Assembly (NCBI GenBank): GCA_030141605.1
Contig: JAQGDQ010000049.1
Location: forward strand, 62,001-126,000
Source: Tubiluchus corallicola
Lineage: Eukaryota; Animalia; Priapulida
Direction: 5' to 3'
DNA: 64,000 nt
The translations under genes were made by a program, and so were the position numbers. Below, one piece after another: positions 1-64,000 of the stretch. The first letter of the stretch is position 1, and every line of letters starts with the position of its first letter. The notes beneath the pieces are model-generated. The model saw nothing but the letters and a program-made list of their open reading frames with translations. It was not told where the DNA came from and ran no database searches.

Positions 1-3000
1 CTACAAGTTGCTGTTGATGCTAAAGTTAGCTGTACTAGCCTGGTTAGATTGGGCAAACGTGGTAATGGTATCCATCCCCTGAAGGTGACTATGCTTAGCT
101 CTAGTGATCGGAAACGATTTTTAAAAAACTGCAGCAAATTTGGGGCAACATGAGGAATTGAAAGATGTTTATGTTCACAGGGATATTAGCCCTTTAAAGA
201 GGGAAGAAGTGAAAGCACTGGTAAAGGGAAAAACAGGCAGTGTCAGATATAATGGGAGAACAAGTAAAATGCACAATAAGAGGCAACAGGGTAGTAAAGG
301 AAGCTGGAGGGACCTGGCATCAGGGTCCAGATATACAGTAAATGATGTTGTGACACCTACAGTTTTTTATTCAGCACTGGCACAAAAGCCATGTTTTGTA
401 TACTAATATATACGCGTTGTTGAATAAAAGGCGTCACTTTTGATTGCTAATACTAATAATTCATCCGATATTGTTTGTATTTCAGAATTTGTACCAAAGA
501 ACTGTGCTTTACCTCGTACAAGAATGTGAGTTACAAATTGATGATTTTGCCCTGTTTTCAACATGAATAGATATAAATGCGGAGTTTTGATTTATACGAG
601 GAAGCACTTAAAAGCAACTACTAGTGAAGTGAATAACTGGTGTACTTTCGACGAATGCTGTTGGGTTGAGATAAATTTAACCAAGGGCAATGATCGACTC
701 TTACTGGGCTGTATTTACAGAAGTCCAAATAGAAGGGAATGATGATAACAATGCTAAACTCACCAATGATTTCATGAAGGTTTATGAAAATTCAAAATGT
801 TCTCATATATTAATATGTGGAGATTTTAATTTTCCGGAAATAAGTTGGATTGATGAAACTATCTCTTGTGATGAAGATCACCCAGCTTGTCAGTTTTTGG
901 AGTGTCATTGGGACTGCCTCCTCTATCAGCATGTTAAAACACCAACAAGAATTCCCAGTAATCAGACTGCAAATATATTGGATTTTGTTCTGTCTAATGA
1001 GGAGGGAATGGTAAGAAATCTTCAGTTAGATGCACCAATTGCATTTAGTGACCATGACACAATAATTTTTGAGTTTGTTGGACATTCTCAATATGGCAAC
1101 AATCCATTTGTGACTAAACACAGATTTGACAAAGGCAGCTATGAGGGGATGAGACATGATTTAGTTAATATGGACTGGATAGCCAATGCTTCTGGTTTCA
1201 ACGTTGGCAGGTACTGGAGTTTTCTTAAAAACTAACTTAAAGATGAGATGGAGGCACATATACCAAAGCCTGTAACTACACCTAGCAAGAGTAAAAGGCC
1301 GTTATGGATGAACAAATCTGCAGTGGAGAAGGTTAAGTCAAAACATCTGGCTTATAAAAAGTATCTTAGCTCGAGGGATACAGATGACTATAAGGAATAT
1401 GCTAAATGTCAGAACCAATCCAAATGGGCATGTAGATCAGCTATTTATAATTTTGAAAGGAGAATTGCTGCAGAAGCTATTATAAATCCAAAAGCTTTTT
1501 TTTAGCTATGCTAATAAGAATCTGCGTACGAAGACTTCGGTACCCGACCTTCAAAGATCAGATGGCACTAAGGCAAAGACTGATCTAGAGAAGGATGAAG
1601 AACTTAATCTATAATACCTGACTTTCCAGAGACAGTTATGAACAATTTAATCATCTCAGCAGACATAATACAGTCTAAGCTTCAAACATTGAAACCATGC
1701 AAGTCACCAGGAATTAATGGTATCCATCGCAGAGTATTAAATGAAATACAAGAGCACATCACTGAACCGTTGGTTAAGCTTATGAACAGATCTCTCCAAG
1801 AGGGGAATGTCCTGCACGAATGGAAAAATGTCAGAGTTAGTCCCATCTTTAAAAGTGGTAACAAATCTAACCCCAGCAATTAGACCAGTTAGCTGACGAG
1901 TGTTGTCTGCAAGCTTTTAGAAAGTATTATAAGGAATCATATGATGACTCATTTGGTGAACAATAATTTACTTAGTACATGCCAGTGCGGTTTTGTAGGG
2001 GGTGGGGCAAATCTTGTATCACTCAGCTTTTAGGGTGCTTAAACATATGGACATCTATCTTGGAGAACGGTGGATGTATTGATGTTATTTATATGGATTA
2101 TGCCTTCAACAAGGTTGGCCATGAAAGGTTGTTAAAGAAGTTAGCTGGATTCGAAATTAACATGGCGCTTTATTAACGTGGATTCGAAATTTTTTTATCT
2201 GGCTGGAGTCAAAGAGTTGCTGTCAATGGTGTTGAGTCAAGTTGGGCAGATGTAACTTCGGGACTCCCACAAGGTAGTGTATTCGGCCCAATTCTCTTCA
2301 TCCTGTTCGTAAATGATCTACCAGATGAATTGCACTCAACACTGAAGATGTTTGCTGATGATACGCACTTGTTTGCAGATGTGTCTAATGAGGACAATAT
2401 GAGAGAGCTTCATCTTGATTTGCAATGTATGGAAAGCTGGGCAAATCAATGCCAACTAGCCTTCAATGCTGAGAAATGCAAAGTGATGCATATTGGCAGA
2501 AACAACCTTGCTGATGAACATAAAATGAACCTACATGGGGTAGAGGTGTCATTAGCAAATAGTGATGTAGAGAAAGACCTTGGGTACATGTTGGGCTAAA
2601 GACCTTGAGGTACATGTTGACAATCAGCTCAAGTTTAAAAAACACGTTCAACTGCAAGTCAGTAAAGGTAACAAGTTGTTGGGGTTGATAAGAAGAATCA
2701 CAGTAAAAAAAGATAATATTGCCCTACTGTATAAGCCATTGGTGAGACGCTTATTAGAATATGGACATGCTGTAACTTACCCTCGCTATGTCAATGATTA
2801 TAAATTGCTTGAGCCACAAGAATGATTCTTGGGCCAAAAGAATTGAACTATGAAGATCGCTTGGCAGCCATTAAACTACCATCTTTACATTATAGAAGAG
2901 CAAGAGGTGATATGATAGAATGCTACAAGTTTATTCAGGGTGCATACAACAATCCATTTCCCTTTGAAGTTGATGGCATGAGTAGGACTAGAGCGCATAG

Positions 3001-3293
3001 CGCGAAATTGAAGAAACCATATTGTAAAACATCTGTTAGGCAACATTATTGCTCATTGAGAATTGTTAATCTGTGTAATTCCTTTTCAAATCACGTTGTC
3101 ACTGCACCATCACTTAATGTATTTAAGGTCAGATTGGATCAATATTGGAGAAGATTTTGGTATCAAAATACGCCTATATCCTTCCACCAGGTGCGCACAG
3201 ACGGTTATGATTTCACCACCAATAAAGACGTCGAGAACGTTGAACAAGTCTAAGACCTTAATCAACGCATCATTAAACTTAAAGTAAAGTAAA
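1..3293 (+). mobile_element. Decayed CR1/L2-clade non-LTR retrotransposon (end of ORF1, APE endonuclease, reverse transcriptase, 3' tail); extends upstream of window
   Basis: Frameshifted ORF pieces carry endonuclease motifs (ILICGDFNFPEISW, NILDFVLSN, SDHDTI), RT motifs (PQGSVFGPILFILFVNDLP at ~2267-2323, MFADDT at ~2348, FNAEKCKVMHIG) and the CR1-type C-terminus (LHYRRARGDMIECYK, RIVNLCNS). It ends in short (TAAAG) repeats at ~3280-3293. Many stops and frameshifts, so inactive. Confidence 0.9.
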
Positions 3294-5256
3294 ATTTGAC
3301 TACGATACTCAAAAATGCAAAAATTTTGGGGCACGATTTGCCCACCCTGGACTCCTGTAAGAAGACACCGGGACTTTTCACATTACACTCATTATTACAT
3401 CAAATTGTCGATATGTCTGCTTTTGCACTTAAAGACCACACAAAGAACTACGAAGAATGTGAAATGAAGGTCTTACCAGGTTAATCTACGGTGCGGTAAT
3501 ACGTAACATTACTAGTAAGCAATACTGCACCTCAACAGACAGTATGAAAACACTGTGTAGGCTTCCAAACAAGCACATAAGCTTGTCACAAGACTGAAAA
3601 CTTCATGATTCATCAGAAGAGTCACGTTTTCGTTCTAGCAAGCGGTTCGCAATACGGGAAATCTTTGACATAACAATTCAGTACGTTTTCTAGGCCAACT
3701 CGTCGTTCATTCGCTCAGCATCAACCTCAAGTTAGTAGTTAGTATTTTTAGGAACATGAATGCATAACTCAGATGACAACCACCGCCAGTCCGTCACAAC
3801 TCACAATTAATCGTCATTTTGTAACTTAGCTCATTTTTGGGGTCACAATGTTTTTAATTCTTCCAGATATTATGGGACAGTGAGACTTGCTTGGTTATAC
3901 TGAGCAGAGTTGCTATGTTTAACCACAGGAAACATAGACCCTTTGGGCAGCCAACAAACAAAATGTTTTTTTAATTAATTAATGACAAAGCAATTATAAT
4001 TGCATTAACAATGTATAAAATACTTGCAACCAAACAGTTGCAATTAATTTCTGTGAAAGGTGTAATTCTTACTTTAAGTTTTTATGTAATGCATATTGGT
4101 AAAGCACCTGCTGAAGTTGATAAGACATTAAGCATGATTAAAGGAACTTTTGCTAATTACTAAGTCTGTATTGATATTGTGTAAGACGCATCTGAAAAAT
4201 ATTTTAGACCTTACTGTGCACAGACTTGATCGCCCTATTTATAGACCAGTAAAAAACATTAAAAAACCTTCATATTAAAGGTGCACCAAAAACTGGTGTC
4301 CGAGAAAAGACGTACCTGAATGACATAATAATGATGGACCTCAAGGAGATCTTCAAACTTTTTTACGATTGTAATAATGTTAATTGCGAAACAATTAAAA
4401 TTAATAAAAAGGTTACGTTAGCTTGACTTTGGCTCAACTCAGCTTTACTTTTTAAAAAATACATTATAATCTTAGGAAGTACTTTTTTACTAACAGTTTG
4501 TCTATGGAAATGCCTGCCTGGGTACAAATTATAGTATTGGTTTCCCTGTATAAATGCTTTTAAATAAAGATATGACAGATGTTATCACTTTGTAAAATGA
4601 TTTGATATCATTCTAGGCACAGAAGCCTTTGTGAGCTATGTAATGCTTGTGACTTCAAGTAAAAATATTAGAAAAAATGTTTTGCTTGTAAAATTTAAGA
4701 TTTAATATATTACTTGACAACAGATGGCACTAGTAATCCGATTCATGTTTTTTCTTCCGCTCAAACAGTAAAATTGAACTGAACGTTATGAGCAGTAACT
4801 TGTTAAAAGGAATGTAAGCATTTCCTAATGTAGGGTTTAAATTAATTCCCTTGCAGCATTTTCTAGAATCTCTCGTCTTCGATAAGTTTTGTTTTACCTC
4901 TAGAAAGCAGTCTACTTCGCGCAGTCTTTACAGGCGCCTTTCAAAGAAGTTGTTTTTGTACTACTACTGTATCTTTGTACTCAGTTAGGCTTTTATCGTA
5001 TAGTATTGGATTCTCTTCCACTTCTAATATTACTGTTTCGGTTTTATCAGCAATTGTGCAATGCGCGCTTCATGAGCATATGTAGAGTTCTCTTTGTTTC
5101 ATCTAAAGCAGCGCCTTTGCTGATCACTCATTAACAAAGCCCGCTTCTGATTGGTTGCTTGCAGAAAAACCGCGCGGTTTTTGTAAGAAAAAATCACTCA
5201 CACAGCTATCAGCGCGGAAAACCGCGCTGTTTGCCGCCTTAAGTATAAACAGGTCT

Positions 5257-5350
5257 TTAGGGTTAGGGTTGAGGTTAGAGTTACGGTTAGGGCTAAGGTT
5301 AGGGTTAGCGTTGGGCATTTAAATTGTGTGGGAATTGTAATCTCCTTCCG
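5257..5350 (+). repeat. Degenerate (TTAGGG)n tract inside a dispersed repeat, copy 1
   Basis: ttagggttagggttgaggttagagttacggttagggctaaggttagggttagcg followed by tttaaattgt...ttgtaa..tccttcc; the same flank recurs at ~16640-16672. Confidence 0.7.
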
Positions 5351-6755
5351 ATTTTCCTATGCTCTACATACATGTACCCCCCGTTCAGCAAGAAAATGAC
5401 TAAATAGTCCACGTTACACCAGTATACAGCATATTAAATTTGCCACGAGTTACTCGGTTCATCTACGGCTTCGAGATGTATTTTCTCTGGGGTGGCCTCA
5501 CAAAAATAGGTAGTATTCTACTCACATGTTATGCAACTATCGCGCGGCCGCGAGAACCCGACGGCAGAACAATATAATGTTTTTTAAGTACCATTGTAAA
5601 AAATGCAGTTGAAAACTTATGGACGTCATTGTAATAACTACAAGAGGGTGGAAGTCGTGATTGTACGGACGAATGGATGTGTGGATGGTACGAACTTAGC
5701 CAGTAACTGTTGTGAAAATCCGAATGCGTTGCTGGCAATGGAAATAGTCTCGATTTAGAACAATGGCGTTGGTGATGGGTTGTTATGTTATCGACGGAAC
5801 TTATACCCAGAATAATGTTACAGTTGTGGTTATAAGCTGATCGTAGTGGTTTTGCACAATGGTTATAGTTGCACTTAATAGCTAGATTGGTAAGCGTCTT
5901 CTTACACGTATTAAAGACAGTTAGTCAAACTTGTAATTGTCACTTGTAATGTTGTAACTCGCATGATTGTTGCTCATGCGAAATTTTGACTTCACAATAA
6001 TCAGCATCATCCAACTGCTAAAAATTACAGGATGAAACAGGAAACTGTCTCTTGGGCAATTACCTACTAATGCAGTAAATGCGTGCTGCTCTCTTATTAC
6101 TGCTCTTTGCCTATTGTGAAACAACAATGGCAGATTTCTCCTCTTTTAAAAACCTATAGCATTTTGCTGATTAGAGTGTTGAAAAGCTGTTCACGGAACA
6201 TAACTTTTAACAGCTAGAAAGCTTAAAGTTGGACAAGACGTATACAGAAATATATTAACGTGCAATGCGTCAGAAGACTCTGCACAATAGCCTATTTTTA
6301 TGTCATTAGTGATAAAATAATGAGACTTGCAACTTTGTAAGCGGTTAAGTGCCAACAAGTCAGCCTCTGTTTAAGGCCATATAAGTGGCAGGTGTCCTAG
6401 CTTACAAATCAACCTGAGATCATATGACGACCGGCGGGCCTCAACAACGACAAAGAAAATAATGCTATGGTGCTGTGGGTGCATGGAATGCGTTGAACTA
6501 CGATGATATGCAAACGACAGCAAGTTATTCTCTAGGTGAGGTCTAGGCATATTTTCCGTTGTGACGGCCCACATGACACTAGTTTGCGTTGACTGTGGTG
6601 ATTTTAGCGATAATGTTGACAATGATAATAGTGCTACTCATGAAATGATGGTGATAAAGATGGGGTTGTGGTACCATACACATTGGTTGTAACGATGGTG
6701 GTGATGATAGACTAAGTACAATAATAATGATAGTGTGATAGTGCAAGTACCAAAG

Positions 6756-6905
6756 TGATGATGATGGTAGTGGTACTGGTGGTGGTGGTGGTGGTGGTGT
6801 TGGCGTTGGTGGTGGTAGTGGTGGTGGCGGTAGTGGTGGTAGTGGTGGTGGCGGTAGTGGTGGTAGCGGTGTTGGTGTTGGTGATGTGGTGGTTGGTGGT
6901 GGAGC
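6756..6905. repeat. (GGT/GAT)n trinucleotide microsatellite
   Basis: Directly visible; it generates the poly-Pro/His/Thr/Val ORFs in the track. Confidence 0.9.
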
Positions 6906-8084
6906 ATCTAGAATGCATTCAGGATAAATCAACGGTCTCACGATACTAAATGCACAATGTTGCCATATTTGATGCATTATTGAATGACTGCAAACGATAC
7001 ATTTCCTAGTGGAAATATTCCCAGTACCGTTTATGACCATATTGCTTGCTGGCATAATCACGTTATTCTTTTATAAAAGTCTCCTCGCAAATTTGTTTTT
7101 TTTTATCGAAATGGTGCCAGTTTATTGTATGAACGCTACTTTTGGCAGAAAACATTGTCCTATAACATTGACTAATTGCAAATATTGCAAAAATAGACAA
7201 AAATACTTTATCACCCAGTTAAGGGACAGGCAGTACTGCGAATATTATGGAAGACTTAATTTCTTGCAAAGATTTTACAGGTTATTGATAATTTATTACA
7301 TACAATGATAGAACCTATACAATACACTGACATCTTACAATTGCCATTATGTGTTATTACTAATCGCTGAAGCTTGGAAAACGTCTTAGATAAAAGCTTT
7401 AAAATTGGAGTGGTTAAGGCAGAGCTCTGCTTCTGGTTGTTTACCTGGAACTTTGCATTATTATGAACTCTTCTCTTGAAACCAAAGTCCGGATCCTTTC
7501 GACTTTCAGTTTAATCTGTGTTTTTGCACAATGCTGAGATATTGACAATAAAAGTTAAGCAGCAAAAGGAAATTGACTCTTTACAAAGACGTTATGTATT
7601 AAATGGCGTGACACAATGTCCACTGTGTGATCTGTATGATGTGGACAAGAAGAATCCTTGGAATAAACAAATACAGAAGATTTTATTGGATTTGACATGC
7701 ATTAAGAATATCTCAACAGCCTCCTCTTCCTATAGCATTACGTAAAACTCTTGGAATGACAAGAAAAACGAGAAGAGGTCAGCTACTAACGCATATAGGT
7801 ATACTGCAAAAATATTTAGCAAATACAACTCTAGATTTGAGGGAAGGATGATGCATCGGTGGCAGTGGCGGTGGACAGAAATGCGTGGCACCAACAGGTG
7901 AGACGTGCCATGGTTTAGAACGTAGCAGCACCTAGACGATGACCACGACGACAACGACGATGACGAAACTATTAGCACATTCATTCCCAGGCGCAGCTAC
8001 ATTCTCGTTTGTTCTTTCCTAACAGCTAAGGAGCAAAGAGTCAGGCTAGGTGGCTATTTTAGTGATCGGCCATAGCTAATCAAA

Positions 8085-8430
8085 GTCACGTCTCAAAGCT
8101 GAAAGTTAGGGCCGGCTGTTTTTAGTTTATTGCTTAATGATCTTCTTGATGCCTTACCTAAAACAAACTGGAAGCCAAGCTTAATAGTTATCTTCATACC
8201 TCATACCATCTTCATAATTAGTTCATACCTCTATACGCAGGTTAATGACACTTACGTAAATGATATTCAGATTGAACCGCAAGAATCTGTTAAGGCGTTG
8301 ATTTTGATAAACATATTGCAAACATTTGTATTATATGGGCTGGTAAACGATAAAATGTTATCAGTTAACACTAAAATACTGATCTGTAAAACCTATATTA
8401 ATTGTCACTTTAATATCTGTCGCCTGGTGT
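8085..8430 (+). mobile_element. Highly decayed LINE reverse transcriptase fragment
   Basis: Translates as SQS*KLGPAVFSLLLNDLL (RT motif QGSxLGPxLFxxxxNDL) and KILICKTYINCHFNICRLV (resembles the L2-type YCPLVW region). Confidence 0.55.
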
Positions 8431-8431
8431 G

Positions 8432-10040
8432 CAGGGTCGGCTCTACCACTAGGCAAACTATCCAGTTGCCTGTGTGCCAAATTTTAGGGGCGTGGAAGCG
8501 CCTAATTCTGGAAATAAAAATTCTTCAATTCTTAAGTTTGCATAAGTAATAATATCGTGTACGTGTAATTGCTTAAGTGGGAACTAGGAAACGAACTATT
8601 TGGTTTGTTTTCTTATCAAAATGTATTATTCATCGACGCCAACACAGAGGTGTCTTCAGTCACTATCACTAGGGCATTTGCCTAAGGTGCCAAATTTTGA
8701 GAGGCGCCAAATTTTGGAAGTGTTTTTTAAGTTTAGCATAAGCAATAACATAGTGTATGTGTACATCACTTTACATTAAACGAAACAAATTACTTCCACT
8801 ATTTTCTCGCCAAAATACACAATTCATTGATGTTAACAAATAGGTATACCAGCCCATATAATACGTCTTTACGGTTCCACAACAAAAACTTCCTAGTTCT
8901 GCTTTATTTGGCTTCCTAAAAATGCATCATTTTATACAGTTATTACTGATGCATATCCCAGCTTTTGTCCACAGTTTATGTTGTATGTATACAGCAGCAG
9001 AGTCAAATGACGACCTTCTTATAATAAGAGAATAAGAAAAAAATTACTTGTGTTAGCGTTTATGTGATTATGCCAGATGCCTGAAAGAATCAAAGCTTTC
9101 AGGAACGTGATACAGGAAACAAAATGTTAAAAGCTGGCTGACATTCAACAGTAAAAGAAATTGCTAATGAAGTAATTGTAACCAGACGAGAAATTTCGGC
9201 TGTGAAAATGTACGTGAAAAAAGGAGCTGGTGTTTAAAAAATCTTCTGATGAAATAGCTTAGGGAAATTCTAGCCTAAAGTATGCGCACAAGAAGAGTGT
9301 ACAATAGAAATTGTATAAATTGTGATTGCTGGTGAAGACCCAGGACAACGGGCTCATAAATTCAATTTCATTATTTAATCAGCCGCAGATAAGTAATTAA
9401 AACACGAAAGTCCGGTTTATTATATACAACAAAAATTCACTTTTAGGTTGGAACTGTGGATTAAAGAATTGGCCGTTTAGGGAGGGGGAGGGGGAGGGGG
9501 AAGGGCGCTAACAACACTTTGGCCTAGGGCGTCAAACTACCTAGAGCGGCACCTGGGTGTCTTCCCGCAGTGAAACTCTTTCTACTCCCGCTTTACCTGG
9601 CTTCCTACTGTTACGTCATTTCATGCAGGCCTTACTAACGCATTACCATGCTTTTGCCCACAGTTTATATTGTGTGCATAGAGTAGTAACTACTTCTGTT
9701 AACAAAAAATCACTTATCTAACAAAAAAATTGCTATTGCAAAAAATCTTAATTACAGCAGACGAACCCATAAGAATCGAAGCCTTCAAGAGCGCTACACA
9801 GGAAATGAAGGATTGCTGGCAAACACTGTAGGGCTAAAAAATTCGCTAATGAGAATTGTTAAAACCAGACTAGAGTTATTGTTGCAAGGATGATGGAATT
9901 AGCAAAATGGATGTAAAGGGAGAACATAGTGTTTCAAAAATTTACTGATGAAAATCCTGAGGAAAATCTAGTCAAGAGTATGTACGTGAAGATTGTACAC
10001 AAAGACTCACGTCAAGGGGTCATAAATTAAATTTCAAATT
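8432..10040. mobile_element. Patchwork of non-autonomous DNA-transposon-like (MITE) sequence with internal diverged duplications
   Basis: Imperfect terminal inverted repeats cagggtcggctctac (8432) and ctagagcggcacctg (9541-9555), 11/15 match. Diverged direct duplications 8450-8640 vs 8670-8840 and 8885-9370 vs 9572-10036. Confidence 0.5.
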
Positions 10041-12967
10041 CAAACAGAACAAGCTGTAGAGAGATAATTAATTACATTTAATTAATACATTACAAGTAAT
10101 ACACTATATTGCATATATAATCCAACAGGCTAACACACGGGTCCATTATACTGTTACGGGGGCGAATTGCTATTTATTTTCGACCCACCCCTCTACATTG
10201 CGGTGTTCTCGTCCATTCGAAGCCATTGCAGGGGGGGGGGGAAGCGGGGAGGGGGAGAGAGAGAGAGATAGGTCAAGGCTCTGAGGCCAAGCACCAGCAA
10301 GTTAGACTAACTTCTAATAGCAAGAAAAAGCGGAACTTCCGGCGAGTTATTTGGTGATTATGAGTTTTGCAAATAACAACTTTTACACCACAAGTAAGAA
10401 GCGTACTATTACTACAAAAAGCCCGCTTGCTCGCTTTCTTTGACTAGCAATTTTTTGTAATAATCTCTAGAGACTGCAAGCACATTGTCTTTTCGTTGCT
10501 CAGAGTACCTCATAACGTTATGCTCTTGCCTCTAGTTAAGTTGCTAGCGAACTGCCCGATTCTTTGGCTTCATATGCGTATGCACCTCAGATGCCCAGAC
10601 CAAATGCGCTTTGACTACTTCTAGACGCTGCCGTATTACCACTCATAGATTACGTCTTGTGCTTGTGCCCGTGTGATCGAAAAAACTTTGATTGAAATGA
10701 TTGATTATTGACAAGAGAGAATTTAACTGAAGTTTGGACGACTGATTGTCAAAAGAAGTCTGGCCATTTGTCTGGAAATAGAGCCTGGATAACTGTGGTA
10801 GACGCTTCAAAAAGGTAAGTTTGCGCCTACGAATTTTGAATTATGGCACTTCACGTAAACAACGATAGCAGTATCCCATTTTTGTTTTAATAGTTAAACA
10901 GGATAATTTCAAAGCCACTGCGAGTCTTTTAATTTTTCTTTTACTTTGCGTCGGCGTTCATACGTAACGGAAAAATAAAATTTAAAAATAAAATAAAATA
11001 AAAAATAAAAAAAATACAAGTATGGTTGAATTTGTTTTATAAATGTGCACATGTTTGGCACATTTTTGTTTTATAAATGGCACATGGCTGAATGATTTCA
11101 CAGTTACAAGTATCATTAGCCCAACAAGTTACATAGAACTGGACTATAATTAACATTTTGTTTATACGTTCACGTAAAATGAACAGTAGGATGCAATTAC
11201 TGATCATAAGAAACCACCAACTTTTTATTTAAAAAAATGAAACGCCCACATATATGGTCAATGCTATCCAGTGGTTCCCTTTCTTGTATTTCCTCTGCGA
11301 GAATTTATCTTATCGTTGATCAAGATTTACGGTGTTTTGCTCGACATTTTGAAACTAAAGCCGTGTTTTCAGTTCACCTTTATTTTGATTAAGCACAAAA
11401 CTGCAATTTTTTCTTTACGAGCCTATTTAACTAAGGACTAGACTTTAGGAGTCTATGTAACTAAAATGACCTGACGTAGTCAATTGCACTTTAGTAATAC
11501 GACTCCGAGTAAATGCATAATTCTGTAAAGAACTGATGTTCAATACAATTAATGAAAAACGATAGGCAAAGATCAAAACTGCAAATTTTCAATCTGTATT
11601 CAAAACGTCGTCAGGCGAAAAATTTATATTTTGAATACTGTTGCGTCTCATTTTTTGCCCACAGCATTTGAATAGAAATCTAAAATTTGCAGGTAAACTC
11701 ATTGCCTTGCTTATTTCGTTATTTACGCTGAATATTAGTATATAATTGAACTCTGCTTTTACCTGAATTGTTTTTATCCTGTATTGCTTGAAGCTTTTGG
11801 AGTATTAATTGTTATGTTCGTACAGTAATCCTGTATTATTCTGGATAGTAAAGAATACTGTACAAGCTTGAGGGCTTATACTAAAACCTGCTCATTGAAA
11901 AATGGAAAATTGTTCTGCTCAGTATGAATTCAAGACGAATTTATCAAGATAGCAATGGCAGAAACATTGTAAATGTTAGTGAGTTTTCTTCCGCAAAACA
12001 CGACATTTCTGCCACCCGTTATTTTTGCGTAAAGATCACCACCATAATAGCGTTTCACAAAATTTTAGCTTTGAGTAATAAAATATTTTATTGGGAAATT
12101 TGCGTCCTAAATATTTTCTTGTAACTAACATTTAGTGAGTAACGCTATACAAAATTATTAGATTGTGATTATTATGTGTATACCGAAGGTATGTTCCTGT
12201 CGTATAGTTGGAACAAAAAATCGTTTTTTACTTTTCAATTAGTATTAAAAAATTTATGCCAGCGACTTATCCCAACTACAATCTTACAAACTAGAGTCGT
12301 ATTTATAAACGAAAAAAAAAACAAAAATTACGCAAACAAACATTTGGCAGTTGGATTACTGTCAATCAAATATCAGCTGTGTGTGTAATACGAAACTTAG
12401 TAAATTTTAGACTTGTAGCAAATGTTGATAGCACTACAGCTTTAATTGCTGTTAAGCCAACAAATACTTCCATGCAATCTCTATGCAATGCATAGTATTT
12501 TTTATGGAAGAAAGAGAGTTTCAAATTATTTCCTTTCAAACCATCTTCCTTCAAATTTTATACAAAGTTGTAAATTTGTTGTAAGCTGCGTGTATCAAGT
12601 CATTTTTTGTGTTTTTTTATCACATGCTGTAGTTTTTTTCTTTTATTGTATGTGTTTTTGGCACTAATAAATATGAAATATCACAATTTTCGAATTTTTA
12701 TTTGCTTTCCTATCTTATCTTCACAAAATCCGCTATAAAAGTTCAATTATCTACGTTACATGTTTCCTGTCCAATGCTCATCATCTTTCAAGTCGAGACC
12801 AACTCTAACGTGCTCAAATAAAATTTGTATTCATAGTGTAGATGGAATATGCGTGCACGTATAAAACTCGTTTTCTTCATTCTCGTTTGGTGGCGGATTT
12901 AATAAACACAATCATGTCAGGTTCTAACCATTTGAACGGATTGTACTTCATCACTGTAAAGTTTAAA

Positions 12968-13142
12968 TACGATGAAGCCATGCACGTGCAGCTAAATTTT
13001 CCAAAAATGAAACTGTCTTTAACGAATACCGAAAGAAGAAGCGCTAGGGTTTATGTACGATGAAGCCACGCAGGTGGAGCTAAATTTTTCAAAAATGAAA
13101 CTGTCTTTAGCGAACAGCGAATGAAGAAGCGCATAGTATTTG
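12968..13142. repeat. Two-copy tandem duplication, 88-bp unit
   Basis: tacgatgaagcca...gctaaatttt.caaaaatgaaactgtcttta.cgaa...gaagaagcgc starts at both 12968 and 13056. Confidence 0.85.
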
Positions 13143-14551
13143 TCCAAATTTAACACTAACACGACCAATTTTTTTTTACTTATCTGTCGTGCTCATTGTA
13201 GTTCGTAAATGTGTGATTAAACTATAAAAGCATATTAACAGACAGCTTGACCGACCGACCAATCACATGCAAGACGAAGAATCAACTCACTTGCAGATCA
13301 TCAATCAGAAAATCTTTGTTAAAATATCTGTTTCTTTTCCCTTTTAAACTGTATTACTTTGAATAATCATGAGTAGGCTAGCAGGTTTTAGTGTATATAC
13401 TGGCGATGTGAAAATCACGATTAGGCTCTAATTAATCAACTGCTGACTATAATTACTGATTATTATAATTGAAAAAATTGTGAGCAGCAACACTAATCAC
13501 AGTTTATAGCTCCACATTGTAAGTACAATTTCCATGCCGATTTTTTACTACATTTTTCTGTAGTATTTTTGAAAACGTAGTAACGATAAAAAAAACTAAT
13601 CATCTCTAAAACGACAAGCGTCATTTTTCTAATTGGCGGTAGGAAAGCCGCTAGAAGTGAATAAATTAGAGACAGATGCGTCCCGCTATTAAGGAATTCT
13701 CATATGTTGGTGTCAAACTCCCAAAGAGCTTTAAATGTTTATGGCTTTCCACTATTAGATTTCGATTTTTTTCGCTACTGGCGCAGCCAACCGATAAGTA
13801 ACAAAAGTTTACATAACTTCCGCGTAATTTTCTGCTGAGAATTTGTACACTTTCCGAAGAAATTATGGTTAGAAAGGAAATACAACACCCGGGTTTCTAG
13901 CTGTTTGATATTTTAAGAGTTTTTTCTGGTTTAGGAATTTTCTTTAGTTACTGATCTGCGCATAAGATACACTAACAATTTCCTTCAAGTGAAATTCTGG
14001 TGAAGTAAATATTTAGTTTGTACGTTTTTAATAGTGTGTAATACAAAAACAGACATGATACAGGTTCTAAACAGTTGGCAAAAAATCCTGACTGGCATCA
14101 CGCAGAATCACAGGGATCAGTGTGTGAAGTGCAAGGATTAAGAATTCCATTATCAGCGAATTGCTGAACAAGAGCAGCAAGTGATGAAGTCACTGTGATG
14201 ATGTCACACTGCTAACAAAATGTATAAGTTAATAAAGTTTTTTAAGAAAGCTAAATCAAACAATTACTGATTGATCATTCGGACGCCAATTCATTAACTT
14301 ATTAATAGTAATCCATTACTATCATTTGACACTCTGGGGTCTCTGAATAATTTGGATTAATATAGTCTTGATGACGTCGGCTGTTAACATTTACGGTCGA
14401 TGACAACTGACTTCTCTAAACTGTCTTGCAAATTTTCCAATTAAATTATTCGTGCAATTATTCCATTTCTGATACTAGACGTGTAGCATATGTATTTAAT
14501 CTCTTTGCTGATATGAGACTGGTTCTCATGAATTAAAACAGAATAGACATG

Positions 14552-14935
14552 CACTCGCCGGATTATGATCTTCTGGGGCTAATAGGGTAATGAAATTACG
14601 GGCCCTCTTAGATGGAGCCATCTTCTAACTCGTCCGCGCCCGGCTTGAATATTTTTTACTCATGAGATATTTTAGCGACATTTACATAGCTTGAAGTAAA
14701 CTTGTTGCAAATATTTTAAATAAACTAGAATAGCTATCTTTTGTTTGTCAATAAAAATGTTCTTTAAGAAATGCCACTAATTTTCCTATTTATTGCACAC
14801 CAAATTAGCACGTATTTCAACACAACCATAGTGAAAAACGAATTTTTTACCAAATGTTACCAAAGCTTGAAGGCCCCCAAGCTTGAGGTGCCCCAGGCTG
14901 CAGCCTACGCTAGCCTATAGGATAATCATGCCCTG
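14552..14935. mobile_element. MITE-like element with GC-rich ends
   Basis: Left end cactcgccggattatg, right end ggataatcatgccctg (reverse complement cagggcatgattatcc). GC-rich ggggccc/ggcccc subterminal motifs flank an AT-rich core. No clean target-site duplication seen. Confidence 0.45.
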
Positions 14936-15469
14936 CACACACCGAAAAGTATCCACCAAATTCATTTGGATATTCGATATTATTAAGCAGACTATATCAG
15001 TAACCTATTCACCCCTATAGGTTTATGCGAAAACAGTAGGATCCCATGAGTTTGTATTTTACTGTAGAGAACAGTTATTATTACAGCACGGGTTTATAGC
15101 TCCAATGGTTTCTATTTTAAGATGGACAACTTTCTTCAAACGGCCTGCGTCTAGCTAAGTTCTTGTATCACATGACAACACAAACATAACATCTTTCTAA
15201 TGTGTTTTCTTGGTTATTAAAACTGTAGTCTTAACTTGGACACAGAAGTTGCTCTGGCACGTCAAGAATTTCTTCTTTCTGGGTGACGTTTGTAGTTGAC
15301 GCGTTGAGGTTAAAATTATCTTCCACTTACATGCTAATTTCCAATGGAAAACATGTAGATGAAGACGGTGTTTTTGGTTACTTCATTATTTACTTAATCA
15401 AAGAATTCCTCACATGATTACAGACTTGTTTGATATTTTCAAAATTTTATATTACCGAGTCAGAATGAG

Positions 15470-15556
15470 AAAGAAGATGAAAGAGAAAGAGAGGAGACGG
15501 CTGAGAGAGAATGAAGGACGAGAAAGTGACATAAAGACAGATAGAGAGAGAGAGAG

Positions 15557-15596
<40 letters not shown>

Positions 15597-15620
15597 AGAG
15601 AATGAGAGAAAGAGACATAC
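15470..15620. repeat. (GA)n microsatellite / purine tract
   Basis: Directly visible. Confidence 0.9.
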
Positions 15621-16559
15621 AGATGGCATGGGTGGGAGAAAGGCCTAAGTTTCTTTACTCGACGAAACGATTTACTTCCTTTTTACAGTGTCTTATCATT
15701 TTGTTCCTTTATATGTGTCTTTGCACGGCTTAGCTTCACAGCTTAATTTTTGGCTAATTGAGCTTAATGACTTTAAGTAGTCACTACGCAGCTCCTTATA
15801 GAAAACAAGTTGATACCCCATTAACAAACTTATTTTCTTATGTTAACTGTTAATTATCATAACACTTTCAATGCTTATGCATGTGTTACATAGTCGCATC
15901 ACGATTTTTAGTTACAGCACACTTGGAAAATGTTCCTAATAGAAACGATAATACGATTCGACGTTTGTCTTAAGCAGGCTGCAAAATTTCGGCGTAATTC
16001 CCAGCCGAGTTGCATTTGACATGAAGACAAGGCCTGATATTAAATTTGATAAATTATCCGCGGCGAGCTCGCATATTTTAATTAAAATATTTTTGCTTGA
16101 GAACTATGATAGAAAAAAGTGTCCATTCGAGAAACTGACCCCGTAAATTGCTTTTCTTATAACACATCCGGGCAGGACCCCATCAACCCCCAGGCAGAAA
16201 TGTGTAATTGCATGTTTTGGCGGTGGCTGCATATGGATTACGGAACCATTTACCACACATATGAAGCCAGTTACAAAATGTTTAGTGAATAAACCTTGAG
16301 CTGAATATTTTTGCGGATAATGTTGAAGAGTGGGAAGCATGAGGAGGAGTTTTACGTCATGAATGCGCGAAAAGATTCGAGAAAATACATAAACACGAAG
16401 ATTGTGTTATCGAATACAAATTAAAAGTAGATTATTCGTGGCCATTGTGACAGTATTTTCAGGGTAAATTTAAATACTTCAAATTTTTTTGAGAGTTTGG
16501 GCTAAAATTTCCAATCCGCCACAAACACGACACAAGAAATTAGCTCAAGAAGCGAATAG

Positions 16560-16672
16560 TGTTAGAAGTAAAGTTAGACTTGGCGTTAGGATAGGGTTTT
16601 AGGGTTAGGGTAAGGGTTAGTGTTAGGGTAGGGTTAGCGAATTTAAATTGTTTGAATTTGTAAATTCCTTCC
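16560..16672 (+). repeat. Degenerate (TTAGGG)n tract inside a dispersed repeat, copy 2
   Basis: ttagggttaggggtaagggttagtgttagggtagggttagcg followed by tttaaattgtttgaatttgtaaattccttcc, matching the flank at 5318-5350. Confidence 0.7.
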
Positions 16673-16904
16673 TGAGTTTGTAGCTTGAGTTAATTTCATA
16701 CCCGACTTAATTTGTCTTTCCGATTATGGAAGGGGAAAGAGTGAAGACAGCATTACGTCAGCGTTACAAACATACAACTTTTGTGTGTAATGTACATACA
16801 GTGAAAATAAACGAGAGAGTATAAGAAGAAGAAAATAACATTAATTTCTTTGGATTGACACAAATTAACAACCCTCCTTCAAAAAAGTAGCTATCCCATA
16901 GTAT

Positions 16905-17245
16905 TCGTCTCATCATTATCAGCATTTGCAACGTTATCATCCTCATTATGAGTATCATTAAAATCACTACCATCATAATTTTAATCGCCATCACATTTAC
17001 CTTCATTTTCATTGTCAACATCATCGTCACTACCACCATCACAACATCGCAAGCATCATTATCATTATCGTTATTGTCATCAACATCACTATCACCATCA
17101 TCATCGCCATCAGTATCATTATCATAACCATCGCATCATCATAATAATCATTGTCGTCGTCGTTGTCGTCATCGTCATCATCATTGTCGCTATTATCTTC
17201 ATGATTAATATTGTAATAACAATTAGGAACGCCATCAGAATCATA
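16905..17245. repeat. Degenerate (ATC)n low-complexity tract
   Basis: Directly visible CAT/CAC/CGT triplet runs. Confidence 0.85.
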
Positions 17246-17479
17246 AGATAAGCACTGAATGAATGCAGTAAAAACCTTTGAAACTAGAAGGACTCTGGTT
17301 CTTCAACGATACCACTGGCTCCACTGAAATTTTTGCAGAGAAAATAACATGGAGAGTTCCTCATTTCCTAAGCCCTAGCAAACAATAAGTATTAGTGCTG
17401 TAAAAAAATACATGGAAATTAGCAGTTTTACGGATAAATAAATAGATATTTTGTGCAGTTTGATACATTGCAGACCGAT

Positions 17480-17760
17480 ATCATCACCTTTTCCCTGGAT
17501 CCGCCTCCACCGCTTCACTAACTGGTCTAATTTTGCTCGACACATTCGGCGAACCGACTTTAGCAGAGACCAAGTCTATGGGCCACTATCGTATGGGATG
17601 AATCAGAGGCTTGTTCTTCTGTCGGTTCGACTTTCTGCTTCGTCAGAACGTGCAATATTCTGACAGTTTTCTGCGAAATTACCTACTTTCGCTGACAGAC
17701 GATATGTCAAGGACATCTGACAACTATTTTACTGTAACTAACATGGCTGCAATTAGAAAA
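17480..17760 (-). mobile_element. Possible decayed RTE-clade LINE 3' fragment
   Basis: Minus-strand translation (IARSDEAES..., VRRMCRAKLDQLVKRWRR) loosely resembles RTE C-termini; very degraded. Confidence 0.3.
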
Positions 17761-19624
17761 TGTAACTTGAAAAGCTGACCGGCTTTAGTCGTTTTATCGC
17801 TTTATATCCTGCTAAAACAGCTGAAGCGCTAAGCTAAAAGCGAATGGCTTATATAAGGTCCATGTACTTGTGATAATGAACTTCCTTTATATAAGTCCCT
17901 ATATTAATTTGCCCTCTATCACTTCTTGTGAAGCAGCTTTTTATGATATCAATGCCACTTTGTTTGCATGAAAAGTAGGCTTATAATTATAGTATTAGTT
18001 CATGTGCATTTTTACGCATGTATGCTTTGGCTAACAATTATAAGCCACTACTAATATAACAGCTGTTCGGTGCAGAACTTAATTAATATCAAGGGAGTGG
18101 CAAATTATGGGTCAACTGGGAAGCGTTTTTTGGACAGAACAGTTTCTAGAGGAATGTATAGAAATGGTGCAACTCGGAATACCTCGCTTTAATTCGCAAG
18201 AAAATTGTAATTCATTTACGAATTCAAATTCGGAGAATGAACATCAAGCCAATGGCTTCATAGCCTGGTTTTCGTAGCTGGCTTTATTAAGTTTAATTTG
18301 TTGAAAATTATTCATTTATTAATACAAAAAGTAAGACGCAGACACTTTTCGAAATAAAGTTGAATACGAATCTCAGCACCACATTGAGCTCAGATAGAGA
18401 ATTATATTGATAGATTAATCGTATTTTGTAGTTAAACTGAAACGTGGCACTTCTAATAAGCAGCAACTCACGCACAAAATTGACAATAACGTACGAATCT
18501 TTTATTCCTGTCGATAACTTATGTTACATTGTAATGGTTAATTCGAAGAGATTGCGTCATTGTTATTTTTGGAAAAAGACAACACTTACTTCTAATTAAA
18601 GCAAAGATTACTTCTGTGGCAAAAATTTGACTCTTCTATTTACAGCAGCTTGAGTGCATCTTATAATATTCTAGGAAACAATAACGTCCATTTGCAGTGT
18701 CATATTTTCCTCAGCTTCACGCTTGCGGATATTATGAAATAATGGTGGCTTAAAAAGCTATAGTCACTACTATTAATAATGCCTTCATCTCACTAACATT
18801 TGATCTGCAGCTGCAGAACCTTAATAGTAGTGACCCGTATTGTGGTAAATTTAAGAAAGTTTATGGCCTTATATCAGTTTTTGGATCGTAAAAGCCTTAC
18901 TACATGTGAGCAGGTGCATAGAAGTTTTATAGAGTTTTGTAATCGCTTGTTTTTAACAGGTTATATAGATAATTAGATCCATTGTAAGAATGGGGTTCAA
19001 GTGGTCAGTCAAGAGTCGTGGTCGTTGTTGCTATGGATGCAACGAAAAGTCAGATGGCAAGATTGCTGAACGCATTGTCTGTCTCGTTGAGCGCTCCAAG
19101 CTGTTTTGATAGAACTGATTTTTTTAATTTTTGTATTTCCTTTTAAGATATTTACTTACTCTAAAATGTTCGCATTTTGTTCCGAGTTTTATTCAGAACT
19201 CAGCGGTGAAACTGGTAACATCGTTCTCTTTTGAAGACATGCAACTGTGCCTCTGAGTGTTTCTATGTTTGAAAAAAATACAAAATGCTTAATCACATTG
19301 TTAAGGCCACCCCTAGCAACTCTGGCTGCAGCTGTAAGATTTTGCAAGTTCTTTTAACCAAAGGCATACCAGCAGCCATCTTGAAATGAAAGCAGAACAT
19401 TATTTTGTTTCAAAGACGATTATTATTATTATTCCGTAACACTTTTAGGCACTCAAAAGAACTACAGATTTGCTAAATTCTGCATATCATTTGCTCCACA
19501 CCAATTACTGACCAAAAAATGTTAATTCACTTTTTTAATAACAGATATCGATCGTCACATAAAGAACAAAAGCAGCGGACATCACAGCGACAGTGATGAC
19601 ATCAATGCTGACGTGAATTATCAG

Positions 19625-19673
19625 AACAACAACAGCAATAAGCACTATTGCCGCCATCACCACCACCACCACC

Positions 19674-19704
<31 letters not shown>

Positions 19705-20055
19705 CTGCAGCAACAACGATAACAAAAAAAGGACGACGGTAACGGCAACAACAATAACAACAACAACAACAACAACAACAGCAGCAGCAGCAGCAACTTA
19801 GAAAATGTCCAAAAAAATTCCTAATTCTGTTGTTAATAACTCTTGTAACAGCAGCATCAGCAACAGCAACAACAACAACAGCAACAGCAACGCCAACGAG
19901 AACAACGACAATGACAAGGACGACAATGACAAGGACGACAACAAAAGCAGCAGCAACAGCAGCAACAACAACAACGACAGTAGCAGCAGCAGCAACAACG
20001 ACGATGACGACGACAGCAACAACAATACTAATGCTGCTGCTGCTGCTGTTGCTGT

Positions 20056-20086
<31 letters not shown>

Positions 20087-20142
20087 GCTGCTGCTACAAG
20101 AGTTATTAACAACAGAATTAGGAAATTGTTTTGGATATTTTT
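19625..20142. repeat. (CAA/CAG) microsatellite complex containing a fold-back inverted duplication
   Basis: ttcctaattctgttgttaataactcttgt at ~19818-19846 has its exact reverse complement at ~20096-20124; the triplet tract switches from CAG/CAA to CTG/TTG at ~20030. Confidence 0.9.
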
Positions 20143-22339
20143 GTACATTCAAACGTGAGATCTTTTCAGGAACACAGAACAATTTTATCAAGGCACATAA
20201 TTGTAATAAAAAATTGCCGATTGTTAGAAAACCTGATTACGGCACGTATTCACATTGATTTCCAAGAAAATTTTGTGTAGGAAAATGCCGACTTGCAAAT
20301 CGATAATATATATATCTGTATTAAAATAAACTGCACAACAATATATTGCCGCGTAAACGCTACAATAAACCTGAATCGTGGCAATAAAATGTTCCTGTTT
20401 ACATGGATTTAAACTGTTTACTTGATATACGCAATTATTTGTTGCGAACATAAATAGTACGAACACTTCTAAAAATTTCCCCACATAACCAGTGTAATTT
20501 AGTGCAGATGATTATGACGCGGGGGGGGGGCGTAACCCTCCATATCATCCTAGAATCAAGAATAAATTTCTGAGACGAGACACTGAACTAGTACTGTTGT
20601 CTTAAATTACCCATAATGCATCGTTGCACAAACTTTTTAATCAGCCATTTGGTGGCAGTCCTATAAAACATTATACATTATAACGTTACATAATGAAATA
20701 ACTAATTTTGATGTTATACGTAGACGATGAATTTATTATGTCTACAGAAAAGGTAACACAGTAATCAGAATGTATTATATTGCAGTGTGATATAGTGTTT
20801 ACATCGTCTATTAGAAGAAAACTATTAGAAGAAAAACAGAATTTTATGTATATACTGTAATTATGGTGACACAACCTTCAGTACTTTTTCCGTTCTATTT
20901 CTTTCAAATGACAGAAAGGTACACAGCTTTGTAAAACATTTAAACACTCAGCCATACAGATTGTATAAAAATTGCAATACACACTATTTAAAAATATATA
21001 CATAGGCCTACACATCCAGATACAATACAGAAAGACACAAGGTCATTAAAACATACAACACTAATAGGTCTACAAAACAATAAAAATTTTATATTTTAAA
21101 AAAATTTATATATTAAAAAAATTAAAGATTTTAGTTGCACAACGCAATATAACTTCTAGCAGATGGTCCATATATTTGTATATGAGACTTACAGCATAGT
21201 TTGCCAGTTATACAGACTGGTTTGTTCTGCCAACCCACATAATAAATAATAGTTATTTTTCTTGCAAAAACGTCATAGTTAGAAATATTAAAAGGGTTGG
21301 CTACAAATTTTTCGCTTATATTACTTCTTCTCCAAAAAGTTGAAGAGCGCCTGAAACGCATTATCGTTAGACAACTTTAACAAAGTGTAGGCCTAGCTGT
21401 ATAGGAAAAAGTTAAACCACCTCAAGGCACATGCATAAAGTTGACATGTATACGATTTGAAAACAAACAAAGTATATTAGCTCTTAGGCAAAGCCTTTTT
21501 AACTGCGCTTCATAGCCTCATTATCACGCAAATCCGAAGCAAATACATAACCTAAATAATCATAAGCATTACAATATTTAAAGGAGAACCATAAGTTAAC
21601 GCATGGGCCAAATCCAAGGTCTCATTGATTCTTTATTATCGTATTGTCTTGTAACCTCATAAATTCAATATAATGTTCTTGTCATGTTTCTTCATTGTAA
21701 ATTCATTGTAAATTTTGTATTTTGTGAAACAAATAAACTGTGTTTTTTGTAAAAGAAAACGAATGAAATCAAATCGGCGTACAGATCCACGCTCTTACAT
21801 AAAGCCAATATGAACCTTTTTGCATTTCTCGATTTTAGCACTTTGACCATTGACCTTTTCAGCCGCAAAAATAACGAATTTCTAGGTTTTCGTTAAAAAA
21901 CAAGCAATGGTATTAAAAATTATAAAACCTAAGTGAAAATGTGTAATTATTATAACATAACTACTGGCACTTTTCAGTAGAGAACAATACAACAGATTCC
22001 TTACATTTGAATTAAGGAGTCACCAGCTAAAGTTGGAAGCCTGCATTTTATGAAACACAAGACATTTTATTATTCATATGGAACAGGCATTTTACAATCG
22101 ACTTGAGAATGTAACATAATCACTAGGACAGAACACGAGAAGAAGCTAAACAAACTGCGGTCTTCATCAATCAAGAAGGTGGTTGAAATGCGCGCCGCCA
22201 TATTCGCTTCGTTTTCTGAAATATTATAGAATTCTGATTGCGTTTCATGCATTTCTAAAATACAATAACCACGTCCTTTCTGCGGTTTAGCACTTGCCGG
22301 GATAATGGAAAGTAAACACGCGTATGGATGTTTTGCCAA

Positions 22340-22890
22340 CGAATTCAGACCTTTGAAAGTGTTGAAAAAGTGTTTAAAAGATATCGGAATTTATTTTTGC
22401 AAAGAAGCAAGTTAAGCAACATACTGGACAGACAAGCAAGTCAGAGACATACTTGAGTGGAAACACTAATATGCTTAGATAAGGCACGCTTTACAATACT
22501 GAAATGGACTCACAAGTGCGTACCGCACTTTTGGGAGTGCCTATAAGGTGCCTGCAAAATAAAGCTTGGATTCTATACATGGTACTATACAAGGCGAATT
22601 CAGACCTTTGAAATGGGAAAAATCTTCAAAAGTCTAGAAATTTACTTCCCTATACAAGCAGCATACTGGCCAGCAAAGGAACTCAACAAAAACTATTTTG
22701 AGCAGAAGGCAGAGAAACAAAAGTTGATTAAGCTACTATTTTAAGAAATAGGAGTTGCTCATTTCATAGTTTCTATCTTAGTATTATCATTTCAAAGTTC
22801 TAATGGAGACACGATTACGTACCGTGGTGTTAGCAGTGCCTGAAAAAACATTTAAAAACAATTTAAACCTTTGATTCTCTACGTGATAGT
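22340..22890. repeat. Diverged two-copy tandem duplication (~255-bp offset)
   Basis: cgaattcagacctttgaaa at 22340 and 22595, followed by shared blocks catactgg, atgga..cac...cgtaccg, agtgcct and gattct.tac.tg.ta. Confidence 0.7.
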
Positions 22891-23403
22891 TAAATCGTTT
22901 CTAATCAGAGTCATCAGTCGTCGACTGTCAAAAACTACTGGCAGTAAACGCTCTCTGTTAGCTACAAACTATCTACTTTGCTTCTAAACGTTTCTCGTAA
23001 ATTCAATTTAAATCATTTTGTTTGTGAATAGGCAGTAGTAACGCAAAGTGTAATGAAATTTCGTTTGCTCTTTTCCGTCGTACTCTATGTATGATTTGTT
23101 TCCAGCTAATACCGGGTAAGACAGCGCATTCAACAAGATTAGTGCACGCGAAAAACAATAAAAGCCATAATAATTGATTTCAGGTTCAATTTACGCGATT
23201 TAATGCCAGTGCGCGTCATCGATTACGTCATCGAAAATGGGTTCTGAAAGTATTGCAACGTATTACTTTCAAAAAGCCCTCAATGGAACATCTCTAATTG
23301 GAAGTTACTTCATCATGGAGAGCAGCAAAAGAACGTACCGTTTGGCGGCAGAAGACCTGGATGATTGGTACACGTCATACAATGATAGGGCCTATGATGT
23401 ACG

Positions 23404-24130
23404 CAAAAGATAAGATAAGATAAGATAAGATAAGATAACATATTTATTCAGGAAAACTTGATTGAGCAAAGCTCGTTTACAACAAGTCCTGATAGATGCT
23501 TTTAAATTTAAAATAAAAAATAAATACACGTGAGGACACAAACTTAAAAATTTGCAGACATACACAAAAATCGTACGAACATTGTGAGTAAAACATAAAG
23601 AAAATAAGCAGAAACACAAAAAAGAAAGCTTGGTTTACAATCGCAAAAGAACTTAAAATAAGAAAACAAAGCAAAAAAGCAGAAATAAAGCCAAATTAAC
23701 GTGATCATAAAAGCATATACAATAAAAATCCAAAAAACTAAAACAAATCTAAGATTACAAGCAAATAAAAAAATGTCATATTGAACGTAATTAATATAAA
23801 TCAAATGAAACAATAATATTAAAACCAAATAAACTGAAAGTCAAAATTCACAAACAATGTTCAAGCCAATATCAGAAACACCTGTGCATGTCAAAATTTA
23901 AATTCAGCTCAAGACGAAATTAAAAAGCACAATAAAATTAATTAAAATAACTCTATTGATAAAAAGCGCTAAAACATCCTTTAAACAAATTAATATTGCT
24001 ACTGCTTCTTAATTTATTTGGCAGAGAATTCAATACTTTACCCCTCCTGTATTTTAGAGATTTTTGTCCAATTTGTGTTCAACTTATTACCTAGGCGTAT
24101 AACCTAATTTAACTAGCTTTTATGTGAATG
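23404..24130 (-). mobile_element. 3' end of an L2/CR1-group LINE with T-rich 3' UTR and (TCTTA)n tail
   Basis: Minus strand reads TQIGQKSLKYRGGVKY*NSLPNKLRSSSNINLFK (the WNSLP C-terminal motif), then a T-rich UTR ending in AATAAA and pentamer repeats (aagat x7 on + at 23407-23440). Confidence 0.7.
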
Positions 24131-26666
24131 GACTTTAAGTCTGAAATAAAAGAAGTGAATTGAATTGAACTGAATTTAGCATCGATAATACAGCTAATTG
24201 AACAGCTAATACACCATTTTGTTTCTCCTGCAATTAATGCTTGGGCATTACTGATCACAGGTGGTTGTAGGTTCTCCATACTTGGACATAGTAATGGTTT
24301 GGAAGTGCAAAACATTGCTACTACAAATTATCGATGCCTGCAATTGATTTGTTGTTTTCCTATTTTCGTTTTGCTCATTCAATTAATTCCTTATTCACTC
24401 AGTCATGCATTCAGTTATTTATCGATTCGGACATTTACGCATTCACTCATTCATTTACTCGTTTGTTTTCTCGTTGTTTCGTTCGTACGTTCGTTCATAC
24501 AAACGCTTGCTCACGTAGACATTCAGTCATTCAGTCTTCGTGCATCTTGTCACGAAATTACTTTCTTATTTTGCGAATAACAACGATTCCATGCGTCCTT
24601 TGTGTGAAACAGGCCTTACATTAAGCGATCTAGACGTCTGTATAAGGCTGCCTGCGTACCCCATGCTATGCTGACGATGTCATGCTTTATGCATGTCATG
24701 CAAAATAGCTTGAAAACCTGTGTTATTAATTACCATATTTCAGATGGTATTAAGCAATCAGATGCAAAAAAGAACTGCATAAAACTAACACTGCAGTTCA
24801 TGATCATGGTTATCATTGTACCGTCTTCTATTTGTGACAAAAAGGCGCCGCTGCCAATCTTAGTAGATTCACTGAGCCGCACGTAGCTTTGAAAGTTTAA
24901 CAAAATTTGAGTATTCGAGGTAAAATATTAATATAATATATTATTATTTAATCTAAGCTTTGATTTAAAAAAGCTGTTGTAGTTTTCAAAATTTTTAGAG
25001 CATTCTTTATTCTGAACTAATGTTTATGCAATTATCCAGTTAACAGACAACTAAATGTTTGTTTTACATTTTGCCGTACGCACAAATAAGTTTTAAGTTA
25101 AGAGTGCTCAGAGGTCTAGTACCGGAAATAATAGTAACCTTAAAAGAAGAAATGATTAAAATTAGTTATCAAACTAGCATAAAACACATGATATGATTTG
25201 TCAAAACTCCAAAAGCCAAAAAATCTTGGCATAAAAACGAATGTGACCATTAAAAAGTTTAAAGAACCATCTTGATAGATCCGTTGGGCGTTTTTGCGTG
25301 TAAAAACATGTTGTAACAAAATTCACAAATATTGTGTGGAAAATGAAAACCTTTAAACTTTAAATAGTTTTGCCTCGTAGACAACAGCCTTCAAAAATGA
25401 CTCTGTAATCGCTCAGTATTGGTAAGTAGCTGGTCAAATTTAGAAATGACACGAGACACCAACAATCCACTTTTTGATGTACTTTAGTCACTTCTGTAAA
25501 ATACTTTTCCATTCAAAGATCAAAATAAATATATGTGTATGAAGGTTATCCGCCTAATAATGTACGACGTTTACTGCTCAAAGGTCATCATCCATAAAGC
25601 AGAACGCGGCCCCCTATGTGCAACCTGCTATAGTTTCTAACAACACAGACTCAGTGCACCTACATTTTGGGAAAGTTTGCGTTGCTATGGTGACCGAGTG
25701 ATTTTTTTTCTCTGCCATCTAGGGGCGAGTTAAAAACGCATTGTAAATGTGTAGTAACTCTATTTGCAGTCTTATTTGGGTGCGAAATTTACTGCTTTTG
25801 TGTTTAATAACTGGCCGCATTGTCAAGAAACCTACTGGGAAAATGGATAATGTACAAAACGCCAAAATATGAACATTATTCTCAAGGCCAACTAGTAGCA
25901 GTTATAACACTACACTTATTCTGGTTGGAAAAAAGAAAGGCTTTTTAGAGAGACTTGGCATGCGGCTGCTGAGTTTCCTTAAGTGCTTTACTTCTTACAA
26001 AGCACCAGTCATGGTTTCCGATCACTACATCTTTTAATATTAGCATAGTGCAGTGCGCACATTCTTCTTAAAGCCTGCAAAATATAAACTCGTAAATCTC
26101 ATCTGAGAGCTTCCAGCTTTCGATACATTTTCTGTATTGCCTGTCCAGAAGTACCTCACTCAACCTAAACAAAATAAATGCGGAGCATATGGCGCATCGG
26201 GTGGAATACTATACATAGTTTGTTTGGGCAGCAGTTGATAACAGCATTGTGGCGTGTTCAACACGCGATTTAAGTAGCTCTGGGCGGTCTCACACAAAAA
26301 AATGCCGTCCGAGTGTTGATAGTCCGTTTAGAAACTCCGCATACAAGCGAATAAACAAACAAACGGGTAATGCCGTTACTTATTTTTTATACAGTGAAAA
26401 TGCCGCAACTGTCACTGAAAACATTATAATTTTATTGAACACTTGCACAATGGAATAATAACAAATCTGAACATTTTGGCATTCACCATGCCATCGTCAA
26501 CAGAAGCTGCGCAAGCACTAAATATAAAACCAATTTTAGTTGTCACTTTATTCTTTATTTCTACTTCATGCATTACTAATTTTATATTTTAAATATAAAC
26601 AAATTATACTTGTCAAGTTTTTCTTGATTGTATTTAATGTATTATTAATTTTATATTTAGGGTTGT

Positions 26667-26711
26667 ACTTTCTGCTGACGATGGGCATGAAGAATGCCGA
26701 AAGATCAAAGT
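26667..26711 (+). ncRNA. Degenerate minimal type I hammerhead-ribozyme-like motif (Penelope-associated type)
   Basis: acttt-ctg-CTGACGA-tg-ggcat-gaaga-atgcc-GAAA-gatc-aaagt: core boxes CUGANGA and GAAA, stem II ggcat/atgcc, stem I acttt/aaagt (offset by 3 nt), minimal stem III. Confidence 0.4.
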
Positions 26712-26792
26712 TCGTTAATATTCAATATTCAATATTCAAAATATAAAAACTCAAAGAATTTTATATATCATGCTAACTAACATTTTCTTGTG

Positions 26793-26963
<171 letters not shown>

Positions 26964-27224
26964 ATCTATTGTGAAAGTGTTCAACAAAATTTTAACCTCT
27001 TCCGTAGCCACAGCGGCAATTTCATTATTTCTGCTAAGTGAAATTAAGACTTCCAAATACAACGAAAATACTGAACACAATGGAAACTATATAAGAGAAA
27101 ATACCAGACATAAAACTAAATGTGTGAAACTATATTATAAAATAGAACTTCTGTTATCTCAAGTTGCTGTCTCAAAATTTTGTTACAACAATAATGCTTC
27201 AAGATCATATGTTGGAAAGACCTT

Positions 27225-28799
27225 TTAACGTATCAGTAAAATTTCGAGCCACAGAAAGAGAAAGAAACTCGAGTTACTAACGGTAGTTGTACTTGCATTT
27301 TTGACAGATGCATGCAAGCCACTCGTTCTGGCACAATTAAAATCTGAAAGCTTTAACTGTTCGTTGGGTACTAGAGGTTCCCAGCAATCTACAAAAGATG
27401 CACTCCACTTGATTTCCTTTGTCCAAACTGCATTGCAGTCACAAATTAATCGACTTTGTAATAACGCAAAAACCACTGTGCTAGGGCTAACGTGTGGGTG
27501 CAGGTCAGGTGTCGTCATGCTGCTTATTTTTGTTCTAAAAAACTGGACGGAACGTATTGCAGGGTTATTAGACAGATCCAAATTGGCTATGGTCAATTCA
27601 TAGCAGTCAAAAATGGCAATTGTCTGCAAATTCTCCATTCTGCGAAATGCATCACGATGAACAAGTATTAAATTTTTCATGTTCAACATTCGAAAGTTAA
27701 CAATTGACCCATGTACGTCATCTTTTCCGAGAAAATTCATTCCACTATTCCTTATTATCAACGTTTCGACATACTTTCCTTTCAGAAATTTTTGTGGCAA
27801 CTGTGAATAACTATAGAACAAGATCTTGACTGTTAGTGGGACATCAGCAACTACTGGCAATGATTCTGAAATTTTTTCCAGGTTTGAGTAATCGAGATCC
27901 ATCTGGTTGCCGTTGCATGTCAGGATGTCTGGCGTAAAAGTACAGCCTAAACTCTCGGCTACTTTGTAATGCCCATTTTCAGTAGTTGTCTTGGTGGTTG
28001 AAATTTCTGTAGGTTTTAGGGTTGTCGAAGGTATAAAAGTTGACGTACCATCGGGACAAAAATCATCAAGGGTATGAATCAAAGTCCCCTCGACATATTT
28101 TCCTCTGGCATTGGGTAGTTGGGCACATTCTATTGAAGACTCTGAATTCCATGTCTCTATTTTCATCCAAACAGTTCTGCAGTCACAAATCAAAGGATTT
28201 CGGCGGAAAAAAATTCGTACTTTTTCAAAAACAACGTGTGCATGAAATGTTGGCATATCCGCTGTAATGATACCTGTATTGACTACACTCATTACCTGAA
28301 TCATTAGACTGTTAGACAAATCCAAATGTAGTTGCTTCAAATTTGGACAGTCATTGATGCTGATCAACAACAACATTTCCAAATTACTGAAAGCCTGGTG
28401 GTGTATGCTCGCCAAATTCTTAATCTTTGTTATTCTAATACTTGTAACATAATTAGCTAGAAGAAAGTTTTTTTCAATTCTGATCAGATTGTCAGCATTT
28501 ATTATGTCGACTCGTGAAACTTCTGTGCCTTCTAAAAATCTCAGAGGCAGAGCATTGTCTTCATAATCCCTTACCGAAACAATATTTACTTTTGTACCAT
28601 TAAAATATAATACTTCTCTTAGTTCCTCCAGAATAGCTTGATTAGTTGTTTTGCCATTACCACCACAAGTTATGTAAATGGAAATTGCTGTTTGCGTTCG
28701 TGAACAGGATCTTAAGAACGCTTTACTTGTGCCAAAATCAAATATGATTAGTATAATAAGTATGATGCCAAATTTTGCAGCACGGAAAGTTTGCAACAT
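27225..28799 (-). CDS. Intronless secreted leucine-rich-repeat protein, two tandem LRR/LRRCT modules, probable GPI anchor (524 aa from first ATG)
   Basis: Uninterrupted 1.6-kb ORF (track start 28853 is TTG; first ATG at 28799). N-terminal hydrophobic signal KFGIILIILIIFDFGTSKA. LRRs such as NLASIHHQAFSNLEMLLLISI. Two LRRCT caps NPLICDCRTVWMK and SRLICDCNAVWTK. Thr-rich linker. C-terminal S/T stretch plus hydrophobic tail SFFLFLWLEILLIR with no cytoplasmic domain. Confidence 0.85.
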   Translation of the reverse strand: MLQTFRAAKFGIILIILIIFDFGTSKAFLRSCSRTQTAISIYITCGGNGKTTNQAILEELREVLYFNGTKVNIVSVRDYEDNALPLRFLEGTEVSRVDIINADNLIRIEKNFLLANYVTSIRITKIKNLASIHHQAFSNLEMLLLISINDCPNLKQLHLDLSNSLMIQVMSVVNTGIITADMPTFHAHVVFEKVRIFFRRNPLICDCRTVWMKIETWNSESSIECAQLPNARGKYVEGTLIHTLDDFCPDGTSTFIPSTTLKPTEISTTKTTTENGHYKVAESLGCTFTPDILTCNGNQMDLDYSNLEKISESLPVVADVPLTVKILFYSYSQLPQKFLKGKYVETLIIRNSGMNFLGKDDVHGSIVNFRMLNMKNLILVHRDAFRRMENLQTIAIFDCYELTIANLDLSNNPAIRSVQFFRTKISSMTTPDLHPHVSPSTVVFALLQSRLICDCNAVWTKEIKWSASFVDCWEPLVPNEQLKLSDFNCARTSGLHASVKNASTTTVSNSSFFLFLWLEILLIR

Positions 28800-30159
28800 T
28801 ATATTCAAAGAGCCGTGTTGGAGAGCTCGATTTAATATCGAAAAAATTCTCAAATCATAAAGTTGTCACTATAGTTGTCACTATATTGAATATCTTTGTA
28901 ATGTTGCCAAAGAAACAATATTTAATTATTTGTTGCTATGTTGTTATACCACAGTTTAAAAATTATGCAAAAAACGCAAAAGCCTAATATTGCATTGTGA
29001 TGAAGTGTGAGACAGCCCAGTACCAGCAGTTTCAGTTTGTGTGAAAAATCGGCGGGTGAACGAATGTGTAGCAACAGTTAATCGTGACGTACACACAATT
29101 GATTGTTGACAAAGAAAAATTATTATTGTCTTCTTCACAAAGCCTCTTTGTACACAGCCTGGCTATAAACGTGGAAATATTTTTCTACTACAGTGCATTT
29201 TTGCAAAGTTTTAGATTACTATCATCACAATATTAAAATGATAAAAACGTATTACGTGGATAACAATAAGAACGTGAACTGGCGAAATAGACTTCTTTAT
29301 AGAGTTGCAGTGCAAGCGAGTAATCCGAAAATCACAGTAATCGTAGAATCACAGAATATATCTGTTGGATTACTCGTTTATGAAGTAACTCTATAGAGAG
29401 GTCTATCTCATCAAGGTGCCGGTCACATTCTCGTTCTCTTGTTCAAATTTTTTTTAGCCATCTTAATATTGTGACGTCATAATATAGTTACATGACAACA
29501 AAAATGGTGTTCTAAGTGATGCACGTACAAGATTCCATCTCAATAAATTTTATCTATCTTTGTAATACAAATTAAAGTTTGGAGTGACACTTTAACCAGA
29601 GCTAAGGTCAGCTCTTGCATGTATGAACCTGAGGACAGTATTACTTTGATAAAAAGAGGCAATCTAATAAACGGATACAGGAGAGTTTGCTGCACAGAAG
29701 CCATGCATGTGTTGGAGAAAACAGCTGCCTGTTTATTTGAAAAATCACCACCCGCTCGACTTCCGTGATGGGTTACAGAACCTGTGCTAATTTCTTATCT
29801 GCTTTTTCATGTTTGTTTGATAATTTCGACAAAACAACGCCGCGCATATACACGGTATCTGGGGTTTGGTGGAACGGCAATCATGAGGTCTTTCCTCTAG
29901 ACATTGCTAACTGCGTTTTAGGTTAATCACTTTCTCTATAACTTATGCTATGTTGACTTTTTTCACTAGATTTATTTTCCTATACGCCTTTTTTGTATTT
30001 TCGAAATTTAAGCTAGGGTTTTCACAGTATTTGACTTTCTAAATTTTTTATCAGAGATTGACGATTTGGTACGTGCGCCTATCATTTTTAAAATTTGCAT
30101 AATTCTAAAGTGCACAAAGAGTTCCATAATATGACAATCCAGATCAAAGAAGCACTTCC

Positions 30160-30326
30160 CACGACCCCAACCATCCGTTGTGACGGACGGTTATATTCAA
30201 ACCGTCAATTTTACTGTGTAAAGTTGGCTTAATGAAATTTACATAATATGGCTTAAGCCAACTTTAAACAGTAAAACTGAGGGTTTTAATTATAATTGAG
30301 TCTTATAGCGGATGATTAGGGTCATG
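30160..30326. mobile_element. Palindromic MITE-like element (~167 bp, ~70-bp arms)
   Basis: aaccgtcaattttactgtgtaaagttggcttaa pairs with ttaagccaactttaaacagtaaaactgagggtt (30/33). Outer arms cacgaccccaaccatccg and cggatgattagggtcatg also pair. Confidence 0.7.
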
Positions 30327-30826
30327 CTAAATGCTTGTATGTTCTGGATTGTCATGTAATGTTATTATAACTCTTTGTATATTTGAGAATTATTCTGACT
30401 TTGAAAATGGTGCTCAAACGTACCTGAACGACAATTTTTTAAATTCTGTTGTTATATATAGTTGTCGAGTGCCACTATATATTGATGTCATCAGAGAGTT
30501 TAAAAAATTCTGTTAAATGCCCGAAGTTTAGCATTTGTACTAATCCTAAGAACAACATCAGTACAGAGATTACACATGTGAATTGATGGAAAGCCAAGCT
30601 GTTGTGACTCAGAGCGGAGTGGGTTATATTGTACACAACTGTTCTGATTATTGTACCTGACTTTGCAAGTCAACAAGACAAGATGCAAACAACCAGACCA
30701 AATCTGTCCACTTTTGTTCATGTATTAACTTTTGTGAATCTAAAAATTTATATATCGTAAAACTCCACACCTTTCTTATCTCTATAATATTTTCAAAACT
30801 TACAAAAATGCCTTTGTCGAAAAGGA

Positions 30827-31980
30827 GCTAAACCAAGAAAAGTTGCAGCCACTTTCAGATAAAGTAGTTATATCAAGAAGAGTTGAAGCTTCATTCAGAT
30901 AACTAAAGCAGCAAAACAAAGAAGAATTGTGGCTGGATTCATATCACGCAACTAAACCAAGAAGAATTGCAGCTCGATTCAGATCATGCCGCTAAACCAA
31001 CAAGAAATGCAGCTGGATTCAGATCATGCAACTAAACCAAGAAGAGTTGCAGCTGGATTCAGATCATGCAGCTAAACCAAGAAGAGTTGCAGCTGGATTC
31101 AGATCATGCAGCTAAACCAAGAAGAATTACAGCTGGATTCAGATCTTGCAGTTAAACCAGGAAGAGTTGCGGCTGGATTCAGATCATGCAGCTAAACTAA
31201 GAAGAATTACAGCTGGATTCAGATCATGCAACTAAACCAAGAAGAGTTGCGGCTGGATTCAGATCTTGCAGTTAAACCAGGAAGAGTTGCGGCTGGATTC
31301 AGATCTTGCAGTTAAACCAAGAAAAATTGCAGGTGGATTCAGGTCATGCAGCTAAACCAAGAAGAGTTGCGGCTGGACTCGGGTCACGCAGCTAAACCAA
31401 GAAAAAATGCAGCTGGATTCATATCGTGCAACTAAACCAAGAAGAGTTTCGGCTGGATTCTGACCATGCAGCTATAAACCAAGAAGAGTTGCGGCTGGAT
31501 TCATATCGTGTAGCTAAACCAAGAAGAGTTGCGGCTGGATTCTGACCATGCAGCTATAAACCAAGAAGAGTTGCAGCTGGATTCAGATCATGTAGCTAAA
31601 GCAAGAAAAATTGCAGCTGGATTCATATCGTGCAACTAAACCAAGAAGAGTTGCGGCTGGATTCAGATCATGCAGCTAAACCAGGAAGAGTTGCGACTGA
31701 ATTCAGATCATGCAGCTAAAGCAAGAAGAGTTGCGGCTGGATTCAGATCTTGCAGTTAAACCAAGAAAAATTGCAGCTGGATTCAGATCATGCAGCTAAA
31801 CCAAGAATTGGAGCTGGATTCAAATCATGCAGCTAAACCAGTAAGAGTTGCGGCTGGATTCAGATCATATAGCTGAACCAAGAAAAGCTGCAGGTGCATT
31901 TAGATAACGTAGCTAAACTAAGAAGAGTTGCAGCTGGATTCAGACCACGCAGCTAAACCAAGAAGTGTTGCCGTTGCATT
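30827..31980. repeat. Minisatellite, 40-bp unit, ~29 copies
   Basis: Consensus gctaaaccaagaagagttgcagctggattcagatcatgca; units start 40 bp apart (31031, 31071, 31111...). Edges are more diverged than the centre. Confidence 0.95.
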
Positions 31981-32624
31981 GAAATTCTTATGCAGCATCT
32001 ATCCGCAATTCTGCAGCACTTGAAACAAATCTCTGTACTTGCAGAATGGTCGGTCTCTGGTTTCTCTGAGCTGATTACACGTACGTTGCCACCTGATAGT
32101 TTAATTCAAATAAAGTCGTCTAGATAAATACGTTCACTTTGTCTCTGATCAGAAATTGATGGAAATTGAAACAGGGAATAGCTCGACAGACAGAAGTTTG
32201 CTGGTGTGGCGCTGCTTCGGCTTTCCGAATTGCAGAAAATAAAGTTTACGTAGGAGGACAGATCATAATGGATACAAAAACATATTGAATGTTGAAATGA
32301 CTCGAGTTGTTCATGTATTATATTCACTGTACGTGAAACTGCTCGTTATTTTACACGTAACGGTAGTAATGATGTACACTGCGCTTTTTAGATGCCAGTA
32401 AAGCATTTGATAAAGCTTTACCCTACGGTCTATATGCATCAAACTGATAAAAACTGTGAATGAATGTCTTATCAAAATCGTGATGAGCTGGTACAGTCGA
32501 CGTAGTTGTATGAAATGGAATTCACAGATTGTTTTCCAGTTAAATGTCCAACAAGGTAAAAAATTGCCGTCTTTACTATATGCACATGCGTGTGTTAAAT
32601 CATTAGAGCTTCAAAACTAGATTT

Positions 32625-32904
32625 TCACGTACATTGTAAATACGTAGGAATTGTTTGTTATGTCGACGACAATATATTAACATTGTTTCTAGTGTTAATA
32701 TTCTGCAAAAACATGTAACAACATTGTGAGTTACATGCTGAGGCGTGGGATATTGCTTTTAGTCCTAACAAGTCGTTACTATTGCGTTTTCGTGACAACA
32801 CAGCTATCACAGTAAAAATAAGATACAATTTAAAATGGACAGATAAAGTTACATATTTAGGATACGATATTGTATCAGGAAAAGAATTCTCGTATAAATT
32901 AACA

Positions 32905-32905
<1 letters not shown>
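32625..32905 (+). mobile_element. LINE RT fragment A (catalytic motif and downstream region)
   Basis: YVGIVCYVDDNIL at 32641-32679 (YADD motif), then CELHAEAWDIAFSPNKS...KWTDKVTYLG. Confidence 0.7.
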
Positions 32906-32943
<38 letters not shown>

Positions 32944-32996
32944 GCACGCACGCACGCGCGCGCGCACACACACACACACACACACGCACACACACA
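32906..32996. repeat. (CA)n-(CGCA)n-(CG)n-(CA)n compound microsatellite
   Basis: Directly visible. Confidence 0.95.
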
Positions 32997-33254
32997 TGAT
33001 GCCTGCGAGCATGCGCATGCGCCAGGTGTTGGCTACAGTTTTTTGAGAATTCTTGCATTTTCTGGCTTGTTTTGTCAGTTTTAGTAGTACATTTTAATTG
33101 GATTATATAGTGCCGTGGATAGCAATTTAAACCAGTTTTGATAAAATACATGCTTATTCTTGTATGCTTGAGTCTAGCATTTACAGCTATTATTGCTTGA
33201 TACTTTCTCGTCAGTTAAAAAGCCAAGTAACAACCATATTAAAATACAGTTCTA

Positions 33255-33875
33255 GTGCGTACACTAAAACTATTTAGACCCACACCGAAAACAAAATTGG
33301 CTACCAATGCAGTTCATTTATCAGCAAGTTTATTTCAACGTATAAAGAGGCTAAATATCTTAAATCAATCACTTGCCAGACGCAGGGGAACTAGGACTGG
33401 TATTGAACGTAGTACCTTGCCAAAAAGAGATTTAATCTGGGGAGTCAGTTCAACAAGCTACATTGAAAGGCAAAAATCGTTTGACCTGGTTCAGCTGAAT
33501 GTTTCAAGATCGAAGCTTTTCACATTTGGACTAATTAATGCCCAATGTTTAAGAAACAAGATTAGCGAGATATGCCAAGGCTTAATTGACGAAAATGTCC
33601 ATTTATGTGCCGTCACAGAAACGTGGCTTGAGCAGCAGGACGACAAAGCCAGAGCACATTTAGAAATGAGTGGGTTTAACTTTAATGATGCACCCCGGTT
33701 AGATGGTAGGCATCATGGTGGCATGGGTGTGCTGTTCAGAGATGGGATCAAATTAAATCTAATGGAATCAATTTTCAAGACTTCATTTGAGTTTAGTGAA
33801 TGGTGTGTTTGGATGACTAATATGAAAATGAAATTAATCATTGTGTACAGGACACCATACATATATTATGTATAC
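33255..33875 (+). mobile_element. LINE APE endonuclease N-terminal fragment (3'-truncated)
   Basis: FGLINAQCLRNK, LCAVTETWL, PRLDGRHHGGMGVLFR and IIVYRTP motifs; truncated before GDFN. Confidence 0.8.
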
Positions 33876-33914
33876 ATACACAGGACACCATATACATACA
33901 TGTATATTATAAAA

Positions 33915-34150
33915 TGAATAATGTTTTATGCACACTAGATAAATGAAAGTCGGAAATTACAACATTGTTCTTAATGAGCACTTACTGTCTACCAAGTATA
34001 ACTTTTGCTTCAGAAGTATGCTCAATGAAGAGCAGGGACATCGAGGTTGCATGGAAAACTATTTACAGGAGAATATTTAATTTCAAAAGAAGCGAAAACG
34101 TTAGATTGTTTCAGTACTTTTGTAATACAATGCCACTGAACTATTTAACC
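33915..34150 (+). mobile_element. LINE RT fragment B (likely continuation of fragment A)
   Basis: LFLMSTYCLPSITFASEVC...IEVAWKTIYRRIFNFK...VRLFQYFC resembles the post-RT C-terminal region of non-LTR elements. Confidence 0.6.
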
Positions 34151-35427
34151 ACTCGCTCATTTACTCACTCACTCCCTCGCTCACTCGTTCACACACTCAC
34201 TCACCCACTAAAGCTCATTTAGTTATCTCAATTCACCAGATTTAAAAATGCATTATTTGTATATTATCCTGTAATCTTGCTCTCATATCTGTCATCTGTT
34301 CTACTGCTTGTTTTAACGTATCTGTAACCTAATGGCAATCCTGCGTTAATGCTCTGCTCATTAGCTTCCGCAATAATAAGGTCATCCGCTATTTGCATCA
34401 CCATTTATCAGCATGAGAAAATGGTCAAATGATGCTGAACATGTTCGACATTGGCTGGCGGAAGTCCAATCATCTCTTCAAGCCGGTGCGCGAAAACAAG
34501 GCGGAGATTTATTGCAAAATATCCCCATTTTCTTAAATAGGAGTAATAAAGCAACGAATGTAGGAATATTTACGATTCTTTGTTCCAACACAGAACTTTA
34601 ATAATTAATAACAAGTGTCTTATATAAAGTCATTCTGGTTCGACGTCATGCTTAACAAATTTTGTGAGTAACCTTAAATTAAATGCACGGACGAATTGAG
34701 AGAGTGATCACTAGACTAACGTATTTTGTTAAATTAGTACTAATGTCGCCCAATTTAAAAGTGTGCTGCTAAATTTTAGGAGCCTACAAGGGCAGCTGAT
34801 TAGTTTAAATGGAGCGAATGGTAAAACTTAGCTCAAAAACTACCATTAATTTAAAACAGAATCGATGTGTGATTCTCAAATACTTAGTGATAACTTAATA
34901 AGAAAATGTGCTACATTACTTGTTAAGTGATAAATGTTGTTTAAAGGCTTCTGTGCTATACTCGATCAACTATATTAAATCAATTAACTGACTTTTGATT
35001 TTAGACAAAGCAACGAACGTTTGTAGCTAACAAATCACAGCAGTGCTTCTGTTGACTGTATTTATGCTTCAGTGTAATGCGCGCAACGGTTAGTCATACA
35101 GAGTGAAAGTTCTTTCATTTAAATGGTGTCGTAAATTCACTTCCCCTTGCGGCTCTGCTTTGATAAAATTCTAACATGAAACACTAGACGCATGTTGCAG
35201 TATGTTCAGGCTTATTTAAATTTATAGATTATAAAATAAGCGCTTTACATGGAAAAGATTAAATGCAGGCACAAGCTGATGCTCTTATTATACTACTCAA
35301 ACATAGTTCAGGGGAACAAACAATTGTAATGATATAAGAGAGTGAAGCATGAAGATGCAAAGCAGATACAAGAGTTAAAGAAGAAAAGCAGAGTAGACAA
35401 GTAGGAGAAAAGCTGAGAGAGAGAGAG

Positions 35428-35590
<163 letters not shown>

Positions 35591-37734
35591 ATGAATACTA
35601 ATATGTAATGATAAACCTAAAACTTGCACGTCCAAAATCGCAAAACGGTAAAGAGGCAAAGTTTTGAAAAATTCTACTTCATGCATTAGCAGTCATAGCT
35701 CTATTTACAGCCATGTTTAGTCGCAAATGAGGGTCTACGTATTGTAAGTAAGATACTCGTTAACAACGTGTTAAGTTACATTATCTTCTTCCGCGCATGC
35801 TTTGCAACTTAAACCGTTCTAACGCACTTTAAGGGTTGCAGATTATCTTTCGCCTACAAGAGAAAAGCTTTCATTTATCCGGAATAACTTCATATACAAC
35901 ACGTTAGCCCATTTTCGAAGAAACAGCATATCCAAAGTAGAAACTGATTTACTGAATGTAATTGAGGCAAATAGCCATGTCGATTCTTTTGCAACCACTA
36001 AATTGTTTGTAATGGAAAAGTTGTTTCTGTTTAAGCGTGAATTTTTTCTTATTTTTAGTTGAAAAATAGCCTTCGCATCGTTACATCCTTCGCATTGCCT
36101 TGTAAATCTGAACATGCCGTCGACTCTACATTGCAGTATCAGCATGACATAAACTAATTTCCTCACTTTAGTCAAAACGTTCCCAGATGACTATATGGCC
36201 CACGCTAAAAGCCTTTTTGCAATAGAAAACCAATAAACTTGTACAATAAAAGGATAACGGTGCAGTAATCAGAAAATCAGTTTATGCAGAATGCGGACGA
36301 CCGCAAAGTCATTGGTTAGTTAAAGATATAATAAGTTTCTTTTAATTTGACTTAGAATCATACACTTCACACATTTAAAATGTTTACCACGCACAAGGAC
36401 AAAAACTAAAACTATTAAACGGCACAAAAGCTATACAACTAAAGTACTGTGTTGATTCAATTCTTAAAACCAATTACAATAAAAAATGTTAGCATGACCA
36501 AACCAAATGGTTAAGATGTTCGTAATACTTCTACCTTTTTGTTTGCTTGAAAATGCTTTTTATTTATAGACCAGACCGTCCAACCAAAGGTGCAATTTCA
36601 TATTCATTGGCTTTTGCAAATAACACGACTGGCTGTTAAAAATTGGTTGAAAATTGCTTAATATAATAACTAACAGCTACATTATAGGGTTTAATTGAAA
36701 GGAAAACCCTTTACTTATATTAAAACTAAAATAATTCGTCTTGACATTTTGTGCTTTTCGCATCACCTACATGCTGTTTTTGTGTTCTGAATGTGTAGCA
36801 ACAGCACTGCGTAAAACTTGTAAATTTAAAGTACAAAAAGACCGTTAAGCGCAGCCATTTTAACGGTAAGTTGTTTAAAACAAATTTAGATTATAAAGAG
36901 TAAATTTTAAAAAATAATCAAAGCATTCCTAGTGTACACTTCACTATCTACCTAAGAAAAAAGTATAAATTACCTTTCCTTGTCAATAAGATTAATAGTA
37001 TGTTTTCAGTGAGCCAGTGGTGCAAACTGGGACTGTGAGTCCAGTGACGTGTTACCACTTGGCGCCAACGTTTAAATTGGTAAGAATTTCTTTTATGGAT
37101 ACATAAGTCTTTCAAACAGGTAAGCGTAATGCAAAGTAGTATAATTTCGCATGGAAAGTTTATTGTACCTACTTTAAAATTGTCTTTTCCTTTAAAACCG
37201 TCAATTCTCTAAGGAGATATATCTGAGGAAAGATGCTATACAAGGCAATTTATACAATTAACTTACATGCATGACGACTCATAATTGACTGGCGTGAATC
37301 CAGCCTATTTCATGTCAGGTTCGCAACGTCTCTGTATACAATAAATTCCTTTCTTACGATGGCCGTAACATTGCAGAAGCTGGCAATTTACCAACTTGCC
37401 GTTTCACGCAAACTTGTACAAAAATTAATTCAATTTTTATTGATAGTTATGAGATTTATGTTGAATTTATCGCAAAATCTAATAACATTTTTGCTATATT
37501 GATGTCATTTCAGCCACACAATTTGAATATCGTAAAATCATGGGTTAAAAGTCTAAGGCTGCAGTAGCCCCCAGAGTAAACTATTGCCTGAACAATTCGA
37601 GTCGATTGGGGGATTGGACAGCTGGACTAAACTAGCCAAATCTTTTATAGTCTCAAAATGGCGACTAAAGTGGGTGCGGCGGCGACAGAAACATGCGACT
37701 TGCGAAAGTAAAAAAGATCGACCATTATGCTCAC

Positions 37735-38895
37735 ACATGCCAGTTTTACCTCTGCCATAGTAGACGGTTGATTAAAAGCATCATTTGTCATTTCATTCAT
37801 ATTAAAACTTTGTACATCACGTTCCACGTTGTTAAACCATTCCTGGTCAAAATTTTTATTTTGCAAGTGCGTTCGTTCGAAAAAAGTTTTGTATAAAATT
37901 TTGCATTTGTCACTCTCCTCAGTGTAATACCTTCCGTGTACTTTCAATATATCTACCTGATTTTCCATAGATTTTGCAAAAACCTTTCGATAGGTCTTCC
38001 AGAAATTTTTACGTTGAGGAACGTTCAGCTTTGCAGTATTTTTAATTACCCCCTTATTTAGTTCTTCATACAATACCTTTTGAAAACATTCTTTTTCCTC
38101 AAAACGCGTATTTCGATTTACATAATTGGAATGTCCTTTGTATTTTTTTGCGCTCTCGTACTTCATTAGACAAGGCTGATAACTCAGGGGTCCAAAAAGG
38201 CTCGCTATATCTCGACACTATTTTCGTATCCAGAGCTTCACTGCAGCTTGCTTTGATTGCTTCTAAGAACAGTGTCTATACAGATGCCACATTTTTGTTT
38301 TCTATTTCAACACTGAACAATGGAAACTACTCTCTCAATTTTCTTTCGAGCACCGATGACCAGTTATTTCAATCACTGTGTTTGAAGTCATATCTTGCGT
38401 TGCGCTGGACTGGCTTTCTGCTTTTAATGTTGAATTCTGTAATTATGGGAAAATGGCCCATTTGCGGGGCTCCCAAAAATAGTTCAATGTCTTGATTTAC
38501 TTTTTGAGAAAGAAGTTGAGATGCTAATTCACTACTGGCCACTATGATGTCAATCTTACTTTTACCAGTGATAGATTGGAATGTTTCTGTATTAGGTGCT
38601 ACTACGGTCAATTTACCATAGCTGCTTTGAAGTAAGTTCATAGTCAGTCTTCCACAATCAGTGGTCATTTGTGTTATTATCCCAGATATAACTGCGGGCA
38701 CTCAAGTCGTGGCGTATCAGGTGTGATACAAGTAGAACTAATTAATTTTCTTGTTCCTTGCACTTGTGCAACGACCCACAATATATCAAATTCTGATGAT
38801 TCGAGCTCGCTAACTCTGCTGCAAGTGATACCACTTTTTACAAACAGCGCACAGTCTCCAGAATAATTTACCGAAACTTTCGGAAATGTTTTCAA
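37735..38895 (-). mobile_element. Decayed Jockey/I-like LINE ORF2 5' part (endonuclease and linker, lacking RT)
   Basis: Frameshifted pieces: YSGDCALFVKSGI, TFQSITGKSKIDIIVASSEL, GHFPII (SDHxPI motif), PFWTPELS, FWKTYRK, FNQPSTMAEVKLA. Confidence 0.7.
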
Positions 38896-40127
38896 ATTTA
38901 AGGTGATCTACTGTAGCTCATTTTCTACTACTTTAGTTTCTTATACAGCAACAATTTGCTGTATATATATATATATATATATATTTCTATATATATACAT
39001 ATATAGAAAGAGAGAGAGAGAGAGAGCGGGAGAGCAATGTCTTTTAATTGAATTTTCTTCATTCAGAGTGGATTCACTTACTTAAAATGGCCAAATCACA
39101 AAGATCTTAGAAATGAGTGAGCTAAGCCTTCTACCATATTCCGTAGATTTCCACGGCCAATCGCAAAAAAACATTTTTTCCGGAAAGCAGTTGTATGAGA
39201 TCCACGCATAGGTATCATTTATTCAAAAGCATAACGTTCTTTATGCATGCACATGATTAAGAGACCTATTAATGTCTAAGTTTGGACGAATTATTTGCAC
39301 GAAAAATCAGTGAAGTATGAAATAATGAGCTACTTGATGTTCACAAACCACAGGAGATTATCAGAAAAATTGTTAACCTCATCTTATCAATGCCGCGGTA
39401 AGGATAGACGTTATTATAAACAATAACAAGCTGGATTTCATCGCCTACCATTAACTTTCTATAAATATTAAGAATTATAAAAAGGATTTAAGGCTTTTAA
39501 TAGGAAAAGTTCTGAGTGTTTTAAGCGCATTTCCAGAATTGAAGCCTGTTAACTCTTAAATGCGAGTCAGCAAATACAAAGCTGCGGTGGAAAACATTCG
39601 AAAGACAATCTCTGAAGCAATACCCGGAAATGCTCTTAAGCACTTCTGAACCCCGGAAATGCTGTTAAGCGCTTCTTCCGGTAATAAGTGAGGTGATCGA
39701 ATGGTCACGACATGGAATGTACTTGGCGATTGGGGCAAACCCACGCAGAGCGGTGGTTTATGGTCATCTGGGTTCCATATTCGCTTTGGGTGATTTTACT
39801 GATTTTGGTTATTTACTTCGTCTAAGGGGCTACATTCACATCCAAACGCGCTTTTAAGTACCTCTGTTCATCTTAGATGATTATCTTGAAAATACTCAGA
39901 TTTAGATGTTAGACTATTTTTAGATACACTGTAAGAACAACAGCATCTTCGGTAGCCAATCACAAGTCATTAAGGCCTTAATAACTATTAGCACGTTTGC
40001 TTATTAGAAATAGTGGCAAAAACTTAATATCAGTAATAAATGCATAAAAGAAAAAACTGTGTTATCGGCCATAAGCCTGTTTCGATGCTTGATTTTTACA
40101 TGATTTGGGTTAACGCGATATCTAGAT

Positions 40128-40272
40128 AATGATGATGATGGCGGTGGTGGTAGTGGTGGTGGTGGTGGTGGTGGCGATGGCGGAAGCGGTGGAGGAGGCG
40201 GTGGCGATAGCGATGGTGATAATGGTAATGATAATGATGGTGATGATGACGACGACGACGACGACGACAATG
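40128..40272. repeat. (GGT/GAT/GAC)n trinucleotide low-complexity tract
   Basis: Directly visible. Confidence 0.9.
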
Positions 40273-41605
40273 ATATGATATTGAATCAAGCAATGAAAGT
40301 AGCTGTCGCAATAAATTTCTGTTAGGGAATTATAGAGAAATTGCAGAATACATTAAACTTATTCAGTTGCATAATGATTGCTAAAAGGTCTGTAAAATCT
40401 CGTCATAGTGTATCGATCTAACTTTTTTGCTGTCCAATGATGCTGCTAATACAGAATGACTTTGAAACGCAGGGTATGAACGAGTCATGTTCCAGCTGCA
40501 AACTGTTAAAGGAACCTTTTTTGCCCCGCAAAAATGTTTGTGTTTTGCAAACAAACATCTTGATTGACAAGCCATCAGATCCGTAATTATTGTCCTAGTT
40601 ATTAAAGTTTGAAATTAATCACCTTGTAGTTGAAATGAGAAAAAACTTCTAGAAATGGAAACCTTCACGGGTCGTTTATTTTCTGGAAGTTTGGATTTTC
40701 ACAGAAATATTATCGGGAAATCGCTGTGAGAGCATAAATTTTAGGCAATAGTCGCGTTTTTGCGAGTAATCGATAAGTAACCTTGTAATCAGACTAATTC
40801 GAATTTAGTATTTTGCGATTCGTGGTTTGTAATTTTGTGAAACCATGCCATACCAAGCCATTCCGCCCGCGTAAACATGCGGCACAATAACATTATGAAT
40901 TGTTTAGACACCATAGAAAAGGATACCCAGGACTTTGTACTCAATAACTCATACTTCGACTGGCGTACATGCATGTTTACGCTATCTTGCCACTGGCTTC
41001 TCACAGACTTGTCAGCCTGCACAAGCTCTTGAAGAAGAGCCAGCGACCTTCTATCCATCCATACAGTTCAGAAGCCTTATATAAAGTATAACTAGCCAGT
41101 CTGTAAACTTATTATTACTTTTGAACTTACTGTTGCTTTTGACACTGCTTTAGAGCAAACAAAGCGGGAAAAATAACCTATATTCTGCTTTGTTTCATGA
41201 CCTAGAAGCTGCATTAATTATCGTGCAGCTTTGGGATGTTAAGAAACAACTTTCAAATATTTCGAACATCATTCGATTCTGGAATTCGGGGTCACATCCC
41301 TAAGGATAACGAAAACATCTTTGCTTCGTTCTTGCAAAATGAAACTAAGCTTTGTATGCTGGCCATATCCACGTTGTTTGGTATTCCAGAAACGAAACGG
41401 TACGAACTTGGCGTTATATATTTAACAGCCAGTGTTAATTCAACTGTTACATTAGTTCTGTTGTTGTTCTTTTTTACTGTTTTGTACTGTTACTGTATAC
41501 GTGGGCTTATTTGTAGTGCTTTGCTGATTTAAAGTAATTTTCTACGTATACGTATTATTATAATTAAGATTTTGCCATACTAAAATCTTACTGTTTTTCA
41601 TTGAG

Positions 41606-41636
<31 letters not shown>

Positions 41637-41639
41637 TTT

Positions 41640-42210
41640 GTTTATTCTCCGCACCTGGGGTTTTAAAAAGGTGGCAAGTTTTAAACCCCTGAAGGAGGGG
41701 CCAAAATGCAAAATTTGGGGTCCCCCAATTGGTGACCTTTTACACGCTGAGGGTTACGGACAAAAAACTCACAGGGTACACTCTCTGGGCAAAGTTATCT
41801 ATGTATGCTTGTGACCGGATTTACCGGGTCAAAGGTCACGGAGCGGGCAGGTCTTCATTTATTTTTCTTTATGATACATCTCCTCCCATAGTTTTTAAGC
41901 TAGGGCCACAATATTTGGTATACGTGACTAGGTAGTGTCGTGGCATTGCACGTCACAAACTATGGGACGTGCGCATGTAGCAAACTTTTTCGCTAGGGGG
42001 CAAAAACCGAACAAATGGGGGTCAAGAACAGAAAGTGTCTACGAATAGTACCATGTAGCATATCAAATGAAAGGTCTTGATGAGGCGAATCGAATGGTAT
42101 AGGTTACAATGAGAACAGTTAATCCGCGTCCTCGCTAGGGGGCAAAAACCAAAAAATATGGATCGGGAACAGAAATGCATCAAGTGTCTATGAAAGGTAC
42201 CATGAACAGA
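41640..42210. mobile_element. Non-autonomous interspersed repeat with internal tandem units
   Basis: Preceded by (ATT)/(ATTT) microsatellite. Block tcgctagggggcaaaaacc...gaacagaaa...gtgtcta.gaa..gtaccatg occurs at ~41990 and ~42132. Family not determined. Confidence 0.45.
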
Positions 42211-42778
42211 AAACTGTTCTCTTCATTTTTTAAGGCTCAATTTGATAACTATTATTGCAAAATCTTCAGTTTCTGCTCCCGTCAGAAACATTGTCAACTA
42301 GTATTATATATTATTATTATTATTATTAAATATCATGCATGAACTTATGTTACAGATGTGTCACTTGTGTCATTTCCTTAGATTTTTTTCAAAGACACAG
42401 AATTTTTCAAAACAACAAGTTAAACAAGCCGGAAAAAACTGTGTGCCATTATTGCTAAAATTTACAGTATGTGTTCCTGAGTCCACCGTTTTCACAACAA
42501 ATTAGTCGAAAGCATTTCATCCAACCGCTGATGCAATTTCTCACTTCTTTAAAAGACTTCTCTCAATTCTCAATTTTTCATTTCTTTGGTCCCAGCACTC
42601 ATCGGTTTGCTCCATATATCGAGTACTTAATAGATCACTGAACATGGTTTTTTTTTCAGTTGAAGATTAGATGACGTTATATTGTAATATCATGCTGTGA
42701 AACTTCAACCTTGTAGAGCACTTGCTTCTAATATTATTGTAGTGTAAAAACTTCGGCATATATTTTTTCTGAGCCAGC

Positions 42779-42859
<81 letters not shown>

Positions 42860-42886
42860 AAGAAAGTGGGAGAGGGGAGAGAGAGC

Positions 42887-42956
<70 letters not shown>
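42779..42956. repeat. (GA)n followed by (TTA)n microsatellite
   Basis: Directly visible; the (TTA)n abuts tttatt (AATAAA on minus strand), as expected of a retroelement tail. Confidence 0.95.
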
Positions 42957-43276
42957 AAATCTTTATTGAAAAATTAAAAATAAAACAATAAGCCCTCTAT
43001 TTGCAGGGCACGTAAGTACAAAAATGTTAAAAAAATCTTTACATTATGTACATTAAATAAATTTTTACATTAAATTCTGCACGCTAACAATTCTGATTTA
43101 CGATTTACTAATTCTAAATACATATCTAATATTTGCGTATAATGTTTATACATGTTATACTCTATGTACAAGTAGTATATGTTGTAGCTTATACATACAT
43201 AAATAATCTCACGTTGACGTCATTCGTATATAAACAGTATGCCTGTATAATCAATTTACTGTAAGATCATTTATTT

Positions 43277-43446
<170 letters not shown>

Positions 43447-44149
43447 TTTTCTACATATAGGCCCCCATGTAAGCCTGTATAGAGGTCGTTATATATTAAC
43501 TGGTTTAATTGAAGAAAATTTTGCGTAAATTATTTTTACTTTATGTTTCGTAAAGAATATTTGCGGAATTATTTGGAAATGCGTTCGACTCTCTATAGAA
43601 GTGAATATTAATTCATATCAACCTTCACTGCTTTTGGCGTTCAGATTCGTGCAGAAATCAGACCGTGTTAAGTATTAAATGTGTTGTTACTCATATTATA
43701 ATTGACGCATCTAAATGCACACTAATTGGCCATATCTAACAGGTACAAATGAAGCTTAACTTCGGAGGTGAAAGCTATAATGCAGGCGATTAAATAGGCC
43801 AAATAGGATATTTTGTTGTAATCCATTGCTTTTTCGTTCTGATTCGTGGAGAAGCTAGAATAAGTGACGACATTAGATTTCTAACGATGTTCTGCAGTAG
43901 ACATCTAACTGACAGAGAAAATTGTAGATGCCATTACGTAATAAGATGATAAATTTTCCTTTTTGTTGTTCTTGCCCTTTCAAGGCTTATTGACCTTCTA
44001 TCTTTCCTTCAGAAACAATTATGTGATAAAAACAGAAACAAAATCAAAGAAGGGGACAATGGAATGTCGTATCATATAAAATTTACAAAGTCCGGGCAAT
44101 AAATTCTAGAAGTTAGATGTTGAATGTTAGATGTTAGCAAGTTATAACA

Positions 44150-44775
44150 TACTGAGTGTAATTATACTGTGCTTCTAATTCAATTGCCAATCACATGTAA
44201 CAAGCACCTAAAGCAAATTCAAACAAACAATAAATTTGGTAATAATTCCATAGGCAAACATGCAATTTATCTATTGAACCCCTTCGATCTATTACTAAAC
44301 AATCAGAATCACAGGCTACTTTCAAAACGAAACTGTAACAATACCAACTAAGTAGATTTCAAAAATCAATTCATGTAAATGTTAACTTCTTTAATTCAAA
44401 TAACCACGTCCTCAATAACTGAAAGAGAAGTTTCTTTGATTATAAATTCGCAACTCGTAATTCGAAAATTAAAACGGTAATCTGTTCAAGTAATTTTTGT
44501 TATGTATTATACGAATATATTGTGATAAATTGATATAAATTTTGTCTTACGTTTATTATGTACTTTACTTATAGTATTGTGCCTATGTATTGTATTATAC
44601 ACCTATTGTTTCCATGTATGTAAAGGAGTGTACTGAGTTATTACTTTAGTTTTACTTTTGTGCACTAGTATTTTATTTTGCACCGGATGCATTTGCCTTT
44701 AGCAACGTTTTAATATTGAAAATATTTTAGCACTGAGGATTGCAATTTAATTGTAATTGCAAATAAAGATATATT
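44150..44775 (+). mobile_element. Probable LINE 3' fragment with 3' UTR
   Basis: TCNKHLKQIQTNNKFGNNSIGKHAIYLLN...FKTKL resembles LINE C-termini, followed by a T-rich UTR and a stem-loop plus AATAAA at ~44735-44767. Confidence 0.4.
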
Positions 44776-46254
44776 ACTGTTATACAATAAAGGATTGGTA
44801 TACGTTTGAATGGTAACAGCAGTACAGAAGTCACCATCAACCTATAACCCAGTTAAAGTGCTGGCTTTCTATGTCTATGAGAACGTGTTTTGTCTCTTAC
44901 CATCATAAACCTTAGGTTCTTTAAAAATTCATGTTTCCGCATTATGCGAACTACAATCAATGCGAACCTCACAGATTCCTGCGTATATTAGATATGCTAT
45001 TTGTGTACATTAAGAGATATGTCAGCTAGTGTCAATATTGATCTGATCTTTGCCTCAATCGTCTGTGTCGTCTATGTCCATTCATTATAGGTGGCGCTAA
45101 ATCACTTTTGCCGACGTCAGTAACGTAATAATGTAAGCTAACATTATAAACCTATATGGAATTTCACATTTCCACTAGGTATTTAACGACGCAAATTTTT
45201 TTGAGTGAGACACAGAAACGCAATTCTCCTTTTCATTCTTTTTTCTTATTATCTATCTTTATTCGTTTTCGACCTTCTCTTCATCATCTACTTTCTTCGA
45301 ATCTTTCTGAGTACTAATACTTAGTACATTTATGATTTCGCCTTTTAACAAAGCCTTTCTAAGACTACTGTATAGTTATAGACATGTTTGTTCGAAATTC
45401 TACCGCTTAAAAGGGTTTTTAGGAAATCACAAATATAGACCTATTCAACTTAATGCCTCAAAAAGAAAAGAAAAAAATCCATCGTGTTTCACTAAATAGT
45501 TTCCACTGATCCCATTTAAAAAGGCTTTTAGTTTGGTTGCGCTGTCAGCGTGCTAAATAATTTCGCTATTACAACAGGGCTGAATTTGCCTTGGGCATCA
45601 AATTCTAGAGGACCTCTGGTCAAAGTGTATAATACTTTTATTCACTGCCATAAGTCTTTATTCCTATACATGCTGTCATAATGCGGTTGGTCGATAATCG
45701 AGCCTTCTACAATTTTCCTCGCACTTCTGTGATTCAGGAATATCTGTGAATGCTTCATATTGGTTCTACAGCTCAAATTAGTCGATCTTTATTCTACGTC
45801 GCGCTTGACTATCTATCTAACTAACTGCGCACGACATTGCATGTTATATCTCAAAACCGTTGATCCGATTCCAAGAAAACTTTCACAGCAGATAGGGTCA
45901 GAACTCTAGCTCAGTCACCCCCCCCCCATGATACTTAGCAACCATGGAAAACTTCTAAAATTGTACTTTTCTGGCTTCAAGAAACATTTATCACCTCGAA
46001 CACGAAACTCGGTACTGGGGCATCCCGGACAATTATCTAAAAGTTTGGAATTTTATATGACCACCACTGTGACGTCTTTTTTACTTCCAGGTGGAACAAT
46101 GGCCCCTGCACTATCTGCAGACCGGCTTGTTGCTGTCTACCAGCAGCAAAAAAGGACTAATTTCACATATTTTACTGATCTGAAATCTTTAGGATTCCAC
46201 CCTAAAATTTTACATACTGATCATGCTAATTCGACTAAGGTCATCTGATTCCCT

Positions 46255-46563
46255 AGGAACCTAGATACTGTTGTTTCAGCTACAGATCTGTTTCTAGTGC
46301 TGCCCCTCGTTTATGGAATGCACTTTCAGATGAGGTCAAAAACTCCCGAAGCATTTCTGTTTTTAAACATAAATTTAAAACACGTTTACTCTTAGAAGCT
46401 TTTTAACTTTTTGTTATTTTAATCTGAATTCTGCATAATGTAAGTAAAGTAGTTTTTTAAGCATTTACGTATAATAGTGCTCTTTAAATTAAATGTTTGT
46501 ACGCAAAAGAGCAATTTTATATGGATTTTAGGCAAGAAATTATTATTATTATTTTATTATTAA

Positions 46564-46657
<94 letters not shown>

Positions 46658-46660
46658 TAG
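46255..46660 (+). mobile_element. 5'-truncated L2-type LINE 3' end with (ATT)n tail
   Basis: YRSVSSAAPRLWNALSDEVKNSRSISVFKHKFKTRLLLEAF* at ~46281-46406 is the typical L2 ORF2 C-terminus; a short UTR and (ATT)n at 46540-46657 follow. Confidence 0.8.
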
Positions 46661-48434
46661 TTAACAGATATATATCACCTGTTAAAGATAGTTTACTAAG
46701 TGAGAAATTTTTATTTTTTCTTGAAACTTAATAACAAGAGGGGTAAATTTAAAGTAGGGTGTAAAAGAGTCGCACTGCCACTCTCCGGAGGTCAAGACCA
46801 TTTTGTTAAAAAATAAACAATAACATTTACATCTCACAGTAAACTTACAATTTCAATTTTCCAAAAATTCGTACTTATTCTGCAAAATGTTAAAAAAAGT
46901 TAGTTCTGCTATTTGAAAAGATCTTTACTGTGTTTGCAGTATTTACTCACAGGCAGGATCTTACATCTTCTAGAGAAGGAATTGTGAGTTTTAAACATCT
47001 GTCATCATCCTTGCTGTACCCCCGCATCACTAGACCTTGTTCAAAGTACACTTCCATTTTTAGAGATGTCAGGGGCCTCACAAGTGGAATAATCTGAGGC
47101 CTCTCTTCGTCTAGATACGGCCCTATTACAGTTTGGTTGAAAACGATTAGGCCTTTGAATTTTTTTGGATTAAGGGAAGTATTTGTTGCTTCTTGTCAAA
47201 CCATAACATTCGACAGTGCGTGCAAAAAGTGAAAACAGGTTGCAAAAGATGTTTTTGAGTAAGGAAGAGGAGTTCTTATACGCGAGATTTTCACTAATAA
47301 ACATCGAAGGAGTAATTATAATACGGGGAGCGTCTTAAGTAGGGAAACATGTGTGTTAGATACAATATTGATGAAATCTTACTTACAATTGTATAAAGGG
47401 CAGTAAAGTTTATTTTTGTCTCCACGGTTACAAAATAAGAAGCCACACCTTCTTTTTCCCAAACAAATGAAAAAAGCGCTACTGAATTAAGCTTTGACAG
47501 TATTAAAAAGACTGGATGACGTCACATCCAAATCCCCAAGCACGACCAAGGTTATCACTTGACTATGTCCAATGTGGTTTACTCATGCTGAACAAAATTA
47601 AAAAATACAAACATAACAGTCGATGCCTAACATTGTGTTCTCTTAGAATCTGTGCTGCTTGCGGATTAAAAGTGTTAACTCTGTTAGTAACTTTATTCCG
47701 GACAAATTTTCATTACAAAACAAAAAAATTAAAAAATATATACAAATAATAAGCCTAAACAAAGCTTATGTATTGTGATGAACGCAGATGGTGCTATCTG
47801 CCGGTTACATCCTGAATTGGTAGAAAACGTCAAGTGAAAAGTAAACAAATTTGTAAATCTAGCCGATATGATACGTCTTCCATGCTAGTTGAGCGATTAC
47901 AAAGCAGGTGCTGAATTGTAACGCACACCTGTCCGCGCAGCTGCTGAACCCTGGAATTTCTGCTTGCTAAACTAGTAATTGGTGCTAATATGCACGGGCT
48001 CCATTACAATGCAGGGATGGGGTAAAAATAAATGGCATTTCGACGTTTTAACAATGCTTATAGTTTTTAACAAAATCATAATTATTGATAAATATTCCGC
48101 TTATAATGAGTTACTTGATCCTGACTCTACAACTTTGTTGACGTTTCACAGCACCAGGATGTTATGTTAACTTGTCGTGATAATCTGGTTCAAATGAATT
48201 TTGTTAATATTTGGTTATATAATTTCCTTTTGTCCCTAAATAATTTTGGTAGGCCTAATGGGCATCAATGTCACTTGATAATAGATAATAGGTCGATTGA
48301 TAATAGATTGCTAGCATAGATCCTGTAAATTGTTAAAATGACATTGTTAAGTTGTTGATTATACATGTATAGCTGTAAATACTGCGTAGCCTTGCAAGTA
48401 GAGAGCGCATCTATATGCTCAAGTAAAAAGTTAT

Positions 48435-48467
<33 letters not shown>

Positions 48468-48892
48468 AAATAATAATAATAAATATAACTGATACTACAT
48501 ATCTTAATTGAAGTTTGAAAAAAGTCTGCCGTTACAAAACTAATTTCTCAAAACGCTGCCTGAGGTCATCGAAAAACACCATGGTAATCTTGACCGCTTT
48601 CATCAATTCTGCTGTAAGCCGTGCCAAGAGCAACACCTACACGGTCACCTTTTTTAGTTTGCGTAGGCAAGCTGGCTTCCATTATAGCTTAACGATTGTT
48701 ACTGAATTTTTGATCCCTCTATAATTATATCTGAACGCAGAAAAGCAGTGAAAATCTCCTTGTTGTCGGATCAGTTTTGCTTCTCCATATAGAGTAAAAG
48801 CAGTTTTTAATCCTTTTGGGATGCAGTTTCCATCAGTGAAATCTCCGGCATAAAAACACGTATATAATACAAATCATAATAACTTTCTTTTT

Positions 48893-50214
<1,322 letters not shown>

Positions 50215-50800
50215 CCTTTCTTTTTAGTTGATTTTCATTTACGTTTTCCACATGAATTTTTATCATTATTTAAATTAATGTTATTTTTTGCTTGCTACAA
50301 TTTTCCAGCAGGCCATTACAGAACAATTTATATTTGGAATGTTGAGCTGTATTTTTTGTAAAAAGGAACTCATTGTTAAGAAATTTTTTGCTACATTGTT
50401 TGTGCTGCGCAATATTTATTCGTGTTAAAATTAAAAACTCAGATAAATAGTTAATAAAAGAACTAAAAATTAAAAAGAGCATTTAAAATAAGCTGCACAT
50501 TCAGTATGTGCTATATCTGGTGTACATGACTGTGACAATAGCGCAAGTAAGGTTTAAACACAAGTTTTGTGTCACGTAAGCAACTTTATTATGTATGTAA
50601 GTGCTGGAAGATAGTACATTATCACTTCGCCGATATTTGCAATATTTTTAATTCAGAAATAAAATTGTGGCATCGATAACTGAATGAATATTGTAAATAG
50701 TCCTCCAAATGCTTGTTGCTGAAGATCAGGGAGAAAAGAGCAGTGTGCTTCGTTATGGATCGTGTTTCATTATTGTCCTTATTGACGAAGTTTTTTTGAA

Positions 50801-53800
50801 ATGTCAGAGGTTGATTATCCTATGTGTTGTGGAATGTTATCGAAGTTGCTTGTGTGGTTTTCTTTGGCTAGTGTTGTGGATACCATTTCTTGGCCATATT
50901 TTCCCATTGAAGAACTATGCTCTACGGTGTTCAAGAATAATTCTAGTGATGATATTTTAATAAGAGACATAAACGCGACTGTCATTTCTTCGCCATCCCC
51001 AAATTACGAAAATGTACCAGATGATGCTGATAATTGCACTAACTATATAAAATTCATCTACCCTAATGACAAAGTATCAGCGAAGCGCCATTATGTCATT
51101 CGTTTTATAAAGTTAGAGCTTGACTGTTCTAATGACTACATTCAGATAGGGCACGGTGATCCAGTTGTTTGGGACGACACTATATGCGTTCATGATGGAA
51201 CACCTTTCACTTGGTACGTGACCAACAGCAAAATGGTTGGTCACATTCACGTGAGATTTCAAACCGATGGCATCAAAACTAGTCATAGCGGATTTGAGTT
51301 TTGGGTCACTTCCGTACCAGTGGTCCGTAACACCTGTAAAGATAACCTATGTCAAAATGGCACGTGTGTCACAAATCCGAAAAATTTCTTAGGAGTTTAC
51401 GTGTGCCAGTGCGAACTTGGCTTTACGGGCTTTTACTGTGAAACAGATTTCAATGAATGCGAATGGGATCCTTGTTTAAATGACGGAACGTGTAGTAATA
51501 TACCTGGATCATATATATGTATTTGCCCTACCGGCACGGCTGGAGAATGGTGTGAAAAAGATACAGCTAATGAGTGCACTTCGAAACCTTGCATTTATGG
51601 AGAATGCAGGGATGGTTTTGGCTCCTATACATGTTCATGTCAGTTAGGCTACGAAGGAATTAACTGCCAAATCAATGCAGACGAATGTGCTTCAAGTCCG
51701 TGCTTAAATAATGCAACGTGTTTAGATGGTGTGAATTCATACAGCTGCTCATGTGGAGCAGGCTATACAGGCATCTACTGTGAAACAAACATAGATGAGT
51801 GTGCCTCAAATCCATGCTCAAATGGGGCAACATGTGCAGACGGAGTAAATTCATGGTCATGTATATGTGTATTAGGCTATGTGGGTGTTACTTGCAAGGA
51901 AGAAGTTAATGCTTGTGATTATGGACTGTGCAGAAACGGTGCAACATGCATAATTGAAAATGATCTTTCTTATAAGTGCCTATGCGTAGCAGGTTATACA
52001 GGCATTGCGTGTGATGAAAACATTGATGAGTGTATCTCAAATCCATGTTTAAATGGTGCAACTTGCTTAGATAATGTGAATTCATATAATTGTTCATGTG
52101 TAGTAGGTTATACAGGCATTACCTGTGACATAAACATTGATGAGTGTGTTTCAAGTCCATGTTTAAATGGTGCAACATGTTTAGATAATTTGAATTCCTA
52201 TAATTGCTCATGTGTAGCAGGTTATATGGGAATTTACTGCGAAAGCATTGACGAGTGTGCGTCAAGTCCATGTTTAAATGATGCAACATGCTTAGATGAT
52301 ATAAATTATTATAACTGCACATGCATTGCAGGCTATACAGGCAAAAACTGCGAATTAAACATAGACGAATGTGCCTCACTTCCATGTTTAAATAATGCCT
52401 CGTGCTCAGATTATTTAAACTCATATAACTGCTCATGTGTAGCTGGATATGTAGGCATTTTCTGTGAAATAAATGTTGACGAATGCTTCTCAAGTCCATG
52501 TTTACATGACGCAACTTGTTTGGATGATGTCAATTCATACAATTGCTTGTGTATAACAGGCTATATAGGCACCTTATGTGAGACAAATGAAAATGACTGT
52601 GCCTCAGATCCATGTTTAAATGGTGCAACATGTTTAGATGGTGTAAATTCGTACAATTGTTCCTGCTTACCTGGTTATTCAGGTATCAACTGTGAAGTAA
52701 ACATAAATGAATGTACTTCAAGTCCCTGTTTAAATGGTGCAACTTGTTTAGATGATGTGAACTCATACAACTGTTTATGTGTAGCAGGCTATGAAGGCTT
52801 CTCCTGTGAACTAAATACGAATGAGTGTGCCTCAAGTCCATGCATAAATGGAGCAACATGCTTAGATGGTGTAAATTCGTACAATTGTTCCTGCTTACCT
52901 GGTTATTCAGGTATCAACTGTGAAGTAAACATAAATGAGTGTACTTCAAGTCCCTGTTTAAATGGTGCAACTTGTTTAGATGATGTGAACTCATACAACT
53001 GTTTATGTGTAGCAGGCTATGAAGGCTTCTCCTGTGAACTAAATACGAATGAGTGTGCCTCAAGTCCATGCATAAATGGAGCAACATGCTTAGATGGTGT
53101 AAATTCGTACAATTGTTCCTGCTTACCTGGTTATTCAGGTATCAACTGTGAAGTAAACATAAATGAGTGTACTTCAAGTCCCTGTTTAAATGGTGCAACT
53201 TGTTTAGATGATGTGAACTCATACAACTGTTTATGTGTAGCAGGCTATGAAGGCTTCTCCTGTGAACTAAATACGAATGAGTGTGCCTCAAGTCCATGCA
53301 TAAATGGAGCAACATGCTTAGATGGTGTAAATTCGTACAATTGTTCCTGCTTACCTGGTTATTCAGGTATCAACTGTGAAGTAAACATAAATGAATGTAA
53401 TTCAAATCCATGTTTAAATGTTGCAATATGTTTAGATGACGTGAATTCATACAGTTGCTCGTGTGCAGCGGGTTACGTAGGCACCTACTGTGAAGTAAAC
53501 ATTGATGAGTGCGTCTCAAGTCCATGTCTAAATGGAGCAACGTGTGTAGACAGTGTAAATTCATGGTCGTGTATATGTTCTTCGGATTATACTGGTACCA
53601 CTTGCGAGGAAACAATAAGTGATCTTGCTTGCGGGTTGTGTTTTAATGGGGCAACCTGCGTGGGAAACTTCAACTCCTTCACGTGTGTATGTTTACCAGG
53701 TTACACAGACATCAACTGTGAAACAAATATAGATGAATGTAAATCTAAACCTTGTCTGAATGGTGCAATATGCGTAGACAGTATCAATTCGTATGTTTGC

Positions 53801-56800
53801 AATTGTGTTTCAGGATATACAGGCACCAACTGTGAAAAAATTATTGATTTTTGCAGTCTCAACCGTTGTTTGAATGGTGCAACATGTACAAATCTTGCTA
53901 GCTCATTTAGATGTACATGTCATCCAGGTTATGCAGGTACTTTCTGTGAAACAAATGTAGATGATTGTGCATCTAATCCCTGTTTAGATGATGAAACTTG
54001 TGTGGATGGTGTAAATTCTTACAGCTGCAATTGTTTATTAGGTTATAAACAAATCTGCTCTCAAGGAAAGTGTTTGTCTGGTCGCTTAAATACTACAGTT
54101 TTTGAGTATGGTTTGAGCTGCACTTCCTTGCCACTAACAGCGTGTGAAATCGAGCAAGCAAATACTAATCTTCACTTGTTAGGAGTTGATAAAGAAATTG
54201 CTCAAGTTGATCGACCAGAGTGTTCTGAAGCGGGTCATAGTCCTTTGCAATTTCATGATAGCCTTGGTTTCACTTGGTGCGTGTTGCAGTCTGGCCAGGC
54301 ACTTCCTGGAACTAAGAGGCAAAAGGGAATCTTACCTGTTGACTGTAATACTTTGTCGAGTAGATCAGGTATTTGTCCTAACATCACTGAAAATTTTCGT
54401 GACATTGATTGTTCTGCTCAAGATCATCAAGGTTTGTCATGTAGCAGTGATAATGACTGCTTACCTAAACACAAGTGTTGCATGATTGGTGCGTGTGGGA
54501 AGATTTGCACTTTCGCTGTGTTAAGCTCAGGAAAGCTTGGGGTATGTCCGATGCGAGATTTCTTACACAAAAGTGAATGCCCAAGTAAGGTCTGTGCAAC
54601 TGATGATGACTGCAGTGGCGATAAAAAGTGTTGCAGGTTTTTTGAATGTGGTTACGTCTGTGTGTCTCCAATTACAATTGAGAATAAACCAGGTAGATGT
54701 TACGATGCAAGTACATTTATTAATTTGGAGTGTCCTACCAAATTTTGTAATAGTGATATTAACTGTCCTGCTGACCAAAAATGCTGTTATTTTGATGGAT
54801 GTGGTAATGTATGCTACATGCCCATAATGAATGGAAATAAGCCAGGCCATTGTTATGATCCTAGTAAACTTGATGGTTTTCAATGCCCAAGTCAATTCTG
54901 CCAGGATGATCAGGATTGTCCAGCTAAAAACAAATGTTGTTGGTTTGATGCTTGCGGTAGTGTTTGCTCTACTCCGATAGAGTCAGAAGAAAGGCGGGGA
55001 GTTTGTTTCATTAGTGCTGATTTTGGACATTCATGTCCAAAGCAAACTTGTTACAATGACATAGATTGTCCACCAGAAGAGAAATGTTGCTTTTCTGCAG
55101 AATGTGGAAGTGTCTGCAGTAAACCATTATACAATGGTGTAAAGCCTGGTATATGCCCAAACTTTGTAAATGATGCTAAGTGCCAACGGAGGTCTTGTAT
55201 TAATGACGTTCACTGTCCTGGGCTACAGAAATGTTGTGGAACTACATCTTGTGGCGATGTTTGCTTAATGCCAGCAGTTGCTGGTTTACAAGATTGCAAA
55301 TTTAGCATAGAAAACTGCAAGAAGAAATGTGTATTTGGGTATTTGGAAGATACTAAAACACTTTGCCTTACATGTGATTGTAAACCATCTCCATGTAAAA
55401 ATGTTAGGTGCCCGGGTTCATTAACATGTGAAGTAACAAAAGTAAAGTGTGGTAGCTCTTTTTGTCCATACCTGGCAAACTGCGTTGAACACTTGAAGGA
55501 AGGAAAGTGTCCCAGAGCAGACAAATTTCTTGAAAGAAGCTGTCCATCTCAGCTTTGTAGAACTGATGCAGGTTGTCCGGGAGAGGAAAAGTGCTGCTTA
55601 TTTCGAGGATGTGGGAGAGCATGTGTTTCGCCCGAAATGACAGCATGCCAGATCGAACAAACAAATTTAAATTTACAGCTGTTAACTGCGGAAACTCCAA
55701 GAACATCCAAGTCAAAATGTCTCAGTAATGGAAATTATAAACCACTACAGTTTGACGAAAATTTCAGTTCTTCTTTGTGTGTTTCTTATAATGGCATTGC
55801 AATTCCTGGAACAAAACAGCAAGTTCGAAGCTTGCCCTTTGACTGTAATGTTGCCAGAAATAAAAGCGGTGTTTGTCAAAGGTCCACTGTGCTAAAAAGT
55901 AGCGAGTGTCCAACTCAAGTTTGTATTAGTGATAGTGAATGCCCAGGAGATAAGAGATGCTGCTATTTCGACGCATGTGGAAAGGTTTGTTACACCCCAA
56001 TATTAAATATAAATAAACCAGGAGTTTGCCACTCACATTATAATGAAAGTGAATGTCCAATCTTGCCTTGTATTAACGATGTTGACTGTTTAAAAGAAGA
56101 AAAGTGTTGTTATTTTGAAGCATGTGGACATGTTTGTGTTTCTCCCTTGAAACCTACTAAGAAACCAGGGTCCTGTTATAGATCTAGCGAATTTAACGGT
56201 AAAAGCTGCCCCACATCATTTTGCAATGTCGATATTGACTGCCCTTTTGAGGAGAAATGTTGCCATTTTGCAGTGTGTGGCAGAGTGTGCTATAAGCCAC
56301 TGATGCTGGGAGTTAAACCTGGAATTTGTTTTGATGAAAACTACCTTAGTGGCAAAAGATGTCCCCGCAACACGTGCAAGACTGATGCTGACTGCGACGG
56401 ACTTGAAAAATGTTGTCAGTTTAGCAAGTGTGGAAACGTGTGCACAAGGCCTTTATTATCCGTAAATAAGCCTGGTATATGTTATGGATATGATGAGTTT
56501 GAATTCAGAAAATGCCCAGTTGCATCATGCCACAATGATATTCACTGCCCTGCAGAAGAGAAGTGCTGTGCATTTAGAAAATGTGGTAATGTTTGTTATA
56601 AACCAATGACACTTGTTGAAAAGCCAGGGAAATGTCCATCATTAATGTTCAGAAACAGAGCATGTCCTACGCAGGTTTGCAAAAATGACCTTGATTGCCT
56701 TGGAGAAAAAAAGTGTTGCGAACTTGTTTCTTGTGGTCAAGTGTGTTTTACGCCCCTTAACACTGCATGTAACTTTAGTATTTATGATTGTCAAATAGAC

Positions 56801-59800
56801 TGTATCTACGGCTATGTAAATGATGCTGAAGCTCTCTGCCCTACTTGTGCATGCAAGCCTTCTCCATGTTTTGGTATTAAGTGCCCAGAATTGCAAAAGT
56901 GTGAAGTTATTGACACTGATTGTAATACTTCTTCTTGTCCAAAACTTGCTAAATGTACATCGGTTAAAAAAGCCAGATTATGCCCTTCTCCTAGGCTTTT
57001 TGACAGCAGTCCCTGCCCCATTCAAGCATGTTATTTTGACAGAGATTGCCCAACAGAGGAGATATGCTGTTATTTTACGGCATGTGGTGGCGTCTGCATT
57101 ACACCTAAATTAACACCTTGTCAGATAGAATATGCAAATGCTCATTTAAAACCTTCTGTTTCTGTAATTCCTAAATGCTTGGATAATGGTGACTTTAAGC
57201 CAATCCAGAATTCGCATACTACAGGCTATTCATGGTGTGTCAGCAAACATGGTACGCCAATTCCAGGAACAAAGCAACCACCAGAATCACTGTTTATTGT
57301 TTGTAACTTTGGTCAAAGAACAGAATCACCCATATGCTCTTTTAGCATGGACAAATGCCCTAACAAGTGCATTCATGGCAACTTAGTCGATATGAATACC
57401 TTGTGCCCAATTTGCGACTGTAAACCGTCTCCATGTCAACATGTAAGTTGCTCAGCTTCACAACAATGTGAGCTGGCAGATGTTGATTGTGGTTTCGAAT
57501 TTTGTCCTAAACTAGCGAAGTGTTCTAACGTTTTTAAACCAGGAGTGTGTCCAAGGAAAAGTACAGCTTTTGATAGTACCATTTCTGGTCAACCCTGTGT
57601 TGATGATTTTGAGTGCCCAGCAGAAGAAAGATGCTGTGAACGAGTTTGTGCAACTCCAGTACTCACTGTGTGTGAAATTGAACAAGCTAATTTCAAACTT
57701 ATGAGTCAAGTGTCAGATTTTGATAGTAAAACTGCAGATGCCTCTCAGCCTAGTTGTCATGTCAAGGGATACTATAATACTATTCAGATTAATAAAAACC
57801 GTGGTATTTTTTGGTGTGTTAACAAAGATGGCTTCCCCGTGCCTTATTCAAAACAAAAATTGGAATTATATGTTTCAGTTTTTACAAGTTGCCATTCAGT
57901 AGTAAACTATGCAAGACATTGTTATGATACGAATTATTTCGAAAAACAAAAGTGCCCCTCAGTATTATGTAAAAATGACAGTGATTGCCCAGTATCTGAA
58001 ATATGCTGTCATTTTGATGTATGTGGGAAAGTTTGTTCTCCTCAACTGTTGTCTGTTAACAAACCAGGTATTTGTCCTAAGCCAAGTAAGCTCAGCCAAA
58101 GCGATTGCCCCCCTCACTCTTGCAGCAATGATATTTACTGCCAAGGTTCACAAAAATGCTGCCGATTTGATCATTGTGGAAGCGTTTGCATTAGACCTGT
58201 GCCAGTTGTAAATAAAACAGAGTTATGTCATATTGAAGATAAATACGAAAGCATACAGTGTCCCACCGAATCATGTGAAGTAGACCATGACTGTACAGGT
58301 AACAAAAAGTGCTGCTTTTCTCAGAAATGTGGAAACATTTGTTTATTGCCCATATATTCTGAAAACAAGCCAGGTCTTTGTCCTACTGCTAAAAGCAGTT
58401 CAGGCAAGTGCCCTACCAAAGCTTGTGCTAATGATGTAGAGTGTCCTCTAAAACAGAAATGCTGCCAAGTTGCAGATTGTGGAATGGTATGCTCTGAGCC
58501 ACTGCTTGATATAAGAAAATCAGGCATGTGCCCTGAAAAAGAAGGAATCACAAAATGTAATAATCGTAGTTGTAATGCAGACACCGATTGTCATGGTGTG
58601 GAGAAATGCTGCACATCTGCTTCTTGTGGAAAAGTATGCTCTATGCCAATTGGTGTTAGACATCAAGTTTGTGAAGTGTCTATTGAAGAATGCCCAGTTA
58701 AATGTGTGCATGGGTATGAATTTGATAACCAAACACTTTGTCCCACTTGTAACTGCAAACCTTCTCCGTGCAATAAAATTAAATGTGGTGAATCAGAAGA
58801 ATGTATTCTAATCTATGTGGATTGCAACAGTGATTTTTGTCCTAAACTAGCAAAGTGTTTAGTTATGAGGAAAATTGGAACTTGTCCCCAAAATGTGACC
58901 ACCACTGTGAAGCTTGGTTTGCCTATGCACTGTACAGTTGACAGTCAATGTAGTGCAGAGGAAAAGTGTTGTCAGTTTGAGAAATTCGGGACTATATGTG
59001 TAACTCCATGGCTATCTGTTTGCCAAACTGAATTTACAATATTCATTGCCAAAATGCAAAGAAAGTCAAAATATTTACCAGAACTCTACAGACCACTTTG
59101 CTTAAAGAATGGAGATTATAATACTCTACAAACTCATAATAATTTTTCTTGGTGCGTTACACAAGAGGGAATACCAGTTCCTGGTACAAAAAGGTCACTT
59201 GATTTGTCACCATTTGACTGTGCCGTTTTGCAGGAAAAGCCTGGAATTTGTAACGGTTTTGGAAAGTACAGTAGTGTTAACTGTCCTAGACATTCTTGTG
59301 TAACAGATATTGATTGTCCAGCAGAAGAAAAATGTTGTGACATTGAGCATTGTGGAAAAGTTTGTCACACGCCATTATTAAATATTAACAAGCCAGGAGT
59401 ATGCCAACCTCCAGATTACTTTAAGGGAAAAAAGTGCCCATCACAGCCATGCACAAATGATATTTATTGCAAAGATAACAAAAAGTGTTGCCAGTTTTTT
59501 GCTTGCGGACATATTTGCTCTGATCCCATCACAGTTGAGAGCAAGCCTGGTACTTGTTATGGATCAAAAAAACTAAAAGGTAAAAATTGTCCACAGCAGC
59601 AATGCAGTAATGACTTTGGCTGCCCATCGTCTATGAAATGTTGTACTTTTGAGGGTTGTGGACGGGTTTGCTATACAGCCAATTTGGTACAAAGTACTCA
59701 AGGTTTTTGTTCTGAAAACAAAGAAATTGTGGAATGTCCACAACAGTTGTGTGAAAGTGACTTTGATTGTTACTCTGGCGAAAAATGTTGTCATTCTGAT

Positions 59801-62800
59801 GAATGTGGAAATGTTTGCTCTGTCCCCGTACTGTCTATAAACAATCCAGGTATCTGCCCAGATTTTAATATATTTCACGACAGTACTTGTCCTTCACGAA
59901 CTTGCCAAAATGATATCGATTGCAAACTTACAGAAAAGTGTTGCCTATTTAATAAGTGTGGCAGCGTTTGCTACACCCCTATCTTATCTGGTATAAAAGA
60001 AGGAGTTTGTCCTGTGGAAACTCTAAGCAATGACTGTATTGGTCAACCATGTCTGAATGATGTTGACTGCTTCGGTAGGCAAAAATGCTGTAACATATTA
60101 TCATGTGGGAAAATATGTGTGCAACCACCAAAATTTGGTCTGGAGGCATGCCATTTTGAAGAAAAAGATTGTGCAAAAAAGTGTGTTTATGGATACCAAA
60201 TTCATTATGAAACGCTATGTCCTACTTGCAAATGTAAAGACTCTCTTTGTGAAAGTATAAAATGTAATAGGACACAAGTGTGTAAAGTTGTAGATTTGGG
60301 CTGCAATAATAATTACTGTTCAAAACTTCCAAAATGTTTTGATGTTCCAATAAAACCTGGAACATGTCCAAATACATATAACTTTACCAGAAACGATTCT
60401 CTACTTTCACCTTGTGACAACGATGCAAGCTGCCAAGCTGAAGAAAAATGCTGCCATTTTGTAAATTTTGGTTGGATTTGCATTACTCCTTTATTAACGG
60501 CATGTCAGGTAGATCGAGCTAATGCTCATTATAAGATATCAAACACTAGAAGCACAGCTAACGAAATATATGTACCACAGTGCGATAATGGTGGCATGTA
60601 TAGTGAAATTCAAATAGATAACATTACTGGCTATTTCTGGTGTGTTACCGCAGAAGGAGATCCACTTCCTGGGACAAAAAAGCTTCTGGAATCATCTTCT
60701 CCTAACTGCACTGCAGTAACAGCCAAAAAGGGGTTTTGCTCTGATTTTTTAAACATTGATTTTACCAGCTGTTCAAACCAATGCAGCAATGATAGTGATT
60801 GTCCAATGGATGAAAAGTGCTGCTGGAATGATAAATGCGGTAGTGTATGTTCTAGTCCATTGCTGAATGTTAATAAACCTGGCATTTGTTATGCTGCCAA
60901 CTTTTTTCAAAGAGCTGACTGTCCATTGCAGACATGTGCTAATGACATCGATTGTCCAAATTTGCAAAAATGTTGCCGGTTCAGAGAGTGTGGATGGGTT
61001 TGTTCATCTCCTTTAATAATTACAAGCAGGCCTGGAACGTGTTATAATGTAAAGAATGTGGATGTTGCATTATGTCCACCTCAGTCTTGTAGCAGTGATA
61101 ATGAGTGCCCACGAAAGGAGAAGTGCTGCTGGCTCAAAGAATGTGGCTTTGTTTGCATTGACCCGATACAGAACAAAGCTAAACCAGGAACTTGTCACAA
61201 TTCTGAAAAACTTATGGACAGTGAATGTCCAAGCACATTTTGCAAAGTGGACAGTGATTGCCCAAATGATGACAAGTGTTGTTTTTTTAATGGCTGTGGA
61301 AATGTCTGTTTCCAGTCAATTCTTTCAGTAAACAAACGAGGAATTTGTCCTAATCCCAAATCATTAAAATATGGAAATTCATCTTGTCCATCTCTGTTTT
61401 GTTACAATGATATTGACTGTCCATTAGAAGAGAAGTGCTGCAATATTGAGAACTGTGGGAGTATCTGTCTCATGCCAATAACATTCATAGCAAAATCTGG
61501 ACTTTGCCCCAAAAGCTCTGACAACAGAAGCTGTTTTGGGCAACCATGTAGTAATGATATAGACTGCCCTGACAAACAAAAATGTTGCCAATCTGATTTT
61601 TGTAGTAGCAGGTGCACTAATCCAATACATAACACTTCTCTGAGCTGTGCTGTTAACATTGAAGACTGTCAGCTTTCTTGTCTTTATGGGTATACTGTGG
61701 ACGACATTACTCTTTGCGCAATTTGTCAATGTAAGCCTTCCCCGTGTGAAGATGTTCAATGTCCTCCATTACAGGAATGCAGAACAGTTGATTCATCAGA
61801 GTGTGGAATGGCTTTTTGTCCAAAACTTGCAAAATGTGTGTCTAGTAATTTGTGGACAACAAATGCAGGAAACTTGTTAGAAGTGAGAGGAGTTTGCCAA
61901 GATTTTAATACTTTTGATGGCAGATTATGTCCTAAAAAAGCTTGTGAGCACGATGATAATTGTGGCCCAAGAATGAAATGCTGTAACTTTAATACATGCG
62001 GGAATGTATGTCATACTACGGTGTTAACAGCTTGCTTAATTGAAGAATTAAATGCCGACTTGAAGATGTCTAATTTAAATTCCTTAGCAGAAGGTGTTTT
62101 TCGACCTCACTGCACAAATTCCGGTGTTTACAGTCCCGTTCAATTTCATCACAGCGGGAGTTATTCTTGGTGTACAACAGAAGCAGGTCAACCAATTCCT
62201 GGAACGACACAGTCGATTGGGTCCTTACCTATTGCTTGCGACGTCTTCAGAAGTAAACCTGGCAATTGTTTCGATTCTGATAAGTTTAAGGAAGATAAAA
62301 GGGCATGTCCAATACAGTCATGTGAAAAAGACAGTGATTGTTTGGGAGACCAGAAATGTTGTTACTTTAATGCATGTGGATATGTGTGTATTACTCCGTC
62401 ACCACTATATATCAATAAAGCAGGAATATGCCATGAACCAAAATATTTTAATGGTACACAATGCCCAGCTAAGTCATGCACAAATGATATTCATTGTCCA
62501 GCAGATCAAAAATGTTGTCACTTTGTTGCATGTGGTAGTGTTTGTTCTGCTCCGATATCAAATAAGGAGTTTAATTTATGTAACGACATCTGCAAATGTG
62601 TTAAAAAACCCTGCTCATCAGATGCATACTGCACTGGTGACCAAAATTGTTCCTATTCTCAAAGATGTGGCACTGTCTGCAATGTGGTTGTACTAAATAA
62701 AAGTGAGCATGATGGTTGCTATAATAATGCTAATAAACGGATAGAATGTCTTAATGATCAAGGTAATGTTTTGAAGTGTGAACATAACAAAAACTGTCCC

Positions 62801-64000
62801 AATGAGAAAAAGTGCTGTACTTTTAATGCTTGCAATTCATTATGTACAAGTTTAGCATTATCGCTGAATAAACGGGGGATTTGTCCTCCTTTTCTTTATC
62901 CAAGTGACAAGTTTTGTCCTAGTCAGGCATGCTATAATGACATTGATTGTCCTTCAGATAAAAAGTGTTGTTATTTGGAAACATGCGGACCTGTTTGCTA
63001 TAGCCCATTGACGTTTGAACTGAAGCCTGGCTTATGTATTGACAGAATTGGCTTAAGCAAGTGTCCGCTTCATAAATGTGTTAAAGACTCGGATTGTCAA
63101 GGATTAGCAAAATGTTGTCCATCTGCCCGATGTGGCAATGTTTGCACAATTCCGATACTGAATGGCTTACAGATCTGTATGTACAATATAGAAGAGTGTC
63201 CTTTAAAATGTGACTATGGATACACACTTGATGATGAGACACTTTGCCCCATTTGCAAGTGTAAACATTCTCCATGTGAAGGTGTCGTCTGTCCAGGTTC
63301 GCAGGTTTGCAATACAGTTATTATAAAGTGTGGAAGCGTGTCTTGTCCTGCCCTAGCAAGATGTGAGGACATTCAAAGAAGTAAAGTTGGCACTTGTCCT
63401 GAATTCGGTAATTTGACAAGAAGTGAGTGTCCAAAGTTGTTGTGCAACGCAGATGCAGATTGTCCTGCCGAAGAAAAGTGCTGTCCATTTACAGAATGTG
63501 GAAGAATTTGCTCCATACCTATATTAACTGCTTGCCAAGTTGAGCAAACAAACAGTGATGTATTACTCCTACAGCCGTATTCAGGAGCTTACATGCATCG
63601 TCCTCAGTGTTTAAGTAATGGAGAATACAGTCCATTGCAGTTTCATAATACGATCGGTTACGCTTGGTGTGTTCTGCAACATGGTCAACCCATTCCAGGG
63701 ACAAAACTGTCAGCAGACTCTATACAAGCATCAATGTGTGTGGAAGCTAGACGGAGTAGTCGAGTATGTTGGCATTCTGCAGCATATAAGTTTGGTAAGT
63801 GCTCAGGGCAATCGTGCCACCATGATAATGAATGCAATGAAACAGAATTGTGCTGTGAGACTGCCAGCTGCGGAAGGGTGTGCTCCATCCCTTTGACCAT
63901 TGGCCCAAATTTATGTGAATTTGAAGAAGCTGACTGTCTTACGAAATGTATCTATGGTTATTCAGTTCACAAGACAACTCTTTGTCCTTCTTGTAAATGC
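50801..64000 (+). CDS. Giant intronless secreted cysteine-rich protein: signal peptide - CUB - 24 EGF - (thyroglobulin-1 / WAP / antistasin-like) super-repeats; 3' end outside window (>=4400 aa)
   Basis: Manual translation of + frame 2: in-frame TGA at 50783, ATGs at 50801/50822/50834 ([17 protein letters not shown] signal-like), then no stop through ...TTLCPSCKC at 64000. Every + strand track ORF in this span lies in another frame, consistent with frame 2 never closing. Confidence 0.93.
50918..51310 (+). other. CUB domain of the giant protein
   Basis: C...[11 protein letters not shown]...DNCTNYI...[17 protein letters not shown]...TIC...IHVRFQTDG...SGFEFWV matches CUB hallmarks (SPNY, CxxDY, VxFxSD, GF). 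Confidence 0.85.
51332..54058 (+). other. Array of 24 EGF-like domains, mostly calcium-binding Notch/fibropellin type
   Basis: Repeats such as [37 protein letters not shown] with ~114-bp period. Confidence 0.95.
52634..53399 (+). repeat. Near-identical coding tandem repeat, 228-bp unit (two EGFs), ~3.4 copies
   Basis: ttagatggtgtaaattcgtacaattg starts at 52634, 52862, 53090 and 53318; the only difference noticed is a synonymous GAA/GAG. Confidence 0.95.
54137..64000 (+). other. Protease-inhibitor-type super-repeat region: 8 thyroglobulin type-1, ~43 WAP, 8 antistasin-like and 7 six-Cys modules
   Basis: Tg1: TACxxE...PxCxxxGxYxxxQ...WCVxxxGxPIPGT...C with first Cys at 54143, 55646, 57119, 57671, 59021, 60503, 62033, 63533. 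WAP: KPGxC...CP...CxxDxDCPxxxKCC....CGxVC. Antistasin-like: C.....C...CxxGY..D..TLCPxCxC. Confidence 0.9.

Follow-up and report, generated by a model that had tools for sequence, protein, structure and literature searches.

The 3' part of the window (the whole 64-kb stretch of DNA analysed here) raises the question of whether a reading frame that leaves it without meeting a stop encodes a genuine protein and, if so, whether the many inhibitor-type modules of this protein act as protease inhibitors or as building material.

An open and conserved frame of 4,400 or more codons

The + frame can be read without a stop from position 50786 to the end of the window (64000), which amounts to 4,405 codons, or 4,400 residues counted from the ATG at 50801 (Table 1). 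An in-frame stop lies immediately upstream of 50786 and the ATG carries an A at position -3. The remaining five frames of the 50801–64000 stretch hold 185–507 stops each, and at the base composition of this stretch the probability of finding none in the + frame is about 10^-134, by which a chance ORF is ruled out. A simple repeat artefact was also rejected, since the tail units share only 33–44% pairwise identity. When six super-repeat blocks are compared (15 pairs), synonymous change is saturated or almost so (pS 0.68–0.83) and dN (0.52–0.69) lies far below dS, a pattern that points to purifying selection between the super-repeats. The frame, with its 4,400 or more codons, is protein-coding and conserved; the first-pass annotation had counted as many up to the window edge, and no in-frame stop had been missed. 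It had also called the ORF hidden, and the frame is indeed absent from a default list because it is open-ended, but this is only an effect of the window edge. Its description as a single exon holds only in the sense of an unbroken frame within the visible part. Internal splicing, judged by motifs with a crude filter (11 donor-like against 0 strong acceptor-like sites), was rejected, as was an upstream paralogue within the window (best tblastn E 0.45).

Table 1. Features of the frame and their positions in the window
Feature	Position	Strand	Remarks
ORF, at least 4,400 aa, 479 kDa within the window	50801..64000	+	3' end open
Probable signal peptide, aa 1–28	50801..50884	+	in-frame Met at 1, 8, 12
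Predicted divergent CUB, 4 Cys, aa 40–172	50918..51316	+	ESM Atlas 0.92
24 Notch/fibropellin-type EGF repeats	51326..54058	+	Pfam and Cys-pattern parse
Segment of 228 bp, exactly triplicated, with two EGF modules in each copy	52712..53394	+	
Linker, one Cys pair, joining head to tail	54059..54136	+	
Unit 1: Tg1 - WAP x6 - antistasin-like - 6Cys - WAP	54137..55639	+	501 aa, 72 Cys
Unit 2: layout as unit 1, WAP x6+1	55640..57112	+	491 aa, 72 Cys
Unit 3: Tg1 - antistasin-like - 6Cys - WAP, without WAP array	57113..57664	+	184 aa, 22 Cys
Unit 4: WAP x5+1	57665..59014	+	450 aa, 62 Cys
Unit 5: WAP x6+1	59015..60496	+	494 aa, 70 Cys
Unit 6: WAP x6+1	60497..62026	+	510 aa, 72 Cys
Unit 7: WAP x6+1, one WAP degenerate	62027..63526	+	500 aa, 72 Cys
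Unit 8: Tg1 - WAP - antistasin-like	63527..64000	+	truncated by the window edge

Probable signal peptide, probable CUB domain and EGF array

The most hydrophobic 19-mer of the whole product (1.77) is found at residues 8–26. The domain that follows is probably a CUB: the ESM Atlas assigned the head to this fold at 0.92, with 20 of 30 hits, at a recognition score of 2238 that falls under the 2300 line, and residues 40–172 show a motif match and an acidic calcium triad against what we take to be the CUB consensus. The region found no match in Pfam (PF00431), PDB sequences or phmmer, and the single-sequence fold of the head reached a pLDDT of 31.

The EGF run, for which Pfam gives 23 stretches, is acidic (pI 4.05) and its best matches include Notch, Crumbs and Jagged-type proteins. 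A calcium-binding pattern of our own, built on the EGF consensus, fits 18 of the 23 parsed repeats, and most repeats match O-fucose and O-glucose patterns of the same origin. The exact triplication within the array is either a very recent expansion or an assembly effect, and therefore the count of 24 may depend on allele or assembly.

Organization and cysteine content of the tail

Seven full units and a partial eighth follow one plan, Tg1-WAP(0-6)-antistasin-like-6Cys-WAP. The domain list and order given in the first-pass annotation thus stand, but not its count of eight or more super-repeats, and unit 3 lacks the internal WAP array. Cysteines account for 612 of the 4,400 residues (13.9%) and divide by module into even sets (2+4+144+2+460), every tail unit having an even number. 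Neither a free cysteine nor a known polymerisation domain was seen in the visible 4,400 residues, and any route to a polymer is therefore conjectural. Kunitz and Lustrin domains are absent from the same stretch by Pfam scan and cysteine assignment; there is no room for a Kunitz domain because all 612 cysteines are assigned to other modules. The scan for transmembrane segments was negative across the 4,400 residues. No furin-type R-x-K/R-R site is present in the ORF as seen, and its 12 KR/RR pairs occupy no position that recurs between units, so the earlier suggestion that the protein is processed into separate modules was not borne out. The C-terminus lies beyond the window, where the protein could go on to a Kunitz block or to an anchor in the membrane.

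Inhibitory potential of the tail modules

The first-pass annotation saw in this tail dozens of diversified inhibitor modules. Taken in full, the protein would be a true multi-class protease-inhibitor array on an EGF stalk, placed in mucus, an egg coat or a wound plug, with the Tg1 domains directed against papain-family (perhaps also aspartic) proteases and the WAP and antistasin modules against serine proteases through shifted reactive loops. The Tg1 domains speak for it. When excised singly all eight exceed the Pfam PF00086 cut-off (26–58 bits vs 20.6), and the whole-protein Pfam scan of the ORF did not pick them up. All eight are of the four-Cys type 1B, and in Foldseek a Tg1 model matched the fold of the inhibitor p41 (E 7.9e-4; TM 0.72, on the target) and also thyroglobulin and saxiphilin. 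Saxiphilin is described as having one type 1B domain and binding papain 1:2 (PMC6584486). Against this, the first loop measures 23–27 residues in seven of the eight domains, above the 19–21 implied for saxiphilin and IrThy by their cysteine numbering, and a larger loop 1 is said to impede binding (PMC10889554). The eight domains may still inhibit cathepsins.

The WAP modules speak against an inhibitory role. Forty-three were parsed (39 stretches in Pfam PF00095); one is degenerate and three lack a single cysteine pair, Cys2 and Cys7 being missing together, which we take to be a WAP disulfide pair. The elafin-type 6/8 spacing (Cys1-x6-Cys2-x8-Cys3) occurs in none of the 43, the Cys2-Cys3 spacer being of four residues in 37; a proline follows Cys2 in 31 of 40 modules and a methionine at Cys2+1 or +2 in none of the 40. 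The 6/8 spacing is given as the mark of antiprotease WFDC domains, a rule drawn from human proteins (PMC11408880), and inhibitory WAPs are described with a methionine beside the scissile bond near Cys2 (PMC9680087). Short spacers are common to the ORF and its CG5639-type relatives (see below), where 16 of 27 WAPs parsed from ten proteins have three residues; they are family-wide and therefore not a loss peculiar to the present gene. The Cys1-Cys2 loop, being variable, might accommodate a shifted site, yet it varies no more than other exposed positions.

The antistasin-like modules share a 6/3/8 spacing (8/8). The PF02822 scan covered modules 1–7, the eighth, at the window edge, being left out, and all seven match below the cut-off (13.8–21.0 vs 21.2 bits). 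They gave no antistasin match in the PDB, and a model of the cassette has a pLDDT below 50 over residues 1–34, its antistasin part; their homology is backed by their position in the cassette, where the modules of relatives pass PF02822. The residue after the second cysteine, which we take to be P1, is K, Q, P, P, A, Q, P and L in the eight modules. Inhibitory antistasins have an Arg-Met/Val/Leu type of site here. Arginine is thus absent at this site (0/8), Lys-Lys occurs in one module, and none of the eight has Arg-Met/Leu, which 9 of 21 modules from seven relatives do have. On the other side, PMC11310086 cites an inhibitor of antistasin/WAP-like type from a sea cucumber. The 6Cys module matched no Pfam family above cut-off, and its best PDB match, over 16 positions only, is the structural CREMP eggshell-membrane module (E 2.9e-4).

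An inhibitor array is also favoured by the family relatives, which bear Kunitz domains as well as antistasins of the Arg-Met type and are listed among putative inhibitors (PMC3407033, PMC5309989), but with neither a canonical WAP or antistasin site nor a Kunitz domain or processing site in the visible part the case for it is weak, and we regard it as a possible but rather unlikely explanation.

Relatives of the tail and of the head

The antistasin-6Cys-WAP-Tg1 cassette, present in seven copies in the ORF, has the same order in CG5639-type mosaics (Drosophila CG5639 = DmThy-3, Tribolium TcThy-2 and Plutella PxSPI44). Nine of 150 matches span it in one stretch (E <1e-6, 33–38% identity), and one match, P0147, is nearly the same as the DmThy-3c segment given in the PMC3407033 supplement. 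In module order, the tail is accordingly that of a known Tg1/WAP/antistasin mosaic family and is of no new kind. The differences are of scale and detail. Ten CG5639-type relatives have 532–1,854 residues, 1–5 WAPs and no CUB-EGF24 head, whereas the ORF has at least 4,400 residues, this head and 43 WAPs in arrays. Their Tg1 domains are mostly six-Cys (38 of 43 motifs), unlike those of the ORF, and among 11 relatives with Tg1, WAP and antistasin six have Kunitz and nine Lustrin, neither of which occurs in the part of the ORF seen. In a tree whose bootstrap is not settled, the WAP-Tg1 junctions of the ORF branch apart from 44 of 47 other rows. We file the tail as probably derived from the CG5639-type family and not as an orthologue of CG5639.

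The nearest relative found is P0195, a protein of 275 residues with a hydrophobic N-terminus followed by EGF, EGF, WAP and Tg1. It is 45% identical to the ORF over 119 residues, shares with it the four-Cys Tg1 and a 10/Pro/4 WAP pattern present in 2 of 152 proteins, and clusters with the seven WAP-Tg1 junctions of the ORF (80/88, unstarred). An EGF adjoining WAP-Tg1 therefore exists outside the present gene. P0195 differs from the ORF in being small, with two EGF repeats and without CUB, antistasin or arrays, and may be incomplete or the outcome of a wrong gene prediction. The alpha-2-macroglobulin P0164 (2,854 aa; EGF x9, Tg1 x7, antistasin x6, WAP x4, Kunitz x2) is likewise a single large protein in which EGF and Tg1 modules occur together with WAP and antistasin, a combination that on such a body ties the module set to protease control; it differs in its macroglobulin body and Kunitz domains, with no CUB in Pfam and no WAP arrays.

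For the head, the closest layout is that of fibropellins and octovafibrin, in which a long EGF run lies behind a CUB (C1s-like) or lectin head. They are described as structural fibres of marine invertebrate egg and embryo coats, octovafibrin having 29 EGF repeats (PMC10336842). Unlike the ORF, they have no Tg1/WAP/antistasin tail and finish with a C-type lectin domain or an avidin-like one; in fibropellin the avidin-like domain directly follows the EGF array, where the ORF has Tg1, and the octovafibrin EGFs are not scored as calcium-binding. Other structural mosaics are the leech cocoon protein, with antistasin/Notch repeats (PMC7851590), and the giant Cys-rich animal proteins CREMP and Dumpy (10.1101/2025.09.16.676614). 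CREMP has the start of the 6Cys module in common with the ORF, but module sets and order differ in all three, and the likeness is an analogy of working, not of family membership.

In word- and length-limited searches, weak as evidence of absence, none of 237 candidates of 2,420–7,700 residues was a full-length relative, two of 2,290 candidates of 448–2,000 residues were retained (a newt multi-WAP protein and a limpet WAP/antistasin/Lustrin protein), none of 39 pattern matches in metagenome contigs was confirmed, and protein searches gave no match for the fusion to CUB-EGF24, for the WAP arrays, for a protein of this size or for its unbroken frame. The longest protein among the matches returned has 3,196 residues. 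No usable match came from an ESM Atlas search with the cassette. None of 272 proteins combined at least three EGF repeats with WAP, Tg1 or antistasin by our own EGF profile, which is too narrow, because Pfam shows nine calcium-binding EGF repeats in P0164. No published description of the full CUB-EGF24/Tg1/WAP/antistasin architecture was found in the literature searched, most subscription journals lying outside it. The first-pass annotation did not recognise the combination, at this scale and without introns, as a described protein; this holds for the full architecture but not for the tail, whose order is that of the CG5639-type thyropins.

A structural strand as the preferred explanation

The idea of a giant disulfide-rich extracellular scaffold, proposed with the same domain list by the first-pass annotation, finds support. 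We favour, at a probability of roughly one half, a secreted structural protein that would form a disulfide-locked strand in an extracellular matrix or coat, and in which the inhibitor-type folds would serve mostly as protease-resistant building blocks. The purifying selection, the even cysteine sets, the lack of canonical WAP and antistasin sites and of Kunitz domains and furin-type sites, the CREMP match and the structural precedents (octovafibrin, fibropellins, the leech cocoon protein, CREMP and Dumpy) speak for it; the Tg1 match to p41, papain binding by saxiphilin and the module set of P0164 point the other way. The signal peptide would route the product through the ER, where about 305 disulfides would form inside the modules; the CUB domain would anchor or join molecules, the calcium-binding EGF run would act as a stiff spacer and the units of about 500 residues would make a beaded chain, which the Tg1 domains may help to shield locally from cathepsin-type proteases. 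As to its origin, the gene likely began with the fusion of an EGF array to a CG5639-type WAP-Tg1 module; tandem duplication of the cassette would have followed, long ago. A bolder form of this proposal, which we consider doubtful, sees in the product the main protein of some biomaterial not yet described in animals, be it an egg coat, a cocoon, a tube or an adhesive. In this strand, of more than 480 kDa and from one giant coding exon, a former inhibitor family would have become a self-protecting fibre, with WAP and antistasin structural and Tg1 still disarming cathepsin-type proteases.

A membrane-tethered surface protein, with a C-terminal TM or GPI anchor and the CUB-EGF head engaged in adhesion or ligand capture atop a long stalk, would suit the Notch/fibropellin-like EGF repeats, their predicted O-glycosylation patterns, the Notch, Crumbs and Jagged-type matches and the position of the 3' end outside the window; the 4,400 residues without a transmembrane segment make it unlikely. 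The active part might instead be the short-spacer WAP arrays, with an antimicrobial or mineral-binding role in the matrix of a barrier or a shell, as in crustins, omwaprin and perlwapin. Omwaprin also has a short Cys2-Cys3 spacing, perlwapin is described as an inhibitor of calcium carbonate crystal growth, WAP domains without an inhibitor site are described as antimicrobial (PMC9680087, PMC11408880) and the EGF run is acidic, but the tail is not cationic (pI 6.3, with K+R close to D+E in each unit) and offers no sites for peptide release, which leaves this proposal improbable. That we are dealing with a processed copy that is not expressed, or with a product of the assembly, as the exact EGF triplication and the apparent lack of introns might hint, is scarcely credible for 13.2 kb without stop or frameshift, with tail units so divergent and dN so far below dS.

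Implications

No principle is overturned by this gene, giant Cys-rich mosaics such as Dumpy and CREMP having already been described in animals. Its 43 natural WAP variants are material for probing the spacing rule outside mammals, and a coding exon of at least 13 kb joining a CUB-EGF head to the cassette would show domain shuffling without a junction intron. If the structural reading is true, inhibitor folds would here have been co-opted on a large scale as building material; the antistasin site lost in this protein is retained in the wider family, which allows a direct comparison.

Reading frame and genomic setting

On the plus strand, one frame runs without a stop from 50786 to the end of the window (4,405 codons, chance value ~10^-134), and each of the other five frames holds 185–507 stops across the ORF stretch. 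The first ATG of the open frame, closely preceded by an in-frame stop and with A at position -3, starts 4,400 codons that stay open up to the window edge. The giant ORF reported in the first-pass annotation is real and its outline correct. The frame had been called hidden for the sole reason that it runs past the window end. Between six super-repeat blocks (15 pairs) pS is at or near saturation (0.68–0.83) with dN lower (0.52–0.69), a contrast that points to old duplications of a protein held under selection.

The window is microsatellite-rich, with 36% GC and a LINE endonuclease fragment, features compatible with an animal genome. It also contains a second uninterrupted ORF of 524 aa, which suggests that coding exons without breaks are no rarity in this region. 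This ORF has a hydrophobic N-terminus, a Thr-rich linker, a hydrophobic C-terminal tail and two blocks resembling, by eye, divergent LRR plus an LRR C-cap; Pfam scans of the whole and of its halves gave no match.

Features of the window, with strand where assigned
Feature	Position	Strand	Remarks
Giant Cys-rich ORF	50801-64000	+	open at the window 3' edge
Exact triplication in the EGF array	52712-53394	+	228-bp unit
524-aa ORF	27225-28799	-	
LINE-type endonuclease fragment	690-1235	+	Pfam PF14529, 49 bits
173-aa ORF	37645-38166	-	no Pfam match; retroelement linker fragment by eye
40-bp tandem satellite	30826-31971		28.5 copies, 82% matches
Degenerate interstitial TTAGGG-like tracts	5257-5312 and 16585-16637		

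Domain organization

Residues 8–26, the most hydrophobic stretch of the protein, are a probable signal peptide. Residues 40–172 probably form a divergent CUB domain, as the ESM Atlas indicates (0.92, 20 of 30 hits, with a recognition score just below the Atlas line); Pfam, the PDB and the single-sequence fold returned nothing for CUB there. The region is followed by 24 EGF repeats, and 18 of the 23 parsed fit the calcium-binding consensus according to our own pattern. The triplicated unit comprises two EGF repeats and gives three EGF pairs in an otherwise diverged array.

Seven full units make up the tail, followed by an eighth that the window edge truncates, each in the order Tg1 - WAP(n) - antistasin-like - 6Cys - WAP, with 6, 6, 0, 5, 6, 6 and 6 internal WAPs in units 1–7 and an identity between units of 33–44%. 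All eight Tg1 domains, of the four-Cys type 1B, score above the Pfam cut-off when scanned as excised pieces, and the seven antistasin-like modules scanned all match PF02822 but under its cut-off. The six-cysteine (6Cys) module has no Pfam family; its first half is like the CREMP module. Since all 612 cysteines sort into even sets per module, and three of the 43 WAPs lack Cys2 and Cys7 jointly, the disulfides are most likely formed within modules.

Relatives of the cassette

A profile of the antistasin-like - 6Cys - WAP - Tg1 cassette, searched against 1.84 billion proteins, gave 1,430 matches at E up to 0.001. Among the best 150 of these, 19 had a single continuous match spanning the antistasin region through Tg1, ten of them with E <1e-6; one of the ten, P0195, has EGF where antistasin-6Cys would be, leaving nine true cassette matches (33–38% identity). 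Tg1, WAP and antistasin occur together in 11 of the 17 hits scanned in Pfam, six of these 11 carrying Kunitz and nine Lustrin. Novinec (2006), on Tg1 architectures, may include additional mosaics.

The cassette relatives are the arthropod Thy-Atn-WAP family of PMC3407033, with DmThy-3 (CG5639) as fly member; P0147 is a near repeat of the DmThy-3 segment printed there. PxSPI44 has a domain set as in this family (PMC5309989), and CG5639 stands among misregulated genes in a table of PMC3348937.

The nearest relative among the best 150 of 1,430 is P0195 (275 aa, EGF-EGF-WAP-Tg1, 45% identity over 119 aa). It shares a derived WAP pattern, present in 31 copies in the ORF and carried by 2 of 152 other proteins. 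In a 54-row tree of WAP-Tg1 junctions (at most two per hit, from hits with adjacent WAP and Tg1) it clusters with the seven junctions of the ORF (80/88), with the bootstrap unsettled and one long-branch row inside the group. P0164 (2,854 aa) is itself an unusual mosaic, with alpha-2-macroglobulin joined to arrays of EGF, Tg1, antistasin, WAP and Kunitz domains, and P0131 and P0149 are pure WAP arrays (32 and 20 modules) with three residues in every Cys2-Cys3 spacer. No protein of the full architecture or size of the ORF was found within the bounds of word matching, length bands and the best 150 of 1,430.

Inhibitory potential

Human antiprotease WAP domains have 6 residues between Cys1 and Cys2 and 8 between Cys2 and Cys3, shorter spacers being thought too short to fit an inhibitory site (PMC11408880), and Met lies beside the scissile bond near Cys2 (PMC9680087). 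None of the 43 WAPs of the ORF has the 6/8 spacing; the Cys2-Cys3 spacer is of four residues in 37, and Cys2 is followed by Pro in 31 of 40 and by Met in none. Three-residue spacers are found in 16 of 27 WAPs parsed from relatives, so short spacers, the family rule, are inherited and do not represent a newly lost site; the 6/8 rule, drawn from human proteins, may not extend to invertebrates. The antistasin-like modules differ more clearly from those of the relatives. After the second Cys, where we take P1 to lie, 9 of 21 modules of relatives have Arg-Met or Arg-Leu against 0 of 8 in the ORF, in which three have Pro and all eight an altered spacing. Kunitz is absent from the 4,400 aa up to the window edge. 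The earlier description as a multi-class protease-inhibitor array claims more than the sequence bears out. The ORF has no furin sites, nor dibasic sites repeated from unit to unit.

The Tg1 domains are the remaining inhibitor candidates, their structure model matching p41 and saxiphilin. Saxiphilin, which has a single domain of type 1B, binds papain 1:2 (PMC6584486). Speaking against inhibition by the Tg1 domains of the ORF, loop 1 has 23–27 residues in seven of the eight, and an enlarged loop 1 reportedly hinders binding (PMC10889554). A real protease-inhibitor array is a possible but doubtful reading.

Proposed role

The most likely product, at a probability of about 0.5, is a secreted structural strand, a reading that can partly hold alongside that of an inhibitor array. 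The protein would enter the ER and close its disulfides inside modules; the CUB would serve as anchor, the EGF run as a calcium-stiffened spacer and the tail as a chain of protease-resistant beads, with Tg1 possibly inhibiting cathepsins alongside. Precedents are octovafibrin and the fibropellins (PMC10336842), a leech cocoon antistasin/Notch protein (PMC7851590), CREMP and Dumpy (10.1101/2025.09.16.676614) and the WAP domains of cnidarian collagens (PMC12549020). A membrane-tethered surface protein with its anchor beyond the window edge is unlikely, antimicrobial or mineral-binding WAP arrays are quite improbable, and an unexpressed or artefactual frame is scarcely credible. The ORF is a known cassette, amplified and joined with a CUB-EGF head within an unbroken frame.
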